IMG/VR virus record: IMGVR_UViG_2537561991_000021 | Source: a virus | Lineage: Duplodnaviria; Heunggongvirae; Uroviricota; Caudoviricetes | DNA: 44,504 bases | Reading direction: 5' to 3' (one strand) | In this document: positions 1 to 44,504 of the stretch, one piece after another | Numbering within the stretch: the stretch's first letter is position 1 | How the letters are laid out: each line of letters starts with the position of its first letter | Position numbers and translations under genes: made by a program | The notes under the pieces: generated by a model | What the model was told of the DNA's origin: nothing | The model's database searches: none | What the model saw: the letters and a program-made list of their open reading frames with translations, nothing else

Positions 1-1020
1 GACTTCCGTTATTCTGCCGGATTCGTATAACGCCCGGTAACCACCGTAAGCATCGGCCTGAAGCACACCGCTGTAACCGGCCAGGTGTATTTTTGGTGGA
101 TGGATACCTTTCCGGTCCGGACTGTACGCGAACCAGACCGCCGGGGGCATCTGTGAACCGGCGTTACGGTCATCACGGACGTAGACCCACAGCCGGGCTG
201 TCCGGGTTTTACCGCTGCCCGGCTCCTGGACCGGGACGGGGATATCATCAGCATGGACTTTACCGGGCATCAGCACATACTGGCGCAGGACGTCATACTG
301 CGGCTCCAGTAGTTCAGCAACGGCACCAGTCCAGCGCCCCAGTGTGGCACGGCTCAGCTCCACACCCTGACGGCGGTATATCTCTGACTGGCGGTATAAC
401 GGCAGATGGTCTGCATATTTTCCGGTGACGACATGGGCCAGGAGCCCCGCTCCGGCATAACTGCGTGCAATGGGTTTTGAAGGCACCGGTGCCTGCACGA
501 TATGGTCGCACCGGCAACAGGCCAGTTTCGGACGTTGTGTTTCGATAACCTTAAAGGCGCTGCTGATAAGCTCCAGTTGCTCTGACACATCACATCCCAG
601 AGAACTGAGTTCACCACCACAGGCAGGACAGCATTCCTCTTCCGGCCGGATAACCCGGGTTTCACGGGGAAGTGAGGCCGGTAACGGTTTACGGGCTGAA
701 GACTGGCGCAGGGCGGATGGCAGTACCGGGTCATATTGCTCACCCAGCGTTTCCGCCATTTCTTCCTGAAGTGCGCTGATTCGCTCCTGTGCTTCCTGTA
801 TCTGCCGTTCGGTTTTTGCACGAAGTTTTTCTGAGCTTTTACCGAACTGCATACGTTGCAGTTTCGCAACCAGCGCCTTCAGCCGGTTGATTTCGGAAGC
901 ATAAGCCGCCACCCGCTGTGAGAGCAGGCGGTTGTATTCAGCCATCTGGCGTATGGTGTCCTGTTGCGTCTGCAACAGTGCCCGCAGGCGGGCGTTCTCA
1001 TGAGCAAGTGAGGTGTCCAT
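1..1020 (-). CDS. IS66-family transposase TnpC, N-terminal part (truncated by window edge)
   Basis: Reverse complement of 961..1020 encodes [20 protein letters not shown], matching the start of the 523-aa transposase at 34039..35610. Not in the ORF track because it runs off the window. Confidence 0.8.
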   Translation of the reverse strand, partial: MDTSLAHENARLRALLQTQQDTIRQMAEYNRLLSQRVAAYASEINRLKALVAKLQRMQFGKSSEKLRAKTERQIQEAQERISALQEEMAETLGEQYDPVLPSALRQSSARKPLPASLPRETRVIRPEEECCPACGGELSSLGCDVSEQLELISSAFKVIETQRPKLACCRCDHIVQAPVPSKPIARSYAGAGLLAHVVTGKYADHLPLYRQSEIYRRQGVELSRATLGRWTGAVAELLEPQYDVLRQYVLMPGKVHADDIPVPVQEPGSGKTRTARLWVYVRDDRNAGSQMPPAVWFAYSPDRKGIHPPKIHLAGYSGVLQADAYGGYRALYESGRITEV

Positions 1021-1039
1021 ATCCTCACTTTACAACGGG

Positions 1040-1387
1040 TTATATGCGGATTCCAGCGCGTTCCGTTCGTTTCGGGTGCTTCCAGTTGATACCTTCAAGA
1101 AGCATGGATAACTGAGCCGGAGTAAGGTGCACCTTGCCGTCACGGGTGACTGGCCAGACGAAGCGGCCCCGCTCCAGGCGTTTGGTGAAGAGGCACAGTC
1201 CGTCACTGTCAGCCCACAACACTTTTATCTGGTCACCCCGGCGTCCGCGGAAGATGAACAGGTGTCCGGAGAACGGGTCATCCTTCAGGACGTTCTGAAC
1301 TTTTGATGCCAGGCCGTTAAAACCATTTCGCATATCGGTGATACCGGCAACCAGCCAGATACGCGAACCGGCAGGGAGAGATATCAT
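1040..1387 (-). CDS. IS66 Orf2-like accessory protein (TnpB)
   Basis: 115 aa, identical to the ORF at 33672..34019; sits between orfA and tnpC as in IS66-family elements. Confidence 0.85.
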   Translation of the reverse strand: MISLPAGSRIWLVAGITDMRNGFNGLASKVQNVLKDDPFSGHLFIFRGRRGDQIKVLWADSDGLCLFTKRLERGRFVWPVTRDGKVHLTPAQLSMLLEGINWKHPKRTERAGIRI

Positions 1388-2064
1388 CAGTGGCTGCTCC
1401 CTTTCATTTCGCGGATAAGTGTCTGTAATAACGCCGGCGTCAGTTTACCTTTAAGCCTGAGAGTTCCGGCCGGCAGAATCAGCTCACAACACAGACTGTC
1501 GGACGGTGTATTTATCTGCTCTGGTTCCTGTGCGGGGGCCGGGATTTTATTATCCGGCTCCGGCGTTAACGTCACGGGAAGCAGTACCGGCATATTTTTT
1601 CCGGAAGGCAGCAGGCCACCTTTCCGGTATTGATGGCGCCAGTTGAAGAGCAGGTTATCGTTGATTCCGTTTTCCCGGGCGATCTGCGCCACACAGGCTC
1701 CGGGCTGCAGTGACTGCTCCACTAAGGCGATTTTAAACTCATAAGGGAAGTTGGGCCGCCGGGGACGTTTTTTTATCACGGGGGCTTCGGATATAACGGT
1801 GTTTTCAGGACGTACGACTGGTACCGTGGAAAATTGTCCGTAAAGGCAGGCATCAAGTTCCTGCTCCGACATGCCTGCGGGCAAAGGCCACGAAAGGCCA
1901 GCTCTCCGAAAGCGCACGAACATATTACAAACTGTTGATTTTGGTACACCCAGGCGACGCCCGGCCACAACCCGGGGTAAATGTTCTTCAAAGTGAAGAC
2001 GTAAAGCTTCAGTGATCCAGGTCCGGTGTTTCATACGATAGTGTCCATTAAAAATGATGGACAT
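1387..2064 (-). CDS. IS66-family orfA-like protein with N-terminal HTH
   Basis: 225 aa, about 97% identical to 32995..33672. C-terminal part resembles the short IS66 orfA at 32175..32576 (GINxNLLFxWR). Confidence 0.8.
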   Translation of the reverse strand: MSIIFNGHYRMKHRTWITEALRLHFEEHLPRVVAGRRLGVPKSTVCNMFVRFRRAGLSWPLPAGMSEQELDACLYGQFSTVPVVRPENTVISEAPVIKKRPRRPNFPYEFKIALVEQSLQPGACVAQIARENGINDNLLFNWRHQYRKGGLLPSGKNMPVLLPVTLTPEPDNKIPAPAQEPEQINTPSDSLCCELILPAGTLRLKGKLTPALLQTLIREMKGSSH

Positions 2065-2117
2065 TATTTTTGTAGAGCCGGAGGAAACAGACCAGACGGT
2101 TTAAATGAGCCGGTTAC

Positions 2118-2293
2118 GCTTTATATGAGCCAGGAGCATCTAAACAGGAACATGCCGGGATACCGACACCCACAGCAAGATATTCAGTTGATGTGGAAAT
2201 ATATTCCCGTGTCTCACCATCATAATTGTAAACGGTAATGTCTCCCGCCTTTGTGGTGATGAGTTCGCTATTTAATACAGCTTTATTCATCAT
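2118..2293 (-). pseudogene. tail fiber assembly protein (Tfa), N-terminal fragment truncated by IS insertion
   Basis: Start ATG overlaps the tail-fiber stop (ATGA). Encodes [59 protein letters not shown], typical of a Tfa N-terminus, then runs into the IS end. Confidence 0.6.
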
Positions 2294-3135
2294 GCGGCCC
2301 TTACGATATAATTAAAAGCGATGTTACGAGGACGAGTTTCTGTACCTACATTTTCACTAATTTCACCATAACGTTTAACACTACGAGAGCTAATAGCTCG
2401 TAGTGAGGAAGGCACATTAAGACCGGGTTCGTCCGTTTTAACTATTCCCCCGTCACCGTATGTAGCCAGTATTCCTGGGTTTACTCCTTCCCGTGCACTT
2501 CCTGCGGCGAGTCCGTCCCCTGTCCATAATTCCATATAGTGTGCATGGTCCAAAATTGTGTGTGGCTGCCAATTAAGCAAAGCGCGACCAGTATCAATCC
2601 CGCGACCGTCATCCCAGCCACGAATAAATTCACCGCGTAAATCAGGCAATTTATTGGTCGGGTAAGCCTTTGCCAGTTCCGGGTATTCTTCAGCAGAAAA
2701 AGCCGCACCGTTGCATTTCAGCCAGCCTGTTGGCGGTGTGACTGAAGGCCACGGAACAGGCACACCAACAGGTAATGCAGAACCTTCTCCCAAACCAAGG
2801 TTTTCGAGAGCCGTTTGCACAGTGCCATCCGATTTGATATCGCCAAACGGATTCTTGCGGCTCAGGTATTCAACAGCAAACCCCGATCCCAGCAATTCAA
2901 CAAAACCGGGCAGATCACCATTATCAAGCACATCCCGTTGCGTTTTGTCACTTACAAACTGGGCCAGAGCTGCAGCAATAAAGCTGGCCTGTCGAATGGC
3001 TTTGTTCACCTGCGCACTGGATGCTTTCCCTGCTGTAAATCCGGATAAAAGCGCAGGCAACGCTTCCCATTCCTCCTGCGACATAACATTGGCATTTCGA
3101 TCAGTTGCAAACGCTTTAAAGTCATTTTTCGCCAT
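2290..3135 (-). CDS. tail fiber protein
   Basis: Last structural gene before Tfa. Start assigned to the ATG overlapping the upstream stop (TGATG); the ORF track extends it to 3153. Confidence 0.7.
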
Positions 3136-3815
3136 CAGAGTAATACTCCCCATGCTCCTACATCAAAACCACTGATGAATTCGTTATCCATATCAAAACC
3201 AAAAAATTTTGAGCCTTCCGATGGGGTTTCCACCGAAGGAGTTTCAATGCCCCCCGCCCATACCCCGGCGGCTTTTACTGTGAGATACCCCTGTTTAATT
3301 GCCGCAATTAACTCACGCGATACATCTGAAATATCAGTATCAGGAAAGACCCAGACCGATATCGTCATGTCCTGGTTATCGACTATCTGCATTCGCAGCC
3401 CGGATCCTGCTGTTGCCGCGTCAAGAATTGCCGGAAGCGAATCATTCCGTCCGTCCCAGTTATTAATCGCAATCTTCGCTTTAAGGATGACACGATAAGT
3501 TTCATCGCTGAGGTACATGTATCCGGAATCAGGATCGTATGGTCCCTGCCATACACCCTGATCATATCCAAGCCCGTCGGTATCCCAGCTGAAATAAACA
3601 CCTGAGATAGGCTGGCTGACAACACGGCTACGTCCGATCCACAATCCCAGAATGTCAAGTTGCACACCAACCGCAGAGTCAATATCAAATGCAGTAATCA
3701 GCCCTCTGGTGGCCGCCGCAACATCAATAAGCGGCCGGGTCATCAGATCAACATGTGCAAGAAATTTAGGTTTGGTGGCGTGGTAGTTCGTGATTAGTTC
3801 GGTGTATTTGCTCAT
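3135..3815 (-). CDS. baseplate / tail-fiber-proximal protein (P2 gpI / Mu gp48-like)
   Basis: 226 aa, between the J-like baseplate gene and the tail fiber; ATGA overlap with the upstream stop. Confidence 0.6.
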
Positions 3816-5011
3816 GACTCCACCGTTATAACGATATTTTCCGGGGTACAGGACGCAGATTCGTTGTATCTGATATCAATGTTTGATGACGACAAAGCCC
3901 CCGGAGATTTCCCAATCGTCAGTTCCTGAATATCGTAATAGCGTGCATTCCCGCCACTCACCACGCCAAGATTCGCCGGTGAGTAAATGCGACTTAAAAG
4001 GACCGAATCACCAATCATCAGACTATTGATATAGTCGGAAATAGCCTGCTGGATCTGCTGCCCTATCTGTGAGGTATAACCCGTAAAAACTTTTAATTTA
4101 ATCCGGGCATAAACAGGCACATCACTGGAACGCGAGAATTTGATTACATGGGGATTGCCGTATTTATCCGGAACCGTAACGGATGTTGTACCGTGAGTGG
4201 CTGTCCCCTGGCCTTTATTCCCTCTGATAGCCTGAGCAATATCCATCACATCACCGCCATCCACAATTACAGCAACAGAGTGTGGCGGTAACCCGTTACC
4301 GTCCTCCGAACCAGTATCGTTTTCATAGAGTTTGTGGCGGGTTACACCGGTAACATTAGAAACAGCACCATCCAGTGCTTCAAATGGGGTTATTGATGGC
4401 AACGCAACACTTTGCGACTGGCGGATACGTAACTCCGCATCAGTTTCTGCCGGAGAGCCAACAGTAGCCGCAGCAGGATTAGTTACCGAAACCCAGCCAC
4501 GGGTTGGCGTATTAATTTCAGTGATAGTTCCAGCCAGCGCCGCCACTGCACCACTGACGGAACATGTTGCGGTCGCCATCACTGTACCATCCACGCCGAC
4601 CACCACTGAAGCAGGCAAACGCCATATCACACTATTACTGTCTTTCACGCTGCCATTAATGATGGTTGTTCCGGCAGTTCCTGTAAGAAGCAAATCAACC
4701 GTAGAATTCGTCGCGCCTTTACGTGAAATACCATTTATTTTCACGTTACTGGTCAGTGCGGCCCCATAGCCGGTTGCCGGTGAAAAACAGTTGTAGACAG
4801 TTATCGCAGTATTATTGGCATCATGAATCGCCAGCGCCATCAGAGCCACCATCTGGCCGTCTTTACTATCCGGTTCGAGGTAGGCATCACTGCCATAAAT
4901 CTGCTGAAAATAGCTAATCAGGGTGCTGAGTATCGTCTGATAATCAGGCGCACTGATCCCCTCCGCGGTTACCTTTGCAGATAAACCGAGAGAATCAAGG
5001 TTCAGAGCCAT
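3812..5011 (-). CDS. baseplate J-like protein (P2 gpJ / Mu gp47-like)
   Basis: 399 aa; size and position in a baseplate cluster; translationally coupled to neighbours. Confidence 0.7.
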   Translation of the reverse strand: MALNLDSLGLSAKVTAEGISAPDYQTILSTLISYFQQIYGSDAYLEPDSKDGQMVALMALAIHDANNTAITVYNCFSPATGYGAALTSNVKINGISRKGATNSTVDLLLTGTAGTTIINGSVKDSNSVIWRLPASVVVGVDGTVMATATCSVSGAVAALAGTITEINTPTRGWVSVTNPAAATVGSPAETDAELRIRQSQSVALPSITPFEALDGAVSNVTGVTRHKLYENDTGSEDGNGLPPHSVAVIVDGGDVMDIAQAIRGNKGQGTATHGTTSVTVPDKYGNPHVIKFSRSSDVPVYARIKLKVFTGYTSQIGQQIQQAISDYINSLMIGDSVLLSRIYSPANLGVVSGGNARYYDIQELTIGKSPGALSSSNIDIRYNESASCTPENIVITVES

Positions 5012-5364
5012 TACGCCTCCGATTTAACAGTCGTTATTCCATAGAGAGTGTCGATTTCAGCGGAAAACATGACACGTCGGGTCGTGGTATCCACCGTCGT
5101 ATTGAAAGAGAGGATTGATTTAACGCCCCGCGTTTCGAGGATGCGCTTACGGATCGCCAGGTTGTAGGTTTCCGGCTTCTGCTTACCGAGCACAGACTGG
5201 ATCCACGGGGTCCCTTCGGTGGTGTCGAGAAACCATTGCCCATACCACAATTCAAATCGCGTTTTTACCGCCTGCGCCACGGCCTCCGGTGAGTTAATCA
5301 GCCAGGTGTCATCACCGCTGCCAAAGGTGTAATCGCCATCGGCGTCTTCACGTCTGTATCGCAT
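5011..5364 (-). CDS. small baseplate protein (Mu gp46 / gp25-like wedge)
   Basis: 117 aa between the spike-like and J-like genes. Confidence 0.55.
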   Translation of the reverse strand: MRYRREDADGDYTFGSGDDTWLINSPEAVAQAVKTRFELWYGQWFLDTTEGTPWIQSVLGKQKPETYNLAIRKRILETRGVKSILSFNTTVDTTTRRVMFSAEIDTLYGITTVKSEA

Positions 5365-6113
5365 CAGTTTACCCTATCGGTATTGCTTCCACCGCGCTGA
5401 ACACCGCCATGAGTGTGCGTATCATCGATTGGCTTGCCGTTAGCCTTCACGCTCCCCAAAAACTCAACAGCACCAGTGATTTTTGAAGCCACACCAGAAA
5501 CCACAGACCCCACCATGCCCCCCATCCAGGTTAACAGGCCATGAATGGTTACTTTCTCAGAAAAATCAGCCAGAGGGGCAACCACATCAAGACCACCCGG
5601 AGCGACAATTTTAATTTTCCTGGTATCAGGATTAAGCTCAAAATAGGTGCTGCCGTCATCACTACGCAACTGTGTGGCACTGGTATTAATACCGCTAATC
5701 CTCCTTGCCTGCGACTGGGGACCGACAATACAAAACGCATCCGATAAATCATGCATTCTGTCATCGACCGTCTCCTGTATCCCGCCACTCTGCCACCAGA
5801 AATCGATGCAGCGATCGGCAAAAATCACCAGGCATTCATCGCCGGCTTTTACCGGGAAAGTTAACGTGCAGCCGCCGCCGCGCGGAAATACCACCGGCAC
5901 ATCCACCAGCAGCGGGTAATTTTTGGTTACGCGGTTGCCGTCGTTGTCGGTTTCAACCGAACGAATAGCAGGCTGCACAACCGCCGTCACCGCGTCAGGA
6001 TCGAATGACTGAACGATGCCAGGCAAAGCGACGCGGATCTGGTTCTTTGTGGTTTCCCGCTCGGATTTGAATGTTTCGGCAAGGTCGCCGCTACGAGTCT
6101 GGTCTGATATGGC
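5364..6113 (-). CDS. baseplate assembly protein V-like (spike)
   Basis: Resembles the gpV/gp45 N-terminal OB-fold region (VKAGDECLVIFADR). ATG at 6113 with an AGGAG RBS; the ORF track's TTG at 6149 lies inside the upstream terminator. Confidence 0.65.
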   Translation of the reverse strand, partial: AISDQTRSGDLAETFKSERETTKNQIRVALPGIVQSFDPDAVTAVVQPAIRSVETDNDGNRVTKNYPLLVDVPVVFPRGGGCTLTFPVKAGDECLVIFADRCIDFWWQSGGIQETVDDRMHDLSDAFCIVGPQSQARRISGINTSATQLRSDDGSTYFELNPDTRKIKIVAPGGLDVVAPLADFSEKVTIHGLLTWMGGMVGSVVSGVASKITGAVEFLGSVKANGKPIDDTHTHGGVQRGGSNTDRVN

Positions 6114-6126
6114 CATTTGATAAACT

Positions 6127-6157
6127 CCTGAAAACAAAAAACCCGCCAAGTGGCGGG
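6127..6157 (-). terminator. rho-independent terminator closing the tail-module cassette
   Basis: Minus-strand hairpin CCCGCC-ACTT-GGCGGG followed by TTTTTTGTTTT. Confidence 0.75.
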
Positions 6158-6178
6158 TCTACAGGAACAACTCTAAGT

Positions 6179-6349
6179 TTATTTTTTCTGTTTAAAATTG
6201 TCCAACTCAGGTTCTTTAACGCTTTCTGTCATGTAATCCAATCCACCAAAAGGTACTTCAAGCATTATACTGCTTTCATAATCAGCCATGGATTGCTCTG
6301 CTTGCGTTGGCTTGCTTTGCTGTGAGTTGTCATTATTTGATGTTGTCAT
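6179..6349 (-). CDS. small hypothetical protein (56 aa), third gene of the cassette
   Basis: ATG-initiated ORF MTTSNNDNSQQSKPTQAEQSMADYESSIMLEVPFGGLDYMTESVKEPELDNFKQKK, below the ORF-track size cutoff; lies between the membrane-protein gene and the terminator. Confidence 0.4.
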   Translation of the reverse strand: MTTSNNDNSQQSKPTQAEQSMADYESSIMLEVPFGGLDYMTESVKEPELDNFKQKK

Positions 6350-6352
6350 CAA

Positions 6353-6907
6353 CTATGCCTTATTTATCAAAAGAAAAGTAACCGATAATATGAAAAAACC
6401 GAAAGATAACGCAATTCCTTCAAAAAGATAACGAGCGTAAACTGCCTTTTCTTTATGAAGACTTTCGATCAATTCAACAGCTTTACCATACTGAAACATA
6501 TGGTATCTAAGCGTTTTAATTTTATCACCGTAAAATAAAAAATCATGCTCTTCTTTTCGCTTATGAATAGGCATTTTTGGTATATCTTTCAGTCCCCAAG
6601 TACGCCATAGGAAAAAAAAGCACATAACAATACAAACAAAGCACAGATATGCACAAAGTATAGATAATGTTAAAAACCAATTACTCTTTAGCCCACTTTT
6701 GAAATCAACAGTCCCAAATACAGCCAGTAGAGCAGAGGTTTCTACAGCTAAAATAGCAAGAAGGTAGTTAACTTTGTCCTCAAGACGACGATATGTTGAT
6801 TTTGCTTCCTCATATCTATCTTTATAATATGACGAAATAAAATCAGCGCCTATAGTCTCAATTGCCTTTTGTTCTTCTGTTGTATCTATTGACGAACGCT
6901 TGCTCAT
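6353..6907 (-). CDS. hypothetical membrane protein, AT-rich accessory gene
   Basis: 184 aa with a charged N-terminal region and hydrophobic helices (LLAILAVETSALLAVFGTV, WFLTLSILCAYLCFVCIVMCFFFLW, GIALSFGFFILSVTFLLI). Much lower GC than flanking tail genes. Confidence 0.7.
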   Translation of the reverse strand: MSKRSSIDTTEEQKAIETIGADFISSYYKDRYEEAKSTYRRLEDKVNYLLAILAVETSALLAVFGTVDFKSGLKSNWFLTLSILCAYLCFVCIVMCFFFLWRTWGLKDIPKMPIHKRKEEHDFLFYGDKIKTLRYHMFQYGKAVELIESLHKEKAVYARYLFEGIALSFGFFILSVTFLLINKA

Positions 6908-6914
6908 TTCTCAA

Positions 6915-7262
6915 TCAACCAACAACTTTCTTACACGGGAAAGAGCCAATAATTTTCGGAGCATCCATGCTGTTCTGCAACAACTGGACGTTCAGGAAAC
7001 GCGTTTTAGTGCCAGGTCGATGGATATACTCGAACCCATAATTGTTGCCATCTTTGGCAGGCATCAGGTCCATTTTGATCTGCATGCCTGTACCGTCTTT
7101 ACCCAACATTTTTACTTTTTGGGACGTTACTGTTTCGCCATTGATTTTAAATAATGAATCAGGGATCGCATCCATACGAAAGTTGCCGCATTGCATCGTT
7201 ATGGTGTTTGCACTTACACCAACAGACACTAATGCCAGCAATGAAAATATCCATCGTTTCAT
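6915..7262 (-). CDS. hypothetical secreted (periplasmic) protein, accessory gene
   Basis: Start at MKRWIFSLLALVSVGVSA, a signal-peptidase-I type signal with no lipobox; two Cys in the mature part. The ATG follows the upstream baseplate gene stop by 2 nt. Confidence 0.65.
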   Translation of the reverse strand: MKRWIFSLLALVSVGVSANTITMQCGNFRMDAIPDSLFKINGETVTSQKVKMLGKDGTGMQIKMDLMPAKDGNNYGFEYIHRPGTKTRFLNVQLLQNSMDAPKIIGSFPCKKVVG

Positions 7263-7264
7263 TT

Positions 7265-8329
7265 CTATAATCCTCTCTGAAAAGCAGTGCTGGATGGCAT
7301 ATCCTGCGCACCGCGCGCTTCGCACATCATATCCATGTACCACGCCTGGCCCCTTGTATCGCCAGTGTACATAATCCCGCGCACAATATAAACGCCATCC
7401 GTTGCGATGCTGGCAGGCTGCGATGTGGTGCCGCTTAGCGTAATATTTCCGTCCGTGTTCTGGTCGGTGATCTGCCCACCAGCCATAGCGATATCGTTGT
7501 TCGACAACGCGGTGCGATATACGGAAGCCTGATCCAGTTGAATGAGCCCATTAACCCGGATGTTCGGATTAATAAGCGCGCGAACGTTTACGCCGTTGCC
7601 GATGGTCTGCTGCGGCATGCCAATAAGCCCGGTAGCGCTGTTGAGCACAATCGCTTCGTGAACATATTCATTATTCGCCACCATCTGGCGCTGACCGTCT
7701 ACGAATTGCCATGTTGCGCCACATTGCCCGGCTACGTTATCCATTAGATGCCGCGTCATGCCAAAGAGCACCCGCCCCCGGGGGAATACAGTAGCAGGCA
7801 TTTCAGGCGTCAGGCCTTCGGTCGCACCTTTGGCTTCGAAGTCTTTCATCAGCGCACGGTTCACATCAGCGACCGTGTAACCGGCAGCCAGCGTCTGTGA
7901 GGTTATACTGGTGGCAAAAGCCAGATCAGTATCTGCTGCCTGAATCAGGACGTAGGAATCAACCGGACTGTCTTTTCCTGTAACCGAGTAGCGAATTTCA
8001 CCGCTGAAAATCAGTCCGTAGTTGCGGCCATCACTCTGGCCCACGTCCGCCGCATCAACCTCCCGCACGATCCCGACGTCGCTTGCCGACACCTCCGGCG
8101 CGATACCGTCGTAACCCGCAATCAGACGCACTTTCGAAAACTCCCGCCCGGTGATTCGGTTCACAGTATCTGCCGAGAGGTTATAAATTTTGATAGTCCC
8201 TACCCGGGACGCGCTGCTGATGTTGAACCAGTCGATCGTAAAGGTCACTTTAAAATCACTTAGCTCAATTCCCTGACCGTTCCCGTCCACAAGCTGCAGC
8301 TCGAAATGTCTCATCCAGTTCTGTGACAT
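7265..8329 (-). CDS. baseplate hub-like / tail protein
   Basis: 354 aa in the tail cluster between the tape measure and the spike; assigned by position only. Confidence 0.55.
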   Translation of the reverse strand: MSQNWMRHFELQLVDGNGQGIELSDFKVTFTIDWFNISSASRVGTIKIYNLSADTVNRITGREFSKVRLIAGYDGIAPEVSASDVGIVREVDAADVGQSDGRNYGLIFSGEIRYSVTGKDSPVDSYVLIQAADTDLAFATSITSQTLAAGYTVADVNRALMKDFEAKGATEGLTPEMPATVFPRGRVLFGMTRHLMDNVAGQCGATWQFVDGQRQMVANNEYVHEAIVLNSATGLIGMPQQTIGNGVNVRALINPNIRVNGLIQLDQASVYRTALSNNDIAMAGGQITDQNTDGNITLSGTTSQPASIATDGVYIVRGIMYTGDTRGQAWYMDMMCEARGAQDMPSSTAFQRGL

Positions 8330-8331
8330 GC

Positions 8332-8634
8332 TTACTCCGTTGATACCAGTAAATGGCTGCGACCGCCCAGGTCAGTTTTTGTGGGGTAATCCTGTGTGTT
8401 GTCATCACAGACCACCACCAGCTTAAAACCAAGCCCCATACAGGCGTACTGCGCCAGCAGGTCAGCACCAGTGACGAGAGGAATACCGGAGATTACCGGC
8501 TCCCCTCTGTCGTTCTGCAGGTCCATAATCCAGTACAGATCGCGCCATATGATGCTAATCCGCCAGGTAACACCACCCAGGACGATGCTGAACTGCTGGT
8601 TGTCCGCTGTCAGCGGAATTTCCTGAATTGCCAT
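8332..8634 (-). CDS. small tail protein
   Basis: 100 aa, translationally coupled inside the tail cluster. Confidence 0.5.
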   Translation of the reverse strand: MAIQEIPLTADNQQFSIVLGGVTWRISIIWRDLYWIMDLQNDRGEPVISGIPLVTGADLLAQYACMGLGFKLVVVCDDNTQDYPTKTDLGGRSHLLVSTE

Positions 8635-9221
8635 TAGCCGCCCCCCAGTAATGACGCCACGTTACCCGTGATGCTTTTCAGCAGTGAAGTATCTGGAGGC
8701 TTGGTGGTTTTGTTGCCGCTGTTCTGTACCGCCGACGTGCTGGCCCCTTCCTTCATGTTGGTTTTATCCGCGACGGAAATCTGCTGTGTCCGGGAGATAA
8801 GGACCTCCCTCAGGGTGAGGACGGCGGACAGGACGTTTTCGGTTGTCTTGTCCGTCGTCACTTCCAGCGCCCGGATCAACATGTTGCTGTACAGTCGTTT
8901 ACCGGTTACCACATCGAAGGGGATACGGCTTTCCTGCAGATCCAGTAGCTCCTGATACGTCTGCTGAGGACTCAGGCCGAGCAGGCTGGTAGCCGTCAGG
9001 TTACTGGCAAAATCCAGCAATGCGCCACCACCGGCGAAACCAACCTCCATCACCACTTCTGACGGTTTTTTATAGGCATGATCAGCGACAGCGGCCCCGA
9101 CCTCTACCGGATGCTCTGTTATTTCAAGCATATCTGTATGCTTCTCTGAAATAACAACACAGGGAACAATCATTCCTATTTTTCTGCTCTGCTGATGAAA
9201 AAGTGTAGAGAGAATATCCAC
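8634..9221 (-). CDS. tail protein following the tape measure
   Basis: 195 aa; probable GTG start overlapping the tape-measure stop. Confidence 0.5.
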   Translation of the reverse strand: MDILSTLFHQQSRKIGMIVPCVVISEKHTDMLEITEHPVEVGAAVADHAYKKPSEVVMEVGFAGGGALLDFASNLTATSLLGLSPQQTYQELLDLQESRIPFDVVTGKRLYSNMLIRALEVTTDKTTENVLSAVLTLREVLISRTQQISVADKTNMKEGASTSAVQNSGNKTTKPPDTSLLKSITGNVASLLGGG

Positions 9222-11209
9222 TAACCCACCCTCACCTGATTACTTCGCATGACCTGAGCATTTGCAGACTGTTGCCGACGTGCAACCTCATTACCGACAG
9301 CGTGCGGATCTCCACCACCGTAAATGTGGTAGGTATTTTGCTGGTTAACCTCTGTCACTTTGCCACTAATTCCCGCCACGGCAGCCTTATTAATCAGCTC
9401 CCGAGAATAGATATTTCTTCCATTCTCATGCTGGATAATGCTGCTCATCAATGCTGACATGGTTTGCGGATCGCTCATATTCAGGGCAGCCCGGGGATCC
9501 ACTCCCAGTCGTTGCGATACAGCCCTGATATACGCAGTTGTGTTGTTATTATCAGACGCAGGTGCCCAGGTAGAGATAATTTTCTCCACACTGTTTATTC
9601 CCCGTCCGGCGTACAGCATTAACTGACGAGCAAGAGCCCGTAATCCATCAAAAGCAGTTTCAAATCTGGCAAATCGCCCGCCCGGGCGTTCAAGAGAAGC
9701 CCCTGCCTGACCAGCAAAATTAAGGTTTCCCGGATTGTTATTCCGTTCTCCTCGTTTCGTAGCCTGTGCATGTTGTTCCGGCTCATCATCACCAAACCAG
9801 CCGCGTACCGTCCGGCCCACACTGCGGGGATCGAATCCCCAGTGCTCTTTAATCCAGTCGGCAGTACTGTTAGCGCTGTCTGTAACCATCGGCATCGCTG
9901 ACGGATTTTCGCTGCCCTGATTAAGTATCTGTTTGCCGATGCTGACGGCATCAGCCCAGCGGCCATCTTTGATAGCGTTGAGCAGGTCGGCGATCATGTT
10001 CAGCATTTTGCTGAATTCGCCCATCTGGTCGATGAAGTTGCTGAAATCCCACTTCAGGGACCATGATTTGGGGTCAATATTGAGCAGTTTCGCCAGCGCT
10101 TTCACCAGGTCGTTAACGGTCGTTTTAAGGTCACGAACCATCTTCAGCGCGGCATCGACCTCCGGTTTCCACTTGCCCCAGTCAATCAGGCTGTCGCCGC
10201 CTTCCTTCCAGGTCTGATAGTCCTCCCACAGGAGGGCAATACCCGCCGCCAGCGCGGTAATGAGGCCAATCGGCGACATCCAGAACGTACTGTTCAGAAT
10301 GCGCAGCGCAATCGTCAGTGCGCCAAACAGCGAGATCAACTCCCGCGTTTGCTTATCCAGCGATTGCCACCAGGTGATAAGGCCTGATGTCCCCTCAATC
10401 AGTCTGAAGAACAGCCGCCCGATAATATCCCCGAGCGCCAGAATGCCTTTTATGGCTTTCGTCAGGGTCTGCTCGATACGAGGGAAGTTGTCCAGGATAT
10501 GGCGGCGCAGGGTGTCCAGCGAACCCGCAAGCCCCCCCGCAAGATTAGAGCCGATTTTGTCACGGGCCATGCCTGCCATCGCGCCAAACTCACGCAGGGA
10601 GGTCATAAATTTGTTGGAGCTTCTGGCCGCCTCGTCAGCATTGAAGCCGATAGCTTTCGCCATTGCGCTGTACTGCCCGGAGAAGCCACCCACACCCCGG
10701 CGCATCGCCATAAGGGTATTTTCGTCAATGCCCAGCATCTGCGCATACTGGTTAGCCCGGTAATACGGCATGCTGCTGAGTTTCTGTCCAACGCCCGTAA
10801 AAATAGCGGCCATGTCACGCATGTTACCGCTGGCATCACGGGTCTGTACGCCCAGGCGATTCAGAAAGCCTTCTGCACCGGGATTGTTACGAATAAACCG
10901 GGATAGGCTTTCCAGAGAAGATCGCGCAGCGTCCACGCTGCCGCCAACCTGCGAAACCGCATAGCCAATAGACTGAATTCCCTGGACTGTCGCGCCGGTG
11001 CGCTGTGACGCCCAGTAAAGATTATCCAGGCCGGAGGCGATCTTAGCCGTGAAGGCCACCACGGACAACGCAGCTCCTTCAACAGCCAGCCCCATTTTGA
11101 TGACATTTGCAGTTGTACCGGCGAGGACAGAACCGAACTTTTTCGCTCCTGCATCATCCACACTGAAGCCAAGCGAGACGAGGAAATCTTTAATAGTTTC
11201 AGCGTTCAT
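9221..11209 (-). CDS. tail tape measure protein
   Basis: About 660 aa, Ala/Gly-rich with predicted helical regions, downstream of the chaperone. ATG at 11209 with a GGAGAGAGG RBS. Confidence 0.85.
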   Translation of the reverse strand: MNAETIKDFLVSLGFSVDDAGAKKFGSVLAGTTANVIKMGLAVEGAALSVVAFTAKIASGLDNLYWASQRTGATVQGIQSIGYAVSQVGGSVDAARSSLESLSRFIRNNPGAEGFLNRLGVQTRDASGNMRDMAAIFTGVGQKLSSMPYYRANQYAQMLGIDENTLMAMRRGVGGFSGQYSAMAKAIGFNADEAARSSNKFMTSLREFGAMAGMARDKIGSNLAGGLAGSLDTLRRHILDNFPRIEQTLTKAIKGILALGDIIGRLFFRLIEGTSGLITWWQSLDKQTRELISLFGALTIALRILNSTFWMSPIGLITALAAGIALLWEDYQTWKEGGDSLIDWGKWKPEVDAALKMVRDLKTTVNDLVKALAKLLNIDPKSWSLKWDFSNFIDQMGEFSKMLNMIADLLNAIKDGRWADAVSIGKQILNQGSENPSAMPMVTDSANSTADWIKEHWGFDPRSVGRTVRGWFGDDEPEQHAQATKRGERNNNPGNLNFAGQAGASLERPGGRFARFETAFDGLRALARQLMLYAGRGINSVEKIISTWAPASDNNNTTAYIRAVSQRLGVDPRAALNMSDPQTMSALMSSIIQHENGRNIYSRELINKAAVAGISGKVTEVNQQNTYHIYGGGDPHAVGNEVARRQQSANAQVMRSNQVRVG

Positions 11210-11386
11210 TATCCTCTCTCCATTTCTCAATGCGTCGCTGGTTATCCGCTTTTACCGCCAGATGGTCATTCAAGAGAGCAATGTCATACAAATCGACAGA
11301 GCCATCTTTAAGTGCTGTATAAGGAATTAACCCGGCGTCAACCGGATTGAGAAGGTAGGACAGCCCGTCCGGCAGGCTGTTAAACG

Positions 11387-11839
11387 TCAGCCCTGTTGCA
11401 GGCTCTGCGTCGTGCTGGTAAGGGGTGTAGGCAAAAAATTTCCCAGCGAATCGGCGACCACCCGCGCCACCAGCTGCAGCATGACCAGCAAGTCAATATC
11501 ATCAAACATCAGTTCGCCCTGGGTAAATACCGGCACCCATCCGTCCATATGACGCCGCGATACCACCGCAAGACAGGGATGAATAATCGCATCGGTGTCA
11601 TCTTCGGTCAGGGAAGACAGTTCCTCAGCGATACGCGGGAGCATGGTTTCAAACACCGGTTTTAACTGTTCGAATTTCACGGTGTCGATTTTGCCGTCAG
11701 CAGGCAAACGGGAGCGAATACTCCCGAAATCTGACATCATTCCTGCCAGCACCGGCAGAAGTTTGCGGGTCACTTTCAGCTGGTCAAAAACGCTGAGTTT
11801 TGCCGTGCGATATTTCACGCCTTTAATTTCGAATTCCAT
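11387..11839 (-). CDS. tail assembly chaperone (zero-frame product)
   Basis: 150 aa between the tube and tape-measure genes; followed by an open -1 frame (see findings). Confidence 0.75.
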   Translation of the reverse strand: MEFEIKGVKYRTAKLSVFDQLKVTRKLLPVLAGMMSDFGSIRSRLPADGKIDTVKFEQLKPVFETMLPRIAEELSSLTEDDTDAIIHPCLAVVSRRHMDGWVPVFTQGELMFDDIDLLVMLQLVARVVADSLGNFLPTPLTSTTQSLQQG

Positions 11840-11842
11840 GCA

Positions 11843-12283
11843 TTAAAACTCCCCGAGAACCTGGTCAATCTTGCCGCAGTCAAACACCCACGGCATCGTA
11901 TTACCGGTTTTAGCGTTGGCGTTATCCGGTTGTTTCTGGAACGCAACACTGCGTGCCGTGATGATGTCGCCGCTGACCTTGTTGCGGATCACGATAACGT
12001 TATTCCCCCATGTGGCAGAAGACTGGCTCTGTGCGTTATACGCCAGCGACAATTTTTTATTTGTCGGTGATGTCTTCAGAAGGTTAACGGTAATCGTCCC
12101 GCTTTTATCTGCATGGAGACTGTGCATCACTTCGCCATCAGCACCGATGGTCATGGTGTTTTTAGGACCGCCCATCGCAACCACAATCCCCTCTTCAGAA
12201 CTTGCCGAACCGTACCCGAGGTCAATCGAACCTGTCGGCCCGGTCAGCGTCGCAGTGACATCCATAAAAGAATAGGTAGACAT
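11843..12283 (-). CDS. tail tube protein
   Basis: 146 aa immediately downstream of the sheath gene. Confidence 0.7.
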   Translation of the reverse strand: MSTYSFMDVTATLTGPTGSIDLGYGSASSEEGIVVAMGGPKNTMTIGADGEVMHSLHADKSGTITVNLLKTSPTNKKLSLAYNAQSQSSATWGNNVIVIRNKVSGDIITARSVAFQKQPDNANAKTGNTMPWVFDCGKIDQVLGEF

Positions 12284-12293
12284 TCACTTCCCC

Positions 12294-13439
12294 TTAGCGA
12301 ACAACGTTAATCTGTACGTCAGCGTAATGAACCGCGCCTGCAAGTTTTATTGCAGCCTGAATCACCGGAGCCTTACGGGCTTCACGTTCTGATTGAGCCT
12401 GTTCATCCAGCGGCTGAGCGTATACGTAATAACCTTTGGGCAGTGTGTCACCTGATGACAACTGACCAAGGTCGCCCCCGTTCCATACGCCCGGAGCAAT
12501 CAGTCCATTCTGAACGGCCTGATCCAGTGATTTTTCAACATTTGATAACAGTCGGGTAATACCGGCTTCAGTCTGGGGAACTTTCGTGGTGCTGGTATAA
12601 AGCAGGTTATAGAGGTTGGTCTGCACATAATTCTGTAACCAGTCCAGGCCGTGGCGTTCATCAAAGAAATCGCCGTTAGCCATCACTCCCTGCTGGAGGA
12701 TAGCCGTATCATTCTGGTAGTACACGAATACATTGCAGTTTTTTGCATCAAGTGCCGATGCCTGGCTGACTGTCAGTGTTTCATACCCGATACCCGGCTC
12801 CTGCTTAAACTTGAGCGTAATCGCGGTATTACTGCCATTGAAATTAACCGTGAATGCCCGGCCAAATGCAGATAACGCAGCGTATTTATTACCCGATGAA
12901 TACTGAATAAAACTGCGTGAATATCCGGCGGTTTTCAGTTTTGATGCCAAATCATCGCTGGATGCAGTCTGCAGGCATTTCTCATCGCTTGTCGTAATCG
13001 CCAGAATACGGCTTACAGAAGAGGATTCGATCGCCGCAGCCACTTTCAGCCAGTCTGCATCCTGAATATCTTCATCGTCTGCAATCCCCAGCCCATACCA
13101 TGAAGTATAATCAAGCATGGCATTCACAGCCTGCTCCAGCGTCTCAGGCGTGGCCTGTTCGCTGTCTCCCTTCGTTTTCACCCAACGACCAACAAAAACC
13201 TCCTGAGGTTTCGGTGATTGAGAGAAAAACACCTGCGCAGCCTTATATTCTGGTGATTCCACGCCAAAATCTTTTCCAATATCTTCCGCGGCAGAATAAC
13301 GGCGAATGCGCTCACTTACCGGAATGATTGTGGACGGGCCGAGAATGAGTAATGCACCAAAATTTCGCCCTGATGCTGCACGCGGCGACATGATCACATC
13401 AACATTAACAACGTTTGATACAGGCAAGCCCTGTGCCAT
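12294..13439 (-). CDS. contractile tail sheath protein
   Basis: 381 aa upstream of the tube/chaperone/tape-measure set. Confidence 0.7.
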
Positions 13440-13442
13440 AGC

Positions 13443-14006
13443 TTAATCTCCGAAAAAGATGACTGGTGCATCCACCAGCGATTTAATACCGTACTCGCGC
13501 ACAACCTTCCGGCGCAGGCGCACCGTCATATCGTAGCGGCGGACCCATTGCTGATTAATAAGTTCAGGGAAGGGAGTCAGACCTGTGTAATCGCCAAGAG
13601 ACAGCCCCAGCGCATTCAGTGCTGCATTGTTCTGCGGCACAGATATACCGTCACGAAACCGGGACGCATACACCATCCCCGCCGGTCCATAAAACGAAGC
13701 CATACACTCAATCGTTTCATGCCGCCAGAGCTGAGAGCCATCATCGGTCTGTCTGGTGAATGCCGGACTGTCATCACCTGACCATCCGATAACCCCAAAC
13801 GCACACCAGTTCGTTTCAACCGGTAGCAGTGGCGGCTGCTCTTTCTGCCAGCGCGGGCGAACCATCCCGGCAGACAGACCGGAAACGTTACGTATCCACT
13901 GGCTTAACAGCCTGTCGAGCGCTTCGTCATAATCCGGATCGCCACTGGTTGGTATTAACCATCCGCGCTCTGTACTGGTGTTATTGCTCAACCGGAGTTC
14001 CCCCAT
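13443..14006 (-). CDS. head-tail joining / tail completion protein (hypothetical)
   Basis: ATG at 14006; position between the head and tail modules. Confidence 0.45.
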   Translation of the reverse strand: MGELRLSNNTSTERGWLIPTSGDPDYDEALDRLLSQWIRNVSGLSAGMVRPRWQKEQPPLLPVETNWCAFGVIGWSGDDSPAFTRQTDDGSQLWRHETIECMASFYGPAGMVYASRFRDGISVPQNNAALNALGLSLGDYTGLTPFPELINQQWVRRYDMTVRLRRKVVREYGIKSLVDAPVIFFGD

Positions 14007-14370
14007 CAAACGGCATCAACTCACAATGCGCCTGAACGAATCCGGCCCCATAAGCTGTATACGGGTCGACGAAGGTCACACGGTAATCACGGCCCTGATA
14101 CGTCACGATATCGGCATCACGGCCAGTCTGTCCCTGCGTCAGTCGCTCAGTCGTCACAATCAGAATTGCACCACTGATTACCTGCCCGGCCTGCATACGA
14201 CGGTTTTCCAGAGAGCGATCAACAGTAACGACTCCGGCAAACTGCTTTTTAACTTCGCTGTCGCTGCCGATTCCGTCCTCATCCACCGTTTGCACACGGC
14301 GTGTTACCCACAAATTGAAGTCGCAAAAATCGGGGTCAAAAAGCACATCTGTTACATCAAGAGTCGGCAT
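13981..14370 (-). CDS. head-tail connector protein (hypothetical)
   Basis: 129 aa, coupled to neighbours in the connector region. Confidence 0.45.
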   Translation of the reverse strand: MPTLDVTDVLFDPDFCDFNLWVTRRVQTVDEDGIGSDSEVKKQFAGVVTVDRSLENRRMQAGQVISGAILIVTTERLTQGQTGRDADIVTYQGRDYRVTFVDPYTAYGAGFVQAHCELMPFDGGTPVEQ

Positions 14371-14911
14371 CTTTATCCCTCACTACATGGGTAATAGCTC
14401 TGCGATATTGCCCGGTGTCAATTAATGGTTTCGCCAGATCGGTTCCGGGAGATTCGCCAGCAACACGCCGGGCAAGTTCCAGTGTTGCCCCCTTGCACCC
14501 CCGACGAGCCCGGGCTTCAACAGTACTGTCAGCAAGCGGCGTAAAGCCGGTAATGGTCATGTAACGCCTGACGCCATTAACGGCCAGCGTTCCGGCACGG
14601 TTGAGTGCACTTTCTGCTCCCGCAGCATTACCATCAAGTGCAGCCTGCGCCGCGGCTTTAAGCTGCGGCACCGTCTGCTCTTCTGCCGATTTAACGCCGG
14701 GGACCAGGTGAGGTCGTGGCGGGATGTTCTGCTCTGGTGAGCCGTATTCGTTGAGGTAACCGATGCCCGCATTACCAAACGGAACATCATCCCGTTCGCT
14801 GTCTTCCGAAGGGATGCCGACCAGCACATCTTTTTTGGTTAACGACCTGAGCGCATCCAGAATGGCCTTAGCGTTATCCACCCTCGTTGTTACACCGCTT
14901 TTGAAACTCAT
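14357..14911 (-). CDS. virion morphogenesis / head completion protein (hypothetical)
   Basis: 184 aa; ATGA overlap with the upstream stop. Confidence 0.45.
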
Positions 14912-15315
14912 AGCTGGCGACCGCCTGCACCGAACATCGTGATCAACTGATAAAATTCAGCGCCATATCGGGTGTTATTCCAGAAACCTGCATCAGGATT
15001 CAGCGTCGCGCTGGTGTCATAGCTGACGCTTACCTTATCCACGGACTTTGAGGACTGAACACCATTGGTTGAACCGCCCGGACCACCAGCCAGCATCGCT
15101 CTGCTGTCAGCCGCCCAGAGCGTCATGTAGTGAGCAACGAACAACCCGGCAAAGTACGGAAACAACTTTTTGCCGGTGACATTTTCGCTCAGCAGTTCAT
15201 CGGCCAGATTCAGACGGAACCCGATTTGGGCGTCGGGATATTTTGCCGGGTCAGCAAACTGCGGGAAGTCGCGGCGAAAATCACTTACCGCTGGCAGACT
15301 TTGATTCTTTGACAT
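14908..15315 (-). CDS. head-tail connector protein (hypothetical)
   Basis: Start tentatively at [10 protein letters not shown]; the ORF track extends upstream with a non-ATG start. Confidence 0.45.
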
Positions 15316-15649
15316 CTTTAGCCCCATTACCGCCAGTCCGGGCGGCAGTAATCTGCGCCTGCAGGCTGTCGTTCTGCTCCTGCAGTTTGAGCAATGCATC
15401 TTTAAGATCGGCAATCAGCTTATCTTTGTCGGCAATCTGCGCTTGCAGGCCGTCGATAATGGGTTGCAGATCATCGGTGTCGCTAATCACGCTTTCGGAA
15501 AGCTCAGAGTGCGCCTGGGTGAACCAGTGCGACGCGACCTCTTCCGGTACGTTATGCCGTCCCCGGCCAAACTCCTGTTTTGACTGATCGCCGAGCGTCA
15601 GCGTAAACGGGGTGTGAACATGGATGGTAACCAGCTTTTCTTTCGCCAT
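15281..15649 (-). CDS. small phage structural-module protein with coiled-coil C-terminus
   Basis: ATG at 15649 ([12 protein letters not shown]) preceded by an AAGGAAA RBS; the longer ORF-track version would read through the hairpin after the capsid gene. Confidence 0.5.
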
Positions 15650-15663
15650 TTCAGTTTCCTTCA

Positions 15664-15679
15664 GGCCCCTTTCGGGGCC
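15664..15679 (-). promoter_or_regulatory. stable stem-loop immediately after the major capsid gene
   Basis: Perfect GGCCCC-GAAA-GGGGCC hairpin 10 nt after the capsid stop, with no U-tract. Confidence 0.5.
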
Positions 15680-15689
15680 ATTCTGGTTA

Positions 15690-16631
15690 TCAGATACCGT
15701 CCACATAGGACAGAGTTTCTTTATACACTGGCTCGACTGCACCCAGCTTGCCGTAGTAAGTGACGATCTGATACAGGCCGCGATACTGCACCGGCACGCT
15801 CTGAAGCGGAACCAGCGGGTAGCGGACGTATTTTTTATCGTTGGTGTACGCAACCATGCGATCCTTATTCCCCACACCACGGCCTTTCAGCCATTTAACC
15901 GCGCGGATATTCAGCGGAACACCGTTCTGGTGATAGCTGATGGTGTTGGTCTGAAGGTACGTCAACAGGGACTGGTTACCCGCAGATGAAACGATGATGC
16001 TGGACAACAGAGCAAACTGTTCAGGCGGGATCAGCAAATCACGCGGGACCACAGAGTAACCAGAAGCGGCCCACGCATCAGACAGCACCTGGTTAATGCT
16101 TGCGCGGATTTCGTCCGGTGTTGAGGTTGCCCACGTTTTGGCAGCGTTGTTGACAGGCACGCCGTCCAGGGTAACAAGGCCTTTCAGGTTTAATGCGGAA
16201 TCGCCAACATATACCTGTTCATCGTTATCCATCTGCCATTTCAGTTGCATCCCGTCATACTTCTGCGTATCAATCGGGCGGCCGACCTGCTGAGCAGCCT
16301 GCAATTCTATGACCGTCCAGCCAAGTTCCATCCCCCACAGGTTCAGCGGGTTACCGGATTTGCCGGTATCCACGTTCACGCCAGCAATAGCGGTTGAGTC
16401 TTTGCCTACCCAGTTTTTGCCATTCGGATTTGCACCAGTACCCGCAGCGGCGAAGCTGGTATTCGTCCAGCTGGAAATGTCATCTGCGATAGAGACATCT
16501 TCACGCAACTGAATATCGCGGGTCCAGGTGTACCCCACCAGTGGCAGGTTCAGCGTCTGGTCGAGTCGCTCCAGCTCCCCGATGAGAAAGGCACCAGAGC
16601 TGTCAACGGTTGCCTGATCAAAAGTAATCAT
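15690..16631 (-). CDS. major capsid protein
   Basis: 313 aa, downstream of the scaffold and a small structural gene, followed by a strong hairpin. Confidence 0.7.
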   Translation of the reverse strand: MITFDQATVDSSGAFLIGELERLDQTLNLPLVGYTWTRDIQLREDVSIADDISSWTNTSFAAAGTGANPNGKNWVGKDSTAIAGVNVDTGKSGNPLNLWGMELGWTVIELQAAQQVGRPIDTQKYDGMQLKWQMDNDEQVYVGDSALNLKGLVTLDGVPVNNAAKTWATSTPDEIRASINQVLSDAWAASGYSVVPRDLLIPPEQFALLSSIIVSSAGNQSLLTYLQTNTISYHQNGVPLNIRAVKWLKGRGVGNKDRMVAYTNDKKYVRYPLVPLQSVPVQYRGLYQIVTYYGKLGAVEPVYKETLSYVDGI

Positions 16632-16642
16632 TCGTCTGTTCC

Positions 16643-17149
16643 TTAAATCTTCCAGGAAATTTCTGCATTGCCGTTAGCATCACCGGCACCTGTGAATTCA
16701 GCGTTGGTCAGCACCACATTTTTGCCACTGACTGACGTGGACATGAATCCACCCAGCGGCACTTTGATGGATTCATCAGTGGAGACGACAACGTATACCG
16801 GGTCGCCTTTTTTGATAGTGCTGGCATCAAAATCAGAACCGAGATTAACGGTCACGTAGCCACGCTTCATGGCGTCGCCCGGGAAGTTCTTGCCTGTTCC
16901 CACCTGGCGAACCATGTCCGGCTGCGACGTGGTCGGATAAGGGCGCACGTAGATCCCCTTCACCTTGTCTGCGGTATCACCATCTGCCAGCGGCACGAAA
17001 AAACCGTCATCATCGTATTTACCAGCCAGCCCATAGGCAGCGAAGGCGTTATCGGATTTAAGGACCACCGGTTCGACGGTTAAGTCCTGCGGGCGAGAGA
17101 CAGCCCCGGCAATACCAACAGGCATCCGGTACAGAAATACATTATTCAT
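16643..17149 (-). CDS. head structural / decoration protein
   Basis: 168 aa between the scaffold and capsid genes. Confidence 0.5.
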   Translation of the reverse strand: MNNVFLYRMPVGIAGAVSRPQDLTVEPVVLKSDNAFAAYGLAGKYDDDGFFVPLADGDTADKVKGIYVRPYPTTSQPDMVRQVGTGKNFPGDAMKRGYVTVNLGSDFDASTIKKGDPVYVVVSTDESIKVPLGGFMSTSVSGKNVVLTNAEFTGAGDANGNAEISWKI

Positions 17150-17152
17150 TTT

Positions 17153-18373
17153 TTACCCTTTACGGTTTGCCCAGAATTCAGCGTTTTGTTTGTTCAGGGA
17201 AGCGATACTGGTCATGCCCATGTTTAGGCGCTGTGCATCGCCGGTGGTGGCGCGGGTGTTTCGCCCTTTGGCAATCTCAGACACGGCATTAAACGCCATG
17301 TCGACCGATTGTTTCGGCAATTTGCGGATATCCGCATCACCGACTATCTGGCGAACCAGCGTTTTGTCAGCGGAAGCCAGAACCTCGCGTTTGAACGCGG
17401 TCGGTTTCATCTTACGGCTCAGATCGATACCCGGAACAATAACTTCGGCACGCCAGGCTGAGTCACCAGTAATCGTGGTTTCCTCTTCATCGTCCTCGCC
17501 GTCACCGGTCGGATTATCGTCAGGCTTATTATCGTTATCGCCCGTGGCATTTCCTTCCAGCTTAGCCAGCAGGGCTTTCAGTAATGTTTTGAGGTCATCA
17601 TCACTGTCGCCGGTTGGGCCTCCCCCCATCTCTGGTGCTTTGTCCGGTAGTGGTTGCTGCGGGGACAGGTTGATATTGAGATTAACGCCCTGCGGCAAAT
17701 CCCCCTCATCTCCTGTAACCGATGCGGGAGCCGACTCCACCAGTTCGTTCATGGTGTCGGCATCTCCTGTCTTGATGGCCGCACGCATGCGGTTCCACCA
17801 GTTTTTCTTTTGATTTGCCATTGTGTCTCTGTCTCCAATTGCACAACGATTTCCGGCTCTGCCTTTAGGGACAAGAGCCACATGGTTTCCGGTAATATCG
17901 ACCTGCTCAGCTTTACCTGGCTCGGTCTGCTCGTACTCCGCGTCATAGCCGCACGACACTTCGCGCAGGCCATCTTCGATAAGCTGAATGGCGTTTTCGT
18001 CTTTGACGATAAGGTCAGCCAGCATCAAATCAGACTGCTCACCCGTCCCGCGCCGGACATTCTGGAGGTGCCCGACAGCAAGCTCTTTCCAGTTCTCGGG
18101 ATTTACCAGCCGCACATTCCCGTTTTCATCTTCAGGATGCAGAATCGTGATGCTCATCCCTTCGAATGAGGCAAGCGTGGCCGGATGGAATACCTGCTCA
18201 GGAGAACGCGTGACGACTATTTCACCGAACTTATCGGGTTTCAGTTTTGGCAGGTCATCAGCACCATAGAGCTGCTTACCTGTTCGTCCTATCGGCACGT
18301 CTCTGCACAGCAACGAGCCGTCAGCCAGCTGATAGCGGGTTTCCCCCAGCCGGGTATTGAAAAAATATTTCAT
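17153..18373 (-). CDS. head scaffolding (or protease-scaffold) protein
   Basis: 406 aa with a long acidic low-complexity segment (GDNDNKPDDNPTGDGEDDEEETT), between the head-morphogenesis and capsid genes. Confidence 0.6.
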   Translation of the reverse strand: MKYFFNTRLGETRYQLADGSLLCRDVPIGRTGKQLYGADDLPKLKPDKFGEIVVTRSPEQVFHPATLASFEGMSITILHPEDENGNVRLVNPENWKELAVGHLQNVRRGTGEQSDLMLADLIVKDENAIQLIEDGLREVSCGYDAEYEQTEPGKAEQVDITGNHVALVPKGRAGNRCAIGDRDTMANQKKNWWNRMRAAIKTGDADTMNELVESAPASVTGDEGDLPQGVNLNINLSPQQPLPDKAPEMGGGPTGDSDDDLKTLLKALLAKLEGNATGDNDNKPDDNPTGDGEDDEEETTITGDSAWRAEVIVPGIDLSRKMKPTAFKREVLASADKTLVRQIVGDADIRKLPKQSVDMAFNAVSEIAKGRNTRATTGDAQRLNMGMTSIASLNKQNAEFWANRKG

Positions 18374-18387
18374 GTGTTACCTGCGAT

Positions 18388-19161
18388 TCAGGCGGGATAA
18401 GATTGGGAGGTGGGAAAAACGATTTCTTTATAACAGCGACAATTCGGGAGCTCGCCAGCGTGACCTGTCATGCCGTCAAGCGTTGGAGGTTTGCCCCATT
18501 CGACAAATTTACCTTCCATTTCCCGATGAGAATGCCTGACGTCACCATCTTCGGCTGTACGCCAGATATAACTATTCGAACCAATTGACAGCGCACGCGC
18601 CTGATCCAGCGCGCCGGTTGCACGTCCAAGTTCAGTACGGGCAATCAGGTCAGCTCTGGACTTTGCTATATCACCCGATGCGGCTATTTCTTTAGCAAAA
18701 TATTCTGCTCTCCCACCGGTCACAACAGCTTCTGTCGCCCGATTCTGGATGTCGTACACCCTGTCAGCCGCCTCGAGGGGGAGCGATTTGATGTACTTGA
18801 CCTGTTCGGCGATGATGGATTGCATCACCTGGCCCACAGGAGCGCTTTCCACAAGATTGCGGAGCTCGCGACTGATGTTCTTGCTGTGTTGCCGCCAAAC
18901 TTTCTCGTTCTGCCGGGTTAGGTCCGCAGTAAAGTTTTCCGCGACCTTTGTCGCCCAGGGGGTGATGATTTCACTGTAGCGTTCCAGCGCCTCAATAATT
19001 TCCGTGATACTGTCATTTGAACCATCGTAGCGACCATTTACGATGTCTCCGACCGCCCGCGCTATCCTGCGTAGGCTGGTTCGATAGCGGATTTCCGCCT
19101 GACGGTTCCTGCGGTTCGTCATCAGATTCGCCGATGCCGGGCGGCGCTTCATCTTCGGCAT
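18388..19161 (-). CDS. head morphogenesis protein (Mu F / SPP1 gp7 family)
   Basis: C-terminal PNCRC motif typical of Mu F-like proteins; directly downstream of the portal. The true start is probably downstream of 19161, since the ORF overlaps the portal gene. Confidence 0.7.
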   Translation of the reverse strand: MPKMKRRPASANLMTNRRNRQAEIRYRTSLRRIARAVGDIVNGRYDGSNDSITEIIEALERYSEIITPWATKVAENFTADLTRQNEKVWRQHSKNISRELRNLVESAPVGQVMQSIIAEQVKYIKSLPLEAADRVYDIQNRATEAVVTGGRAEYFAKEIAASGDIAKSRADLIARTELGRATGALDQARALSIGSNSYIWRTAEDGDVRHSHREMEGKFVEWGKPPTLDGMTGHAGELPNCRCYKEIVFPTSQSYPA

Positions 19162-20479
19162 TCTCGATGTCCTCGTCGGTAATGGATGCCCCGATGCCGG
19201 TTACGTCAGAATTTTCGCGCAAATCAGTCATAGCGGCTTTCAGTGTCATCAGACCATCACCCAGCGCCGTACTGATTGCGTTGGTAGTGTTTAACGCCAC
19301 CGTTGAGCGATCGACATCAGACATTTGCCAGAGCGGGTTAAACTCAAACGTGAAATCGTCCGGCAGCGGCTTGCCAAGCTCCGAACGATGCATGATGTCC
19401 AGTATCCGCCGCACCGGAAGACGTAAACGCCTCTCCTGTAACGAGCTTACCCGGTCGTAATAGTTGGCAAGGTCTGCATCGCCGGTAGAAAATCCTTTCG
19501 GGGACTGTCCGAACAACCGCACCAGTGGGATACCAACAGCGCCACTAATCTGTTCTGCAAACTGCGAAAGGATGTCATCCAGACCACTGAAGCTGTACTG
19601 ATGCGTTTCAAACTTATCCCGCGAGTCCATGAGTGTCATACCTTCATTGCTCTGGAACTGTCGAATCAGGTCGATATTCTTCAGCAACGCTTCATACGCA
19701 GGACCACCAAGTGCGATAAGCTCGCGTAGCTTCTCCACGCTGTAGGTGCGCAGATGCGCCTTGTAGACCAGCTGCGCCGCGCCGACAGTAGCGCTGTCGA
19801 ACGCGGTAAGACGATCCCAGATACGCTCTACAACCGACATTCCCCATTCGTTCTCGGTCATCTTCTGCTGAAATGGCAGCGTGACGCCATCAAAGCGAAT
19901 CAGGCGACTGTGATGAATGCGCCAGGCAGGAATTCCCGTTGCTGTGGTCACCACATCGTAAAACTCAGGTTTACCCAGGTCCGGCCCCATATCTTTAATG
20001 CGGCGGGTCAGTACCGGGTCGATCATCCAGCGGTCGAGCGGGAGAATCCCCTTAAACTTGCCCTTACCGATGGTTTCGGGTCGCAGCGGGGTCATTGGTG
20101 CCTGCCCCTCAATCATGATGAAACCCACCGCGCCGCCGTAGAGGCGCGACCATTTCAGCACGTCATTCAGCGCATCCCAGATTTGCAACTCATCCAGTTG
20201 TGATTCGAGAATGCCACGATCTTTTGCATCAATTTCCGACGTGATGCGAATGCCTTTGCGGGTCATATCATCCGGGATAGCATCGACTGCTTCGCCGATG
20301 ATCCAGGATGAACGATAGGACCATTCCACCAGCATGCGGTTACGACTGGTGAAATTAGCCCGGTAGGTGGATGCTGAGTGCTGGTTAGGTGTCTGCATCC
20401 CTACGCGGGCAATAAAATTCTCATAACCATCAGCTGTGGCCTGCGCAGTTCGCCGCAGGGCTTGTTTGTTTCGTGCCAT
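19013..20479 (-). CDS. portal protein
   Basis: 488 aa immediately downstream of the large terminase (ATGA overlap), with an acidic C-terminus. Confidence 0.75.
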   Translation of the reverse strand: MARNKQALRRTAQATADGYENFIARVGMQTPNQHSASTYRANFTSRNRMLVEWSYRSSWIIGEAVDAIPDDMTRKGIRITSEIDAKDRGILESQLDELQIWDALNDVLKWSRLYGGAVGFIMIEGQAPMTPLRPETIGKGKFKGILPLDRWMIDPVLTRRIKDMGPDLGKPEFYDVVTTATGIPAWRIHHSRLIRFDGVTLPFQQKMTENEWGMSVVERIWDRLTAFDSATVGAAQLVYKAHLRTYSVEKLRELIALGGPAYEALLKNIDLIRQFQSNEGMTLMDSRDKFETHQYSFSGLDDILSQFAEQISGAVGIPLVRLFGQSPKGFSTGDADLANYYDRVSSLQERRLRLPVRRILDIMHRSELGKPLPDDFTFEFNPLWQMSDVDRSTVALNTTNAISTALGDGLMTLKAAMTDLRENSDVTGIGASITDEDIENAEDEAPPGIGESDDEPQEPSGGNPLSNQPTQDSAGGRRHRKWSLRWFK

Positions 20480-22101
20480 CAGGCCTGTCTCCCTAGCAGC
20501 TCCCAGATGTTCAGGGCTGAATTCATTGGGGCATAGTTGATCATCACCGAGTCGGCAAGGTTTGGCGATCGGGTTCCATCAGGCTGTTTATCAATAACGA
20601 TTTTTCCCACACCATTAATGGAATAGGTCGGCTGCGAAAGCTCGATGATGAGTTTATCTTTGAGTGCCATGCTACTGCTGATTGAGATGATTTCGTCCGG
20701 GTTGTAAGCCATACCTTCAACCACGGCGCGCCAGGTATTCTGAAAAAGTTTACGTAACCGCCACCAGCTCTGGGCTTTGGCGTTAGCGAAGAAGTCCTTG
20801 TTCAGACGTGCGGCTTGCCCGTTGTCCCCGCGAACAGCTTCATCATCCGGATCAAATACCGCGCCACTACCTCGAAACGGTGTGGCAAGTATTGACGGTC
20901 GACGCGCAGCGTTACGCAGTTCGTTGATAGCGCGTGCATCGCCGCGAACGCCAGCGCCCAGCCCGTCCTCGTCAAAGCGAAACTCTTCGAGGTTGTCCTG
21001 TTCGCAAAAGCCGAAAACCTTCTCGACGGACTGATAAATGTCGCTGCCCACACCGGACCATTCCCGCACATTTTCCAGGAGGAAGCCATGACGGGTGGAA
21101 AAGGCATTTTTGTCCCTGCCTTCGTCGGCGACATCCATCGCGCCAAGTCGTTTGCCTGTTGGCTGGATACCCAGTTTGATATGCGCATCAACGGCAGCCT
21201 GTACCCATTCGGATGGAATCAGAACGCCTTCCGCTGATGCGCTGTAGTTCAGATCAAGTTCCTGTGCCACCACCACCGGATTATCGATTTTCTCGCATTC
21301 CCTGCGATACCACTCTTCATCCTTGCGAGGATCATCCCGCCAGTGGAATGTGAATACCGGTATCTTCCCGCCATGACGCTTCTGAGCGAACGGGTTAGCC
21401 ATGCCGTTAACTGAACTCAGGTCGATACGGCAACGCGTCGTTTGTGACAACGCCGCATCAATCAGCAGAGGACGCTGAAGGAATGCAGCCTCATCAACCA
21501 GATAAAGCGTGGTACGGTCACCACGACCAATATTATCGCCAGCCTCGCCTTTGATAACGGCACCAGTTTCAGGAAACTCAACACGCATATATGGCGCGTG
21601 CTTCTTCTCGCTCCACGAACCGCGAAACTCTACAGGTAGCGTTTCCACGAACTTGCGTGCCTTCCAGAACAATGCTTTCGGGTCACCGGTGCTGTCGACG
21701 TATTCCTCTTTACGGGAGCCGAAACCGATAACCATTTCTTTGTTGAAGAGACAAAGCGAGCAGGCCAGTCCGATCGCGGTCCAACTGAGCCCCATTTCAC
21801 GGGATTTTTCGGTAATACCATTCTCCCGATTGCCCCAGCGTTCCATAATCCAGTGGATCCACTCCTCCTGCTTAGGGAAGAGTAAAAACGGAATGGTCAC
21901 CGGCAGGCCATAATCAATATTACGCGGGTCCGTTGTCATGCCCCAGTCGATGATGAACTGAGCCGGATTGGTTCGGTAAAACTGCTTCAATACGGGCAAT
22001 ATTTCAGGATTCTGGCGAATGCGCTGTAGGCGTTCCATCCGCCATTCAAAAACCATCTGGTAATCAGGATGTTTAAAATCGAAGGGGAATGGTAACGGCA
22101 T
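20479..22101 (-). CDS. terminase large subunit
   Basis: 540 aa; Walker B-like LYLVDEAAF; sits between the small terminase and portal genes. Confidence 0.8.
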
Positions 22102-22103
22102 AC

Positions 22104-22676
22104 TTAGCCCATCATTTTTCTATACGCCTCTGCAGCCTGCTCCGGCGTTAAGTTGGTAATTTCTGTTCTGACGGGTCCTCCATCAGCGCCAGTCACTTCA
22201 TTTTTGACGTTGTCTTTAAACGCCTGAACAGAAACATGACGCCCAAGCAACTCAAGGTTTTTAACCTTATCAGGCCACTTAATCTTTTTAAGGATCCCGA
22301 CCATTTCTCTGTCATCTCCTCGCCCCTCAAACATTTCAGCGAGGTTAAATCCACTCAGGTACCGACGCCACGATTCCGGCCACGCAGACAGAGGCTTAAT
22401 ACTTAAATCGTCCTCCAGGATGTCAGCCACATCGAGCCTGTCGATCTCAACCAGTCGCATCAGCACATAATTAGCATCAATGCCCAGTTGATCAATACGC
22501 TCCTGCTTTAGCTCGTTAATACGGGCGCGTATCTCAGGTTTACCGTATAGTTCAGCCCCCGTAACATGTGCTCGCCTGGAGACGTAGCCTGCGCGAATAG
22601 CTGCTTGTGTAGCATTCAGATCGACAAGAAACTCGCGACAAAACACCTCGTGTTTTGCTTTCAGCTTCTTAGTCAT
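22104..22676 (-). CDS. terminase small subunit
   Basis: 190 aa immediately upstream of the large terminase, first gene after the lysis cassette. Confidence 0.7.
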
Positions 22677-22737
22677 TTTATTTTCCAGTTATCAGGTCAT
22701 TATCGAAGCCCCTCCTGGAAGAGCTTCTGTAATGCTA

Positions 22738-23262
22738 TTACCGGGACTGTTCTATTTGTCGGACACCAGCCAACTGGTTATTCGCCTTCTCGATGGCTGC
22801 CAACAGTGGGTTAATCCACAGAACAGCCTGGCAATATGTCAACGTTCTGGTGGTAGTGGCACGATCACCGGCTGAGTCAATGTCCCCGGAATCGGCGTGC
22901 AATGCGCTGGCGCGTAAACGGTTCGCGTAGTTGAGCAACCCGACAGCAATATCAACAGGAACAGGGAAATCACAGTTCTTTTCACGGAGCAGAACCTCAC
23001 GGTATTTGATGACTGTCTTCTCGTGACCGATGTCGACCAGAGAATTTAATCGGCTTGCGTTTTCTGCTATCTGGTTAAAACGATTGAAGTTTAATGCCTG
23101 ATTAGCTATCACTTTCCCTTGATATTCAGCTTCACCTTCCGCTTTATCAGCCCGCAACTTTTCTGCCTGATACTTGCTGTGGTAATGGTTTGCAGACCAG
23201 ACGAGCGCCCCAAAGGCAGAGAAGAAAAATGCCGCGATGACAATCTTATAAGTCAGCTTCAT
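22738..23262 (-). CDS. lysis protein, Rz-like i-spanin candidate
   Basis: N-terminal transmembrane helix (IVIAAFFFSAFGALVW) followed by a charged, predicted coiled-coil region; overlaps the endolysin 3' end. Confidence 0.6.
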   Translation of the reverse strand: MKLTYKIVIAAFFFSAFGALVWSANHYHSKYQAEKLRADKAEGEAEYQGKVIANQALNFNRFNQIAENASRLNSLVDIGHEKTVIKYREVLLREKNCDFPVPVDIAVGLLNYANRLRASALHADSGDIDSAGDRATTTRTLTYCQAVLWINPLLAAIEKANNQLAGVRQIEQSR

Positions 23263-23722
23263 TTACCACCCCACCAGCATCTTTAAACCTGGAAATCAGG
23301 TCACCGATTTTATGTTCATACTGACCGTAACCTGCACCAGGTAACGACGCCCAGATATTGCTGCAACGGTCGATTGCCTGACGAATATCGCCACGGTCAA
23401 TCATCGGTAAAGCGCCACGCTCTTTAATCTGCTGCAGCGCCACAGCGTCCTGACTTTCTGGCGAAAAATCTTTCAGGCCAAGCTGCTTGCGGTAGGCATC
23501 CCACCAGCGTGAAAGAAGCTGATACCGGCCTGCGGCTGTTGATTTAAGCTTCGGGTTTAGCGTGACAAGTTTGCGAGGGTGATCGGAGTAATCAGTGAAC
23601 AACTCACCTCCGACGATAACGTCATAACCGTGATTACGTGTCGGTTGTCGCCCGTTATCCGTTCCTTCTGACCATGCCACCATATCCAGGAAAGCTTTGC
23701 GTTGGGAATTTAGTGTCTGCAT
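23246..23722 (-). CDS. R: endolysin, lambda R-like lytic transglycosylase
   Basis: 158 aa; MQTLNSQRKAFLDMVAWSEGTDNGRQPTRNHGYDVIVGGELFTDYSDHPRKL is nearly identical to lambda R as recalled from memory. Confidence 0.9.
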   Translation of the reverse strand: MQTLNSQRKAFLDMVAWSEGTDNGRQPTRNHGYDVIVGGELFTDYSDHPRKLVTLNPKLKSTAAGRYQLLSRWWDAYRKQLGLKDFSPESQDAVALQQIKERGALPMIDRGDIRQAIDRCSNIWASLPGAGYGQYEHKIGDLISRFKDAGGVVNEADL

Positions 23723-23725
23723 GAA

Positions 23726-24067
23726 TTACTCCTTAGAGCCACCAAACTTGTTACCGATTACTCGCATTGCAGCCCCACGAATAGCATCGACACCGATCAG
23801 CCCAACACCACCACCAATGGCAACAGAAAGAGATTTAGGCCATCCAACATACTCAAGAGCGGATGCAAAGGTCAGCGTCAGAGCACCACAGAGCAAAATC
23901 TCAAGCGTTTTTCGTTTCCAGCCGCCGCCACCGCCAAAATAGGCAATGCGCAAGCCAGCCATAACAATTGACATAACCACTGCGCCCAACGGCGTATCTC
24001 CACGCCACCAACTTTGTAAGAGTTCCAGTAAGTCAGGCCAGGAATGAGGAGCATTGTGCATTTTCAT
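23726..24067 (-). CDS. holin with dual-start motif
   Basis: Begins MKMHNAPHSW (Met-Lys-Met as in lambda S107/S105), preceded by a GGAGGTG RBS, and has hydrophobic helices. The ORF-track start at 24085 includes the RBS. Confidence 0.8.
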   Translation of the reverse strand: MKMHNAPHSWPDLLELLQSWWRGDTPLGAVVMSIVMAGLRIAYFGGGGGWKRKTLEILLCGALTLTFASALEYVGWPKSLSVAIGGGVGLIGVDAIRGAAMRVIGNKFGGSKE

Positions 24068-24163
24068 ACTTCCCACCTCCGCCATTACGGGGTGTTGTTG
24101 AAAGGCGGGCCCTGCGTATACGCCCGTAGGATTGGGTTATGAGCCGTCCTTCGGTGGGCCCTG

Positions 24164-24191
24164 AATACAAAAAAAGTTCGCCATAGCGAAC
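24164..24191 (-). terminator. rho-independent terminator in the Q-to-holin region
   Basis: Minus-strand hairpin GTTCGC-TATG-GCGAAC followed by TTTTTTTGTATT. Confidence 0.65.
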
Positions 24192-24418
24192 CTTGTTAAA
24201 TTTGTTAAAAAAGGAAGTTATTTAACATAATGTACGTTATAGGAACCACACGATCCCCGCTCGCAATAGATTTGCGATGAAAGGCCTATTTAATCAACTT
24301 AAGTGGTCCAGAATGACGAAATTCGAGTGAATAAAAGGTGCATAAAAAAGGGCAAAAACTGCATAGCGTTTTTTCGCAGCGAAAGCCCTGTTTTATTAGC
24401 TTTTCCCCAGAATGGGGC

Positions 24419-24445
24419 AATAAAAAAGGCCCCCTTGCGGAAGCC
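24419..24445 (-). terminator. second rho-independent terminator in the Q-to-holin region
   Basis: Minus-strand stem GGCTTCC-GCAA-GGGGGCC (two G-U pairs, GNRA-type loop) followed by TTTTTTATT. Confidence 0.55.
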
Positions 24446-24512
24446 TCTTCGTGATGAACTGTTTTCAACAGATATCAGGCTAATCGGCTTTTTGGAATTC
24501 CACAACTATTTT

Positions 24513-24853
24513 TTATCTTACCTTGATGCCTGATGCCGTCAGATGTTTACGACAGTCCTGAATACCTTCGTTATAACCCGCATCGTAGAAGCTATCCGGC
24601 TTTGCCTTCAGCGCAGGAAGCGTAACGCTGGTAGCTCTTCGTTCGGCCAGAACACCTGCCTGAAAGAGTGTCCACATCAACTGAACTGCTGAATCACAGT
24701 AAGTAACATCTTCACTGTACAATTCTCGTTCAATCCGATGCCAAGTTGAGCCTTCATTGATGCGCCAATATTACCTTTGACCTGCAACGACAGGTCTGGG
24801 TACCTCTGTTCCATGAAGCTTTCAAATCTGTTGCGAACGCTGATCAGAGCCAT
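24513..24853 (-). pseudogene. frameshifted hypothetical gene directly after Q
   Basis: A 58-codon ATG ORF with an AAGGGA RBS (MALISVRNRFESFMEQ...) overlaps a -1-frame ORF of 69 aa or more (24513..24722). No slippery heptamer is visible in the overlap. Confidence 0.4.
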
Positions 24854-24884
24854 CTGGTTCCCTTACGTGATTGATTGCTGGATA

Positions 24885-25307
24885 TTATGCCGCCGAGCAG
24901 CTCCTACGCAAAGTCCTGATAGCCTGAGGCTTTGACTGAACCGACTGATCCATTTCGAGCACCACATCCAGCATGGCTAAGCAACCGTCAATAAATCCCT
25001 CTGCCGCCTGAAGCCTCTTCAGAACGTGGGTGTGAGATACGCCGAGCTTCTCACCCATCGCCCGCACGGGCATGGCCTGGACGTAATGCCACTCAAGGAG
25101 CGTGCACAGATACGGATCTTTTTTCTTCAGGCAGCTCATAGCGGAGTTGATGATAAGACCGTCATTGTCACTGCATTTCAGCCTTCCAGACTGCGTCGCG
25201 GGTAGCAGATTCTTAAACCCGGCTGCAACAGGAGGAAAGTAGACGCTACCACCTTCACTCGCTGCCCAGCCACCCCAGCGCTCTAAAACCTGTTGAATAT
25301 TACGCAT
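24885..25307 (-). CDS. Q: late-gene antiterminator Q (QuuD-like)
   Basis: 140 aa; MRNIQQVLERWGGWAA...AAGFK...LLEWHYV...KRLQAAEGFIDGCL resembles DLP12 QuuD-type antiterminators as recalled; located upstream of the lysis cassette. Confidence 0.8.
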   Translation of the reverse strand: MRNIQQVLERWGGWAASEGGSVYFPPVAAGFKNLLPATQSGRLKCSDNDGLIINSAMSCLKKKDPYLCTLLEWHYVQAMPVRAMGEKLGVSHTHVLKRLQAAEGFIDGCLAMLDVVLEMDQSVQSKPQAIRTLRRSCSAA

Positions 25308-25436
25308 AGCTCTGACCTCTACGTTTTGCTACGAAAAAATTTTCTGAGAACCACGTCTGTTTATCCGTGGGTGTGGATAACGCAGTTCCGATTCGCTTAT
25401 TACACGCTGTTATGTGCAAAAAATTCCTTGTTCGGC

Positions 25437-25608
25437 CTGTACCAATCTGTACCCACCTGTACCAGCTCTTTTCAAACCTTTTCCCCAAGCGACTTATATA
25501 TATATATGGGGTTCTTAGTAATTAGGTTGGTACAGATGGTACAGTTGGTACTGACCTTTAAATTCAATTAGTTAAAATGTACCAACCTCTATTTTGAGGC
25601 TGGTACAG
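25437..25608. repeat. iteron-like heptamer array flanking a (TA)7 tract; candidate replication origin
   Basis: CTGTACC at 25437, 25447 and 25457 (10-bp phasing); (TA)n at about 25494..25507; inverted copies GGTACAG at 25529, 25539 and 25602, GGTACTG at 25548, TGTACC at 25578. Confidence 0.6.
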
Positions 25609-27781
25609 GTTGGGACACCGCCTCAAAAATTCGAGTCATTTTCCCCCCAATTCGCCTTTGGGCACGCTTATACCCGCAATTTTGCAAAACATTACTAATT
25701 CGCATTTCTTCGCGTTTTCCGATGCGGTCAGGATTTAGCCCAATCGCATCACGCAAAACATCACTTGCGCGTAAAAATTCGCAATTTCGCGGAAGTTCAT
25801 TAGTCATCAGGTCTGGCGTGTCGAGCCATTTCTCTACCGTTTCAAGCCAAGCATCCTTGATGGTGTACTGTTCATGGACACTCGCTGCCAGTTGTTCAGC
25901 CTCACGGAACTGGATACCCCCCAGACGCTGAAACACCTCACGAGCCTCAGCCCAAAGTAAAAGGAGATCTCTTTTTATCGCTTTCACGTCGACTTTCGAC
26001 ACTTCCACGGGGAGCCAGCGACGGTTACCAGTCTTGTCCGCAAGGAATTCGTCCTCATTGGTGGTACCAACGAACACCAGGCGACGAGGAAACTGGGTGG
26101 CGAACTCCCGGTATTTCGGGATCCAGTTTTCGTGAGTACGCGTCACAAACGCTTTGATTGACTCCAGCTCTTTGGTATTAAGTCCGCGCAGTTCACCAAT
26201 CTCTGCCACCAGCCGACCACGCATTTTTCGAGCGAGATCATCGTCTTTTTCGGCAAAAGAGATTTCAGTAAAAAACGCAGGATCAGGGCTCAGTGCCTCC
26301 ACTCCGGAAGACTTACCGCAGCCCTGCGGACCAACGAGGATCGGCACCATATCCGCTTTGATGCCTGGCTCCAGTACTCGCCCCGCCAACGCGGTCCACA
26401 TGTACATAGACACCGCACGGGTATAAGGCGTGTCGGCTGTACCGAAGTGCGTATGGTAGAAACATTCGATGCGCGGCACGCCATCCCACTCCAGCCCGTT
26501 CAGCCAGGTAATCGCTGAATCGAATGGTTGTTCATCGGCTGCAAGTAACACCACATCGCGAATAAGTTCACGACCAACAGGTTTAAATCCCCGCTTTTCC
26601 ATCGTGATGCGCAGGCGCGCATAATCCGCATCGGTGAATGCTCGCCATTGTCCGGATCCTGCAGAGGCAAACATGATTTCGTCGCGGAACTGGTCAAAGC
26701 GAATATCGATGTCCACAAAATCAGGGCGTACTACTGCTTTGGCTGCGTTGCTGATGGTTGCCTCGATACGCCCCCATTTATCACGCTCGAAAGCAGGCAG
26801 CGGTAAAGGTTCCGCCACTTCGGTGCTGGTCAGATCTTCGAAATCGTCGTTGCGGATCCCGATGGCATTAAGGAAATCTCCGTCATCACGATGCGCACAA
26901 CTGGCATGCAGGCATTTAAAATGCCCCTGCTCAAAGCCCGCGGTTCCCGCAGGAAAATAAGCTGTGCTTGTTGGATCGCCCCCGCTACTGTGGCCGTCTT
27001 CAAACGGACAGCGGATATATCGTTCACCATTTGCGCCATCCAGCAGCGTCCAGCCATTGGCATCAAGATATTCAGCTGTATCATCCGTCGCGCCGGGCGT
27101 GAATGCTGATCGGTCGCGCATCTTCGTGTTGCCCGCTTCGGTGGTTACCGACACAGGGAGTTGTTCAGCCAGGCGCTGCCACAGCGTTTCAAGCTGCTCA
27201 CCAGTAATAGCCGGAGGTTCATCCGGCAAACCACCGTCCCATTCAATACGCGCGCCGCTGCTGTGCGTACCACAGGCAACGAACTGCTGCCCGTTCGCCA
27301 GCAACTCGATAATGCCCATATCCCCCGCCAGGCGATGGATACGCTTACAGAAATCACCATCAACGGCCAGCAGATACAGACACTTATTACTGTTTGCTCG
27401 CCAGCGTCGCGGCGGCAACTCCCCCAGAAGTTGCACAAGCGTTTTGCGAATATCTGCCTGAATGTCTTCATCTTCGCTATCGCAGTCCAGCGCCAGCCAG
27501 CCATGGCCTGTACGCACGCAGATGCCATAATCCGGTTCATTCGACCAGCGGGCAAAATCATGCTCAGTAACAACATACCCGGTCCATTGAGCAATACCGG
27601 TGACCTGGCGGTCCCGGTTATAGCGACTTGGCGTCTTACCCAGCGCTTTCAGTTTACTATCAGGGGATATGGTCGCACCGGGGTTACATACAACTGGGAG
27701 AAGATGATCAGTTCTCCCCAATACCAGGTCGAAATGAAACCACTCATCAGGCGTAGCTCCCCATGGTTTGCTATCGGACAT
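25589..27781 (-). CDS. DNA primase / replication initiator with C-terminal P-loop NTPase
   Basis: 730 aa; Walker A GPQGCGKSS; Cys/His cluster CPFEDGH...CLHASCAH; tightly coupled to the cro-like gene (TAACCCATG). Confidence 0.7.
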   Translation of the reverse strand: MSDSKPWGATPDEWFHFDLVLGRTDHLLPVVCNPGATISPDSKLKALGKTPSRYNRDRQVTGIAQWTGYVVTEHDFARWSNEPDYGICVRTGHGWLALDCDSEDEDIQADIRKTLVQLLGELPPRRWRANSNKCLYLLAVDGDFCKRIHRLAGDMGIIELLANGQQFVACGTHSSGARIEWDGGLPDEPPAITGEQLETLWQRLAEQLPVSVTTEAGNTKMRDRSAFTPGATDDTAEYLDANGWTLLDGANGERYIRCPFEDGHSSGGDPTSTAYFPAGTAGFEQGHFKCLHASCAHRDDGDFLNAIGIRNDDFEDLTSTEVAEPLPLPAFERDKWGRIEATISNAAKAVVRPDFVDIDIRFDQFRDEIMFASAGSGQWRAFTDADYARLRITMEKRGFKPVGRELIRDVVLLAADEQPFDSAITWLNGLEWDGVPRIECFYHTHFGTADTPYTRAVSMYMWTALAGRVLEPGIKADMVPILVGPQGCGKSSGVEALSPDPAFFTEISFAEKDDDLARKMRGRLVAEIGELRGLNTKELESIKAFVTRTHENWIPKYREFATQFPRRLVFVGTTNEDEFLADKTGNRRWLPVEVSKVDVKAIKRDLLLLWAEAREVFQRLGGIQFREAEQLAASVHEQYTIKDAWLETVEKWLDTPDLMTNELPRNCEFLRASDVLRDAIGLNPDRIGKREEMRISNVLQNCGYKRAQRRIGGKMTRIFEAVSQPVPASK

Positions 27782-27784
27782 GGG

Positions 27785-27997
27785 TTAAGCCTTTTTATCG
27801 TTTTGTGAGCCATACAACAGCCAATTAGGGTCGCAATCCAATGCTATAGACATTTCAAGAAGATAACGTGGCCGAGCAATAACACCACTTTCAATTCTGT
27901 TTATTGCCTGCTGGCTCACTCCTGTGAGCTCAGCCAACGTAACTTGCGTCATTTTGAGTTCTTTACGTCGTTCTTTTACTCGGGTCGCTAAGGTCAT
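27785..27997 (-). CDS. Cro-like HTH (XRE family) regulator
   Basis: 70 aa from the ATG at 27997 with a GAGGTG RBS; HTH region QVTLAELTGVSQQAINRIESG; divergent from the CI-like gene. Confidence 0.75.
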   Translation of the reverse strand: MTLATRVKERRKELKMTQVTLAELTGVSQQAINRIESGVIARPRYLLEMSIALDCDPNWLLYGSQNDKKA

Positions 27998-28117
27998 TGC
28001 TTTCACCTCATACAATTTTAGTGGTATTTAGCAACAACAAATGAGGTTTGTCAAATACAACAAAAATTGTTTTTAATGTGGGTATACACATTAATACAAC
28101 CCAGAAGGACTAATCCC
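27998..28117. promoter_or_regulatory. divergent promoter/operator region of the immunity switch
   Basis: Inverted repeats ACAAA-N5-TTTGT (28037..28051) and ATACAA-N6-TTGTTT (28055..28072); TTGACA on the minus strand and TTGTCA-N18-TTTAAT on the plus strand. Confidence 0.55.
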
Positions 28118-28741
28118 ATGTCTCTCGCAGCCCGTTTTAAAGCACGTCGTTTGGAATTAGGAATGACTCAAGTGGAAGTAGCGAATTCTGCAGGGGTTAG
28201 CCAACAATCCATAGAATCCATCGAAAGTGGACGAACCAGAAAGCCACGCAATCTTCTGGATCTGGCTAAGGCCTTGAAATGTAGCCCAGACTGGCTACTG
28301 AACGGTAAAAATATTATGCCTCTCGCGGAGATAAGTACCAGACGCATACCTATATTAAGTTACGTTCAGGCAGGAGAGCTTACAGAAGCAAGAGACATAA
28401 CAGATCTGACAGGGGAATTTGAATATATTTTGGCAGACTCTGACATTCCAGAAACATGCTTCGCATTACGTATTGATGGCGACAGCATGCAACCAGAGTT
28501 TAAAGAAGGAGACATTGTTATCATCGATCCTGATCTATGTCCTGCACCAGGGGAGTTTGTTGTCGCCAAAAACGACGGTCACGAAGCTACATTTAAAAAA
28601 TACCGTCCATTAGGAATCGGCATCGACGACTTTGAATTAATCCCCCTAAATCCTGATTACCCTATTTTTCGTAGTGCAGATATGAACTTACAGATCATAG
28701 GTGTAATGATCGAACACCGTATTTACCGCCGTAAACGTTAG
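28118..28741 (+). CDS. CI-like repressor (HTH-XRE plus LexA-type S24 peptidase domain)
   Basis: N-terminal HTH (MTQVEVANSAGVSQQSIESIESG) and C-terminal autoprotease signature (GDSM...K). ATG at 28118 with an AGAAGGA RBS; the ORF track extends to 28067. Confidence 0.8.
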   Translation: MSLAARFKARRLELGMTQVEVANSAGVSQQSIESIESGRTRKPRNLLDLAKALKCSPDWLLNGKNIMPLAEISTRRIPILSYVQAGELTEARDITDLTGEFEYILADSDIPETCFALRIDGDSMQPEFKEGDIVIIDPDLCPAPGEFVVAKNDGHEATFKKYRPLGIGIDDFELIPLNPDYPIFRSADMNLQIIGVMIEHRIYRRKR

Positions 28742-28757
28742 TATTCCCACCGTAAAT

Positions 28758-28777
28758 ATCGGGAGGCGTAACAGCCT
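28758..28777 (+). terminator. hairpin after the CI-like gene (possible terminator)
   Basis: GGGAGGC-GTAACA-GCCTCCC stem-loop 17 nt after the stop; weak T-tract. Confidence 0.4.
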
Positions 28778-28867
28778 CCCTTACCCCATTTGTAAAGTCT
28801 TACAAATTAAATTCACTTAAATATCAATAAAGTAGTATTCACACCCCACAAAATACCACGTTTGCGG

Positions 28868-28896
28868 TTTACACAATACAACTCAAATTGTATCTT
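28868..28896 (+). promoter_or_regulatory. candidate early promoter with overlapping operator palindrome
   Basis: TTTACA-N17-TATCTT; the spacer carries the perfect inverted repeat ATACAA-CTCAAA-TTGTAT (28876..28893), related to the motifs in the cI/cro region. Confidence 0.5.
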
Positions 28897-29063
28897 TAGC
28901 CACAAGTCGAACGGCGCGACTCTAAACCATGCGTCGGGACCGTGGCGGGACAGGATGTCGGCAATACGGGTCAGTAAGTTCCCTTTGGGGTGCGGCGAAG
29001 CACTGCCTACTGATACAAGTCGAAGCCGCCGAACCACCAAAGTGAACTGAATGAGGAAACGGC

Positions 29064-29258
29064 GTGAAAACATATAAACCGCTCAAAGGTGAATGCCCTG
29101 CTTGCCAAACACAGCTTCAGACACCAAAGCCAAAACGATACCAAATCAACGAATGTTATGAGCACTGCCCTGGATGTGGTGCTTTCCTGCATACCATTGC
29201 AACGCACTGGCGTGTCCGCTTCAACCTTGTGGTACCACGTACGCACAATACCAACTGA
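29064..29258 (+). CDS. small zinc-ribbon protein, first gene of the early operon
   Basis: 64 aa, GTG start after a GAGGAAA RBS; Cys pairs CPAC and CPGC. Confidence 0.5.
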   Translation: MKTYKPLKGECPACQTQLQTPKPKRYQINECYEHCPGCGAFLHTIATHWRVRFNLVVPRTHNTN

Positions 29259-29289
29259 ATCATCCATGTAATTGCTGTGTGTAGTCTTT

Positions 29290-29316
29290 GCCCGCCGCAA
29301 GTGACGGGCTTTTTTA
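29290..29316 (+). terminator. rho-independent terminator / attenuator after the first early gene
   Basis: GCCCG...CGGGC stem (extendable) followed by TTTTTT. Confidence 0.5.
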
Positions 29317-29520
29317 TGTCTGAAAGCGCACTCGCAACAGCGCGCTCCCCGATATGAAAAAAGGAATACAACCGATGAAACCTGAACACCTCTATCGACT
29401 GACGGGGCGCGATGTTCTCCGTTATCGCCGTAAAAACTTCGATTTGATGACCGGTCTGGCCGTTGCCACTGCGCTCGGTCTGATCATCACTTTCATTCTC
29501 CTTGTTGCGAGGACCACAGT

Positions 29521-30423
29521 ATGAGTTTAGAAACCAGTCTCGAACTTAATAATCAACTTCTGGCACAACATAATGCGCTGCTTGAACGTCTTATCCGCAC
29601 AATGGCATCAGGTATTGTTATGCATCCTGACACGATTTCACGAGTGCAGGAATGTCGGGATACAGCAACTGAAACTGAAAATATGTCAGCGGCAATGACA
29701 CTGGATGATCTGGAGTTCAGCGACGTTATCGCACTGGCTGGTTTCTACCCGGTAGCCACCCCTATCACAGAAGACATGCTGCAACGTGCTGTTGCCTACC
29801 GTGATGCTGAAGGCGATAAACGAGTAGTTCAGATTGATCCTCTCGACAGCGCATTGCAGGGCGTCAAACGAGCCAGGGCACTGCATAAACCCGCTCTTCT
29901 GGACCTGTCCCGTAACATTCTTAAGTTCTGGGACGACCTGCCAACCATCGGCGAGCGACGTGCTTTTGCCGAGCAACTACTTGATGCACCTGCAGATGGG
30001 CGTGATGAAGTTAAGCCGAAAAAGGCCAGTAACAAAGATGGAGAACGCACGGGGCCGTTTTACGTCAAAAATGTATCCGGCACAGCAGCCAGTGAACTCC
30101 ACACCTTACGCAAGTTGAACGAGATGCTTAAAAAAGGCCATATCGAGATCAACCGTGTTGAGTACCTTCAGCTGCAGGAAGAATTTGCACGCAGAGACGC
30201 AGCAAATTCCAGCCAGAATAATGACGCCAAAGATGACCATACAATTGATTTCGCGGCACTACGCAAACAAGCTGAAGGGTTGATCCTCCAGTTAGCAAAA
30301 GGGGGTTACCGGGCAGAAGCTATTGCAATTCTGGAAAAACAGGGAGCCAGGAAACTTGGTGAAGTAACGGATGAAAATCTCGCTGAAGTAATCACCCTGG
30401 CTGAAAAAGCACTGGAGGGTTAA
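29521..30423 (+). CDS. hypothetical early protein
   Basis: 300 aa, ATG with a GAGGA RBS; no recognisable motif. Confidence 0.6.
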
Positions 30424-30425
30424 TC

Positions 30426-31727
30426 ATGCCAGACGTTCATGCACAACTTTCTCCATCATCAGCGCATCGATGGATGCGCTGCCCAGGAAGTCTGGCGCTG
30501 GAGGCCACACAACCGGATAAAGAAACAACTTTTGCAATCGAGGGCACTGCAGCGCACGCGCTTGCTGAAAAAGTTCTACGAAACAGGCAAAGCCACCCGG
30601 AACACTACGCCGGATGCAATGTTTCTATGTTTCTCGGCTCATACCCCCTTCGCGAAAATCCTGATGATACATCTGGCCCACAGGTGGATGATGAAATGGT
30701 CGAAGCCGTTGGCCGGTATGTTGATACGGTCTGGACTCTTGCACAGAATAATGAACTATTGGTTGAACAACGTGTTGATTTCTCACATATAACGGGGGTG
30801 GAAGAATCTTTCGGAACTGCCGACGGCATAATCATCGCTGGTAACGAATTACAAATCCACGACCTGAAATATGGCAAAGGCGTCCGCATTGATGCAGAAC
30901 AAAATGAGCAACTACAACTGTATGCTCTGGGTGCGCTCGAACAATTCAGCATGCTGTATGACTTTGAGACTGTAAGATTATTTATTCACCAGCCAAGGCT
31001 CAACCACGTTTCAGAATGGTCGTTAACCGTACAGGAACTTCAGTCTTTCGGTGAACGGGCACAGGAGGCCGCAACCAGTGCGATCCTTGTTCTCAATATT
31101 GCTGAATGCGAAGGCATTGAGACACTACCGCTGGAAAACTTCATACCTGGAGAAAAACAGTGCCGCTTCTGTAAAGCAAAAGCTATTTGCACTGCCCAGA
31201 AAATGCAGCATTTACAAACAGCGGCCAGCGATTTTGAAGATCTGACAAAGCCTGTCAGCGAAATAATCACCAATGCCAGCGCACGTGTACCTCTGTTAAC
31301 CATTGAGCAGCTTGCGGAGATCTATAGCCAGGCCGACTTTATTGAATCCTGGCTAAAGGCAGTACGGGACCGGGTTCACAATGAACTCAATGCCGGACAT
31401 CCGGTACCGGGGTTTAAACTGGTAACAGGAAAACAAGGTAACCGGGCCTGGAGTGATGAAGAGGCAGCTCGCGCACTTCTGAAGGACCAGTTCAGGTACA
31501 AAACTGAAGAAGTATTCGACTTTAAACTTATTAGTCCCACAAAAGCCGAAAAACTTATCAAAAAGGCCAGTCCACGCCGTTGGTCAAAAGTCGAGGCACT
31601 GATAACACGAGCTGATGGTAAACCAACCGTCATTCCCGAGTCAGACCCACGCCCCGCACTCAATATCAACCCTGTAAATGATTTCGACGACGTATCCGAC
31701 GATACGCTAACCGCAGACCTCATCTGA
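30426..31727 (+). CDS. PD-(D/E)XK nuclease, Cas4-like with Fe-S cysteine cluster
   Basis: 433 aa; N-terminal Cys (RCPGS) plus C-terminal [10 protein letters not shown], the spacing seen in Cas4/AddB-type nucleases; located upstream of the SSB-like gene. Confidence 0.65.
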
Positions 31728-31742
31728 TTTAAGGAAATACCC

Positions 31743-32102
31743 ATGAAACTGAAGCTGAACAATGTTCGTCTGGCCTTCCCGTCTCTGTTTGAAGCTAAAA
31801 CTGTAAACGGCGAAGGCGATCCGCGTTTCTCCGCAGTATTTTTAATGTCTCCCAAACACCCACAACTGGAAGAAATCCGTAAAGCTATGAAGCAGGTAGC
31901 GAAGGAAAAATGGGGAGAGAAGTGGGAGCCCATTTATAACCAGCTGGAGAAAAAACTCAATCTGTGCCTGCATGATGGTGATGAAAAAGCAGAGTATGAA
32001 GGCTTCCCCGGTAATTTCTTCCTGAATGCTGCTAACAAAGCGCGCCCAGCTGTTCTTGATCGCGATCGTTCGCCACTTATTCAGGCTGACGGACGTCCCT
32101 AT
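31743..32102 (+). pseudogene. putative ssDNA-binding protein, 5' part (split by IS insertion)
   Basis: Reading frame runs into the IS end at 32103 (GTAAGCG); continues in frame at 35642. Confidence 0.6.
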
Positions 32103-32174
32103 GGTAAGCGTACAGCCTGAACCGTCTGGTCAGAATCTGACGAATTAGACAAAGTGGTGTCCACCAAATAAGTA

Positions 32175-32576
32175 GTGGGAACCAAAGTATCAGATATGCA
32201 GAAAAATGTGACTCCCGGCAGGCGAAAAGGCTGCCCTAATTATCCTCCCGAATTTAAACAGCAGCTCGTTGCTGCCTCCTGTGAACCCGGGATATCCATC
32301 TCAAAACTTGCTCTTGAAAATGGCATTAACGCCAATCTGTTGTTCAAATGGCGACAACAATGGCGCGAGGGAAAGCTGCTATTACCTTCTTCAGAGAGCC
32401 CCCAGCTACTTCCTGTGACTCTCGATGCAGCTGCCGAACAGCCAGAATCGCTCGCAGAGGACCCGGAAACCCTCAGTATCAGCTGTGAGGTAACGTTCCG
32501 GCACGGGACGCTCCGCTTCAATGGCAATGTCAGCGAAAAGCTCCTGACTCTGCTGATACAGGAACTGAAGCGATGA
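32175..32576 (+). CDS. IS66-family orfA (short form)
   Basis: 133 aa; GINANLLFKWRQQWREGKLL region shared with the longer orfA-like proteins. Confidence 0.75.
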   Translation: MGTKVSDMQKNVTPGRRKGCPNYPPEFKQQLVAASCEPGISISKLALENGINANLLFKWRQQWREGKLLLPSSESPQLLPVTLDAAAEQPESLAEDPETLSISCEVTFRHGTLRFNGNVSEKLLTLLIQELKR

Positions 32577-32920
32577 TCCCGTTACCTTCCGGGACCAAAA
32601 TTTGGCTGGTTGCCGGTATCACCGATATGAGAAATGGCTTCAACGGCCTGGCTGCGAAAGTACAAACGGCGCTGAAAGACGATCCCATGTCCGGCCATGT
32701 TTTCATTTTCCGGGGCCGCAGCGGCAGTCAGGTTAAACTGCTGTGGTCCACCGGTGACGGACTGTGCCTCCTGACCAAACGGCTGGAGCGTGGGCGCTTC
32801 GCCTGGCCGTCAGCCCGTGATGGCAAAGTGTTCCTTACGCAGGCGCAGCTGGCGATGCTGCTGGAAGGTATCGACTGGCGACAGCCTAAGCGGCTGCTGA
32901 CCTCCCTGACCATGCTGTAA
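32573..32920 (+). CDS. IS66 Orf2-like accessory protein (TnpB)
   Basis: 115 aa, clearly related to the orfB at 33672..34019. Confidence 0.8.
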   Translation: MIPLPSGTKIWLVAGITDMRNGFNGLAAKVQTALKDDPMSGHVFIFRGRSGSQVKLLWSTGDGLCLLTKRLERGRFAWPSARDGKVFLTQAQLAMLLEGIDWRQPKRLLTSLTML

Positions 32921-32994
32921 ATCTCTTTATCCTGGTTGTCAGTAACCGGCTCATTTAAACCGTCTGGTCTGTTTCCTCCGGCTCTACAAAAATA

Positions 32995-33672
32995 ATGTCC
33001 ATCATTTTTAATGGACACTATCGTATGAAACACCGGACCTGGATCACTGAAGCTTTACGTCTTCACTTTGAAGAACATTTACCCCGGGTTGTGGCCGGGC
33101 GTCGCCTGGGTGTACCAAAATCAACAGTTTGTAGTATGTTCGTGCGCTTTCGGAGAGCTGGCCTTTCGTGGCCTTTGCCCGCAGGCATGTCGGAGCAGGA
33201 ACTTGATGCCTGCCTTTACGGACAATTTTCCACGGTACCAGTCGTACGTCCTGAAAGCACCGTTATATCCGAAGCCCCCGTGGTAAAAAAACGTCCCCGG
33301 CGGCCCAACTTCCCTTATGAGTTTAAAATCGCCTTAGTGGAGCAGTCACTGCAGCCCGGAGCCTGTGTGGCGCAGATCGCCCGGGAAAACGGAATCAACG
33401 ATAACCTGCTCTTCAACTGGCGCCATCAATACCGGAAAGGTGGCCTGCTGCCTTCCGGAAAAAATATGCCGGCACTGCTTCCCGTGACGTTAACGCCGGA
33501 GCCGGATAATAAAATCCCGGCCCCCGCACAGGAACCAGAGCAGATAAATACACCGTCCGACAGTCTGTGTTGTGAGCTGGTTCTGCCGGCCGGAACTCTC
33601 AGGCTTAAAGGTAAACTGACGCCGGCGTTATTACAGACACTTATCCGCGAAATAAAAGGGAGCAGCCACTGA
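32995..33672 (+). CDS. IS66-family orfA-like protein with N-terminal HTH
   Basis: 225 aa, about 97% identical to 1387..2064. Confidence 0.8.
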   Translation: MSIIFNGHYRMKHRTWITEALRLHFEEHLPRVVAGRRLGVPKSTVCSMFVRFRRAGLSWPLPAGMSEQELDACLYGQFSTVPVVRPESTVISEAPVVKKRPRRPNFPYEFKIALVEQSLQPGACVAQIARENGINDNLLFNWRHQYRKGGLLPSGKNMPALLPVTLTPEPDNKIPAPAQEPEQINTPSDSLCCELVLPAGTLRLKGKLTPALLQTLIREIKGSSH

Positions 33673-34019
33673 TGATATCTCTCCCTGCAGGTTCGCGTAT
33701 CTGGCTGGTTGCAGGTATCACCGATATGCGAAATGGCTTTAACGGCCTGGCATCAAAAGTTCAGAACGTCCTGAAGGATGACCCGTTCTCCGGACACCTG
33801 TTCATCTTCCGCGGACGCCGGGGTGACCAGATAAAAGTGTTGTGGGCTGACAGTGACGGACTGTGCCTCTTCACCAAACGCCTGGAGCGGGGCCGCTTCG
33901 TCTGGCCAGTCACCCGTGACGGCAAGGTGCACCTTACTCCGGCTCAGTTATCCATGCTTCTTGAAGGTATCAACTGGAAGCACCCGAAACGAACGGAACG
34001 CGCTGGAATCCGCATATAA
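33672..34019 (+). CDS. IS66 Orf2-like accessory protein (TnpB)
   Basis: 115 aa, identical to 1040..1387. Confidence 0.85.
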   Translation: MISLPAGSRIWLVAGITDMRNGFNGLASKVQNVLKDDPFSGHLFIFRGRRGDQIKVLWADSDGLCLFTKRLERGRFVWPVTRDGKVHLTPAQLSMLLEGINWKHPKRTERAGIRI

Positions 34020-34038
34020 CCCGTTGTAAAGTGAGGAT

Positions 34039-35610
34039 ATGGACACCTCACTTGCTCATGAGAACGCCCGCCTGCGGGCACTGTTGCAGACGCAACAGGA
34101 CACCATCCGCCAGATGGCTGAATACAACCGCCTGCTCTCACAGCGGGTGGCGGCTTATGCTTCCGAAATCAACCGGCTGAAGGCGCTGGTTGCGAAACTG
34201 CAACGTATGCAGTTCGGTAAAAGCTCAGAAAAACTTCGTGCAAAAACCGAACGGCAGATACAGGAAGCACAGGAGCGAATCAGCGCACTTCAGGAAGAAA
34301 TGGCGGAAACGCTGGGTGAGCAATATGACCCGGTACTGCCATCCGCCCTGCGCCAGTCTTCAGCCCGTAAACCGTTACCGGCCTCACTTCCCCGTGAAAC
34401 CCGGGTTATCCGGCCGGAAGAGGAATGCTGTCCTGCCTGTGGTGGTGAACTCAGTTCTCTGGGATGTGATGTGTCAGAGCAACTGGAGCTTATCAGCAGC
34501 GCCTTTAAGGTTATCGAAACACAACGTCCGAAACAGGCCTGTTGCCGGTGCGACCATATCGTGCAGGCACCAGTACCTTCAAAACCCATTGCACGCAGTT
34601 ATGCCGGAGCGGGGCTTCTGGCCCATGTTGTCACCGGGAAATATGCAGACCATCTGCCGTTATACCGCCAGTCAGAAATATACCGTCGTCAGGGAGTGGA
34701 GCTGAGCCGTGCCACACTGGGGCGCTGGACAGGTGCTGTTGCTGAACTGCTGGAGCCGCTGTATGACGTCCTGCGCCAGTATGTGCTGATGCCCGGTAAA
34801 GTCCATGCTGATGATATCCCCGTCCCGGTCCAGGAGCCGGGCAGCGGTAAAACCCGGACAGCCCGGCTGTGGGTCTACGTCCGTGATGACCGTAACGCCG
34901 GTTCACAGATGCCCCCGGCGGTCTGGTTCGCGTACAGTCCGGACCGGAAAGGTATCCATCCACAAAATCACCTGGCCGGTTACAGCGGTGTGCTTCAGGC
35001 CGATGCTTACGGTGGTTACCGGGCGTTATACGAATCCGGCAGAATAACGGAAGTCGCGTGTATGGCTCATGCCCGGAGAAAAATCCACGATGTGCATGCA
35101 AGAGCGCCCACCTACATCACCACGGAAGCCCTGCAGCGTATCGGTGAACTGTATGCCATCGAGGCAGAGGTCCGGGGCTGTTCAGCAGAACAGCGTCTGG
35201 CGGCAAGAAAAGCCAGAGCCGCGCCACTGATGCAGTCACTGTATGACTGGATACAGCAACAGATGAAAACACTGTCGCGTCACTCAGATACGGCAAAAGC
35301 GTTCGCATACCTGCTGAAACAGTGGGATGCACTGAACGTGTACTGCAGTAATGGCTGGGTGGAAATCGACAACAACATCGCAGAGAACGCCTTACGGGGA
35401 GTGGCCGTAGGCCGGAAAAACTGGATGTTCGCGGGTTCCGACAGCGGTGGTGAACATGCGGCGGTGTTGTACTCGCTGATCGGCACATGCCGTCTGAACA
35501 ATGTGGAGCCAGAAAAGTGGCTGCGTTACGTCATTGAACATATCCAGGACTGGCCGGCAAACCGGGTACGCGATCTGTTGCCCTGGAAAGTTGATCTGAG
35601 CTCTCAGTAA
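34039..35610 (+). CDS. IS66-family transposase TnpC
   Basis: 523 aa with leucine-zipper-like N-terminus and CPACGG...CxxC zinc motif; right inverted repeat 30 bp downstream. Confidence 0.85.
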
Positions 35611-35641
35611 ATATCAATACGGTTCTGACGAGTCGCTTACT

Positions 35642-35836
35642 CCCTATGCAGGGTGCTATGTAAACGCCGTTATCGATATCTGGGCACAGGACAATAATTT
35701 CGGTAAACGCATTAATGCCTCACTCGGCGGAGTCCAGTTCCTGCGAGACGGCGATGCATTCGCTGGCGGCGGAGTGGCAAGCGCTGACGATTTCGACGAT
35801 ATCAGCGAAGGTGCTGATGCTGAAGCACTAATTTAA
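35642..35836 (+). pseudogene. putative ssDNA-binding protein, 3' part
   Basis: In-frame continuation after the IS, ending in an acidic tail (ADDFDDISEGADAEALI) typical of SSB C-termini. Confidence 0.6.
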
Positions 35837-35888
35837 CCCTACTTCATAGACGCCCGGTTAAACACCGGGCTACTGATTAGGCGTATAA

Positions 35889-36518
35889 TCACTCAGGAAT
35901 CTTAATCTTTCTCAATTCTTTATTTAGTTCACAGTTCTTTTTCTTAGACGGGAAAGTATCATACATCCAAAAACCAACAGTCTCTAAAACTATTATCATA
36001 ACCATATACACAAGATAATTTAAAAGGCCTTCATTTTGCCCTATGGAAATAATGCAGATAATAGAAAAAAGGGTAAACAGCACAAAACACAGAAAGGAAA
36101 ACAGACGACTAATAATAAATAAAAAACCTGAAAAATCAACATTAATAAAAAACACTCCGTTATCTTTCTCTATATAATTCTGAAGCTTAATCAACTGATT
36201 TATATACTGTCTTTTTTCTAATCTATTGCAAATGTAAATAACATCTCTTCGGTTATAAGATGATTGCAATTTCAGCGCATCACGAATAATTTTATCATTT
36301 ATTCTTTTTTCTATGGCACTCTTATCCTCCTCATCCAGATAACGTTCATACTTAACTAAATATAAAATTAACTTCTTAACATATTTAGGCTCTTTATACT
36401 TATAATTAAAAATGATCTTTCTTATCCAGACTCCCATAACAATCAAACATGAAAAAATATATCCAGCTATTTTCTCCAGATGCTCTGTATGGTCAATCAA
36501 GTATTGGATCATATGCAT
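35889..36518 (-). CDS. AT-rich hypothetical membrane protein, antisense to the early operon
   Basis: 209 aa, Lys/Ile/Tyr/Asn-rich, with hydrophobic helices (IFSCLIVMGVWI, FLFIISRLFSFLCFVLFTLFSIICIISI, YLVYMVMIIVLETVGFWMY); GC far below flanking phage genes. Confidence 0.65.
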   Translation of the reverse strand: MHMIQYLIDHTEHLEKIAGYIFSCLIVMGVWIRKIIFNYKYKEPKYVKKLILYLVKYERYLDEEDKSAIEKRINDKIIRDALKLQSSYNRRDVIYICNRLEKRQYINQLIKLQNYIEKDNGVFFINVDFSGFLFIISRLFSFLCFVLFTLFSIICIISIGQNEGLLNYLVYMVMIIVLETVGFWMYDTFPSKKKNCELNKELRKIKIPE

Positions 36519-36564
36519 AATTAATCTTTTAATCAGTTAATAGAATAAAAACCAAGGTAAACAC

Positions 36565-38628
36565 ATGTCCAATATACTATGGGGCGACCTGGAAACCTAT
36601 TGCGAAATCCCTATTACGAACGGTACCCATGCGTATGCCGAAGGCGTTGAAGTGATGCTTTTCGCATGGGCTATCAACGACGGGCCAGTAAACGTGTGGG
36701 ATATCACTGCCGGTGGTGGTATTCCACACGGCTTATACGAAGCAATCGCAGACCCTGAAACCCTGCTTTATTTCCATAACTCTCACTTCGACCGCACCGT
36801 TCTGCGTTATGCAATGCCGCGCCTGGCACCGCCAGTCGAACGTTGGCGCGACACAATGGTGCAGGCGCTGGCGCACGGTCTCCCGGGGTCTCTGGGGGAA
36901 CTCTGCGAAGTACTAGGCGTCCCGCAAGACAAAGCGAAGGACAAAGAAGGTAAAGCGCTGATCCAGCTGTTCTGTAAGCCACGCCCGAAAAACAGCAAAC
37001 TGCGCCGGGCCACCAGCAAAACCCACCCGGAAGAATGGCGGCGCTTTGTTGCTTACGCCGGACTGGATATCGAGGCAATGCGCGAAGTCTATAAACGTCT
37101 GCCGAAGTGGAATTATCAGGGGACAGAACTGGCGCTCTGGCATCGTGATCAGCAGATCAATGACCGGGGCGTCTGCATGGACGTGGAACTCGCACGCGCT
37201 GCGATCGACGCGGTAGACCAGGAACAAAAGCGCCTGGCAAAGCGTACACAGGAAATGACTGATGGCGAAGTGCAGGCAGCCACACAACGAGACGCGTTGA
37301 TTAAGCACATTGTTGAATCCTACGGTGTGGAGCTACCAGACATGCAACGCAGTACTCTGGAACGTCGTATTGCCGACCCCGATTTACCATCTGCCGTGAA
37401 AGAACTGCTGGCTATCCGCCTGCAGGCCAGTACTACCAGCACCAGTAAATACAAGGCACTGATGAAAGGCGTAAGCCACGACGGGCGCTTACGCGGTACG
37501 CTACAGTTCTGCGGGGCGTCACGTACCGGTCGTTGGGCCGGACGGCTATTCCAGCCCCAGAACCTTCCCCGCCCTTCACTAAAACAGGAACAAATAGACG
37601 AAGGCATCGAAGCACTGAAAGCCGGATGTGCAGACCTGCTGTTTGACAATATCATGGAACTAACCAGTTCAGCGTTACGTGGCTGCATTATCGCGCCAAC
37701 AGGCAAAAAGCTGGTGGTAAGTGACTTGTCGAACATTGAAGGCCGTATGCTGGCATGGCTGGCGGGAGAAGAATGGAAACTGAATGCATTCAGAGAGTAC
37801 GACGCCGGAACGGGTCCGGACTTATATAAACTGGCGTATGCAAAAGCTTTCGATATTGCACCAGATGATGTTGATAAACACATGCGTCAGATCGGTAAAG
37901 TCATGGAACTCGGTCTGGGTTATGGTGGTGGTGTGTCGGCCTTCATCACTTTTGCACTGGTTTACGGTCTCGATCTCGACGAGCTGGCGAACGCCGCACT
38001 ACCAAACATTCCCCGCGATGTTATCCGCGAGGCGAAAAGCTGGTACGACGAATCGGTTAAACGCAAGTCAACCTACGGGCTTTCTGAACGGGTATTTATC
38101 GCCTGCGACTCACTTAAACGTCTCTGGCGCCGGGCGCATCCCGCGACCTGTGATTTCTGGTACGAACTGGAGCGCACCGTCCGCACTGCAATCGCCACAC
38201 CGCAAAAAACATTGTATTGCGGTTATCTTAAAATCCGCCGCGATGGCGCGTGGCTGCGCATACAGCTACCATCCGGACGCGCTGTATGCTACCCGTCTCC
38301 GGTTATCGAAAAAGGGAATATCACCTACATGGGGGTTAACTCTTATTCGCGTAAATGGCAACGACTCAAAACCTACGGCGGAAAGCTGGTGGAGAACATC
38401 ACCCAGGCGGCCGCCCGCGACATTCTGGCCGGAAACATGCCGCTTATCGAAGATGCCGGTTACAGCATTGTGCTGACGGTACACGACGAGGTGATCACCG
38501 AAGCACCTGACACAGAAGATTTCAACGATAAAGCGCTTTCCGCGCTTCTCTCCACTGACCCCGAATGGGCGCCCGATATCCCACTGAACGCTGGCGGTTT
38601 TGAGGCGTACCACTACAAAAAAGATTGA
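36565..38628 (+). CDS. family A DNA polymerase with 3'-5' exonuclease domain
   Basis: Exonuclease motifs [23 protein letters not shown]; polymerase motif A DLSNIEGR, motif [17 protein letters not shown], motif C VHDEV. Confidence 0.9.
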
Positions 38629-38692
38629 TATAACTCACCTTATCGAGCTATGGCGACATGCTGAATTCGAGTAAATTAAAGGAACAATACTT

Positions 38693-39454
38693 ATGCAGGA
38701 ACTAACTGAAATGCCGATCACCTATCCATACCCGAGAGAAACTTTTCCTGACTTTTTGAGGGAGTGTGGGTTCACCAATTTTTCCCACGAACAGCGTGAG
38801 ACTTGTGACTGCTATCGTTTAACGAATGGCGTAATTGTTAACCTTTACACCACCCGGACCATTCAGTTTCAAGGTAACCCTCAAGAACGTCCCAATGTTG
38901 AAACTGCAATAATGACCCATTTAGGAACGCCGCCCACGGCAACACCACTAGCCGTAGAACAGCCATCTGAGCTCCCCAAAAAGATATTCATTGTTCACGG
39001 CCATGACCATACTGCAAAGGAGCAACTTGAGCTAATCCTTCATAAACTTGGATTACCAGACCATTTCATTTTGCAGAATACGGGAGGGACTGGACTCACC
39101 ATTATTGAAGAGCTTGAACGTGAAATTGGGCAAGGACAAACTGCTACCCGTTTCGGGATTGTTCTTTTGACACCTGATGATATGGGATACTCAAAGCGCG
39201 CCGGTGAAGCAGAAATCCAACCCCGCGCAAGACAGAACGTTGTACTCGAGATGGGTATGCTTCTTTCGTCCTTAGGGCGCAGCAATGTAGCAATCCTTCA
39301 GAAACAGCACCTAGAACAGCCTTCTGATGCTAACGGGATTTTGTATCTGAATTTCAACGACCATGTACGTGAAACAGTTCCTCGTCTAGTGCAACGGTTA
39401 CAAAATTCTGGTTTCGAATTTACACAAGCTCAAATAGCTAACGCTTCCTCGTAA
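38693..39454 (+). CDS. TIR-like domain protein (predicted nucleotide-binding TIR-like fold) with a unique N-terminal domain
   Basis: 253 aa; C-terminal region KIFIVHGHDH...GIVLLTPDDMG...ARQNVVLEMGMLLSSLGRSNVAILQ...PSDANGILYL matches the recalled consensus of the TIR-like nucleotide-binding family. Lower GC than neighbours; own RBS and terminator. Confidence 0.6.
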   Translation: MQELTEMPITYPYPRETFPDFLRECGFTNFSHEQRETCDCYRLTNGVIVNLYTTRTIQFQGNPQERPNVETAIMTHLGTPPTATPLAVEQPSELPKKIFIVHGHDHTAKEQLELILHKLGLPDHFILQNTGGTGLTIIEELEREIGQGQTATRFGIVLLTPDDMGYSKRAGEAEIQPRARQNVVLEMGMLLSSLGRSNVAILQKQHLEQPSDANGILYLNFNDHVRETVPRLVQRLQNSGFEFTQAQIANASS

Positions 39455-39477
39455 TTACCCCTTATTGTTGATTACAA

Positions 39478-39502
39478 CCCTGCATCGCGGGGTTTTTTAT
39501 TT
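39478..39502 (+). terminator. rho-independent terminator after the TIR-like gene
   Basis: CCCTGC-ATC-GCGGGG stem (one G-U pair) followed by TTTTTTATTT. Confidence 0.7.
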
Positions 39503-39517
39503 GGGAATAAAAACCCT

Positions 39518-39652
39518 ATGTCATTTAAATACCGGGACAGTCCGCTTTATTACCGGACTGTGCGGGAGGCTTTGCACCTTGAACAGTCCGGCGGGTACGA
39601 CCGGGCGATGCAGGTCTGGGCCAAAGCGAACGTCGGTTTGATTTTTGTCTGA
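39518..39652 (+). CDS. small hypothetical protein (44 aa)
   Basis: ATG ORF MSFKYRDSPLYYRTVREALHLEQSGGYDRAMQVWAKANVGLIFV between the terminator and the zinc-finger gene; below the ORF-track cutoff. Confidence 0.3.
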   Translation: MSFKYRDSPLYYRTVREALHLEQSGGYDRAMQVWAKANVGLIFV

Positions 39653-39688
39653 TGCAGAACATGCGCGAAAAGCGTAAGGAGGTGGACG

Positions 39689-39883
39689 ATGTCTAATATC
39701 GATAATAAGGGTTGGGGGTTCCCCGCTCTGTCAAAAAAAGCACATTTCTTTAATTCGGGGGAAGCCATATCACTATGCGGAAAATGGATGTTCATAGGTA
39801 TCAGGATTGATGAATGGCATGACCATCCTGAGAACTGCGCTATCTGCATGAAGAAACGCAAAAAGCAGGAAGGCGAAAGCTAA
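39689..39883 (+). CDS. small zinc-finger-like protein
   Basis: 64 aa with a strong AAGGAGG RBS; Cys/His cluster (C...HDHPENCAIC); stop overlaps the VRR-NUC start (TAATG). Confidence 0.55.
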   Translation: MSNIDNKGWGFPALSKKAHFFNSGEAISLCGKWMFIGIRIDEWHDHPENCAICMKKRKKQEGES

Positions 39884-40170
39884 TGGCCTATGAACGTGAA
39901 AACCTAATCGAAAAGCACCTCGTCGCTGAAGTAAAAAAGGCTGGCGGGGTTGCCTTTAAGTTCGTATCCCCCGGTCGCCGCTCGGTACCAGATCGCATTG
40001 TTCTGCTACCCGGCGGTCGTATCATTTTCGTTGAATGTAAATCCCCCGGCAAGCCACCACGGCCTGACCAGTTGCGCGAACACGGACGGTTGCGCGCGCT
40101 GGGCTTTACCGTAGTGGTGCTGGATAGCAAAAATCTGGAGGCCATTATTTTAAGCCGCAATAAAGGATAA
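39883..40170 (+). CDS. VRR-NUC domain nuclease
   Basis: 95 aa; PD-(D/E)XK-type residues in DRIVLLPGGRIIFVECKSPGK, as in VRR-NUC proteins. Confidence 0.7.
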   Translation: MAYERENLIEKHLVAEVKKAGGVAFKFVSPGRRSVPDRIVLLPGGRIIFVECKSPGKPPRPDQLREHGRLRALGFTVVVLDSKNLEAIILSRNKG

Positions 40171-40182
40171 AAGACTTATGCT

Positions 40183-40980
40183 TTAATCCGTATTTTTAAC
40201 ACGTATTTCGAAACACCCTTTTAATTTAGCTATTTCCTTTTTAGAGGACATGATTGTGAATCTCATCCCTTTTAAATCATTAACAAATTCAAATTTTGCG
40301 CTATTTGACTCACAATCACCAACAACAAAACCACTACCAAATGAATTGAGCAACACTTTAGTATTACTACCATCTACCATATAATATTCGTTATTTTTAA
40401 ATGCAGTAACCTTCCCGAATGTATAGCTCAATATCAACAACGTTATCACCCCTAAAGGAAAAGCTGACTTTAGGATTTTTAAATCGATATAATAAAATAC
40501 GTTCTTATACTCTGCAAGCCTCCCAAATTTTCTAATGCTCTCCATATGATGTTCGTGTCTCTTACTATGGATTGGCATGGACACCACATTGTGATAATTC
40601 AACAAAAGCATAGCAAATAATAAAATATCCTGAACACTCATCACAGAAGTTTCGGAGAAATAACCAAAAGGCCAATGAAATCCTATTATACAAATATTAG
40701 CCATTAGCATAACAACTATAAATACAATAAATGGAACATAATATTTCCCTTTCAAATCAAACATCAACGCCGCATATAAGGCGCCGAGAAATAAAAAACT
40801 AAAAAACAAAAGCCACACAGCCGAATACAATAGCGTATTTAAGTCTATTTTAATAAAAAGGTCTGGATAGCCATAATACGATGCAACACCTTTCTGAAAA
40901 GAATATGCCATCGCATAAGCTAACGCTGAAAACATAGTTAATAAAGAAACTTGCTTTGTAAATATTTTCGCCAGGGGCAT
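40183..40980 (-). CDS. AT-rich polytopic membrane protein with C-terminal soluble domain, antisense to the early operon
   Basis: 265 aa; strong GGAGG RBS; five or more hydrophobic helices in the N-terminal 150 aa and a soluble C-terminal domain of about 110 aa; very low GC. Confidence 0.65.
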   Translation of the reverse strand: MPLAKIFTKQVSLLTMFSALAYAMAYSFQKGVASYYGYPDLFIKIDLNTLLYSAVWLLFFSFLFLGALYAALMFDLKGKYYVPFIVFIVVMLMANICIIGFHWPFGYFSETSVMSVQDILLFAMLLLNYHNVVSMPIHSKRHEHHMESIRKFGRLAEYKNVFYYIDLKILKSAFPLGVITLLILSYTFGKVTAFKNNEYYMVDGSNTKVLLNSFGSGFVVGDCESNSAKFEFVNDLKGMRFTIMSSKKEIAKLKGCFEIRVKNTD

Positions 40981-41043
40981 ACCCGCCTCCGTTAGTTATA
41001 TATATAGAGAGAGAAGTGACCATATTCTACCATAGGTGTATTA

Positions 41044-42438
41044 ATGAATAGCATATTCCACCCCAGAGTTTATCAAAACCTCATAATCAATCACCAAACT
41101 AACATTCTGCGCGGCAACATCTGGGCGGGTATGGGAATGGGTAAAACCGTGGCAACGCTCACTGCGCTGGAAGATCTCTTTATGGCAGGGGCAGAAACAT
41201 GCCCCGCACTGGTCCTCGCGCCGCTGCGCGTGGCTGCCAGCACATGGCCGGATGAAGCACTGAAGTGGGGACATTTGCGCAATATCGAGGTGCAGCCAAT
41301 TATTGGTAATGCCAAAGCGCGCTCTATGGCGCTGACGAACAGCAACGCAAGCGTGTTCACCATCAACTACGATAACCTTGTCTGGCTGATTGAAGAATTG
41401 GGAGAACGATGGCCGTTCGGTACTGTCATTCCAGATGAAAGCACCCGGCTAAAATCCTTCCGGCTGCGCGGTGGTGGTAAGCGCGCGGCGGCGCTGGGCA
41501 AAGTGGCGCATAAGTATGTCCGGCGCTGGATAAATCTCACCGGTACGCCAGCACCGAACGGCCTGGTAGATTTGTGGGGACAATCGTGGTTTGTGGACCA
41601 GGGGCAACGTCTCGGGCGCACTTACGGCGCGTTTACCTCACGCTGGTTCAACTCGATACAGTTTCCGGGGCAGAGCTGGACCAAACTGGAGCCTTTTGCT
41701 CACTCACAGGGTGAAATACAGCGAGCGTTAGCCGATGTAACCCTCTCGCTGGATGCGGCCGACTGGTTCGATATCAAAGACCCCATCCATAACGTAATCC
41801 GCGTGGATATGCCACCGAAGGCCCGTCAGCAGTATCGTGAAATGGAAAAGGAAATGTTCCTCGAGCTGAATGGCGAAGGCATCGAAGCACCGAACGCCGC
41901 GGCAAAGACACTGAAGTGTCTGCAAATCGCCAGCGGCGCAGTATACACAGATGACACCGGAAGTTGGTCAGAACTGCATGACACCAAACTACAGGCGCTG
42001 GACAGCATACTGACCGAAGCAGCTGGCGCACCTGTGCTGGTTGCTTATCACTGGAAACACGATCTTGAACGCTTGCTTAAAGCATTCCCTCGCGGTCGTC
42101 ACCTCGACCAGGATCCACAGACACTGCGCGACTGGAATTCCGGAAAGATTCCTGTTCTCTTTGCACACCCAGCCAGCGCGGGCCACGGCCTGAACATGCA
42201 GGACGGCGGAAATATACTGGTATTTTTCTCACACTGGTGGGACCTGGAGCAATATCAGCAAATTATTGAACGTATCGGCCCCACCAGGCAGATACAGGCC
42301 GGACACAATCGTCCGGTATTTATTCACCACATTATTGCTGCCGACACTATGGATGAAATGGTGATGGAGCGGCGCAACTCAAAACGAACAGTGCAGGACA
42401 TCCTGCTCGATGCCATGAAAAAGAGAGGTATAGCATGA
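41044..42438 (+). CDS. SNF2/DEAD-like superfamily II helicase
   Basis: Walker A GMGMGKT, DExx box VIPDESTRLK, C-terminal helicase motifs (GHGLNMQ, QIIERIGPTRQ). Confidence 0.8.
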   Translation: MNSIFHPRVYQNLIINHQTNILRGNIWAGMGMGKTVATLTALEDLFMAGAETCPALVLAPLRVAASTWPDEALKWGHLRNIEVQPIIGNAKARSMALTNSNASVFTINYDNLVWLIEELGERWPFGTVIPDESTRLKSFRLRGGGKRAAALGKVAHKYVRRWINLTGTPAPNGLVDLWGQSWFVDQGQRLGRTYGAFTSRWFNSIQFPGQSWTKLEPFAHSQGEIQRALADVTLSLDAADWFDIKDPIHNVIRVDMPPKARQQYREMEKEMFLELNGEGIEAPNAAAKTLKCLQIASGAVYTDDTGSWSELHDTKLQALDSILTEAAGAPVLVAYHWKHDLERLLKAFPRGRHLDQDPQTLRDWNSGKIPVLFAHPASAGHGLNMQDGGNILVFFSHWWDLEQYQQIIERIGPTRQIQAGHNRPVFIHHIIAADTMDEMVMERRNSKRTVQDILLDAMKKRGIA

Positions 42439-42635
42439 GCGAGAAACCCGACGATTTACTCACCCCGGATGAAGTATGCCAAAAGTTAGGTATTACACAG
42501 AAAACGCTATGTGAGTGGAATATTAAGCATCGTCATCGGGCTATCCTGGCACCAATTCGTTTCAGTGCAAAAGTAGTTCGTTATGAGCGCCGAAATATCG
42601 ACGCTTTTATTCAAAAATGTCGCAGCCAGTATTAA
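42435..42635 (+). CDS. xis: excisionase / AlpA-like DNA-binding protein
   Basis: 66 aa; LLTPDEVCQKLGITQKTL HTH with downstream basic region; last gene of the early operon, converging on the integrase. Confidence 0.6.
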   Translation: MSEKPDDLLTPDEVCQKLGITQKTLCEWNIKHRHRAILAPIRFSAKVVRYERRNIDAFIQKCRSQY

Positions 42636-44035
42636 CCTCGCCGCCGTAGCAATGCCACCTGCGCAAGTATGCTCCGCTCGTGAGCCTCGAAAGCTTCGCG
42701 CTTCAACGCAATCTCTTCCTGTAAAATCTCATCAGAAAAGTCGTAATGTTCTGCCATCGGGTCATCTGACTTGCTGGAGTGGTGAAGGCAAAGGAGGCTG
42801 ATTTCCCTTCGGTCTGAGCGGGAATAGCCTCTTTCCTTCATCAAGGCAATAACATTGCTCTTAAGGAATTTACGGCACATCGTATTAAATGCACCGTCTT
42901 TCCCTTTAACAGTCCCATCATGTTTTATTCCTTTTACAGCCCCGTCCGGGCTGTATGTTTTCACCAGCTTATCCAGTGATCGTTTTGAAAATGGCTGCAT
43001 TGGATCACGTGGCTGCAAAAATACATAATCCCTGTTGCACTCAGGAACTGAATCACGCCAGGCTTTCTGCTCGTCGATAATCCGCCGGATCTCAGGGGTT
43101 ATCGGCAGGCGGAAAGCCTTTTGTGTTTTCATAGCCCCTCGCATGCCGATAACCCCTTCCGGATAAACAATTTCACCAGCCTCCTCGTGAACGTAGTCCC
43201 AGCGCAGGTTATGGACATTAATCGGACGAACACCAGTGATGATCATGAAGCGAACAGCATTCTTCTGGTGTACAGAGGTGCAGGCAGCAACATTGAGCCA
43301 GAGTCGGGCGATTGATTCAATATCGGTAAAAAGCCGTGTGGGGGTAGGTTTCTGTACGCGGGAGGAAACATAATCATCTGGCAGACTGGCGGCAACATTG
43401 CGGCCGTTGCAAAGAGTAGGTGCGCAGAACTTCCAGAACCGACGGAGCTCGGCAAACAACTCCAGGGCGTTATTGTTCGAGCGAGTAGCGATCCACTCGT
43501 CCAGCACTTCCACCAGCCGATTGTATGTTACGTCGCTGAACACCTCGCGCTCGCCGAACGTTGCTTTAATCCGGTCGATACGCACCCCGTAGGTTGTGAA
43601 ACTGTCCGGGCTCAGCTTCTGCCGGGCGACTTTGGCTTTGAGGTCATCCCGGTACATTTCCAGCGCTGCATGTACGGACTCTGCCCGCAGGCCACCGTCA
43701 GCCATACCTAGCGCTTTTTCGCGCGCCAGCTGGATAGCGAGCTCCGGCCACTCGCCGAGCTTTTTACCTTTGAGGCCCATCTTTTTTGGAAACTCGGCGT
43801 AAAATGTAACCTTACCGGCTTTGCTGAAATCGATACGGAGATAGTTCTCTTTTTCGTATTTGGAACGGCGAGCCACGCCGGAAGCAGCGAGGATGATTTT
43901 GGCGGCAGCAACACAGATTTTCATGTGTGCGCTAGTATAGGGGGGTTTACAGGCGTCCCATTTTTCAGAAGCGGCTAAAACATCGTCATTATTGGGGCTA
44001 TCCGGATTATGTGTTACAGTGCGCGGCATTCTCAA
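42632..44035 (-). CDS. int: tyrosine-type site-specific integrase
   Basis: C-terminal catalytic region (GVRPINVHNLRWDY, LLCLHHS, EHYDFS) with a candidate arm-binding N-terminal domain. The ORF-track start is TTG; the true start is probably an internal ATG. Confidence 0.75.
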   Translation of the reverse strand: MRMPRTVTHNPDSPNNDDVLAASEKWDACKPPYTSAHMKICVAAAKIILAASGVARRSKYEKENYLRIDFSKAGKVTFYAEFPKKMGLKGKKLGEWPELAIQLAREKALGMADGGLRAESVHAALEMYRDDLKAKVARQKLSPDSFTTYGVRIDRIKATFGEREVFSDVTYNRLVEVLDEWIATRSNNNALELFAELRRFWKFCAPTLCNGRNVAASLPDDYVSSRVQKPTPTRLFTDIESIARLWLNVAACTSVHQKNAVRFMIITGVRPINVHNLRWDYVHEEAGEIVYPEGVIGMRGAMKTQKAFRLPITPEIRRIIDEQKAWRDSVPECNRDYVFLQPRDPMQPFSKRSLDKLVKTYSPDGAVKGIKHDGTVKGKDGAFNTMCRKFLKSNVIALMKERGYSRSDRREISLLCLHHSSKSDDPMAEHYDFSDEILQEEIALKREAFEAHERSILAQVALLRRRG

Positions 44036-44234
44036 TCCTTATCTGCGTAGGCGCAGAAAACAAGCTCACACATACAAGTCTTTTCTACGGGACAAAATGC
44101 AATGTGTTGCGGTTTAGTGTTGCTGGACTGAGTTTATCAAGGTTAAATACACTGGATCAACATACAGTAAGTTAATGACAGTAAAGCATACAAACTCGAT
44201 ACAACTTACTGATTTTAAAATGATTTAACGGTAA

Positions 44235-44504
<270 letters not shown>

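Follow-up and report, generated by a model that had tools for sequence, protein, structure and literature searches.

A putL homologue followed by an RprA-like terminator in the early-left leader of an Escherichia coli prophage

In phages of the HK022 type, put RNAs act in cis to bring about terminator read-through that depends on the zinc-binding domain of the RNA polymerase β' subunit and requires no phage protein. The puts of HK022 (putL and putR) and HK639 are two-stem RNAs of about 74 nt that follow a repressor-controlled early-left promoter, and put systems work without a protein (PMC9378689). The N/nut system of phage lambda and rrn-type boxA elements likewise place a processive antitermination signal just after an early promoter, lambda N/nut consisting of boxA and boxB elements together with the arginine-rich N protein. 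The host small RNA (sRNA) RprA (RF00034) is encoded by a free-standing gene between ydiK and ydiL and is transcribed from its own RcsB/CpxR-dependent promoter. The last 47 nt of RprA constitute a stable processed species with regulatory activity of its own (PMC9262595). The narP 5' end is among the targets of this processed form. In Shiga-toxin phages, early termination at tR' produces the sRNA StxS, which is processed at its 5' end and binds Hfq (PMC7547250).

We analysed a 44,504-nt stretch of caudoviral DNA (IMG/VR record IMGVR_UViG_2537561991_000021; the whole stretch is referred to here as the window). The prophage encodes a VapE primase, DUF2800 and DUF2815 proteins, a family-A-like DNA polymerase, myovirus-type late genes, and a Q antiterminator, and unlike the phages that carry HK022-type puts it is not a classical lambdoid siphovirus. 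We consider it very likely that the region downstream of its repressor gene is the PL-type early-left control region of a temperate phage in which an RNA of the HK022 put type brings about processive antitermination. The leader shares with the HK022 and HK639 puts the core CGAACGGCGCG ... AAACCAUGCGUCGG ... GGCGGG ... AGGAU ... GGCAAU, the pairing scheme with compensatory changes, the -10-like pause element, and the lack of an N protein. It differs from HK022 in the sequence of stem II, in an apex that is shorter by 1 bp, and in a bulged G in place of U68. Moreover, the puts of the HK022 and HK639 types are without the long hairpin and the RprA-derived terminator that follow in the window. The features of the leader are as follows.

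28118..28741, plus strand: CI-type prophage repressor gene (HTH_3 and Peptidase_S24; Pfam)
28761..28780, plus strand: GC-rich hairpin GGGAGGC-GUAACA-GCCUCCC directly after the cI stop codon, without a clear U-tract
28868..28896, plus strand: early-left (PL-like) promoter (promoter scan; alignment with HK022 PL)
28876..28893, no strand assigned: operator-like palindrome (OL) ATACAA-N6-TTGTAT overlapping the promoter (exact match)
28902..28911, plus strand: first copy of ACAAGTCGAA, covering the transcript start and the 5' strand of put stem I
28903..28976, plus strand: putL-type antiterminator RNA (polymerase-utilisation RNA; blastn, alignment, covariance model)
28977..29048, plus strand: conserved long imperfect hairpin between put and the first open reading frame (ORF) (RNAalifold)
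29064..29258, plus strand: 64-aa Cys-rich (zinc-ribbon-like) ORF with a GTG start (ORF list)

The repressor gene has Pfam matches to Peptidase_S24 (2.3e-21) and HTH_3 (1.2e-12). Its ORF extends mechanically from TTG 28067, and the start is likely at ATG 28118; in the same prophage of O55:H7 CB9615, RefSeq calls the repressor a 207-aa LexA family protein. E. coli FDAARGOS_1059 also carries this prophage in identical form. The hairpin after the cI stop codon folds at -16.1 kcal/mol (z = -4.0), its segment is poorly kept in an Enterobacter relative (54% identity), and it is possibly a weak terminator or a stabiliser of the cI transcript. The early promoter proposed in the initial annotation was recovered by the promoter scan, with a -35 element TTTACA at 28868-28873, a 17-nt spacer, and a -10 element TATCTT at 28891-28896, from which we infer a transcription start at about 28903. 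This promoter aligns with the annotated PL of HK022, which has an identical -35 element and the -10 element CATCAT, and the spacing between the -10 element and put is equal in the two. In the whole window the operator-like palindrome has only two 1-mismatch matches (28010-28027 and 28055-28072), both in the cro-cI divergent region. On the plus strand between 28896 and 29526, the promoter scan found no promoter-like site.

The segment enclosed by the two copies of the 10-bp repeat had been described as GC rich, which agrees with a GC content of 0.61 at 28900-28999 compared with 0.29 to 0.38 just upstream. By homology, this segment is a counterpart of HK022 putL and would be a cis-acting antiterminator RNA. 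It matches the annotated putL elements of HK022, HK75, O276, and HK639 at 79 to 84% identity (blastn E values of 1e-9 to 9e-6), and the order of cI, the -35/-10 elements, and put on the transcribed strand is the same as in HK022. Because Rfam has no put family, the element was recognised solely through blastn to annotated phages; a search of the whole window at the Rfam gathering thresholds yielded no match, and ARAGORN found no tRNA in the window. An alignment that includes putR (A1) has 32 invariant columns. A covariance model (R1), of which the window sequence was itself a training member, scored 28903-28976 at 86.8 bits (E value, 1.4e-19), with nothing else in the window above 10.7 bits, and recovered HK022 putL at 95.1, HK639 at 91.1, and putR at 34.1 bits. 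The 74 nt are identical at 74 of 74 positions in an Enterobacter bugandensis prophage, while neighbouring segments are 54 to 89% identical. The same put type occurs in 15 further viral contigs, and the full leader including put was found in 59 E. coli genomes. Neither a pattern search nor the covariance model, run with filters off, detected a putR-like second element on the cro/primase side, which would leave put to serve a single early operon; HK639, as annotated, likewise carries only the left-operon copy. In itself, this part of the leader is a further member of an already known RNA family.

When the pairs were mapped by hand onto the pair list of the cryo-EM structure (PMC9378689), every canonical pair could form in the window sequence. 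Stem I comprises a 5' duplex (28905-09 with 28917-21) and a lower helix (28912-16 with 28932-36), the triplex strand and the σ70 -10-like AACCAU lie at 28925-28930, and stem II spans 28938-28972. Four compensatory changes relative to HK022 are present: in stem I, where all pairs are kept, A5:U17 is replaced by U:A, and in stem II, G38:C70 is replaced by C:G, C41:G66 by U:A, and an apical U:A by A:U. Identical to HK022 are the A9/G35 platform (28911 and 28937), the G12-U32 pair (28914/28934), the triplex strand UAAAC, and the putL-specific -10-like AACCAU, whose U28 is at 28930. The HK022 substitutions A9C, U28A/C, and G35A, all at positions that the window shares, are inactivating. In HK022, deletion of the bulged U68 abolishes antitermination (PMC9378689); the equivalent bulge is retained in the window as G at 28968, and a G is also found there in three natural variants (L020, L098, and L106). 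Across 19 natural putL variants, 91.9% of the cells pair and 10 pairs are changed on both sides; the covariation score is 0.379 compared with 0.098 in shuffles, with 0 of 500 shuffles reaching it, and slid control alignments pair at 22 to 48%. The predicted put structure rests on homology and covariation. Single-sequence folding, of the kind called for in the initial annotation, does not recover it: put folded alone was no better than shuffles (z = +0.68), the fold of 28890-29070 gave z = -0.37, and neither strand of that segment exceeded shuffles. Thermodynamic folding by itself would have dismissed the region.

The 10-bp repeat ACAAGTCGAA, which had been suggested to flank the GC-rich segment as part of a structured leader, is present exactly twice in the window (28902-28911 and 29015-29024); its role as a pair of functional flanks was not borne out. 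The chance expectation for this repeat is 0.14 per window, and by our own estimate about 0.4 for any 10-mer pair within about 900 nt. The second copy sits in the variable apex of the separate hairpin at 28977-29048, where three relatives (L138, L154, and L190) lack it, while the mutated form ACAAGCCGAA is found in L158, in L036, and in L201, the Enterobacter prophage. A functional pair of direct repeats was ruled out on this loss or mutation of the second copy, and the repeat is incidental. The hairpin has 19 pairs, 2 of them with compensatory changes (RNAalifold, 10 variants), and persists in relatives with another antiterminator module and another downstream gene, the apex being deleted in the three relatives that lack the second repeat copy. 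The hairpin may serve as a site for RNase III-type processing or have a role in translation.

The 64-aa ORF described earlier as a zinc-ribbon gene is present, with five cysteines (CxxC ... C...CxxC) and a Shine-Dalgarno (SD) sequence GAGGA at 29053-29057, 6 nt before the GTG. RefSeq leaves it unannotated, all zinc-finger Pfam matches are below threshold, no family was assigned, and the protein falls into only 3 protein clusters among 5.8 billion. A homologue in Enterobacter is 76% identical and keeps all five cysteines, with a pN/pS of 0.31; close variants have 12 nonsynonymous and 5 synonymous sites, and one copy is frameshifted. Some relatives that keep the terminator carry unrelated ORFs, a reverse-strand gene, or a noncoding leader in its place. 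The ORF is probably real and is replaceable in relatives.

The intrinsic terminator noted after this ORF lies where it had been placed, with GCCCG at 29289-29293 and CGGGC at 29304-29308 followed by T6 at 29309-29314; a simple terminator scan missed this hairpin because its loop exceeds 8 nt. It forms part of a larger feature and is followed by others.

29255..29316, plus strand: module like the 3' half of RprA, consisting of seed and intrinsic terminator (Rfam, blastn, alignments, fold)
29320..29350, plus strand: conserved GAAAGCGCAC motif and small palindrome directly after the terminator
39476..39503, plus strand: second strong intrinsic terminator with an 8-bp stem and a T-run (terminator scan)

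Judged by its sequence, this hairpin (29289-29314) is a true intrinsic terminator of the RprA type, and it shares homology with the 3' end of the host sRNA. The 24-nt seed AATTGCTGTGTGTAGTCTTTGCCC (29270-29293) is identical at 24 of 24 positions to K-12 RprA, in which it is the single-stranded part of the processed RNA, and the module shares with RprA this single-stranded stretch, a Rho-independent terminator with a U-tract, and the orientation relative to transcription. The terminator stem and loop differ from those of RprA, with one compensatory change from A-U to G-C. The Rfam RF00034 match to 29210-29319 (48.2 bits; E value, 7.3e-5) is below the gathering threshold of 70, and the sequence upstream of the seed aligns weakly to RprA and is coding. 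In contrast to the free-standing host gene, the module forms the 3' end of a phage leader or mRNA and is without the 5' stem-loop, the rpoS-pairing region, and a promoter of its own. Pairing with the rpoS leader was predicted by RNAduplex at -23.8 kcal/mol at a nonhomologous site, about 1.4 standard deviations from shuffles, while the K-12 RprA control gave -24.0 kcal/mol at the known site; retention of rpoS pairing by the module was ruled out, the prediction being no better than shuffles. A search for targets of the seed inside the phage gave best duplexes of -21 to -23 kcal/mol in coding regions, which were not convincing. The initial annotation had missed the RprA origin of the terminator.

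The combination of seed and terminator recurs on 73 viral contigs, where at least 8 different contexts precede it. A CI-type repressor gene lies just upstream of 56 of 74 modules, or of 56 of 62 when only modules with sufficient upstream sequence are counted. Host rprA and the copies in this prophage, phage LLS, N4-like and jumbo Erwinia phages, and an Enterobacter prophage share an invariant 22-nt core amid flanks that are all unrelated, and virulent Erwinia phages are among the carriers; the phage set was mostly gathered by exact seed match, which inflates the apparent conservation. In an independently found Enterobacter relative, the seed is identical at 23 of 24 positions and the adjacent segments at 52 to 60%. 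In 48 of 77 RprA-like modules, the motif GAAAGCGCA is located either at position +52 relative to the seed start or about 190 nt before the seed, against a background frequency of 0.037 per kb. By blastn, the module matches annotated rprA in 5424 of 5426 E. coli genomes, and the seed is present at 5970 places in the 5424 genomes; roughly a tenth of complete E. coli genomes thus seem to have an additional copy of the seed in a prophage, where it has escaped annotation. An origin as attP/attB, that is, from phages integrating into rprA, was ruled out for most copies because they lie mid-genome after repressor genes and not beside integrases or contig ends. We found no literature on phage RprA-like RNAs when searching by name and by sequence string. 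The interest of the leader lies in this RprA-like module more than in put, whose family is already known.

Relatives with another immunity type have a perfect rrn-type boxA (GCTCTTTAACAA) in the slot occupied by put, and an antitermination signal is thus a constant feature of this leader position. The alternative leader of phage 606R2 had no match in Rfam, and 12 other leaders yielded only tRNAs and STnc100. The window leader differs from lambda N/nut: a search of 28700-29400 that allowed up to 2 mismatches found no boxA, nothing resembling boxB was identified in the leader, and the window contains no N-like ORF, as had been observed earlier.

On the model of HK022, when the CI-type repressor leaves the operator overlapping the promoter, σ70 RNA polymerase would start at about 28903, and the first 74 nt of the transcript (28903-28976) would fold into the two-stem put. 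This RNA would stay bound to its own polymerase and make it insensitive to pauses and to terminators of both the intrinsic and the Rho-dependent kind, so that read-through into the early genes would require no N-like protein. Modified polymerases would pass 29289-29314 and later the terminator at 39476-39503 (-11.3 kcal/mol, z = -2.3), which a processively modified polymerase would also need to overcome, and would continue into the replication and recombination genes. Long-stem terminators are reported to resist processive antitermination (PMC10325885); the stem of the window terminator is short. Polymerases that fail to acquire put would terminate at 29314, giving rise to a free RNA of about 412 nt, whose 3' end would copy the 3' half of RprA (seed and Hfq-type terminator) and which after processing could mimic processed RprA. 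Our analysis demonstrates the homology of put and of the terminator, the conserved structure, the synteny, and the operator, whereas read-through in vivo, binding to RNA polymerase, and any sRNA activity are inferred. Of the two mechanisms that the initial annotation had offered for the leader, antitermination stands, in the form of a putL-type RNA, and attenuation coupled to the zinc-ribbon ORF is unlikely given the exchange of the ORF in relatives that keep the terminator. That every downstream gene depends on read-through was an overstatement: minus-strand genes and an IS66-family insertion lie downstream, there may be internal promoters beyond the terminator (promoter-like sites at 29526-29574 occur at chance frequency), and the prophage with this insertion may be defective.

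It is quite possible, if slightly short of probable, that 29255-29316 serves mainly to yield a regulatory sRNA and only secondarily to control termination, a reading compatible with the put explanation. PL-leader transcripts ending at the terminator would be processed to an RNA of about 50 to 60 nt that combines the exact single-stranded stretch of processed RprA with an Hfq-type terminator. In induced or infected cells, this RNA would act as a mimic or a competitor of host RprA. Favouring this are the exact identity of the seed to K-12 RprA next to a stem and loop that have diverged with compensation, its stronger conservation in the Enterobacter relative than that of adjacent segments, the invariant core amid unrelated flanks, the variety of upstream contexts, the recurrent position downstream of CI-type repressor genes, and the regulatory activity of the processed 47-nt RprA 3' end (PMC9262595). 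The by-product of antitermination control that functions as StxS provides a precedent (PMC7547250), in that a transcript from a phage promoter is halted at the first terminator while other polymerases read through; StxS involves the late promoter PR' and Q, where the window would by analogy use PL and put, and StxS is no RprA homologue. Against it stand the subthreshold Rfam score, the missing 5' stem-loop and rpoS-pairing region with predicted pairing at shuffle level, the lack of a visible promoter for the module, the lack of a significant target inside the phage, the inflation of conservation by exact-seed collection, and put itself, which would lower termination at 29314 and hence the yield of sRNA. 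A broader and more speculative proposal, which we hold to be possible and on balance doubtful, is that seed plus terminator constitute a mobile sRNA cassette that has repeatedly become the first terminator of the early (PL) leader in Enterobacterales phages and is also carried by virulent Erwinia phages; early transcription would release a mimic of processed RprA that reprograms or titrates host RprA and Hfq, with put or boxA-type RNAs setting the ratio of sRNA to early-gene expression.

Attenuation of the leader-peptide type, in which the position of a ribosome on the 64-aa ORF decides whether the terminator hairpin forms, is favoured by the good SD sequence of the ORF and by its end 31 nt before the stem. 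Judging from the size of a ribosome footprint, however, a ribosome terminating at 29256-29258 would not extend far enough to cover the stem at 29289, the fold shows no outstanding alternative antiterminator pairing, the terminator is kept where an unrelated ORF, a minus-strand gene, or a noncoding leader replaces this ORF, and a dedicated antiterminator RNA already lies upstream, which together make translation-coupled attenuation highly improbable. We give equally little credence to the zinc-ribbon protein as a trans-acting antiterminator that would function like N or Q and be required for passage of the terminator: its gene is the first of the operon, precedes the terminator, and shows protein-level constraint in its pN/pS and conserved cysteines, but the protein has neither an arginine-rich motif nor a family assignment, is rare, is missing from relatives that share the terminator and the genes after it, and would be superfluous to put systems, which need no protein (PMC9378689). 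The put-like sequence is very unlikely to be an inactive relic with a terminator that is leaky or bypassed from internal promoters. Such decay might be read into the replacement of U68 by G, the shorter apical stem, the IS insertion in the prophage, and the promoter-like sites at 29526-29574; it is contradicted by a put that is 100% conserved against diverged flanks, by compensatory changes with A9, G35, U28, and the G12-U32 pair kept, and by the recurrence of the same put type in further viral contigs and, with the full leader, in E. coli genomes.

A put-type antiterminator would explain how the early genes are expressed in a prophage that lacks N and that dozens of E. coli genomes carry, O55:H7 and Shiga toxin-producing (STEC) strains among them, and would extend RNA-only antitermination to a non-lambdoid genome type. 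It also supplies natural put variants for comparison with the cryo-EM structure, among them a bulge with G in place of U68 and a shorter apex. Potentially, the RprA-like terminator is of greater importance than the put part. If these RNAs are made and bound by Hfq, they would represent a widespread copying by phages of a core stress-response sRNA, and studies of RprA function in lysogens would have to account for the prophage copies and the RprA-like RNAs that they may produce.

The leader between the CI-type repressor gene and the first large early genes of this prophage opens with a predicted HK022-type put (polymerase-utilisation) antiterminator RNA and closes with a terminator resembling the 3' end of the host small RNA RprA. 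Every feature listed in the initial annotation was confirmed; the leader elements and the neighboring genes are as follows.

24885-25307, minus strand: Q-family antiterminator gene, upstream (Pfam Phage_antitermQ, 5e-42)
25589-27781, opposite strand: VapE-type primase gene, upstream
27785-28015, opposite strand: Cro-like HTH gene, upstream
28118-28741, plus strand: CI-type repressor gene, likely start ATG 28118, 207 amino acids (HTH_3 and Peptidase_S24 domains)
28868-28896: promoter-like TTTACA-17-TATCTT, the early-left promoter PL
28876-28893: operator-like palindrome ATACAA-N6-TTGTAT (putative OL)
28903-28976: predicted put RNA
28977-29048: conserved long hairpin
29064-29258: 64-amino-acid cysteine-rich ORF
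29255-29316: RprA-like 3' seed plus terminator (the module)

As mechanically called, the repressor ORF starts at TTG 28067 (28067-28741); it likely starts at ATG 28118, which makes space for PRM and the operators and gives the 207 amino acids of the LexA-family protein that RefSeq annotates in the identical prophage carried by E. coli O55:H7 CB9615. The operator-like palindrome lies exactly between the -35 and -10 hexamers of PL, which the initial annotation had recognized, and just two one-mismatch copies occur in the 44.5-kb window (28010-28027 and 28055-28072), both in the cro-cI divergent region (putative OR). This distribution is that expected of an OL/OR arrangement, with PL predicted to be repressor controlled. 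Farther along, an IS66-family element (ISEc8-like; three ORFs, 32995-35610, plus strand) splits a DUF2815 gene after codon 125 (with 31743-32120); in the same prophage of O55:H7 CB9615 this gene is intact at 549 bp. Such an insertion would have polar effects on the left operon, and the prophage in the window may therefore be defective.

Antitermination had been proposed for this leader, and that reading is upheld by homology, covariation, and synteny for the GC-rich block between the two copies of a 10-bp repeat (GC 0.61, versus 0.29 to 0.38 upstream). In a blastn search of phage genomes, 28700-29400 matched the annotated putL of HK022, HK75, O276, and HK639 on the transcription-matching strand, and the order cI, PL -35/-10, putL is common to the annotated records and the window; the -35 hexamer TTTACA is identical in the alignment, and the conserved core lies equally far from the -10. 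We compared the segment with the cryo-EM pairing scheme of put (PMC9378689), put nucleotide n being window position 28902+n. The 5' duplex A3-G7:C15-U19 is retained with A5:U17 changed to U:A, while the helix C10-G14:C30-G34, the A9/G35 platform, the triplex strand U21-C25, and the putL-specific sigma70 -10-like AACCAU (+23 to +28) are identical. The pairing of stem II is preserved as well, with G38:C70 changed to C:G, C41:G66 to U:A, and the apical U:A to A:U; its apical helix is 1 pair shorter, and G replaces the bulged U68.

Natural put variants collected from viral contigs by a degenerate pattern gave an alignment of 19 distinct putL-type sequences, on which the cryo-EM pairing accounted for 91.9% paired cells, with 10 pairs changed on both sides; pairing fell to 22 to 48% when the 3' partners were slid. 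The covariation score was 0.379 versus 0.098 in shuffles, none of 500 reaching it. A covariance model built from this alignment scored 86.8 bits at 28903-28978 (next best in the window, 10.7 bits) and 95.1, 91.1, and 34.1 bits on HK022 putL, HK639, and HK022 putR, respectively. The model found no second put-like element on the cro side of the window, an absence that is meaningful because even HK022 putR is recovered. In an Enterobacter bugandensis prophage, reached independently via the small ORF, put is identical at 74 of 74 positions, with adjacent segments 54 to 89% identical. Single-sequence folding did not predict the put structure, its fold being no better than that of shuffles; the identification of the GC-rich segment as a put antiterminator RNA thus draws on homology and covariation. 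This put is a new member of a known family, unless King et al. 2011 (J Bacteriol 193:5784; reference 31 of PMC9378689) already lists the prophage. Put-like elements with a normal stem I and a divergent or apparently replaced stem II were observed in three compared loci (L059, 384-467; L044, 10457-10540; L133, 3460-3538, 58 bits with the covariance model) and may represent degenerated copies or an additional put subtype.

The terminator was likewise present, as a hairpin followed by T6 at 29289-29314. In an Rfam scan at permissive settings, 29210-29319 aligned with RprA (RF00034) at 48.2 bits (gathering score, 70; E, 7.3e-5), and by blastn 29200-29325 matched annotated rprA in 5,424 of 5,426 complete E. 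coli genomes and about 546 further places, none of those listed being annotated. The 24 nucleotides AATTGCTGTGTGTAGTCTTTGCCC (29270-29293) are identical to RprA, and the terminator that follows differs in its stem with a compensatory change. These 24 nucleotides correspond to the single-stranded part of the 47-nucleotide processed RprA, a species that acts as a regulator in its own right (PMC9262595). The RprA 5' stem-loop and rpoS-pairing region are not conserved in the window element, and its predicted pairing with the rpoS leader was no better than that of shuffles, whereas K-12 RprA finds the known site. For these reasons the element is, judged by its sequence, a partial homologue of the RprA 3' module and not a member of the RprA family. 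The motif GAAAGCGCA(C/T)TC, part of a palindrome or hairpin (window 29320-29350), accompanies the module in 48 of 77 cases (background frequency, 0.037 per kb), 52 nucleotides after the seed start in the window family or about 190 to 205 nucleotides upstream in LLS-like families.

An exact 24-mer search recovered the seed with a terminator in 73 IMG/VR viral contigs; the upstream sequences represent at least eight unrelated contexts, and the terminator stems differ. The module loci, with handles for the compared loci, are as follows.

window: 29270-29293
L128-L199: module loci
L200: 1801-1829
L202: 1501-1547
L203: 1201-1222

Host rprA and five widely differing phage contexts share an invariant core of 22 nucleotides. 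In 9 of 10 representatives, the closest same-strand ORF upstream was a CI-type repressor, and blastp placed such an ORF within 1.8 kb of 56 of 74 modules; as 12 of the 18 exceptions lack sufficient upstream sequence, 56 of 62 informative cases lie just downstream of a CI-type repressor. The module sits between the repressor gene and yfdP in phage LLS and after thymidylate synthase in N4-like Erwinia phages, and it occurs in jumbo Erwinia phages, Cronobacter phiES15, and Aeromonas and Stenotrophomonas phages. It was annotated in no record inspected, and a literature search for phage RprA-like RNAs found nothing. At some loci (L152, L193, and L128 upstream of the seed; L134 and L179) the seed directly follows tRNA T-arm/acceptor-like ends, GGTTCGATTCCGG...ACCCA or GGTCGAGTCCCGG...CACCA, in long structured leaders; called by neither Rfam nor a tRNA model, these may represent tRNA-like elements or signals for processing.

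The module is a unit independent of put: no RprA-like module follows puts of the HK022 and HK639 types, and put occurs in only 16 of 75 module-bearing loci. Leaders of many put-less module loci carry a perfect rrn-type boxA, GCTCTTTAACAA (24 RprA-module loci in all), which is absent from the window leader. In relatives with another immunity type, a different leader replaces put (L127, 1500-1780; L005, 2020-2280; leaders of L155 and L158), comprising a promoter, a small hairpin with a T-run, the perfect boxA, and a structured RNA of about 150 nucleotides with three GGTAAGC[CG] repeats. This leader matches nothing in Rfam and could be another, as yet undescribed, RNA module for antitermination.

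The initial annotation had also entertained attenuation and had drawn attention to the repeat and to the zinc-ribbon ORF. The ORF is probably a real small gene. Its Enterobacter homologue is 76% identical with five of five cysteines kept and a pN/pS of 0.31; close variants show 12 nonsynonymous and 5 synonymous sites, with one copy frameshifted. It is unannotated in RefSeq, its Pfam zinc-finger matches all fall below threshold, and its protein is found in just 3 clusters among 5.8 billion. In other phages this slot holds an unrelated small ORF, a gene on the reverse strand, or no ORF at all, and the terminator is kept. The ORF is thus dispensable for the leader architecture, which argues against the zinc-ribbon protein as antiterminator and against leader-peptide attenuation, the latter probably being wrong. 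The 10-bp repeat ACAAGTCGAA does occur at 28902 and 29015; its two copies do not behave as a functional pair. The first is the transcript start and 5' strand of put stem I, and the second lies in the apex of the separate hairpin 28977-29048 (19 consensus pairs, 2 with compensatory changes). That apex is deleted in L138, L154, and L190, and the second copy reads ACAAGCCGAA in L158, L036, and the Enterobacter prophage, so the repeat is incidental. The hairpin itself, kept in L158 though put is absent altogether, is by its conservation a real element, retained with either antiterminator type and different downstream genes; we regard it as a candidate RNase III-type processing site or translational element.

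From the homology, structure, synteny, and conservation observed, we infer RNA polymerase binding, read-through, and any sRNA function as follows. Derepression of PL would start transcription at about 28903, and the nascent put RNA would fold and bind the beta' zinc-binding domain as in HK022, yielding terminator-resistant polymerase. Modified complexes would pass the RprA-type terminator and later plus-strand terminators, e.g., 39476-39503, while unmodified complexes would release a leader RNA of about 412 nucleotides with the RprA-like module at its 3' end. Terminators with long stems are reported to resist processive antitermination (PMC10325885), whereas the stem of the RprA-type terminator is short. 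The closest precedent is StxS (PMC7547250), an sRNA that arises when transcription under Q antitermination stops early. Between the Q-family gene and the holin gene (window 24085-25589, minus strand) lie about 800 untranslated nucleotides, presumably PR'/qut/tR'. The phage would thus pair RNA-based early antitermination with protein-based late antitermination. Neither the linkage of put with an RprA-derived terminator nor the broad occurrence of the RprA-like module at the start of phage early operons appears to have been described, and this part of the finding deserves follow-up.

Follow-up and report, generated by a model that had tools for sequence, protein, structure and literature searches.

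A candidate lambda PL-like early operon with variable cargo slots in an Escherichia coli prophage

How is the early region of a temperate phage organised when it encodes its own replication proteins, and what are the genes lodged between them? We addressed these questions in the window, a 44,504-nucleotide stretch of viral DNA (IMG/VR record IMGVR_UViG_2537561991_000021), where an original prediction had placed a self-encoded replisome module on the repressor-side operon of a temperate, contractile-tailed phage. As a whole, the data are best explained if region 29521-42438 is the early-left (lambda PL-like) operon of an E. coli prophage, a reading that we consider likely. The prophage is of a type common in E. 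coli and is integrated beside host yfhL. Its S24 repressor and integrase, together with its tail sheath and baseplate, show it to be temperate and contractile-tailed, and the late region (tail sheath, baseplate, tape measure) is that of a myovirus.

Table 1 Features of the early region and its surroundings, in window coordinates (L001 is a related locus used for comparison)
Feature	Position	Strand	Evidence or context
Iteron cluster, candidate replication origin	25437..25618	.	At or just after the VapE gene 3' end
VapE/D5-type primase-helicase, 730 aa, second gene of cro-side operon	25589..27781	-	Pfam VapE-like 2.3e-60
Cro-like HTH gene	27785..27997	-	Pfam HTH_3 2.1e-14; RefSeq start from L001
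Two operator-like palindromes between cro and repressor	28010..28072	.	ATACAA-N6-TGGTAT 28010-28027; ATACAA-N6-TTGTTT 28055-28072
LexA/S24-type prophage repressor	28118..28741	+	Pfam Peptidase_S24 2.3e-21 and HTH_3; RefSeq: LexA family protein
Candidate PL-like early promoter, TTTACA-17-TATCTT	28868..28896	+	Overlapped by operator 28876-28893
64-aa Zn-ribbon ORF (CPAC..CPGC), unannotated, then terminator-like hairpin	29064..29316	+	Sequence; weak Zn-ribbon Pfam matches
49-aa membrane peptide and conserved 300-aa protein	29375..30423	+	phrog_6784; first annotated operon genes
DUF2800 PD-(D/E)XK exonuclease, Cas4/AddB-type 4-Cys motif	30426..31727	+	Pfam DUF2800 1.4e-109
SSB gene 5' part (Gp2.5/Enc34-type)	31743..32120	+	Pfam Enc34_ssDNA-bd, profile positions 1-115 of 176
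IS66-family hybrid element, 3,537 bp	32104..35640	+	Pfam IS66 domains; empty-site comparison
Displaced SSB gene 3' part, codons 119-182, acidic tail included	35641..35836	+	Alignment to L001 5697-5892
Slot A cargo1, 209-aa membrane protein, ~3-4 TM, 29% GC	35889..36518	-	phrog_10579; antisense to operon
Family-A DNA polymerase, 3'-5' exonuclease motifs	36565..38628	+	Pfam, PHROG, motifs
Slot B cargo, 253-aa TIR-domain protein, then terminator-like hairpin	38693..39502	+	Pfam CAP12-PCTIR_TIR 2.9e-31
ANR-family regulator pseudogene, frameshifted	39518-39696	+	RefSeq on identical L001 sequence; 84% match to intact ANR genes
64-aa ORF	39689-39883	+	RefSeq annotation of identical sequence in L001
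VRR-NUC nuclease	39883..40170	+	Pfam (weak); phrog_93 8e-31; D37..E51xK53
Slot C cargo3, 265 aa, ~5 TM helices, C-terminal beta domain, 33% GC	40183..40980	-	Antisense to operon
SNF2-family helicase	41044..42438	+	Pfam SNF2-rel_dom; phrog_62 6e-154
Excisionase-like HTH_17 gene	42435-42635	+	Pfam; RefSeq context in L001
Tyrosine integrase	42632-44035	-	Pfam; RefSeq context in L001; adjoins host yfhL

Gene content and control of the two early operons

The five replisome genes named in the original prediction were found by Pfam and PHROG matches where it had placed them, and the data support a self-encoded module for replication and recombination beside the repressor. The DUF2800 nuclease carries C19 plus C246-x2-C249-x5-C255 and a QxxxY motif, and is 46% identical to BPP-1 Bbp38 and 56% to APSE P51. 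The polymerase, 67% identical to BPP-1 Bbp42, has motifs ExoI (D8xE10), ExoII (N72..D76) and ExoIII (Y164xxxD168) in addition to A, B and C. Identity to the corresponding BPP-1 and APSE proteins is 49-68% for the VRR-NUC nuclease and 66-74% for the SNF2 helicase. For the 300-aa protein upstream, all 586 homologues are annotated as hypothetical; its C-terminus resembles APSE P53, and searches for a PDB relative or fold match found none. The genes of the operon make up a T7-like DNA-metabolism set, where the Cas4-like Fe-S exonuclease and the Gp2.5-type SSB/annealase may act jointly as a recombinase pair, accompanied by a proofreading family-A polymerase, a VRR-NUC branch nuclease, an SNF2 helicase and an excisionase.

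The primase/initiator and candidate origin lie on the cro side, as had been proposed. The VapE protein has a PHROG primase match in its N-terminal part and a helicase match in its C-terminal part, and all relatives have vapE as a minus-strand gene. At least eight direct and inverted TGTACCNACCT iterons make up the cluster at 25437-25618, which may function as an origin. The divergent cro operon provides the VapE primase-helicase, which would act on the iterons just downstream of vapE; Q, lysis and myovirus late genes come next.

Operator-like sites occur on both sides of the repressor gene, the longest ORF of which starts at 28067. A third copy, ATACAA-N6-TTGTAT, is found past the gene at 28876-28893. 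In each of five immunity types, 16-mers particular to that type occur in the cro/repressor gap and again, with one or two mismatches, roughly 70-150 bp past the repressor stop; about 0.04 or fewer matches per comparison would be expected by chance. These immunity-specific repeats point to a separate, lambda PL-like early promoter for the operon, and the site at 28868-28896 is a candidate for it. Once the repressor is inactivated, this promoter under its control, ~130 bp past the end of the repressor gene, would transcribe the operon.

The original prediction had implied a single operon in which the repressor and the replisome genes are transcribed together. The replisome genes do share the repressor strand, and the 630-bp gap holds no opposite-strand gene in the RefSeq annotation. 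However, a GC-rich hairpin (28761-28780) stands past the repressor stop, an operator copy overlaps the promoter-like site beyond it, and the immunity-specific motifs recur there in all five types; by analogy with lambda biology, polymerase, exonuclease and excisionase made constitutively in the lysogen would be deleterious. We consider co-transcription very unlikely and favor the separate promoter. Promoter and terminator scans returned no more sites than in shuffled sequence. A terminator-like hairpin with T6 at 29290-29316 precedes the annotated operon genes, and a strong one (39476-39494, plus a T-run) is 3' of the TIR gene. Given these hairpins (29290-29316 and 39476-39502), a simple single transcript would be blocked unless antitermination or internal promoters operate.

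An IS66-family insertion in the SSB gene

The SSB-like protein of the predicted module is encoded by an Enc34/Gp2.5-type gene from 31743, but this gene is truncated by an IS and the module is not intact. The element is a hybrid of an 838 bp ISEc8-like left end (tnpA, tnpB) and a complete 2,699-bp ISCro1-like IS (tnpA, tnpB, tnpC), flanked by an 8-bp target duplication, TCCCTATG, at 32096-32103 and 35641-35648. Its five ORFs, absent from the original prediction, occupy 27% of the 29521-42438 interval. On its two sides, the sequence matches the empty site of L001 at 100% and 99.98% identity, and L001 has an intact SSB allele of 182 aa. Since the IS lies inside the gene, the ORF at 31743-32120 is a truncation of the 182-aa protein, with 120 native and 5 IS-derived codons (125 in all) before a stop. 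The literature covers the Enc34 SSB and what its acidic tail does (PMC5686142). Host SSB might partly stand in for the truncated phage SSB.

With the SSB truncated and the operon interrupted, this copy of the prophage has probably lost normal replication and excision. A prophage that is still fully functional would need truncated or host SSB to suffice and the IS to supply outward transcription. Residues 1-120 do keep much of the matched Pfam region, and the IS genes share the orientation of the operon. Nevertheless, 62 residues are lost through the insertion, among them the acidic C-terminal tail and some of the OB fold, and a 3.5 kb IS is most likely polar on downstream genes. No other complete E. 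coli genome has this insertion at this site, which fits a recent, possibly disabling event. Full function thus appears improbable to us. The cargo, which is probably expressed in the lysogen, stays intact in this copy.

Variable slots and their cargo

The three predicted cargo ORFs (35889..36518, 38693..39454 and 40183..40980) are present, and a synteny comparison over ~90 related loci bears out their positions as variable hotspots. None of the three is universal: of 95 loci, 27 have the TIR gene and 6 have cargo3, and cargo1 occurs in ~12 of 91. In E. coli B379 every one of the slots is empty or minimal. Gap sizes among relatives span 88-4399 bp between SSB and polA (20 architectures), 218-2225 bp between polA and VRR-NUC (38) and -1 to 2418 bp between VRR-NUC and SNF2 (30), while neighboring control junctions are fixed (5 bp in 73 of 79 loci; 17-44 bp, about 18, in 85 of 85). 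Homology breakpoints at the slots are sharp and recurrent, and cassettes may be exchanged by recombination at recurrent boundaries within the core-gene ends.

Cargo in relatives includes BstA (1.4e-115), SIR2/PDC-S25 (3.8e-158), PDC-S42, Dcm, Nmad5 and Rha/Ant/Bro. The gene for BstA, a validated abortive-infection gene (PMC8585504), is antisense between VRR-NUC and SNF2, and that for SIR2/PDC-S25 is on the sense strand in slot A. Antisense cargo families have a median GC of 0.37, as compared to 0.48 in the sense families, and 11 of 24 antisense families contain at least two TM helices, against none of the 20 sense families. As many of the relatives' cassettes carry genes for antirepressors or DNA modification, the slots take up accessory genes generally and are not defence-specific.

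Within the window, the TIR protein matches PDC-S35, a PADLOC model of a candidate defence system, along its entire length (6.8e-109). Cargo1 was without a Pfam or PADLOC match and cargo3 without a Pfam, PHROG or PADLOC match; structure models were of low confidence (pLDDT 47-60), and fold searches gave no match. Cargo1, with a promoter-like site at 36571-36542, is a near-orphan that is remotely homologous to other slot-A membrane families. Cargo3 has 7 homologue clusters and is remotely related to four further slot-C families. The two proteins come from different divergent superfamilies, each confined to one slot and recurring at that slot in distant relatives, e.g. Morganella and Serratia; judged by these homologies, neither cargo1 nor cargo3 is a random insert. 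We infer a defence role for both membrane proteins, whose genes would most likely be active in the lysogen and serve exclusion or abortive infection.

The slots could instead hold genes that benefit the phage in its lytic cycle (DNA modification, counter-defence, lysis-lysogeny regulators) and not genes for lysogen protection. The TIR gene sits on the operon strand, and sense cassettes of relatives include Nmad5, DUF4406, Dcm, PAPS-reductase-like, HNH endonuclease and Rha/Ant/Bro antirepressor genes. Yet cargo1 and cargo3 are antisense and encode very AT-rich membrane proteins, typical of independently expressed morons, in an orientation that also carries BstA (PMC8585504); slot A of relatives holds sense SIR2/PDC-S25, and the TIR protein is a full-length match to a candidate defence model. 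We view the lytic-cycle explanation as possible, if somewhat unlikely, and prefer lysogen protection for the membrane cargo.

Comparison with known systems

The division of early genes between two operons had been called unusual relative to lambda. This does not hold, as the same split is conserved in all ~90 relatives and published for BPP-1, APSE, YeP4, BcepC6B and Xfas53, and lambda itself is mirrored by it, with exonuclease/annealase on the PL side and the initiator on the PR side. Lambda PL serves exo, bet, xis and int, and PR serves cro, O, P, Q, lysis and late genes. The prophage likewise has exonuclease/annealase and xis on the repressor side, under a putative operator-controlled promoter, and initiator, candidate origin and Q on the cro side. 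Whereas lambda borrows the host replisome, the PL-like operon adds a polymerase, a VRR-NUC nuclease and an SNF2 helicase. A homologue of lambda N was not identified in the prophage.

BPP-1 (Rauchvirus), APSE (Sendosyvirus), YeP4-6, BcepC6B and Xfas53, from Bordetella, Hamiltonella, Yersinia, Burkholderia and Xylella hosts, share the order S24 repressor, unknown genes, DUF2800, Gp2.5 SSB, PolA, VRR-NUC, SNF2, xis and int, as well as a primase/ATPase beside cro on a divergent operon. Strands and split are also the same in BPP-1 and APSE-2, at 46-74% protein identity to the prophage; for phages of this type, identity is 57-73% for PolA, 66-74% for SNF2 and 55-66% for SSB. Module synteny among APSE, BPP-1, BcepC6B, Xfas53 and YeP4, and variation upstream of the APSE polymerase gene, have been published (PMC8579659). 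These phages are podoviruses, whereas the E. coli prophage has a myovirus late region and is therefore a mosaic. By sequence comparison, its early region is the already described BPP-1/APSE/YeP4 type, joined here to contractile-tail late genes. The prophage further differs in its cassettes, an inverted integrase gene and the yfhL integration site.

Firmicute temperate phages (e.g. Streptococcus Javan633 and Staphylococcus SH-St 15644) and the Enc34 replication module share DUF2800, Gp2.5/DUF2815, PolA, VRR-NUC, SNF2 and a VapE primase with the prophage, at 31-46% identity, and a duf2800-gp2.5-polA module has been described (PMC8093625). The Firmicute phages keep all of these genes, the primase among them, in a single operon on the cro side, whereas in the prophage, BPP-1 and APSE the set is split by the immunity switch; only against these Firmicute phages is the split layout unusual.

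The P2/P4 hotspots and the lambdoid cI-N region (rexAB or bstA) are likewise fixed positions between conserved genes with highly diverse content, including validated or candidate defence genes, BstA among them (PMC8585504). Unlike these hotspots, the slots described here are inside the replication operon of a BPP-1-type early region, with BstA between VRR-NUC and SNF2 and not downstream of the repressor; two of these slots carry slot-specific, divergent membrane-protein superfamilies.

Core replication genes and the junctions between them

The original prediction had described a replisome module at 29521-42438, and all of the genes it named were found where it had placed them by Pfam, PHROG and motif checks. 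The genes are real; the module itself is not intact, as an insertion sequence that the first reading had not seen cuts through it. The features are collected in the table below.

Features of the early region and its surroundings in the window
Feature	Position	Evidence or context
Q antiterminator	24885-25307	cro side; holin and terminase also downstream of VapE and iterons
Iterons TGTACCNACCT, at least 8 copies	25437-25618	straddle the VapE stop codon; candidate origin
VapE primase-helicase, 730 aa	25589-27781	cro side, with adjoining HTH gene
Operator-like palindrome ATACAA-N6-TGGTAT	28010-28027	cro/repressor gap
Operator-like palindrome ATACAA-N6-TTGTTT	28055-28072	cro/repressor gap
Third, best operator copy ATACAA-N6-TTGTAT	28876-28893	~130 bp past repressor stop
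DUF2800/PD-(D/E)XK nuclease	30426-31727	Pfam DUF2800 1.4e-109, also PDDEXK_1
Enc34/Gp2.5-type SSB	start 31743	Pfam
IS66-family hybrid element, 3,537 bp	32104-35640	Pfam and empty-site comparison with E. coli FDAARGOS_1059
cargo1	35889-36518	slot A
Family-A polymerase	36565-38628	Pfam DNA_pol_A; Pol I matches in PDB
TIR gene	38693-39454	slot B
VRR-NUC nuclease	39883-40170	Pfam, PHROG, motif residues
cargo3	40183-40980	slot C
SNF2 helicase	41044-42438	Pfam, PHROG
Tyrosine integrase	42632-44035	minus strand; right end of window, next to host yfhL

The polymerase retains its exonuclease motifs (Exo I, D8xE10; Exo II, N72..D76; Exo III, Y164xxxD168) together with polymerase motifs A (D387), B (R441..K445..YG) and C (H640DE). 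The DUF2800 protein carries C19 and C246-x2-C249-x5-C255, a D..DLK core and a QxxxY motif (QLQLY). This arrangement of cysteines and QxxxY is the Cas4/AddB Fe-S PD-(D/E)XK pattern, from which a cluster and exonuclease activity are predicted. Sequence searches of solved structures gave no more than a chance-level match for the DUF2800 protein and no match in the PDB for the conserved 300-aa protein encoded just before it. The model of the latter is of low confidence (pLDDT 60, 27-sequence alignment), and Foldseek found no match to it in PDB or BFVD at E <= 0.001. An Rfam scan of 27700-44504 returned no family above threshold.

In an effort to quantify the variable positions between these genes, we compared 100 related loci, comprising 10 annotated E. 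coli regions, 10 loci of other genera (Trabulsiella, Pectobacterium, Pluralibacter, Morganella, Serratia, Limnobaculum and others) and 80 viral contigs; the hotspot statistics draw on 87-95 loci, in which 81 different polA sequences are represented. At the control junction between the 300-aa gene and DUF2800, the gap is 5 bp in 73 of 79 loci and ~500 bp in six, whose inserts are of homing-endonuclease size. The second control, DUF2800 to SSB, has a gap of 17-44 bp across 85 loci. Slot A, between SSB and polA, spans 88-4399 bp in 91 loci (20 architectures, 33 loci empty); slot B, between polA and VRR-NUC, spans 218-2225 bp in 95 loci (38 architectures, 2 empty); and slot C, between VRR-NUC and SNF2, spans -1 to 2418 bp in 95 loci (30 architectures, 12 empty). 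The proposal that the cargo occupies variable hotspots in a stable framework therefore holds in quantified form, with many contents at three slots and invariant neighbouring junctions. Nor is the cargo of the window universal among relatives: ~12 of the 91 loci scored at slot A carry cargo1, and among the 95 scored at each of the other slots, 27 have a TIR-family gene and 6 have cargo3. In E. coli B379, nothing occupies slots A or C, and slot B holds just a small ANR regulator gene.

Homology breaks off sharply and recurrently at 35836-35870/36565-36586, 38616/39883 and 40130-40141/41070-41080, positions that fall within or at the ends of core genes, and the ORF families are almost wholly slot-specific. 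Movement of the cargo by transposition was rejected because of this slot specificity and the location of the breakpoints inside core-gene ends. The same two features point to homologous recombination in the core genes on either side as the means of cassette exchange.

Several relatives carry other changes in the core genes. Enlarged polymerase genes were seen in E. coli RMDEC465 (locus L010, 8585-11419, 944 aa) and in APSE-2 (L104, 4504-7485, 993 aa); in both, the match to the window polymerase is split in two, consistent with insertion of an intein or HNH element. HNH/NUMOD4 homing-endonuclease genes sit in otherwise invariant junctions of L010 and of a further relative, L003. In the same prophage of E. 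coli ETEC H10407 (L005), the polymerase gene is frameshifted and a stop codon interrupts the SNF2 helicase gene; by its sequence, this replisome module has decayed independently in another lineage.

Cassette contents in the window and in relatives

The TIR protein of the window matches PADLOC PDC-S35 over its full length (6.8e-109, residues 10-253 of 253 aa) and carries a CAP12/Pycsar-type TIR domain (PF10137, 2.9e-31). PDC systems are unvalidated defence candidates, and a literature search on PDC-S35 found nothing. The TIR gene and its terminator-like hairpin are followed by an ANR-family regulator gene that is frameshifted in the window and intact in 55 of 95 relatives; hairpin and ANR gene together span 39476-39696. 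A minus-strand ORF at 39550-39861 overlaps this pseudogene and was rejected as a gene.

The other two cargo genes, cargo1 and cargo3, are antisense, have a GC content of 29% and 33% vs 49-54% for the core replication genes, and encode predicted multi-pass membrane proteins. Neither has a family or defence match in Pfam or PADLOC. Homologue searches gave 3 clusters for cargo1, a near-orphan, and 7 for cargo3, all unnamed. A cargo3 model from 8 sequences is of low confidence (pLDDT 47), and Foldseek against PDB and BFVD gave no match at E <= 0.001. In profile comparisons, cargo1 is linked to four other membrane families of slot A and cargo3 to four other membrane families of slot C. These links are near full-length, with probabilities of 68-98% in scores that transmembrane composition can inflate, and show no cross-slot similarity. 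We provisionally regard both proteins as members of divergent slot-resident superfamilies, which are present in 23 of 91 loci at slot A and 15 of 95 at slot C, Morganella- and Serratia-derived loci included.

Relatives hold a broad set of genes at the same sites. Slot A contains Nmad5, SIR2 (PADLOC PDC-S25, 3.8e-158), SPFH, DUF4145 and Bro/Ant proteins; slot B contains ANR, DUF4406, TIR, HNH, a GHKL ATPase and a PAPS-reductase-like protein; and slot C contains BstA (1.4e-115), PDC-S42, DUF6338, Arc/Rha/Ant regulators and SprT-like proteins. At least one PADLOC-recognised gene is present in 37 of the 87 loci scored at all three slots. Antisense cargo families are GC-poorer than sense families (median 0.37 vs 0.48, p = 0.015), and two or more transmembrane helices are predicted in 11 of 24 antisense families vs 0 of 20 sense families. 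BstA has been validated by experiment as an abortive-infection protein of prophages (PMC8585504). Its published context is downstream of the prophage repressor, whereas in this prophage family it lies between VRR-NUC and SNF2, often paired with a Dcm methylase (L004, 11337-13282; L037, 12805-13737).

The three defined cassette sites thus hold validated (BstA) and candidate (SIR2, TIR, PDC-S42) defence genes beside uncharacterised ones, and supply a small set of candidates in which to look for new anti-phage functions. From their position, orientation, composition and neighbours, we infer that the lysogen expresses cargo1 and cargo3 as exclusion or abortive-infection genes. A broader proposal, which we put forward tentatively and with less than even confidence, is that they represent two undescribed, fast-diverging exclusion/abortive-infection families, each tied to one cassette site of BPP-1-type phages across Enterobacterales. 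If true, the replication operon would act as a scaffold for defence genes, much as the P2 hotspots do.

An IS66 hybrid within the SSB gene

In the window, an E. coli prophage is integrated beside yfhL, with the integrase and then this host gene at the right end. E. coli FDAARGOS_1059 carries the window sequence minus the insertion at 100% and 99.98% identity, and three deposited phages (vB_EcoM-606R2, -611R5 and -689R2) are ~98% identical across the early region. A literature search on the names vB_EcoM-689R2, 611R5 and 606R2 gave no result. Of 5,426 complete E. coli genomes, 159 (~3%) have the polymerase gene of this prophage type.

The inserted element has the features of the IS66 family: tnpA, tnpB and a DDE tnpC, terminal inverted repeats that start with GTAAGCG and an 8-bp target duplication. 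It is a composite of an 838-bp ISEc8-like left end (tnpA, tnpB) and a complete 2,699-bp ISCro1-like IS (tnpA, tnpB, tnpC). The site is empty in FDAARGOS_1059. The duplication, TCCCTATG, borders the entire hybrid, which suggests transposition of the whole as one piece, its left end coming from one IS66 member and its right end from a different one. The same insertion at the same site was found in none of the collection's complete E. coli genomes. The same two IS parts lie adjacent in other E. coli genomes among the matches listed, but cover 3,812 bp in the chromosomal matches.

Of the 182 residues of the intact SSB, the ORF in the window keeps 1-120 and then runs into five codons derived from the IS; the displaced 3' part is at 35641-35836. 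The loss takes the acidic C-terminal tail, DDFDDISEGADAEALI in the intact FDAARGOS_1059 allele. The window copy is therefore a disrupted member of the Gp2.5/Enc34 ORF6-type SSB family (DUF2815), without a complete OB-fold or the acidic tail. On sequence grounds the prophage has presumably lost its own SSB/annealase, and 3.5 kb of IS would be polar on polA, VRR-NUC, SNF2 and the excisionase. The insertion is probably recent and probably grounds the prophage while sparing lysogen-expressed cargo; the window would be a clean case of prophage domestication at an early stage, brought about by an IS.

A second ISCro1-like copy at 1-2117, cut at the left end of the window, is inverted and 98.8% identical to 32942-35055. 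The two copies bracket ~30 kb of prophage as inverted repeats, and an inversion could follow.

Control and organisation of the early region

The third operator copy is placed between the hexamers of a promoter-like TTTACA-17-TATCTT. In four other immunity types, type-specific 16-mers of the cro/repressor gap recur with 1-2 mismatches ~70-150 bp past the repressor stop, against a chance expectation of ~0.04 or fewer matches per comparison. Since these immunity-specific 16-mers recur after the repressor in other types, the covariation supports a separate, repressor-controlled early-left promoter. A consensus promoter/terminator scan gave sites no more numerous than in shuffled sequence, and single sites were used only with independent backing from the operator repeats. 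A minus-strand ORF at 28813-29073, which is not in RefSeq and overlaps the operator and promoter, was rejected as a gene.

The segment 29064-29316, downstream of the PL-like promoter and ahead of the first annotated gene, holds an unannotated 64-aa Zn-ribbon ORF (CPAC..CPGC; 29064-29258) with a good ribosome-binding site and, 3' of it, a terminator-like hairpin with T6 (29290-29316). This segment may be a regulatory or antitermination element. A second strong terminator-like hairpin (39476-39502) lies inside the operon directly 3' of the TIR gene; together, the Zn-ribbon ORF and both hairpins hint at antitermination or internal promoters. On the cro side, ~800 bp between the Q antiterminator and holin (24086-24884) contain small ORFs only. 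This is where the toxin cassettes of Stx phages and APSE are found.

The separation of the core genes from the primase and candidate origin had been read as unusual. We compared annotated BPP-1 and APSE-2 regions and ran tblastn with the window proteins. The early region runs from an S24-type repressor through exonuclease, Gp2.5 SSB, PolA, VRR-NUC and SNF2 to xis/int, with a primase/ATPase beside cro on the divergent operon (bbp29-31 in BPP-1; VapE, then Q, in the window). BPP-1 and APSE-2 are arranged exactly as the window, primase beside cro included, and all ~90 related loci have the core genes on the repressor strand and VapE on the opposite strand. Judged by polymerase identity, the nearest phages already described are Yersinia YeP4-6 (73%), Bordetella BPP-1, BMP-1 and BIP-1 (67%) and Hamiltonella APSE (61-65%), with BcepC6B and Xfas53 also among them. 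Early-module synteny among APSE, BPP-1, BcepC6B, Xfas53 and YeP4 is published, as is the placement of primase/ATPase by cro, then Q, for APSE P3 and P5 (PMC8579659), and the duf2800-gp2.5-polA module has been described (PMC8093625). Given the BPP-1/APSE-2 match, the published synteny and the uniformity of the relatives, the layout is of a known, standard BPP-1/APSE type. It appears unusual only against some comparators, such as the Firmicute temperate phages Javan633 and SH-St 15644, in which the same families and the primase form one cro-side operon.

The architecture is textbook-level for BPP-1/APSE-type phages and changes little there; the main value of the window is in its defined cassette sites, pointing to uncharacterised candidate defence genes, and in a prophage that is probably IS-disabled. 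Likeness to lambda extends to both sides, with an exonuclease/annealase pair and distal xis and int on the PL side, and cro, initiator and candidate origin, Q, lysis and late genes on the PR side. Late genes for a tail sheath, baseplate hub and wedge, tape measure, portal, terminase and major head protein indicate a contractile-tailed virion, whereas the genera Rauchvirus and Sendosyvirus have a podovirus virion. What is particular to the window, as judged from its gene content, is a BPP-1/APSE-type early region joined to myovirus late genes in a mosaic genome.

Follow-up and report, generated by a model that had tools for sequence, protein, structure and literature searches.

A chimeric ISEc8–ISCro1 insertion within a putative single-stranded DNA-binding protein gene of a prophage

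How an insertion whose two ends belong to different insertion sequences came to lie in a prophage gene, bordered by one perfect target-site duplication, is the question raised by virus record IMGVR_UViG_2537561991_000021 (Duplodnaviria; Heunggongvirae; Uroviricota; Caudoviricetes). The whole stretch of DNA analysed here, which we refer to as the window (44,504 nt), is a 2010-era draft contig that starts inside another copy of the insertion sequence (IS) ISCro1, with obvious contig-end errors there. The prophage also carries a second, older ISCro1 in its tail-fibre assembly gene.

The insert occupies positions 32104–35640 (3,537 bp), starts with GTAAGCG and ends with CGCTTAC. By inspection, both tips adjoin the 8-bp sequence TCCCTATG (32096–32103 on the left, 35641–35648 on the right), which occurs exactly twice in the whole window with both strands counted; identity of the 8 nt at both tips would arise by chance with a probability of 4^-8, or about 1.5e-5. 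The empty site holds a single copy of TCCCTATG, and alignments of the two sides to locus L003 overlap by exactly 8 nt. The original prediction, made from the sequence alone, had described a repeat-flanked insert with GTAAGCG-type ends and an intact, perfect 8-bp duplication; all of this is borne out, with the left coordinate corrected by one and the length to 3,537 from 3,538 bp.

The interrupted gene lies on the + strand, with codons 1–120 and 1 nt of the next at 31743–32103 and codons 121–182 and the stop at 35649–35836. With the insert and one of the two repeat copies taken out, these segments join into a 549-nt open reading frame (ORF) of 182 amino acids (aa). Its product matches the Pfam family PF10991 (Enc34_ssDNA-bd) from end to end at E = 7.6e-44 and 149.9 bits (cut-off, 26), covering profile positions 1–172 of 176; among solved structures, it matches chains 4jg2, 5odj, 4klk and 5odk with E values of 1e-16 to 6e-13. 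The last 29 residues, DGDAFAGGGVASADDFDDISEGADAEALI, contain 9 D/E and form an acidic C-terminal tail, and the gene's neighbours encode a DUF2800 nuclease, PolA, VRR-NUC and a helicase. In its end-to-end PF10991 match, acidic tail and gene context, it resembles Enc34 ORF6/DUF2815, an SSB (protein that binds single-stranded DNA) of the T7 gp2.5 type (PDB 5ODJ, 5ODK and 5ODL; PMC5686142). An acidic, unstructured C-terminal tail is a described feature of this family, in which preferential binding of single-stranded DNA has been demonstrated for Enc34 ORF6 only (PMC5686142). We assign the interrupted gene to the DUF2815/Enc34-type (T7 gp2.5-like) phage SSBs as a putative ssDNA binder; it differs from Enc34 ORF6 in being split after codon 120 and in that ssDNA binding by its product is predicted from sequence. 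An SSB-like target with an acidic C-terminus and a restorable frame of about 183 aa had been proposed, and the PF10991 match and an uninterrupted homologue agree with that proposal apart from the length of 182 aa.

The homologue answers an earlier suggestion to look for the intact gene in related prophages. A reconstructed 2,000-nt empty site is present uninterrupted and at 100% identity in Escherichia coli FDAARGOS_1059 (NZ_CP066032.1), where the two flanks are contiguous and the 549-nt gene is annotated as a DUF2815 family protein; among the matches listed, the site is also uninterrupted at an identity of at least 99.3% in 29 of 29 other genomes. Outside the insert, the prophage is 99.98–99.99% identical to one that lacks it, with about 3 nt differences in 30 kb. 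This near-identity, together with the 100% and 99.96% identity of the two IS parts to other copies, supports the earlier view of the insertion as fairly recent.

ISEc8 is the element annotated as L0013–L0015 in E. coli O157:H7. The left part of the insert (32104–32941, + strand) corresponds to nt 1–838 of ISEc8, being 100% identical over 838 nt to ISEc8 copies in loci L001 and L002; it comprises the left inverted repeat (IRL; GTAAGCGTACAGCCTGAACCGTCTGG...), tnpA and tnpB, and ends in the tnpB–tnpC spacer. On the + strand, tnpA (32196–32576) encodes 126 aa from the RefSeq ATG, or 133 aa from a GTG at 32175, with an HTH_Tnp_1 domain (PF01527, E = 1.8e-12), and tnpB (32573–32920) a 115-aa accessory protein of the IS66 Orf2 type (PF05717, E = 1.2e-38); the products are identical to those of the L002 copy (WP_001171554.1 and WP_000612591.1, respectively). 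The full ISEc8, as reconstructed, measures 2,442 nt, has 8-bp target-site duplications (TSDs) CGTTCAGT and AGATAGAC, and encodes a partner transposase with the RefSeq product name 'ISEc8 family'. Nucleotides 839–2442 of the 2,442 are missing from the insert, and neither the ISEc8 tnpC nor its right inverted repeat (IRR) is found anywhere in the window. Because only nt 1–838 are present, without tnpC and IRR, we treat this portion as a fragment rather than a member copy; unlike ISEc8 itself, it can supply neither transposase nor right end.

ISCro1, first named in Citrobacter rodentium ICC168, belongs to the IS66 family, in the IS679/'ISEc8-like' group. A complete element of this type, 2,699 nt long, forms the right part of the insert (32942–35640, + strand), from its IRL (GTAACCGGCTCATTTAAACCGTCTGG...) to an IRR ending in ...GACGAGTCGCTTAC, as judged from its length and its identity to other copies. 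Its tnpA (32995–33672; 225 aa; PF01527, E = 8.6e-15) and tnpB (33672–34019; 115 aa; PF05717, E = 4.7e-40), the start of which overlaps the tnpA stop (ATGA), encode proteins identical to those of the L002 copy (WP_001339397.1 and WP_000624622.1), and tnpC (34039–35610) encodes an intact 523-aa DDE transposase (PF03050, E = 3.7e-103) with leucine-zipper, zinc-finger and C-terminal IS66 domains (PF13007, PF13005 and PF13817), all three genes being on the + strand. The element is 99.96% identical over 2,699 nt to the copies in L001 and L002 (1 mismatch) and 100% identical to those in L010–L014 and L016, the majority of them flanked by perfect 8-bp TSDs. TnpC carries a single substitution, A339V, relative to the L002 copy; public assemblies contain the exact V339 protein in 68 blocks, at numerous loci, three of them in one genome, and a protein one residue different bears the RefSeq product name 'ISCro1 family transposase'. 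The length, an 8-bp TSD (PMC12115866) and three ORFs of 225, 115 and 523 aa, as in the 'ISEc8-like IS' of pEntH10407 (PMC2762410), agree with published descriptions. The earlier outline of a transposase-less orfA/orfB pair followed from 32942 by a complete tnpC element is therefore matched by ISEc8 1–838 and a 2,699-bp ISCro1.

This ISCro1 is unlike other copies in that its own IRL is internal and the 8-bp duplication lies 838 nt further out, at the ISEc8 IRL. The 8 nt to its left (GGTTGTCA) are not repeated to its right, and therefore ISCro1 alone did not create the present flanks. Because a lone ISCro1 also produces 8-bp duplications, it might nevertheless have arrived first, with the TCCCTATG duplication, and the ISEc8 left fragment later, brought in either by a second insertion into exactly the same 8 bp and a subsequent deletion next to the IS, or by recombination with a copy nested elsewhere. 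We consider this order extremely improbable. ISEc8 would have to strike an identical 8-bp target beside the ISCro1 IRL, whereas the perfect 8-bp TSDs of nine independent ISCro1 insertions are unrelated in sequence and show no consensus; homologous recombination with a nested copy, for its part, would swap the left flank, but on both sides of the insert the sequence is colinear with that of the uninterrupted prophage.

The insert as a whole has the traits of the IS66 family: a DDE_Tnp_IS66 transposase (PF03050) in the 523-aa ORF, an 8-bp TSD (TCCCTATG at both tips), imperfect terminal inverted repeats of about 20–30 bp beginning 5′-GTAA, and the order tnpA–tnpB–tnpC with a tnpA/tnpB overlap in the ISCro1 part, the ISEc8 part contributing tnpA and tnpB only. 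The outer ends, GTAAGCGTAC... and, as reverse complement, GTAAGCGACT..., pair the ISEc8 IRL with the ISCro1 IRR at 18 of 26 positions, the terminal GTAAGCG being perfect; the internal ISCro1 IRL (GTAACCGG..., terminal GTAACCG) matches its own IRR at 18/26 as well. The two IRLs have AACCGTCTGGTC in common at nt 17–28 and the two IRRs CCGTATTGA; the coding regions of the two elements are only about 68–78% identical. To our knowledge, cross-recognition of ISEc8 and ISCro1 ends has no experimental demonstration. We rejected a composite transposon as a description, one complete IS directly abutting a transposase-less fragment with no intervening cargo; the 'IS66-family composite insertion' of the original prediction is thus an IS66-family insertion, for which 'composite' is a loose term given the single transposase gene.

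The two elements are found nested elsewhere. ISCro1 lies within ISEc8 at nt 217 in L001 and at nt 1112 in L002 and about 29 genomes; among E. coli chromosomes and plasmids, pAUSMDU00014361_01 has it at nt 217 and NZ_CP074909.1 at nt 1112, in the same relative orientation as here. These cases keep the distal ISEc8 and an inner 8-bp TSD, with the outer duplication at the two ISEc8 tips, whereas the chimera lacks the distal ISEc8 and has its outer duplication at the tips of two different elements; nested insertions of this sort are likely the type of precursor. The chimera itself is rare. The left, internal and right junctions are each absent from all 5,426 complete E. coli genomes, the internal junction from the 72,556 plasmids of PLSDB, and a 30-mer across the internal junction from the GTDB representatives and JGI metagenomes; on these searches the 3.5 kb is not a recurrent element, which speaks against its being a single described one. 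The 5,426 genomes and PLSDB contained neither a second copy of the chimera nor a donor in which ISCro1 sits at nt 838 of ISEc8, nor the several copies at different loci, with different duplications, that mark a propagating chimera.

We propose that the chimera probably transposed as one 3,537-bp unit into codon 121 of the prophage SSB gene. First, as the anatomy shows, an ISCro1 inserted after nt 838 and before nt 839 of an ISEc8, and the join inside the insert coincides with the tip of the ISCro1 IRL. A transposase of the IS66 family, either ISCro1 TnpC in cis or ISEc8 TnpC in trans, may then have acted in this donor by bringing the ISCro1 IRR together with the outlying ISEc8 IRL rather than with the IRL of ISCro1 itself. 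The resulting unit now lies in the SSB gene, bordered by the fresh 8-bp duplication TCCCTATG. Both parental elements generate 8-bp TSDs, and the genes for transposition are undamaged, with no difference from other copies in ISCro1 tnpA and tnpB. Transposition with surrogate or neighbouring ends is known from ISEcp1, which uses alternative right ends, and from composite transposons that use the outer ends of two IS copies; there, too, an element's own end is paired with a more distant one and the intervening DNA is moved with a duplication of normal length. The chimera differs from such cases in that its surrogate end is a bona fide inverted repeat of a related family member rather than a degenerate look-alike, and its 'cargo' only the tnpA–tnpB pair of another element.

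The same sequence could have been built in situ, by insertion of ISEc8 into the SSB gene with the TCCCTATG duplication, insertion of ISCro1 at its nt 838 and a 1,612-bp deletion between the 7-bp CGCTTAC tips of the ISCro1 and ISEc8 IRRs. When we constructed this intermediate, the deletion reproduced the observed 3,937-nt region base for base; moreover, the route makes end cross-recognition unnecessary, nesting of ISCro1 in ISEc8 is common, and assemblies of the lineage from short reads end within ISEc8, suggesting that ISEc8 is multicopy in the genome. It requires, however, that three events follow one another at a single locus of a prophage otherwise almost identical to an uninterrupted one, and ISEc8 occupies this SSB site in none of the complete genomes. 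The tip-to-tip pair is 1 of about 1,132 direct-repeat pairs of at least 7 nt in the intermediate; a clean tip-to-TSD result is therefore unexpected from a slippage deletion, whereas it is expected from transposition. Deletions at 7-nt microhomologies 1.6 kb apart are also much rarer than transposition. We thus regard assembly in place as possible but unlikely. Movement as a single unit, which the original prediction favoured, takes two events rather than three and is the most parsimonious reading, though it is not proven: the in-situ deletion gives the same sequence, and we infer mobility as a unit from one insertion because no second copy or donor was found.

A further reading concerns the contig itself. 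The internal and right junctions are seen in a single draft contig, ADUO01000178.1, and lack independent confirmation beyond it; independent assemblies confirm the left junction only, breaking inside ISEc8, with two other assemblies of the lineage stopping 29 and 231 nt into it. Given also the age of the draft and its end errors in another ISCro1 copy, the outer junctions might be real and the interior collapsed or mis-threaded through IS repeats, the true insert being larger (for example, ISEc8, other DNA and then ISCro1). Such a partial artefact is very unlikely in our estimation. The right tips of ISCro1 and ISEc8 share only 7 nt, too short for an assembler mis-join, and a false join would leave no perfect 8-bp TSD matching the empty site. 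The contig's ISCro1 belongs throughout to a single natural allele type, which recurs at 100% identity in other genomes. The resident tail-fibre copy, for which FDAARGOS_1059 provides the full reading, differs from it at 28 positions scattered along the element. Even were the interior larger, the left end of the insert would be that of ISEc8 and the right end that of ISCro1.

Whichever route produced it, the insertion has certainly destroyed the SSB gene, detaching the last 62 residues, including the acidic tail. The reading frame of the 5′ fragment continues past the IS boundary as far as 32120 and acquires 5 IS-encoded codons; the resulting 125-aa fusion ORF is called in identical form in 7 public contigs. 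The 3′ fragment, which holds the conserved AGCY strand region and the acidic tail, is now without its own start codon or promoter, and no ORF of at least 40 aa is called in 35649–35836. The prophage would no longer be able to supply its own SSB for replication, which the original prediction had considered probably impaired, and is very probably defective. For annotation, the 125-aa 'Enc34_ssDNA-bd' ORF and the orphan 3′ fragment are to be read as halves of one inactivated gene.

The elements are known and the kind of event is ordinary, the curiosity being that the two ends of the insert come from different elements; the finding's reach is limited; it opens no new question and involves no new gene family. 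That the chimera represents a newly born, autonomous IS66-family element is, in our view, decidedly doubtful. If it does, it would still be able to move, because it carries an intact ISCro1 tnpA–tnpB–tnpC set, and it would provide natural evidence of an IS66 transposase pairing the ends of two members so divergent in their coding regions, showing by what means novel combinations of ends and additional tnpA/tnpB pairs originate among IS66 elements. For IS biology, the insert is a single natural example suggesting joint use of ends from two different IS66-family elements. Such joint use, cheap to test because both elements rank with the commonest of the IS66 family in pathogenic E. coli, may be one possible route to chimeric insertion sequences.

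The window, positions 3–44506 of draft contig ADUO01000178.1 (assembly GCA_000188775.2), contains a prophage of about 40 kb that adjoins yfhL and has a tailed-phage structural module together with a BPP-1-like replication module (DUF2800 PD-(D/E)XK nuclease, SSB (a protein that binds single-stranded DNA), PolA, VRR-NUC, SNF2 helicase and VapE). The SSB gene is interrupted by an insert with the tips GTAAGCG at its start and CGCTTAC at its end. The original prediction was right that an insert is present here and set its left coordinate one base low; the corrected insert occupies 32104–35640 (3537 bp) and is flanked by TCCCTATG, of which the 44.5-kb window holds two copies only, at 32096–32103 and 35641–35648. 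Joining 31743–32103 to 35649–35836 restores an open reading frame (ORF) of 549 nt, whose 182-amino acid product matches the whole profile of Pfam PF10991 (Enc34_ssDNA-bd, formerly DUF2815) at 149.9 bits (E = 7.6e-44).

When the empty site was rebuilt over 2000 nt and searched for in complete E. coli genomes, FDAARGOS_1059 (NZ_CP066032.1) had it unbroken at 100% identity, and the annotation there calls the 549-nt gene a DUF2815 family protein; in the other 29 genomes among the matches listed, the empty site was at least 99.3% identical. The window aligned to the FDAARGOS_1059 prophage over 11103–32103 (99.99%) and 35641–44504 (99.98%), and because these alignments overlap by exactly 8 nt, the length of the duplication, the two flanks adjoin each other and the duplication is genuine. 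The predicted splitting of an SSB gene with an 8-bp target-site duplication is confirmed by this overlap and by the uninterrupted gene, and a chance repeat as the source of the flanking TCCCTATG copies is rejected, the empty site being known.

BLAST of the window against two annotated loci resolved the insert into ISEc8 nt 1–838 (32104–32941, 100% identity) and a complete 2699-nt element of the ISCro1 type (32942–35640, 99.96%, one mismatch), in agreement with the earlier description of an orfA/orfB pair lacking a transposase followed, from 32942, by a complete element. The ISEc8 fragment comprises the left inverted repeat (IRL), tnpA (PF01527) and tnpB (PF05717) and ends in the spacer 5′ of tnpC, and the ISCro1 part encodes tnpA, tnpB and a 523-amino acid transposase in which the four IS66 TnpC domains are all present. 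The parental elements were reconstructed from loci where each has its own duplications, giving an ISEc8 of 2442 nt (duplications CGTTCAGT and AGATAGAC) and an ISCro1 of 2699 nt (duplications GACTGGTA and CTTGAAAA); the ISCro1 length and its 8-bp duplication agree with a published description (PMC12115866). ORFs of 133 and 115 amino acids have the sizes of ISEc8 L0013 and L0014, and those of 225, 115 and 523 amino acids the sizes in the ‘ISEc8-like IS’ of pEntH10407 (PMC2762410). Four of the five IS proteins of the insert are identical to copies elsewhere, while TnpC differs by A339V; this natural allele is widespread, and one genome has it at three loci. The interior of this draft contig crosses two multicopy ISs and might have been mis-assembled between hybrid ends that are still real, which we consider very unlikely given that an assembly artefact cannot make a perfect target-site duplication matching the empty site.

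The internal junction falls exactly at the tip of the ISCro1 IRL, which shows an earlier transposition of ISCro1 into nt 838 of an ISEc8. To the left of ISCro1 stand 8 nt (GGTTGTCA) that have no repeat on its right, and the ISCro1 right inverted repeat (IRR) adjoins a TCCCTATG copy whose partner lies at the ISEc8 IRL. From this arrangement of sequences, the most economical explanation, and a probable one, is that the chimera transposed as a unit. The donor would have been ISEc8::ISCro1(838), with a right side reading GAGTCGCTTAC followed by GGTTGTCA and then ISEc8 from nt 839; there, transposase would have brought together the outer ISEc8 IRL and the ISCro1 IRR as a pair of ends, and the 3537-bp segment would then have moved into the SSB gene, leaving a normal 8-bp duplication. 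The ISEc8 IRL and ISCro1 IRR match at 18 of 26 positions with a perfect GTAAGCG tip, and the ISCro1 IRL likewise matches its own IRR at 18/26. Both left ends have AACCGTCTGGTC in common at nt 17–28 and both right ends CCGTATTGA; the chimera is thus bounded by a ‘left-type’ end on one side and a ‘right-type’ end on the other, and the two appear compatible as an end pair. Nine independent ISCro1 insertions showed perfect 8-bp duplications of unrelated sequence, and TCCCTATG as a target fits non-specific target choice.

The main rival to transposition as a unit, a serious one that we regard as unlikely, is an origin in situ, whereby ISEc8 inserted first, ISCro1 nested within it and a 1612-bp deletion then took place between the two 7-bp CGCTTAC tips. 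The intermediate before deletion would contain the ISEc8 IRR followed by TCCCTATG and CAGGGTGC, and the modelled deletion gives the observed sequence exactly; however, this route places three events at one locus in a lineage whose prophage is, apart from the insert, nearly the same as an unbroken one, and among the direct-repeat pairs of at least 7 nt in the intermediate, about 1132 in all, the tip-to-tip pair is just one, whereas a clean tip-to-duplication product is the default of transposition. Scenarios in which ISCro1 came first seem barely plausible.

A second ISCro1 copy, truncated where the contig begins, occupies 1–2117 (− strand) within the tail-fibre assembly gene and is 98.8% identical to the copy in the hybrid; in the available 2117 nt the pair differ by 23 substitutions plus 3 indels. 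Homologous recombination with another ISCro1, including this inverted copy, is rejected by the colinearity of the flanks with the uninterrupted prophage, and those sequence differences also disfavour the 1–2117 copy as a partner. FDAARGOS_1059 shares the tail-fibre insertion, with the duplication TATAAAGC, so this ISCro1 is older than the SSB insertion. Window 1–100 (ISCro1 nt 2022–2117 of the cut copy) has three additional bases (CCACCAAAAATACACC versus CCACAAAATCACC), and the base at nt 2113 matches the allele of the chimera, not that of the FDAARGOS_1059 copy; both have the appearance of errors in sequencing or assembly at the end of the draft contig. Two genes on the − strand, a DUF2213 gene (17153–18373, 406 amino acids) and a baseplate-region gene (7265–8329, 354 amino acids), are intact ORFs in the window and annotated as frameshifted pseudogenes in the FDAARGOS_1059 prophage, which is 99.99% identical in other respects, probably owing to indel errors of that assembly.

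The left (SSB to ISEc8 IRL), internal (ISEc8 nt 838 to ISCro1 IRL) and right (ISCro1 IRR to SSB) junctions were each absent from 5,426 complete E. coli genomes; PLSDB (72,556 plasmids) likewise lacked the internal junction, searched over 300 nt, and neither GTDB species representatives nor JGI metagenomes contained its exact 30-mer. All two-piece ‘full’ matches to the internal junction were ISCro1 nested at other ISEc8 positions, and a single described 3.5-kb element is rejected, as the unit recurs nowhere in the databases searched. As a 125-amino acid SSB::IS fusion ORF, the left junction was found in 7 public contigs, including one of GCA_977880285.1 and one of the Logan assembly of SRR040461, which end 231 and 29 nt into ISEc8, respectively. 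Independent confirmation is thus of the left junction only: on the right, a 209-amino acid neighbour protein was seen only in the source contig, PolA gave 425 blocks in which every copy among the matches listed adjoins an intact 182-amino acid SSB gene, and the TnpC V339 allele, being widespread, gave no independent confirmation. On these results the insertion is private to one lineage.

ISCro1 interrupts ISEc8 at nt 1112 in about 29 genomes (for example, 4114–6812 of reference locus L002) and at nt 217 in several plasmids and chromosomes (3218–5916 of reference locus L001), and at the comparison locus L017 (2192–7602) ISCro1 was itself struck at nt 842 by a 95% variant; the nested IS66-family cases at these three loci each show a clean 8-bp duplication. 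The contig of GCA_977880285.1, a short-read assembly from the same lineage, ends at the equivalent of window 32334 (ISEc8 nt 231), near the nt-217 nesting site of other strains, and one may speculate that a further ISEc8 in this genome is broken by an insertion close to nt 217.

The restored SSB is 66% identical to Bbp40 of Bordetella phage BPP-1 (RefSeq: Gp2.5-like SSB) and matches the solved chains 4jg2, 5odj, 4klk and 5odk, among them the Enc34 ORF6 SSB, which binds single-stranded DNA and has a T7-gp2.5-like OB fold and an acidic tail for partner interactions (PMC5686142). It is also 100% identical to a protein encoded in three prophage-derived E. coli entries, deposited under names of the form ‘Escherichia phage vB_EcoM-...’. 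These are rejected as proof of a viable intact prophage through ON470588.1 (‘Escherichia phage vB_EcoM-611R5’, ‘complete phage genome’), which has the host genes yfhH, yfhB and tadA at its end and so consists of an excised stretch of prophage instead of a packaged genome; its tail-fibre assembly gene is unbroken. Next to the SSB gene, between it and PolA and on the opposite strand, lies the AT-rich ORF for the 209-amino acid protein (35889–36518, −), which has no family match, and directly 3′ of PolA is a TIR-domain gene (PF10137 CAP12-PCTIR_TIR; 38693–39454, +); either of them may be a defence or moron gene carried by the prophage.

Insertion occurred after codon 120, immediately ahead of the conserved ‘AGCY’ strand, and separated 62 residues, the tail among them, from the rest. 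The SSB gene is thereby divided: its 5′ part stops after five IS-derived codons (…GRPYGKRTA, then stop), and its 3′ part has no start. Lacking the strands beyond residue 120 and the acidic tail, the truncated SSB would be non-functional. In T7, gp2.5 is essential; by analogy, the insertion probably blocks DNA replication of the induced prophage and is possibly polar on the downstream replication genes. Because of the ISCro1 already present in its tail-fibre assembly gene, the prophage may have lost the capacity to form infective particles even before the SSB insertion.

ISEc8 and ISCro1 are known, abundant IS66-family elements, and both the inactivation of prophage genes by ISs and the nesting of IS66 elements are commonplace. 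As far as the databases show, the chimera does not appear to be a propagating element, and that it represents a newly born autonomous IS demonstrating cross-recognition of ends is distinctly unlikely. What is new here is this particular chimera, with its implication that heterologous IS66 ends may have acted together in it.

What the first reader, a model, noticed from the sequence alone, without database searches (positions are those of the whole stretch)
35837..36564. Second antisense AT-rich membrane-protein gene between the SSB-like gene and the DNA polymerase
The ORF at 35889..36518 (209 aa) is on the minus strand inside the plus-strand replisome operon. It is extremely AT-rich and encodes hydrophobic helices flanking a charged, predicted coiled-coil region. 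It sits immediately beside the IS-disrupted SSB-like gene. Like the 40183..40980 gene, it looks like independently acquired lysogen-expressed cargo.
Basis: partly seen in the sequence, partly recalled or inferred. Interest (0 to 1): 0.6.

Follow-up and report, generated by a model that had tools for sequence, protein, structure and literature searches.

The report
Orphan membrane-protein cargo gene in prophage
The antisense AT-rich ORF is a real, intact gene for a three-helix inner-membrane protein of a rare, uncharacterised family that travels as swappable cargo between hotspots of several enterobacterial prophages; it probably helps the lysogen fend off other phages, but that is not shown.

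Summary
35889..36518(-) is an intact 209-codon ORF with 29% GC, against about 53% in the flanks. It lies between the IS66-disrupted DUF2815/Enc34 SSB-like gene and the family-A DNA polymerase gene.

It is a genuine protein. A profile search found 36 divergent full-length relatives, all in Enterobacterales. They belong to PHROG 10579 (function unknown) and have no Pfam, NCBIfam or PADLOC family. AlphaFold2 run with the family alignment gives pLDDT 87. The predicted layout is N-out TM1, a roughly 90-aa cytoplasmic helical domain with a beta-hairpin, a TM2-TM3 hairpin, and a basic cytoplasmic tail with a conserved motif. No solved or viral structure matches.

The slot is a cargo hotspot. It is empty in 19 of 74 related phage contigs, holds this family in 16, and holds other cargo elsewhere, including a SIR2-like candidate defence gene. 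Relatives of the protein also sit in the P2 orf30 slot, antisense in lambdoid early regions, beside antiterminator Q, and in a conjugative element. They are AT-rich in every context.

So "independently acquired cargo" is supported. Expression in the lysogen and any function are untested. The best inference is a stand-alone membrane protein for phage exclusion or abortive infection, analogous to lambda SieB but not homologous to it. Interest is moderate.

The parts
35889..36518 (-). CDS for a 209-aa inner-membrane protein of PHROG 10579. Predicted layout: N-terminus outside; TM1 at about 17-37; cytoplasmic helical domain with a beta-hairpin at about 45-125; TM2 at about 129-160; a 5-aa periplasmic loop; TM3 at about 166-188; and a basic cytoplasmic tail at 189-209 carrying the motif P-x-x-K-x-x-x-[IL]-N-x-x-L-x-K-[IV].
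35871..36556 (.). The AT-rich exchangeable cassette (about 686 nt, one gene). Homology with relatives that carry other cargo breaks just after the hairpin on the left and about 8 nt before the polA ATG on the right.
35852..35870 (.). GC-rich hairpin (GCCCGGT-TAAAC-ACCGGGC) between the convergent DUF2815 gene and the ORF. It is retained from the backbone. In empty slots it is followed by TTTT; here no T-run follows on either strand.
   Evidence: z = -3.0
36519..36564 (.). 46-nt divergent spacer between the ORF start and the polA start. It holds the ORF's 5' leader, a -10-like TATTCT (36542-36547, minus strand) and the polA ribosome-binding site.
36566..36579 (-). Candidate antisense promoter elements inside polA codons 1-5: a -35-like TGGACA (36566-36571) and a -10-like TATATT (36571-36576). 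The polA codons ATA CTA co-occur with an abutting antisense gene in 46 of 49 loci, and in 0 of 31 loci without one.
   Evidence: consensus-level matches and a correlation only
35641..35836 (+). 3' remnant of the DUF2815/Enc34 ssDNA-binding gene; the left neighbour of the slot.
32104..35640 (+). IS66-family insertion that splits the DUF2815 gene: a truncated orfA-TnpB unit followed by a complete orfA-TnpB-TnpC unit. Ends read GTAAGCG; the 8-bp target duplication is TCCCTATG.
36565..38628 (+). Family-A DNA polymerase gene; the right neighbour of the slot.

Best explanation
The ORF is a single-gene, horizontally exchanged accessory cassette (a 'moron') of an E. coli prophage of the vB_EcoM-606R2 / IAI1-yfhL type. 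It encodes a 3-TM inner-membrane protein of a rare, fast-evolving, Enterobacterales-restricted family (PHROG 10579).

Shown:
- The gene is real and under purifying selection.
- It occupies a polymorphic hotspot between the SSB-like gene and the polymerase gene.
- It needs no partner gene.
- The family moves between hotspots of unrelated temperate phages and a conjugative element.
- Its conserved parts (the helical domain and the C-terminal motif) are predicted to face the cytoplasm.

Inferred:
- Because it is antisense to the repressed early operon, it is transcribed from its own promoter, which overlaps the polA start, while the prophage is dormant.
- The protein then acts at the inner membrane against superinfecting phages.
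- The most likely mode resembles SieB or RexB. The cytoplasmic domain would sense an infection cue, and the TM hairpin (with a conserved intramembrane Glu179 in this subfamily) would oligomerise to disturb membrane integrity or block a membrane-dependent step of infection.
- Blocking genome entry, as Imm and SieA do, is the alternative mode.
For: Real gene:
- P(209 stop-free codons) is about 3e-9.
- There are 36 full-length relatives among 1.84e9 representatives, with collinear motifs.
- dN/dS is 0.27-0.83 for the 209-aa alleles and 0.32 for the 199-aa alleles.
- AlphaFold2 pLDDT rises from 56 without an alignment to 87 with it.

Cargo in a hotspot:
- Slot length ranges from 79 to 2559 nt. Of 74 contigs, 19 are empty and 16 hold this family. 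Others hold Nmad5, BRO-N, Ant, SIR2_2/PDC-S25, DUF4145, SPFH, or other small antisense membrane proteins.
- The ORF is in 67 of 159 E. coli genomes with the polA flank.
- Cassette dS is 0.55 against polA dS of 0.064 in the same pair, which indicates allele exchange.

Autonomous and mobile:
- Relatives lie in the P2 orf30 slot (PMC3091744 describes that slot as a site of horizontally acquired genes), antisense in lambdoid early-left regions, beside antiterminator Q next to an HD-domain gene and a methylase, beside TraG_N, and in a Xenorhabdus island with HicA and Tad2-like genes.
- Members have 28-40% GC against 42-56% in their flanks.

Not the phage's own lysis gene: holin, endolysin and Rz lie after Q.

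Topology: K+R counts are 1 (N-terminus), 20 (loop), 0 (short loop) and 7 (tail).

Positional precedent: lambda sieB is also a membrane-protein gene antisense within an early operon.
Against: - There is no experimental or homology-based link to any defence or exclusion protein. Pfam, NCBIfam and PADLOC give nothing for the window protein, and only stray weak hits for 1-3 of 32 members.
- hhalign against lambda SieB and RexB gives probabilities of 0.3% and 1.3%.
- Promoter evidence is at consensus level and no better than in shuffles (5 found, 3.1 expected). No canonical terminator was found.
- The family is rare: 3 of 50,697 phage records, 0 plasmids, and 1 of about 185,000 species genomes by pattern scan.
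- Copies are occasionally inactivated, so any benefit is conditional.
- Guilt by association with hotspots does not distinguish defence from other lysogenic-conversion functions.
Confidence: 0.45

Rival explanations
1. It is a lysogenic-conversion or host-fitness factor unrelated to phage defence. For example, it could be a membrane protein that alters envelope physiology, stress tolerance, or sensitivity to bacteriocins or contact-dependent toxins. An orphan immunity protein against pore-forming colicins or membrane-targeting effectors is one version; such proteins are also small, AT-rich, 3-4-TM and often encoded antisense.
For: The same cargo and hotspot evidence applies. The protein is small, stand-alone and has three TM helices. 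Nothing ties it specifically to phages.
Against: No member matches any colicin-immunity or other immunity family in Pfam. The most conserved parts are a 90-aa cytoplasmic domain and a cytoplasmic tail, rather than intramembrane or periplasmic surfaces. Carriage is almost exclusively on temperate phages.
Confidence: 0.2
2. It serves the phage's own lytic cycle. It might anchor the replication complex to the membrane (like phi29 p16.7 or p1), time lysis, or exclude the phage's own kin after induction.
For: It sits between the SSB-like and polymerase genes in at least six very divergent branches of the family. The layout (N-out, C-in, three TM helices) resembles a class I holin with a large loop inserted.
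Against: It is antisense to the replication operon. It is absent from the slot in most close relatives, which keep 98-99% identical polymerases. Family members occur in tail, early-left, Q-proximal and ICE contexts with no polymerase nearby. The phage has its own holin, endolysin and Rz. No holin family is hit.
Confidence: 0.1
3. It is a selfish or near-neutral passenger: an AT-rich gene that persists through recombination at a hotspot, or a mildly toxic membrane protein kept silent (for example by H-NS), with no adaptive role for phage or host.
For: The family is rare and narrowly distributed. dN/dS is relaxed in the 209-aa alleles, up to 0.83, though this rests on few substitutions. There is a premature stop in DEC5B and there are truncated clusters.
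Against: All 29 representatives retrieved by sequence are about 190-260 aa, with conserved motifs retained at 14-20% identity. dN/dS is 0.32 across a dS of 0.55. The gene is intact even in this prophage, which has an IS-disrupted replication gene.
Confidence: 0.15
4. It is not a gene at all, but a chance ORF in an AT-rich intergenic spacer or a regulatory or RNA element.
For: There is no convincing Shine-Dalgarno sequence before the first ATG. The region is AT-rich.
Against: Chance probability is about 3e-9. Divergent full-length homologues exist. The AlphaFold2 model with the alignment is confident. dN/dS is below 1. There is no Rfam match at E<=1.
Confidence: 0.01

Closest known systems
Lambda / P22 SieB (Pfam PF14163), a prophage-encoded abortive-infection membrane protein
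   Same: It is a gene of about 185-210 codons for a membrane-anchored protein with a cytoplasmic domain. It lies antisense inside an early operon of a temperate phage: lambda sieB at 34482..35036 is on the plus strand between ral and N, which are on the other strand. It is a stand-alone gene. Two family members (P0043, P0045) sit antisense in lambdoid early-left regions, a similar kind of position.
   Different: No sequence relationship: the Pfam SieB model hits lambda SieB at 1e-29 but none of the 32 family members, and hhalign probability is 0.3%. The layout also differs. In lambda SieB the hydrophobic stretches lie in the N-terminal half ahead of a polar C-terminal half (my reading of the translation), whereas here the order is TM1, soluble domain, TM2-TM3, tail.
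Lambda RexB (PF15968), the membrane component of the RexAB abortive-infection system
   Same: It is a small prophage-expressed polytopic inner-membrane protein thought to collapse membrane potential on infection.
   Different: RexB (144 aa) is described from prior knowledge as having four TM helices and needing the sensor RexA. Here there are three TM helices, a built-in 90-aa cytoplasmic domain and no partner gene. hhalign probability is 1.3%.
P2 Orf30, a nonessential antisense gene between S and V
   Same: It is an antisense, AT-rich, nonessential gene whose 261-aa product has hydrophobic, membrane-like stretches, in a slot known for horizontally acquired genes (PMC3091744). The Rahnella homologue P0020 (38% identical to the window protein) occupies exactly this S|V slot.
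   Different: It is not homologous (hhalign probability 0.7%). Its function is also unknown, so the comparison gives no mechanism.
Superinfection-exclusion injection blockers (T4 Imm, P22 SieA, HK97 gp15)
   Same: They are small inner-membrane proteins encoded by phages that protect the infected cell or lysogen from secondary infection (from established knowledge).
   Different: Those proteins are smaller or lack a conserved cytoplasmic domain. No family hit was found here. Here conservation is concentrated on the cytoplasmic side.
2TM / SLATT-type membrane effectors of CBASS and Pycsar
   Same: They have a TM hairpin plus a helical cytoplasmic part and are predicted to permeabilise the membrane. 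A TIR-like PF10137 gene (PDC-S35) lies two genes away.
   Different: No SLATT Pfam hit was found. Only 1 of 32 members weakly hits a PADLOC '2TM effector' model (E 0.0015). Presence of the TIR-like gene and of this family are uncoupled across loci. No cyclase is present.

Membership tests
PHROG 10579 (phage protein family of unknown function) | A significant match to the family profile over its full length | tested here: met
   E 3.5e-107, residues 28-209 against profile positions 1-182 of 182. 29 of 32 divergent relatives also match. The profile lacks TM1, but residues 1-27 are conserved in homologues at 38-42% identity, so the long form is the real protein.
Moron (accessory gene unit inserted between genes that are adjacent in related phages) | Present or absent between two genes that are adjacent in close relatives | tested here: met
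   DUF2815 and polA are separated by only 79-90 nt in 19 of 74 related contigs. The ORF is in 67 of 159 E. coli genomes that have the flank.
Moron | Base composition distinct from the surrounding phage genes | tested here: met
   GC is 0.289 against 0.533 in the flanks. The same holds for relatives in ten other loci.
Moron | Its own promoter and terminator, giving transcription independent of the surrounding operon | tested here: inconclusive
   The antisense orientation requires a separate promoter. Only consensus-level candidates were found: TGGACA-18-TATTCT, and TATATT inside polA codons 3-4. The number of promoter-like sites in the region is no higher than in shuffles. A hairpin follows the stop codon (z -3.0) but has no T-run.
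Moron | Expressed from the repressed prophage | not testable with these tools
   No transcript data are available here.
SieB superinfection-exclusion family (PF14163) | A match to the SieB profile | tested here: not met
   No Pfam hit at E<=0.1 for the window protein and none at E<=0.01 for 32 relatives. The positive control, lambda SieB, scores 1e-29. hhalign probability is 0.3%.
RexB (PF15968) | A match to the RexB profile, and a partner gene rexA | tested here: not met
   No Pfam hit. hhalign probability is 1.3%. The cassette holds a single gene.
Known or candidate anti-phage defence proteins in PADLOC-DB v2 | A match to any of the 5027 models | tested here: not met
   0 hits for the window protein. 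Isolated weak hits occur in 1 of 32 members each (PDC-S47 4e-4; 2TM effector 1.5e-3).
Holins | A match to a holin family, and a position in the lysis cassette | tested here: not met
   No holin family appears in the Pfam or PHROG results. The phage's holin, endolysin and Rz lie downstream of Q, about 9 kb away.
Any protein of solved structure, or any predicted viral structure | Fold similarity beyond generic helical hairpins | tested here: not met

The most novel reading that the evidence does not exclude
PHROG 10579 may be a previously unrecognised family of stand-alone, membrane-embedded anti-phage proteins (exclusion or abortive infection) with a fold that has no solved relative. In this prophage lineage, it and several unrelated small antisense genes would be swapped as cassettes at a fixed 'expression site'. 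The -10 element of that site (TATATT) would be written into the first codons of the DNA polymerase gene through the rare codons ATA and CTA. The polymerase gene would then double as the promoter for whatever defence cargo lands next to it.
Probability: 0.25. Interest if true: 0.6.

Novelty: new member of a known kind. Interest (0 to 1): 0.4.

Why it matters
If the inferred role is right, this adds a new single-gene, membrane-based phage-exclusion family to the prophage defence repertoire of E. coli, Klebsiella, Salmonella and relatives. Current tools (PADLOC, Pfam) do not see it and its fold has no structural precedent.

It also marks the SSB|polymerase junction of this prophage lineage as a defence and accessory hotspot, comparable to the P2 orf30, Z and TO regions. 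That is useful for mining further cargo: a SIR2-like PDC-S25 gene, a DUF4145 protein, an SPFH lipoprotein and several small membrane proteins share the slot.

If the role is wrong, the gene remains an ordinary prophage ORFan of unknown function.

Tried and rejected
- Pfam, NCBIfam and PADLOC scans of the protein and of 32 relatives found no family.
- PDB sequence and profile searches found nothing.
- AlphaFold2 without an alignment gave an unusable model, pLDDT 56.
- The word-indexed homologue search found only 3 near-identical clusters. The family emerged only after a 199-aa protein in the same slot was recognised as a distant relative (hhalign 76%, E 2e-5, full length) and a joint profile was searched.
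- Homology to the other antisense membrane ORF of the window (40183..40980), P2 Orf30, the 183-aa antisense slot protein, lambda SieB and lambda RexB was rejected in every case.
- A functional link to the nearby TIR-like PDC-S35 gene was rejected, because the two occur independently.
- A role as a replisome component was rejected, because relatives occur in non-replication contexts.
- Known RNA families: no Rfam match.
- Literature searches on accessions, phage names and PDC-S35 returned no papers. A search on DUF2815/DUF2800/prophage returned 25 papers; none of the 15 listed concerned this gene.
- Locus scans: alignment A3 was too divergent for a pattern scan. The A4 scan of genome contigs found one locus. 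tblastn found 3 phage records and no plasmid.
Full report
**1. The observation**

The minus-strand ORF 35889..36518 (209 aa, ATG start) exists as described. Its GC content is 0.289. The 500-nt window 36001-36500 is the most AT-rich of the whole 44.5-kb sequence (GC 0.284), while the neighbouring windows are at 0.51-0.56.

This is not a chance ORF. With the cassette's base composition a codon is a stop with probability 0.089, so 209 open codons have probability about 3e-9. In 2000 shuffles the longest open run was 151 codons, against 215 observed.

Hydropathy analysis gives three hydrophobic segments, at about 17-37, 129-160 and 166-188, around a charged stretch of about 90 residues.

The left neighbour is the 3' end of a DUF2815 / Enc34 ssDNA-binding gene (35641..35836). 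Comparison with the uninterrupted prophage of E. coli IAI1 shows that this gene is split by a 3,537-bp insertion (32104..35640). The insertion has GTAAGCG termini and an 8-bp target duplication, TCCCTATG. It consists of a truncated IS66 unit (orfA-TnpB) followed by a complete IS66 unit (orfA-TnpB-TnpC).

The right neighbour, divergent and only 46 nt away, is a family-A DNA polymerase gene.

**2. Genomic setting**

The window is an E. coli prophage integrated next to yfhL. It is nearly identical to the IAI1 prophage and to 'Escherichia phage vB_EcoM-606R2'. The early rightward operon reads as follows:

- DUF2800 nuclease
- DUF2815 SSB-like gene
- [this ORF, antisense]
- polA
- TIR-like protein (PF10137; PADLOC candidate PDC-S35)
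- ANR
- a small ORF
- VRR-NUC
- [second antisense membrane ORF, 40183..40980]
- SNF2 helicase

The phage has an ordinary holin-endolysin-Rz cassette downstream of Q.

**3. The slot is a cargo hotspot**

Among 5,426 complete E. coli genomes, 159 carry the polA flank and 67 carry the ORF. It is always single-copy and chromosomal. I located the DUF2815 end and the polA start in 74 IMG/VR contigs whose polymerase is 87-100% identical. The slot there is 79-2559 nt long. Its contents are:

| Slot content | Contigs (of 74) |
|---|---|
| Empty | 19 |
| This protein family, always antisense and abutting polA | 16 |
| Unrelated 183-aa antisense protein with N-terminal TM | 9 |
| Nmad5 gene, alone or with an antisense 89-aa 2-TM or 229-aa soluble protein | 18 |
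| BRO-N/Ant genes together with the 199-aa form of the family (these 5 contigs are also counted in the family row) | 5 |
| SIR2_2 protein matching candidate defence family PDC-S25 (E 4e-158) | 2 |
| SPFH lipoprotein | 2 |
| DUF4145 protein | 1 |
| Small antisense ORFs of 61 or 71 aa | 7 |

The empty state is a hairpin followed by TTTT, then two copies of TTTGCAAAG. In the window, the backbone hairpin (35852..35870) is retained and the cassette starts right after it. Homology with other slot types resumes about 8 nt before the polA ATG. The cassette is therefore about 686 nt and holds one gene.

**4. The protein family**

The fast homologue search found only near-identical sequences.

A 199-aa protein at the same antisense position in other E. 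coli prophages has the same layout: TM1, a charged domain, two TM helices and a basic tail. It aligns end to end with the window protein in a profile comparison (probability 76%, E 2e-5).

A joint profile searched against 1.84 billion representative proteins returned 36 proteins at E<1e-3. Apart from a few short fragments, all are 190-260 aa and aligned over nearly their whole length.

The 32-sequence alignment has only 21% mean column identity but keeps collinear motifs:

- Y-x-x-Y-L-[SD]-x-E-[DE]-K
- R-x-x-[LI]-I-Y-[IV]-x-N-R
- an FF[IL] strand
- the TM2-TM3 hairpin
- P-x-x-K-x-x-x-[IL]-N-x-x-L-x-K-[IV]-D in the tail

Of the 32 members, 29 match PHROG 10579, whose function is unknown. None has a credible Pfam or PADLOC family, and the window protein and the 199-aa slot relative have no NCBIfam family.

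Named members come from Escherichia, Klebsiella, Enterobacter, Salmonella, Rahnella, Rouxiella, Pantoea/Erwiniaceae and Xenorhabdus. All are labelled 'hypothetical'.

The family is rare. It occurs in 3 of 50,697 phage records, in no plasmid at BLAST sensitivity, and in one locus among about 185,000 species-representative genomes by pattern scan.

**5. Evolution**

Alleles of the 209-aa form differ by up to 13 nucleotides and 7 amino acids. dN/dS is 0.27-0.83, based on few changes, against 0.05-0.10 for polA in the same pairs.

Two 199-aa alleles give dN/dS 0.32 at dS 0.55, while their flanking polymerases have dS of only 0.064. The gene is therefore under purifying but relaxed selection. The cassette is much older than its flanks, which means alleles are exchanged by recombination between conserved flanks.

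One genome (O55:H7 DEC5B) has a premature stop after codon 62.

**6. Where else the family sits**

Five other divergent branches (P0004, P0022, P0031, P0033 and P0038; 14-20% identical to the window protein) sit antisense between Enc34_ssDNA-bd and DNA_pol_A, 20-46 nt from the polA start.

Other members sit elsewhere:

- **P2-like prophage:** the Rahnella protein P0020 (38% identical) lies between gpS and gpV. This is the orf30 slot, one of three P2 regions known for horizontally acquired genes (PMC3091744).
- **Lambdoid early-left regions:** P0043 and P0045 are antisense there, near Dam/Ead and near Kil/anti-RecBCD genes respectively.
- **Near antiterminator Q:** P0028 lies just upstream of Q, beside an HD-domain gene, a methylase and an HNH gene.
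- **Conjugative context:** P0018 (42% identical) lies near TraG_N.
- **Xenorhabdus island:** P0027 sits with HicA, a Tad2-like gene and tail remnants.

Across these loci the gene has 28-40% GC against 42-56% in the flanks.

So the protein works without the polymerase, the SSB-like gene or any fixed partner. It behaves as mobile cargo of temperate elements.

**7. Structure and topology**

AlphaFold2 without an alignment was poor (pLDDT 56). With the family alignment it is confident (pLDDT 87.3, pTM 0.63). The model contains:

- helix 11-40 (TM1)
- helices 45-56, 63-82, 90-99 and 103-111
- a beta-hairpin at 116-125
- helices 132-160 and 165-188 (TM2 and TM3)
- a terminal helix at 192-203

The charged middle is thus a compact domain, not a long coiled coil.

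Lys+Arg counts are 1 in the N-terminus, 20 in the long loop, 0 in the 5-residue loop and 7 in the tail. By the positive-inside rule this places the N-terminus and the short loop in the periplasm, and the domain and tail in the cytoplasm. That is where the conserved motifs lie.

A glutamate inside TM3 (E179) is invariant in the window protein and its two closest relatives, and is present in further members of that subfamily.

**8. Expression signals**

Because the gene is antisense to the early operon, it needs its own promoter, and only 46 nt separate the two start codons.

The consensus scan proposes TGGACA (36571-36566, overlapping the polA ATG), an 18-nt spacer, then TATTCT. The number of promoter-like sites in the region is not above the shuffled expectation.

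One observation was made in passing. Where an antisense gene abuts polA, polA codons 4-6 read ATA CTA TGG, which uses two rare codons. This holds in 46 of 49 such loci, spanning seven unrelated antisense genes. It holds in 0 of 31 loci with an empty slot or only plus-strand cargo, which mostly read ATT CTC TGG. On the minus strand this spells TATATT, 32-52 nt upstream of the cassette start codon.

This could be a fixed antisense -10 element embedded in the polymerase gene. It could equally be simple linkage of the recombination junction. It is untested, and the matching -35 is poor.

The hairpin after the stop codon is stable (-20.4 kcal/mol, z -3.0) but has no T-run. No Rfam family matches the region.

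**9. What it most likely does**

Shown:

- It is a real, selected, stand-alone gene for an inner-membrane protein.
- It is carried as exchangeable AT-rich cargo in the hotspots of several kinds of temperate elements.
- In this lineage it shares its slot with candidate defence genes.

Inferred:

- It is expressed from the dormant prophage.
- It acts at the inner membrane against incoming phages.

Conservation is cytoplasmic and the periplasmic exposure is minimal. I therefore favour an abortive-infection or post-entry exclusion mechanism of the SieB/RexB type over a pure injection block. In that mechanism, the cytoplasmic domain and tail would sense an infection cue and the TM hairpin would oligomerise.

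The positional precedent is lambda sieB, a membrane-protein gene that also lies antisense inside an early operon. There is no homology, however. hhalign gives 0.3% for SieB, 1.3% for RexB and 0.7% for P2 Orf30. The other antisense membrane ORF of the window is also unrelated.

I put the defence/exclusion reading at about 0.45. The remainder is split among another lysogenic-conversion or immunity role, a function in the phage's own cycle, and a near-neutral passenger.

**10. Novelty and verdict**

This is a new, uncharacterised member of a well-known kind of feature: a prophage moron encoding a small membrane protein. The family is already clustered in PHROGs as 'unknown' and is annotated 'hypothetical' in RefSeq. 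No paper in the searchable library mentions it.

'Lysogen-expressed' and any function remain to be tested.

What this analysis adds:

- the definition of the divergent family, with its conserved motifs and a confident structure model that has no known fold relative;
- the demonstration that the SSB|polymerase junction is a cargo hotspot;
- the codon/promoter correlation at the polA start.

Interest is moderate, at 0.4.

Noticed in passing
window 36574-36582 (polA codons 4-6); loci L002-L098: polA codons 4-6 read ATA CTA TGG (two rare codons) in 46 of 49 loci where an antisense gene abuts polA, spanning seven unrelated antisense gene families. They read this way in 0 of 31 loci with an empty slot or only plus-strand cargo. 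On the minus strand this spells a -10-like TATATT, 32-52 nt upstream of the cassette ATG. It may be a fixed antisense expression site inside the polymerase gene, or it may be junction linkage.
   Followed up: partly
window 38693-39454 (+): This is a 253-aa TIR-like protein (PF10137, CAP12/Pycsar-effector TIR, E 3e-31). It matches the PADLOC candidate defence family PDC-S35 at E 7e-109. It sits on the same strand as the replication operon, directly after polA, and is absent from some relatives.
   Followed up: partly
window 40183-40980 (-): This is a second antisense AT-rich ORF (265 aa, GC 0.33, several hydrophobic segments) between the VRR-NUC and SNF2 helicase genes. It has no significant Pfam, PADLOC or PHROG match (best PHROG E 0.029). 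It is not homologous to the 209-aa family or to P2 Orf30. In vB_EcoM-606R2 this slot holds two plus-strand hypothetical genes instead.
   Followed up: partly
window 32104-35640: The insertion that splits the DUF2815 gene is composite. A truncated IS66 unit (HTH_Tnp_1 orfA at 32175-32576 and TnpB at 32573-32920) is followed by a complete orfA-TnpB-TnpC unit. The termini read GTAAGCG and the target duplication is TCCCTATG. Every E. coli match to a query that started 30 nt inside the element began only at its right end, so this junction was not seen in the 5,426 complete genomes.
   Followed up: yes
L059, L065 and other empty-slot loci, about 3912-4000: The empty DUF2815|polA spacer is a terminator-like hairpin (CACCCGGC-CATG-CGCCGGGTG followed by TTTT) and then two copies of TTTGCAAAG before the polA ribosome-binding site. 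It may be a regulated attenuator or a binding site within the replication operon.
   Followed up: no
L064 / L070, slot between DUF2815 and polA: In some relatives the same slot carries a 500-aa AT-rich SIR2_2 protein. It matches the PADLOC candidate family PDC-S25 (E 4e-158) and, more weakly, ThsA.
   Followed up: partly
L117 1553-2182 (E. coli O55:H7 DEC5B): In this genome the copy of the 209-aa ORF has a premature stop after codon 62 and is left unannotated. Truncated clusters (158 and 116 aa) also exist in the protein collection.
   Followed up: yes
window 39518-39700 (+): The ANR-family regulator gene between the TIR-like gene and VRR-NUC is annotated as frameshifted in the identical IAI1 prophage. 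It was not examined in the window.
   Followed up: no
residue E179 of the 209-aa protein (window about 35982-35984): A glutamate inside predicted TM3 is invariant in the window protein and its two closest relatives and recurs in further members of that subfamily, but it is absent from the 199-aa branch. A charged intramembrane residue hints at ion conduction or helix-helix assembly.
   Followed up: no

Follow-up and report, generated by a model that had tools for sequence, protein, structure and literature searches.

The window, by which is meant the whole 44,504-nucleotide stretch of viral DNA that was analysed, is a nearly complete prophage of E. coli that lies beside yfhL/shoB. Among its replication genes it carries a single gene, an ORF that starts with ATG and encodes a protein of 253 amino acids. 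The initial annotation, made from the letters alone, described the product as a stand-alone TIR-like protein with the motifs FIVHGHD, LLTPDD and ARQNVVLEMG, encoded between the DNA polymerase and VRR-NUC genes. The ORF at 38693..39454 contains all three motifs and is flanked by these two genes. In RefSeq the product of an identical locus bears the name 'TIR domain-containing protein', and its family has an existing catalogue entry, PDC-S35. Therefore, neither the existence of the gene nor its TIR identity is new. The features of the locus are:

36565..38628, plus strand: family-A DNA polymerase gene, the upstream neighbour, whose last four codons lie within cassette-specific sequence
38617..39514, no strand assigned: inserted cassette, 898 bp, GC 0.441, taking the place of a polymerase/ANR junction of about 14 bp
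38679..38684, plus strand: Shine-Dalgarno-like AAGGAA, 8 nt 5' of the TIR-gene ATG, read off the sequence
38693..39454, plus strand: TIR ORF, encoding a predicted TBP-like lobe, a linker and a CAP12/PycTIR-type TIR domain; PADLOC PDC-S35; PHROG 16442
38693..38926, plus strand: N-terminal domain, residues 1-78 (folded core 8-77), predicted beta-alpha-beta4-alpha, with the motif Y52-x-T54-x-T56-x-Q-x-Q60-G61
38927..38980, plus strand: linker, residues 79-96, predicted to be disordered, its length and composition varying in the family alignment
38981..39412, plus strand: TIR-like domain, residues 97-240, very highly conserved across PDC-S35-type homologues
39248..39250, plus strand: GAG codon of E186, the predicted catalytic glutamate (equivalent to SfSTING E84), placed by HMM alignment to 7un8 and published active-site residues
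39476..39504, plus strand: intrinsic-terminator-like hairpin and T-tract
39518..39696, plus strand: ANR-family regulator gene, the downstream neighbour, truncated/frameshifted, from the RefSeq annotation of an identical locus
39883..40170: VRR-NUC gene, positioned downstream of the TIR gene
42632..44035: prophage integrase gene

The inserted cassette and its distribution

GC content is only 0.457 in the TIR ORF but 0.543 in the polymerase gene and 0.540 in the helicase gene, and the ATG of the ORF is preceded by a putative ribosome binding site of its own. Both features had been pointed out initially. A strong terminator had been claimed as well. A hairpin of canonical shape does follow the TIR stop codon (39476..39494; 8-bp stem, five G-C pairs) and is followed in turn by TTTTTATTT, but its strength is moderate, with a centroid energy of -11.3 kcal/mol and z = -1.9 for the whole 58-nt context. 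Small or low-GC ORFs flanking the gene gave no Pfam or PADLOC match except VRR-NUC.

A consensus scan of 38300..40000 of the window found no sigma-70 promoter. At the homologous Serratia and Salmonella loci none was found upstream of the gene either, the matches there being only intragenic or on the opposite strand. The gene reads in the same direction as the polymerase gene and begins 64 nt past it, so it may be transcribed only together with the repressed replication operon. Such an arrangement would fit poorly with a role in protecting the lysogen. It would fit better a gene of use to the phage itself in its lytic growth or on induction, be it as a counter-defence enzyme that destroys an NAD-derived or nucleotide immune signal, as a superinfection-exclusion factor produced along with the replication genes, or as a nucleotide-metabolism enzyme standing in for DUF4406. 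The evidence on how the gene was acquired and where it is found makes this explanation distinctly improbable.

Pairwise blastn of the window against three relatives lacking the TIR gene showed that homology ends at 38616 and restarts at 39515. The cassette therefore spans 38617..39514 (898 bp), close to the 38629..39502 first proposed as inserted cargo. In the three sampled relatives the polymerase stop codon is followed by 5 bp, an ANR-family gene, DUF4406 and VRR-NUC, and the ANR gene is intact and abuts the polymerase gene. The DUF4406 gene, which lies between ANR and VRR-NUC in these relatives, is missing from both TIR-carrying arrangements examined.

A stand-in role would draw on the chemistry of the two proteins. 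DUF4406 is nucleoside-deoxyribosyltransferase-like, and TIR-like domains share a fold and a catalytic Glu with nucleoside deoxyribosyltransferases and MilB-type N-glycosidases (PMC9402430). However, insertion of the TIR cassette and replacement of DUF4406 are two separate changes in the sequence. Homologous replacement of DUF4406 by the TIR gene in a single event was rejected because conserved ANR sequence separates the two changes in the blastn comparison.

Five complete genomes carry the cassette at 100% identity, and the three induced temperate phages vB_EcoM-606R2, 689R2 and 611R5 carry it at 98.7%. Of 5426 complete E. coli genomes, 37 have the window-type TIR allele. Another 10 have an allele of a second group, which shares 90-100% identity with that of LH50-c; its position was compared in four of the 10 (LH50-c, L6-21, ECZP248 and STEC383), and in all four the gene lies directly 3' of the polymerase gene. 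The 3' half of the neighbouring polymerase gene occurs in 158 E. coli genomes, so with about 47 of 158 related prophages having a TIR allele at the slot, carriage is roughly 30%. In a Serratia marcescens prophage the gene occupies the same slot, and in a Salmonella prophage of the same type it lies at another slot, upstream of the polymerase gene. Among the 50,697 records of a phage database the gene is confined to the three temperate phages named above and a single fragment from Salmonella, and no virulent phage has it. Its absence from roughly 70% of related prophages and from virulent phages argues against a benefit to the phage in lytic growth.

The TIR gene is thus accessory cargo, as had been proposed, and does not belong to the constant gene set of the replication module. 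Conservation at the same position in all relatives, together with a role in replication, had been named as the pattern that would speak against such a reading; the cassette is instead absent from most relatives.

The C-terminal TIR domain

A TIR-like fold had been assigned to the C-terminal region by eye. The profile HMM search confirmed it. Residues 97-222 match Pfam PF10137 (CAP12/Pycsar effector TIR) with E = 2.9e-31 and 108.4 bits, against a gathering threshold of 24.7 bits, and the match spans profile positions 1-118 of 119.

In the solved TIR-STING filament, SfSTING builds its NADase site from R78, N80 and the catalytic E84 of one subunit and D110 of the subunit facing it (PMC9402430). 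HMM alignment to 7un8 places these opposite R180, N182, E186 and D212 of the window protein with identical spacing, R-x-N-x3-E and then 26 residues to D. The four residues are invariant in 38 of 38 homologues, a set in which overall identity is only 51-93%, and the TIR half of the family alignment has about 60 invariant columns. The initial annotation had suggested looking for the catalytic Glu of TIR NADases, and E186 takes the place of this glutamate on helix alphaC. Invariance and identical spacing of the site point, therefore, to catalytic machinery that is intact and under strong purifying selection. From this conservation we infer that the TIR domain is an NADase. The characterised members of the PF10137 type that were seen are all NADases or NAD+-depleting effectors (PMC9402430 among the sources).

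The AlphaFold2 pLDDT of the TIR half is mediocre (53-88). Foldseek hits with the whole model include the SPARTA TIR (8ifk), and generic flavodoxin-like and CheY receiver folds dominate them. The whole-model search left the N-domain unclear and a separate model of that domain was therefore needed.

The best structural and profile match is to Cap12/TIR-STING (SfSTING; PDB 7un8, 9lmq), of the same PF10137 sub-family. By analogy, the effector end is probably an NADase switched on by ligand-driven oligomerisation as in TIR-STING. Unlike Cap12/TIR-STING, however, the window protein has no STING domain, and the order is reversed, with the putative sensor at the N-terminus. No CD-NTase gene was found among the annotated genes of an identical prophage or of the phage 606R2 region. 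Identity with Cap12 of CBASS was rejected, the NCBIfam Cap12 equivalogs, with a cut-off of 450 bits, scoring 34.8 and 30.5 bits and matching only residues 153-239. PycTIR of Pycsar (PDB 8jsj), an NAD+-depleting effector, belongs to the same TIR sub-family. The PADLOC PycTIR model matches only partially (E = 1e-8, residues 132-234); the window protein has no cNMP-binding domain and the prophage no pyrimidine cyclase gene, and it is not a PycTIR. Thoeris was likewise rejected, with no Pfam ThsB-type TIR match, no PADLOC Thoeris match and no adjacent effector gene.

The N-terminal domain and its effector partners

The N-terminal region of about 80 residues had been recognised as a domain that could not be placed. 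The domain is there, and it can be placed. Residues 8-77 are predicted by AlphaFold to form a beta-alpha-beta4-alpha fold, with pLDDT of about 90 whether the protein is modelled whole or the domain is modelled alone, and pLDDT falls below 50 in the linker at residues 80-92. Independent lines of evidence assign the domain to the TBP-like lobes, as a single lobe related to the N-domain of RNase HIII and probably to the NTD/NRD of RnlA and LsoA.

Of the 38 family members, 10 match Pfam RnlA_toxin (PF15935; best E = 8.5e-4) and two match DUF3378, the RNase HIII N-domain (PMC3597702). When a profile of the N-domain alone was searched against the PDB, the best two hits were RNase HIII 3vn5 (E = 0.16) and LsoA 5hy3 (E = 0.47); the E-values are weak, and both structures align with the domain on the same motif. 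An hhalign comparison of the family alignment with a single E. coli RnlA sequence gave an uninformative probability of 1.9% and picked out the TGxxQxQG motif of the RnlA NRD.

The N-domain of RNase H3 binds RNA/DNA hybrid (PMC4132731). The motif Y52-x-T54-x-T56-x-Q-x-Q60-G61 has the spacing of Tyr43, Ser45, Ser47 and Gly52 of Thermovibrio RNase H3, residues whose roles in the hybrid complex are to stack against sugars of the DNA, to bind one of its phosphates and to contact a 2'-OH of the RNA (PMC4132731). Among the 38 homologues the aromatic residue, Q60 and G61 are present in all, T54 and K/R42 in 36 each and T56 in 34. The positions equivalent to hybrid contacts are thus the conserved ones of an otherwise variable N-domain. 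The net charge of the domain is neutral to acidic, not basic.

The charge bears on a second explanation, with the same defence architecture, in which the lobe senses a protein. The oligomerisation that switches on the TIR NADase would then be driven by a protein of the phage, or by a host factor being bound or lost. A neutral to acidic domain would suit this, as would the strong variability of the N-domain outside the motif, expected of a surface that co-evolves with phage proteins. The TBP-like domains of DNA glycosylases do not bind DNA (PMC3597702, Table 1), and in RnlA and LsoA, whose domains are the most similar among bacterial ones, activity is under the control of protein antitoxins, RnlB and Dmd (PMC3710099). 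The conserved residues, however, match the hybrid-contacting ones of RNase H3 and not the variable surface, and sensing of a protein is considered rather unlikely.

A third explanation concerns the chemistry of the TIR-like domain. It might act on nucleic acid or nucleotides held by the lobe, either as an N-glycosidase on bases, possibly modified ones, of a duplex or as a nuclease or 2',3'-cNMP synthetase. The last two activities are reported for some plant TIR domains. The protein does join a lobe of a duplex-binding type to a fold with relatives among nucleotide N-glycosidases (PMC9402430), and TBP-like domains are the N-terminal partners of DNA glycosylases (PMC3597702). Yet each NAD+-site residue of SfSTING has its identical counterpart, at identical spacing, in the window protein, and all the characterised PF10137-type relatives seen act on NAD+. 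The long flexible linker, moreover, suits coupling to oligomerisation better than positioning of a substrate. Activity on nucleic acid or nucleotides in place of NAD+ is therefore regarded as very improbable.

Neither known relative of the lobe has the architecture of the window protein. With RNase HIII (PDB 4py5, 3vn5; DUF3378) only the N-domain is shared, at the marginal sequence similarity given above, and the absence of an RNase H catalytic domain excludes identity with that enzyme. RnlA and LsoA (PDB 6y2r, 7aex, 5hy3; RnlA_toxin) carry a HEPN RNase as effector whereas the window protein carries a TIR domain; they also need an antitoxin gene (rnlB or lsoB), and no rnlB-like gene is present in the window prophage. 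With its C-terminal half a TIR domain and not a HEPN RNase domain, the protein is not an RnlA/LsoA toxin.

The N-domain profile was also searched against 1.84 billion representative proteins and gave 835 hits at E <= 1e-3. The C-terminal partners were tallied for the 23 hits of at least 190 residues within the best 150 of the 835. TIR domains account for 14 of these 23. AvcD-like dCTP deaminases account for three (for one of them, representative P0243, PADLOC dCTPase E = 7e-173), a multi-transmembrane region for one and a tandem N-domain for another; several of the same 23 have C-termini with no recognised domain. Fusion of the same N-domain to a dCTP deaminase, a validated type of defence effector, argues against a gene that serves the phage's own growth.

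A constant putative sensor with swapped effectors, probably including the HEPN RNases of RnlA and LsoA, is a pattern typical of abortive-infection proteins. Two things appear to be new here. One is that the N-domain can be placed as a TBP-like lobe in which the hybrid-contact motif is retained; the other is that TIR, dCTP-deaminase, transmembrane and, probably, HEPN effectors have this lobe in common. The lobe of about 75 residues may tentatively be viewed as a portable module for recognition of duplexes, in particular of RNA/DNA hybrids formed as phages replicate or transcribe, which bacteria and their mobile elements mount on interchangeable suicide effectors that include TIR domains, AvcD-like deaminases, multi-transmembrane regions and HEPN RNases. 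If that were true, it would suggest a purpose for the long-unexplained TBP-like domains of RnlA and LsoA.

Defence contexts and a proposed mechanism

The window protein is a member of the PADLOC single-gene candidate PDC-S35 (PDLC05003), its residues 10-253 matching positions 3-245 of the 245-position profile with E = 6.8e-109. It also gives a full-length match to PHROG 16442, which has no annotated function (E = 2.4e-109). It shares their two-domain, single-gene architecture and shows no difference at the sequence level. The architecture, of about 250 residues, is widespread, with 2700 proteins at E <= 1e-5.

Homologues more than 50% identical were found in Vibrio, Vreelandella and Vicinamibacterales. 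The V. cholerae homologue lies in an integrative element with a TrwC relaxase gene. In Vreelandella the surroundings are like those of a defence island, the flanks being DUF4062, a reverse transcriptase and ParDE/YoeB toxin-antitoxin modules. One homologue locus has integrase, Mrr and PemK neighbours, and another distant homologue is in a conjugative element. Close full-length homologues in defence islands and in conjugative and integrative elements again argue against a gene of benefit to phage growth. The idea of a partner gene (an antitoxin, a cyclase or a ThsA-like effector) was rejected, since the gene has different neighbours in each of the contexts covered.

The initial annotation had left the choice between defence and counter-defence open. 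The evidence favours defence, since there is no conserved partner, homologues are found within mobile elements and defence islands, and other effectors of the abortive type carry the same putative sensor domain. PDC-S35 is a computational candidate only. No published characterisation of the family or experiment on it was found in the searchable literature, searches within a PADLOC-candidate preprint and two recent TIR/defence surveys turned up no characterisation of it, and the phage names returned only unrelated papers. A recent systematic survey of bacterial TIR immunity deliberately left out single-protein TIR effectors.

The reading we prefer, with a probability of roughly 55%, is that the gene encodes a single-protein abortive-infection defence acting through NAD+ depletion by the TIR domain, and that this gene is accessory cargo occupying a variable slot in the replication module of a temperate phage. 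The N-terminal TBP-like lobe would be the sensor and the C-terminal Cap12/PycTIR-type TIR domain the effector, with the flexible linker between them. The protein would be expressed in the lysogen, and in the resting state the TIR domains would be apart and inactive. When another phage infects, the N-domain would bind its trigger. The homology to RNase H3 suggests that this would most likely be a double-stranded nucleic acid, for example an RNA/DNA hybrid. Side-by-side binding of several molecules, or a rearrangement induced by the ligand, would then allow the TIR domains to meet and complete a composite site of E186, R180 and N182 with D212 from the neighbouring subunit. NAD+ would be hydrolysed and the infected cell would no longer support phage growth. 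Following the TIR-STING paradigm, the TIR domain would be inactive before oligomerisation because the neighbouring subunit completes the active site.

That the trigger is specifically an RNA/DNA hybrid is an analogy with RNase H3 and is put forward as a possibility, somewhat doubtful as it stands. Against the preferred reading, replication of the phage's own genome would also make RNA/DNA hybrids and would raise the problem of self-activation.

If the hybrid hypothesis holds, the protein probably resembles SPARTA (short pAgo with TIR-APAZ) in its logic. In SPARTA, recognition of an RNA/DNA duplex leads to TIR oligomerisation and NAD+ depletion. The likeness would be one of working only: SPARTA is a two-protein, guide-dependent Argonaute system, whereas the window protein has neither Argonaute nor APAZ and its TIR domain is of a different sub-family. 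It would then be a TIR immune receptor that senses hybrids with a single protein and without a guide, in function a SPARTA lacking the Argonaute. With an RNA/DNA hybrid as trigger it would also be a minimal nucleic-acid-sensing NADase of possible use as a biosensor, and one sensing principle would link RnlA/LsoA, AvcD-like deaminases and TIR effectors. For the PDC-S35 family this supplies a concrete, testable hypothesis on the sensor. For the widespread E. coli prophage family in which the cassette resides, the replication module offers at least three cargo slots worth mining.

Allelic forms and fusion partners of the N-terminal domain

In E. coli prophages the TIR gene directly 3' of the polymerase gene occurs in at least three allelic types, one of them at 6083..6826 of LH50-c (L006). 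These show 72-74% amino acid identity to the window protein. The divergence is uneven; that of the N-domain far exceeds that of the TIR domain. This greater divergence is consistent with diversifying pressure on the N-domain as the putative sensor.

The TBP-like N-domain is also fused to other modules. Among P0243 (617 aa), P0204, P0229, P0193 and P0158, proteins recovered by the N-domain profile search, the fusions include AvcD-like dCTP deaminases, a multi-transmembrane protein and a tandem N-domain. The PADLOC dCTPase profile matches the deaminase fusions only from profile position 119-142 onward; the TBP-like lobe therefore stands in place of the usual N-terminus of that defense protein.

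In the Vreelandella locus L018, a TIR-gene homologue (7863..8543) lies immediately upstream of a DUF4062 gene, a family that the title of a 2026 preprint names as the "Evangelion" anti-phage defense. Next come a gene for a reverse transcriptase and three toxin-antitoxin pairs, and with these neighbors the locus looks like a compact defense island.

Variable slots in the replication module

Two very low-GC ORFs of the window lie on the opposite strand.

35889..36518, minus strand: ORF of 209 aa, GC 0.29
40183..40980, minus strand: ORF of 265 aa, GC 0.33

Both translations have extended hydrophobic stretches, and neither ORF gave a match in Pfam or PADLOC. One variable slot, flanked by the genes for the ssDNA-binding protein and the polymerase, holds the first ORF; another, between the VRR-NUC and helicase genes, holds the second. 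In relatives the same two slots hold Nmad5, antA, a Dcm methyltransferase, DUF4145 or other genes. This brings the number of cargo hotspots in the replication module to at least three.

The interval downstream of the TIR gene differs as well. It corresponds to 39515..39883 in the window and 6035..6546 in L003, a TIR-less prophage. TIR-less relatives have a DUF4406 gene (nucleoside-deoxyribosyltransferase-like) between ANR and VRR-NUC. Neither the window type nor L006, the two arrangements with the TIR gene that were examined, has this gene. In the window the stretch contains:

39518..39696: ANR gene, truncated or frameshifted
39689..39883: 64-aa ORF with Cys/His, at the DUF4406 position

The absence of DUF4406 where the TIR gene is present may be functional, or else may reflect common ancestry.

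IS66 insertions in the window prophage

In the region 31743..35610, IS66-family insertions break off the DUF2815 gene, which encodes an Enc34-type ssDNA-binding protein, near residue 116-125 out of about 180.

32175..32920: partial tnpA/tnpB copy, IS66-family
32995..35610: tnpA-like ORF, tnpB and tnpC, IS66-family, after the partial copy

This prophage copy is probably replication-defective. Despite the interrupted DUF2815 gene, the polymerase gene and the TIR ORF are both intact.

What the first reader, a model, noticed from the sequence alone, without database searches (positions are those of the whole stretch)
40171..41043. Antisense, AT-rich polytopic membrane protein embedded between VRR-NUC and the SNF2 helicase
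The 265-aa ORF at 40183..40980 is on the opposite strand to the entire early operon. It has a strong GGAGG RBS, five or more hydrophobic helices and a soluble C-terminal domain of about 110 aa, and its base composition is far more AT-rich than the surrounding genes. Opposite-strand cargo inside a phage early operon is typically expressed from the lysogen. I could not match it to any family I know.
Basis: partly seen in the sequence, partly recalled or inferred. Interest (0 to 1): 0.65.

Follow-up and report, generated by a model that had tools for sequence, protein, structure and literature searches.

The report
Prophage membrane protein in defence slot
This is a real gene for a five-helix inner-membrane protein of unknown function, carried as swappable cargo in a prophage slot that in related prophages holds known anti-phage genes, so it most likely helps the lysogen keep out other phages, though nobody has tested that.

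Summary
A 265-aa ORF at 40183..40980 (minus strand) has a GGAGG ribosome-binding site and GC 0.33 against about 0.50 in the flanks. It is under purifying selection (dN/dS 0.12-0.28). One detail is wrong: the soluble C-terminal domain is about 70 aa, not 110. A confident AlphaFold2 model (pLDDT 91) shows 5 transmembrane helices, a cytoplasmic loop, and a small beta domain plus helix with two invariant cysteines, predicted to be periplasmic.

The gene matches no family in the local Pfam, NCBIfam or PADLOC libraries, and no fold in PDB or BFVD. It belongs to a small family that newer Pfam calls PF27470 'TfpB'. I confirmed remote, collinear homology to the uncharacterised tfpB ORF of the Moraxella pilin inversion region. 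It is not a TfpY/FimB-type pilin accessory protein.

Family members are always solitary, AT-rich genes. Seven of the nine contexts examined are in three unrelated temperate phage types; one is a decayed prophage and one a lone chromosomal gene. In this phage family the VRR-NUC/SNF2 slot is a cargo hotspot: other prophages carry BstA, TIR-like genes or DUF6338 proteins there. 39 of 126 E. coli prophages carry one of two about 26%-identical alleles of this family.

Best explanation (about 0.42): a lysogen-expressed superinfection-exclusion or defence protein acting at the periplasmic face of the inner membrane. The function is inferred from context, not shown.

The parts
40183..40980 (-). Coding sequence of the 265-aa TfpB-family membrane protein (stop codon at 40183..40185).
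   Evidence: The ORF is listed. It is 100% identical to a gene annotated 'hypothetical protein' in E. coli FDAARGOS_1059 and is present in 17 of 5426 complete E. coli genomes. dN/dS is 0.12-0.28. The chance of such an open frame is about 5e-10.
40986..40990 (-). Shine-Dalgarno sequence GGAGG, 5 nt upstream of the ATG.
   Evidence: Read directly from the sequence.
41024..41032 (-). Candidate extended -10 promoter element TGgTAGAAT, 44-52 nt upstream of the ATG; the -35 is poor.
   Evidence: Read from the sequence. The same element is conserved upstream of the Raoultella and P0007 alleles, and analogous TGnTAnnnT elements lie 43-49 nt upstream of the start in the Yersinia and Enterobacter relatives. 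The simple two-hexamer scan did not call it. This is a prediction only.
40396..40944 (-). Membrane domain, residues 13-195. TM1 is 13-36, TM2 47-76, TM3 81-98, TM4 116-135 and TM5 167-195, with a basic cytoplasmic loop at 136-166.
   Evidence: AlphaFold2 model built on 73 sequences, pLDDT 91.1 and pTM 0.86 (model numbering +1). Hydropathy and charge distribution support it: 8 K/R in the 135-175 stretch, none in 105-118.
40840..40917 (-). Family signature at the end of TM1 and the first predicted periplasmic loop: Y22-x3-Y26-x-F-Q29-x-G31...Y36-G-Y-P39-x2-F-I-x2-D46-L47.
   Evidence: This is the most conserved segment in both the 15-sequence and 73-sequence alignments. It is also the part that matches phrog_35408 and Moraxella TfpB.
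40186..40395 (-). C-terminal soluble domain, residues 196-265: a small antiparallel beta sheet plus a terminal helix, with invariant Cys223 (40312..40314) and Cys256 (40213..40215). It is predicted to be periplasmic.
   Evidence: Secondary structure comes from the model. The cysteines are invariant down to about 24% identity (tool numbering C222/C255). The topology is inferred from the positive-inside rule.
40130..41067 (.). Approximate extent of the exchangeable cassette, from the last codons of VRR-NUC to the first roughly 8 codons of the SNF2 helicase.
   Evidence: Homology to phage vB_EcoM-606R2 breaks and resumes at these points, while E. coli XH993, which carries the same cargo, stays aligned throughout.
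39883..40170 (+). Left flank: the VRR-NUC nuclease gene. It converges on the cargo gene with a 12-bp gap and no predicted terminator.
   Evidence: Pfam PF08774 at E 0.0055; RefSeq annotation of the identical gene; terminator scan.
41044..42438 (+). Right flank: the SNF2-family helicase gene, divergent from the cargo gene across a 63-bp intergenic region.
   Evidence: Pfam SNF2-rel_dom at 7.6e-11.

Best explanation
The gene encodes an inner-membrane protein with its N-terminus in the cytoplasm, five transmembrane helices, and a small disulfide-stabilised C-terminal domain in the periplasm. It is an autonomous single-gene 'moron' cassette carried by temperate phages. I propose three steps. (1) The cassette is transcribed from its own promoter in the lysogen, when the convergent early operon is repressed. 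(2) The protein inserts in the inner membrane and presents a conserved periplasmic surface made of the YGYP...D loop, the W-P-x-G loop and the C-terminal domain. (3) That surface interferes with an envelope step of an incoming phage, most likely genome translocation across the inner membrane, giving superinfection exclusion or defence to the lysogen. Shown here: the gene is real and under purifying selection, its anatomy, its family, its mobility between phage types, and its residence in a defence-gene hotspot. Inferred: topology, disulfide, lysogen expression, and the exclusion function itself.
For: **Cargo hotspot**
- The VRR-NUC/SNF2 slot holds at least seven alternative cargoes in related prophages.
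- These include BstA (PADLOC 2.5e-110), a characterised prophage abortive-infection defence (PMC8585504).
- Two cargoes have TIR-effector-like hits.
- Neighbouring slots carry a CAP12-type TIR gene matching PDC-S35 (6.8e-109), a SIR2 protein and an HATPase_c protein.

**The family travels as a solitary gene in unrelated temperate phages**
- Same slot in the same phage family in Raoultella (85% identity) and Yersinia (25% identity).
- Lambdoid prophages: between DinI and lambda-P and next to int-xis.
- A P2-like prophage: between tail genes S and V.
- It lies on the opposite strand to its neighbours in the polA/SNF2 and lambdoid contexts (same strand in the P2-like prophage), and its GC is 0.31-0.34 whatever the host.

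**Allelic diversification at one locus**
- The O55:H7 CB9615 prophage has a 26%-identical homologue on the same strand in the same slot (E 1e-14), found in 22 genomes.
- With the 17 genomes carrying the target, that makes 39 of 126 prophages of this family.
- The flanking genes are 89-95% identical.

**The functional face is extracytoplasmic**
- Conservation peaks at TM1 and loop 1.
- The Cys223/Cys256 pair is invariant.
- The cytoplasmic loop 136-166 is absent from most relatives.

**Other support**
- An own ribosome-binding site and an extended -10 element conserved with the cassette.
- Purifying selection.
- Not a housekeeping gene: 17 of 5426 E. coli genomes, and no NCBIfam or Pfam transporter match.
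Against: - There are no expression or phenotype data.
- Residence in a hotspot is guilt by association. Such slots also carry a Dcm methylase and genes of unknown role.
- Topology and disulfide are predictions.
- The only named relative, Moraxella TfpB, sits next to pilin genes rather than in a phage.
- One relative is a lone chromosomal gene after proBA.
Confidence: 0.42

Rival explanations
1. It is an abortive-infection membrane effector. The protein stays inert in the inner membrane until infection perturbs the envelope or a phage protein triggers it. It then permeabilises or depolarises the membrane and kills the cell before the phage completes its cycle, in the manner of RexB-type or transmembrane effectors.
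For: The hotspot and moron evidence is the same as for the best explanation. The neighbouring cargo types, BstA and TIR, are abortive-infection-type systems. The protein is polytopic and helical. Weak compositional matches to small ion-channel chains were found (E about 0.003).
Confidence: 0.2
2. It is a pilin or pseudopilin-interacting protein. Like its distant relative TfpB, encoded between the pilin genes of Moraxella, it binds the membrane-embedded N-terminal helices of type IV pilin-like proteins (type IV pili, type II secretion pseudopilins). In a lysogen it would modulate or block such filaments, for example to exclude pilus-dependent phages.
For: Homologues have precomputed PF27470 'TfpB' hits. 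The family profile finds the M. lacunata tfpB ORF as the only significant hit among 4886 ORF segments from 80 pilin loci (E 1.9e-5). A collinear second hit in the frameshifted C-terminal part supports it. Phage-encoded inhibitors of type IV pili are a known exclusion strategy in Pseudomonas (PMC13436744 abstract).
Against: TfpB itself has no known function. None of nine contexts of the enterobacterial family contains a pilin gene. The family also occurs in Bacillus and an uncultured gut phage. The architecture differs from the characterised TfpY/FimB accessory proteins, which have 3 TM plus a large periplasmic domain (PMC11841053). No pilin-adjacent ORF in the other 79 loci matches. That type IV pili are poorly expressed in E. 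coli is my own knowledge.
Confidence: 0.12
3. It is a lysogenic-conversion factor that alters the envelope (LPS, O-antigen, ECA or another lipid-linked substrate at the periplasmic leaflet), or an orphan immunity protein against a membrane-targeting bacteriocin or contact-dependent toxin.
For: It is an inner-membrane protein with a conserved periplasm-facing surface, carried by prophages. Both classes are typically polytopic inner-membrane proteins encoded on mobile elements (general knowledge).
Against: No similarity to Gtr, acyltransferase-3, GT-C or known immunity families was found. It has no partner genes and no adjacent toxin. It has no obvious catalytic motif beyond aromatic and Gly/Pro residues and one Asp.
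Confidence: 0.12

Closest known systems
TfpB (Pfam PF27470), the uncharacterised ORF between the invertible pilin genes tfpQ/tfpI and next to piv in Moraxella bovis and M. lacunata
   Same: The homology is remote but collinear. The TM1 'AY.Y..G.A.Y.GYP' signature, the run of following transmembrane helices and the C-terminal 'Y.L....G...ILG' beta-hairpin all align (profile E 1.9e-5 and a second in-register hit). Homologues P0005 and P0009 carry precomputed PF27470 hits. Length and polytopic character are similar.
   Different: TfpB lies in a pilin inversion locus, not a prophage. It lacks the Cys pair (GEN instead of GxC). In the M. lacunata genome examined it is frameshifted. Its function is unknown, so membership does not explain the mechanism.
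Prophage moron-encoded inner-membrane superinfection-exclusion proteins (HK97 gp15, P22 SieA, T4 Imm, lactococcal Sie2009), from my own knowledge of the literature
   Same: They are single small genes inserted as AT-rich morons with their own expression signals in temperate phage genomes. They are inner-membrane proteins with an extracytoplasmic part. One relative of the target sits among tail genes of a P2-like prophage, much as gp15 sits among HK97 tail genes.
   Different: No sequence or fold similarity was detected. Those proteins have 1-4 TM segments and are smaller. The function of the target is not demonstrated.
TfpY/TfpZ/FimB-like type IV pilin accessory proteins (PMC11841053)
   Same: They are inner-membrane proteins of about 235-245 aa with an N-terminal helical membrane part and a periplasmic beta-rich C-terminal part.
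   Different: TfpY-like proteins have three transmembrane helices and a large two-sheet periplasmic domain, and are encoded directly downstream of pilA (PMC11841053). The target has five TM helices and a 70-aa domain, has no pilin neighbour, and its profile does not hit pilin-adjacent ORFs in 79 non-Moraxella pilin loci.
BstA, a prophage abortive-infection protein (PMC8585504)
   Same: It occupies the same VRR-NUC/SNF2 slot on the same (minus) strand in the E. coli O103:H2 12009 prophage. It is a single-gene prophage cargo.
   Different: It is an unrelated soluble DNA-binding protein, with no homology and no TM segments.

Membership tests
Pfam PF27470 (TfpB family) | Significant match to the family's profile HMM. 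| tested here: inconclusive
   The PF27470 model is absent from the local Pfam copy, which gave no hit. Precomputed hits exist for homologues: unmarked (E<=1e-5) for P0005 (63% identity) and P0009 (28%), weak for P0002 (85%) and P0007, faint for P0011, and none for P0018 and P0015. The target's own sequence has no precomputed entry.
Pfam PF27470 (TfpB family) | Detectable homology to the namesake Moraxella TfpB. | tested here: met
   The profile of the target's family (A5) hits M. lacunata L034 5687..6274 at E 1.9e-5 as the sole significant hit among 4886 ORF segments. The frameshifted continuation 6234..6467 aligns in register to profile positions 176-213. The score carries a high hydrophobic bias, so the homology is remote.
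TfpY/FimB-like pilin accessory proteins | Three N-terminal TM helices followed by a large periplasmic domain made of a mixed sheet with a beta-alpha-beta motif plus an antiparallel sheet (PMC11841053). | tested here: not met
   The model shows five TM helices and a C-terminal domain of only about 70 aa: one small sheet plus a terminal helix.
TfpY/FimB-like pilin accessory proteins | Encoded immediately downstream of a major type IV pilin gene. | tested here: not met
   No pilin gene lies within 6-8 kb in any of nine contexts. The family profile does not hit pilin-adjacent ORFs in 79 other pilin loci.
Known anti-phage defence systems (PADLOC-DB v2) | Match to a model of a known or candidate defence protein. 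| tested here: not met
   Zero families at E<=1.
Superinfection-exclusion membrane proteins (functional class) | Prophage-encoded, single gene, located in the inner membrane. | tested here: met
   Prophage context; solitary cassette; five predicted TM helices. Membrane localisation is predicted, not measured.
Superinfection-exclusion membrane proteins (functional class) | Expressed in the lysogen and blocks entry of superinfecting phage DNA. | not testable with these tools
   Only a candidate promoter and ribosome-binding site are available. This needs transcript mapping and phage challenge.
   No Pfam or NCBIfam transporter match. PDB profile hits are only weak hydrophobic matches. The gene is present in 17 of 5426 E. 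coli genomes.

The most novel reading that the evidence does not exclude
The TfpB family (PF27470) is a previously unrecognised, fold-novel class of phage-borne, periplasm-facing inner-membrane exclusion determinants. Its highly diverged alleles (about 25% identity in one and the same prophage slot) would each block a different set of incoming phages at the genome-entry step. The long-unexplained tfpB ORF in the Moraxella pilin inversion region would be a domesticated or hitch-hiking member of the same class.
Probability: 0.3. Interest if true: 0.65.

Novelty: new variant of a known kind. Interest (0 to 1): 0.5.

Why it matters
- If the proposed function is right, this adds a new single-gene family, with no match to any solved fold, to the short list of membrane proteins by which prophages protect their hosts at the cell envelope.
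- It would define a natural allelic series (target type, CB9615 type, Yersinia type) for studying specificity.
- It marks the polA / VRR-NUC / SNF2 early region of this E. coli prophage family as a three-slot defence hotspot (TIR PDC-S35, SIR2, BstA, HATPase, DUF6338). That region is a ready source of further candidates.
- It gives a first functional lead for Pfam PF27470/TfpB, whose namesake has had no assigned role since it was sequenced in Moraxella.

Tried and rejected
**Searches that found nothing**
- Local Pfam, NCBIfam and PADLOC gave nothing for the target. PHROGs gave only phrog_35408 (unknown function, E 0.029), which 19 of 73 family members hit.
- tblastn of the target, the CB9615 allele and P0015 against 50,697 phage records and (target only) 72,556 plasmids found nothing. 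No isolated phage in that collection carries the family.
- The PDB sequence profile gave only weak hits to small channels and designed transmembrane proteins, which I rejected as compositional.
- Literature searches for PF27470, the protein accessions, phrog_35408 and this hotspot found nothing. 'TfpB' in Acinetobacter is an unrelated ATPase. Asikyan et al. 2008 is not held.

- The first structure prediction, with 8 close homologues, was unusable (pLDDT 46.8).
- The search for homologous proteins with the 73-sequence alignment saturated its candidate cap and returned almost only close relatives.
- The simple two-hexamer promoter scan did not call a promoter in 40981..41043, and no terminator was found downstream of the gene.

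**Readings rejected**
- A TfpY/FimB-like pilin accessory protein: its defining features were tested and not met.
- A non-coding or spurious ORF: rejected on dN/dS, homologues and the chance calculation.

Full report
**1. The observation**

The window carries a 265-aa ORF at 40183..40980 on the minus strand. GGAGG lies at 40986..40990, five bases before the ATG. The ORF sits between a VRR-NUC nuclease gene (39883..40170, +) and an SNF2 helicase gene (41044..42438, +). It converges on the former with a 12-bp gap and diverges from the latter across 63 bp.

GC falls to 0.31-0.35 over the gene, against 0.49-0.55 on either side.

At this composition an open frame of 265 codons has a probability of about 5e-10. 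In 2000 shuffles of 40171..41043 the longest open frame was 140 codons, against 270 observed. Pairwise dN/dS against homologues is 0.12-0.28. The gene is real and encodes a protein under purifying selection.

The window is the right end of a prophage. A tyrosine integrase (42632..44035) abuts the chromosomal yfhL ferredoxin gene. The sequence is 100% identical to E. coli FDAARGOS_1059.

**2. Anatomy**

An AlphaFold2 model on only eight close homologues was useless (pLDDT 46.8). With a 73-sequence alignment of distant relatives the model became confident (pLDDT 91.1, pTM 0.86). My query lacked Met1, so tool numbering is one less than the protein numbering used here.

- TM1 is 13-36, followed by a short loop carrying the motif Y36-G-Y-P39...D46.
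- TM2 is 47-76 and TM3 is 81-98.
- A loop follows with W103-P104-x-G106.
- TM4 starts at 116 and continues as a cytoplasmic helix to about 152.
- TM5 is 167-195.
- The C-terminus has a small antiparallel sheet (200-243) and a terminal helix (247-264).

The lysine and arginine distribution (2 at the N-terminus, 2 in 75-82, 8 in 135-175, none in 105-118) predicts N-in, C-out. The YGYP loop, the WP loop and the C-terminal domain are then periplasmic.

Cys223 and Cys256 are invariant in all enterobacterial relatives down to about 24% identity. This fits a structural disulfide formed in the periplasm.

Conservation is highest in TM1 and loop 1. The cytoplasmic loop 136-166 is missing in most relatives.

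It is a cytoplasmic loop, a fifth helix and a 70-aa domain.

**3. Family**

Local Pfam, NCBIfam and PADLOC give nothing. PHROGs gives only phrog_35408 (unknown function) at E 0.029 over residues 11-75. Nineteen of 73 family members hit that PHROG, the best at 9.6e-9.

Close homologues are few: seven clusters at 57-92% identity, from E. coli, Raoultella and Enterobacter.

An exhaustive profile search of 1.84 billion representatives finds only 72 relatives at E<=1e-3. They fall into two groups:
- A two-cysteine group of 229-265 aa from Enterobacterales (Serratia, Yersinia, Enterobacter, Izhakiella), all named 'hypothetical protein'.
- A longer group without the cysteines, from metagenomes, Bacillus cereus and B. 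toyonensis, Serratia liquefaciens, and a 'Bacteriophage sp.' assembly seen on 207 contigs.

**4. The 'TfpB' label**

Homologues carry a precomputed hit to PF27470, named TfpB. That model is newer than the local Pfam copy.

To test what this means, I fetched 80 type IV pilin loci from reference genomes with a Moraxella pilin N-terminus as probe. I then searched all 4886 open segments in them with the family profiles.

The only significant hit (E 1.9e-5 with A5; 1e-4 with A4) is the ORF at L034 5687..6274 in Moraxella lacunata. It lies between a complete pilin gene and an inverted partial pilin gene, next to the piv invertase gene. That is the tfpB position as I recall it from the Moraxella inversion-region literature.

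The next-best segment is the adjoining out-of-frame stretch 6234..6467. It aligns in register with profile positions 176-213, the C-terminal beta hairpin. The homology is therefore remote but collinear, and tfpB is frameshifted in this strain.

No pilin-adjacent ORF in the other 79 loci matched. The published TfpY/FimB accessory proteins have a different architecture: three TM helices and a large two-sheet periplasmic domain, encoded downstream of pilA (PMC11841053). The target is a TfpB-family member but not a TfpY-like pilin accessory protein. TfpB itself has no known function.

**5. Context: a mobile single-gene cassette in a defence hotspot**

Related phages vB_EcoM-606R2, 689R2 and 611R5 share both flanks at about 96% identity but have different DNA between them. 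Homology breaks within the last codons of VRR-NUC and resumes after the first roughly 8 codons of the helicase. A prophage with the same cargo aligns throughout.

The family's VRR-NUC gene is in 126 of 5426 complete E. coli genomes, and the target is in 17. Sampling the others showed these cargoes in the slot:
- a Dcm methylase plus a minus-strand BstA (PADLOC 2.5e-110);
- a 305-aa protein, and a split version of it, with weak TIR-effector hits;
- two versions of a minus-strand DUF6338 membrane protein with a small proline-rich partner;
- a 236-aa minus-strand protein in O55:H7 CB9615.

BstA is a characterised prophage abortive-infection protein (PMC8585504).

The CB9615 protein turned out to be a 26%-identical homologue of the target, with the same motifs and cysteine pair (E 1e-14). 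It is present in 22 further genomes. So 39 of 126 prophages carry a member of this family in this slot, in two alleles that are almost unrecognisably diverged. The flanking genes are 89-95% identical.

Adjacent slots are also variable. Between polA and VRR-NUC there is a CAP12-type TIR gene (PDC-S35, 6.8e-109; here at 38693..39454), a minus-strand HATPase_c protein, or YfbU. Upstream of polA there is a 209-aa AT-rich membrane protein or a SIR2 protein.

**6. The family elsewhere**

- The Raoultella allele (85% identity) is in the same slot of the same phage family, integrated at a different site.
- A Yersinia relative at only 25% identity is again in that slot, on the opposite strand, in prophages at two different attachment sites.
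- An Enterobacter relative (63%) lies between DinI and the lambda-P-type replication gene of a lambdoid prophage, opposite to its neighbours.
- An E. kobei relative (24%) lies next to int-xis of another lambdoid prophage, again on the opposite strand.
- A Y. massiliensis relative (25%) lies between tail genes S and V of a P2-like prophage.
- A Serratia relative is a lone gene after proBA.
- P0007 lies in what its upstream helicase remnant and neighbouring Enc34-type and VRR-NUC-size genes show to be a decayed prophage of the same family.

All nine genes have GC 0.31-0.34, whatever the flanks (0.40-0.60). Five of them have an extended -10 element (TGnTAnnnT) 40-52 nt upstream of the start. In the window this is TGGTAGAAT at 41032..41024. 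Three of those five (this window, Raoultella and P0007) share homologous upstream sequence, so they represent three independent lineages rather than five. No pilin gene is near any of them.

**7. Mechanism**

The evidence points to an autonomous moron whose product works at the outer face of the inner membrane.

I commit, at about 0.42, to superinfection exclusion or defence by interference with an envelope step of incoming phages, most plausibly genome entry.

The gene converges on the early operon with no terminator. This suggests, by inference only, that it is expressed when the early operon is repressed (lysogeny) and is suppressed by transcriptional interference during lytic growth.

The rivals are:
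- a membrane abortive-infection effector (0.20). It is disfavoured because the cytoplasmic parts are the least conserved and there is no partner gene;
- a pilin or pseudopilin-binding factor by analogy with TfpB (0.12). It is disfavoured by the absence of pilin neighbours and by the family's presence in Bacillus;
- envelope modification or orphan toxin immunity (0.12 together). There is no supporting similarity.

The remaining probability covers roles I cannot name. None of these was or could be tested here. The decisive experiments are listed in the next-steps field.

**8. Novelty and score**

The kind of thing is well known: a prophage moron encoding a membrane protein that protects the lysogen. 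This family has no characterised member, no match to a solved fold, and an unusual pattern of extreme allelic divergence at one locus.

I rate it a new variant of a known kind, with interest 0.5. It is a solid, testable candidate and a useful hotspot, but not surprising to a phage-defence specialist until a phenotype is shown.

Noticed in passing
window 38693..39454 (+): A 253-aa protein with a CAP12/Pycsar-type TIR domain (PF10137, 2.9e-31). It is a near full-length match to the PADLOC candidate defence system PDC-S35 (6.8e-109) and to phrog_16442. It is encoded on the same strand as the early operon between polA and VRR-NUC. In other prophages of the family this slot holds an HATPase_c protein, YfbU, or ANR plus DUF4406 instead.
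   Followed up: partly
window 35889..36518 (-): A second opposite-strand, very AT-rich gene (GC 0.29) just upstream of polA. It encodes a 209-aa protein with one N-terminal and about three C-terminal hydrophobic helices and no family match. It is conserved in most prophages of the family but replaced by a SIR2 protein in E. coli TUM1880.
   Followed up: partly
window about 39518..39700 (+): The small ORF at 39518..39652 corresponds to what RefSeq annotates in the near-identical IAI1 prophage as a frameshifted ANR-family transcriptional regulator. It is intact (about 70 aa) in O103:H2 12009 and TUM1880.
   Followed up: no
window 42632..44504: The prophage's right end: a 467-aa tyrosine integrase abutting the chromosomal yfhL ferredoxin gene. 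The same phage family uses other integration sites with other integrases, next to sbcB in Raoultella and next to aroC/mepA in Yersinia.
   Followed up: partly
L014 3783..4546 and L017 3800..4671 (E. coli TUM1880, BCE049): An alternative cargo for the same slot: a minus-strand DUF6338 membrane protein (195-206 aa, GC 0.34-0.35) always paired with a small proline- and glutamine-rich protein ending in APPPKKP. This is an uncharacterised two-gene module in a defence hotspot.
   Followed up: partly
L016 3801..4718 versus L001 4584..5075 and 5194..5505: The 305-aa cargo with a weak TIR-effector hit in E. coli NMBU_W05E18 is split into two ORFs (163 and 103 aa) in phage vB_EcoM-606R2. The cargo is probably inactivated in the isolated phage.
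   Followed up: no
L034 5687..6467 (Moraxella lacunata NCTC10359): tfpB, between the two pilin genes and next to piv, is interrupted by a frameshift at about 6234-6274. Both parts still align to the family profile.
   Followed up: yes
window versus L002 (E. coli XH993): The cargo gene is more similar between the two prophage lineages (94.5% nt) than the adjacent VRR-NUC gene (89.2%), and about as similar as the helicase (95.5%). This suggests mosaic recombination around the slot.
   Followed up: no
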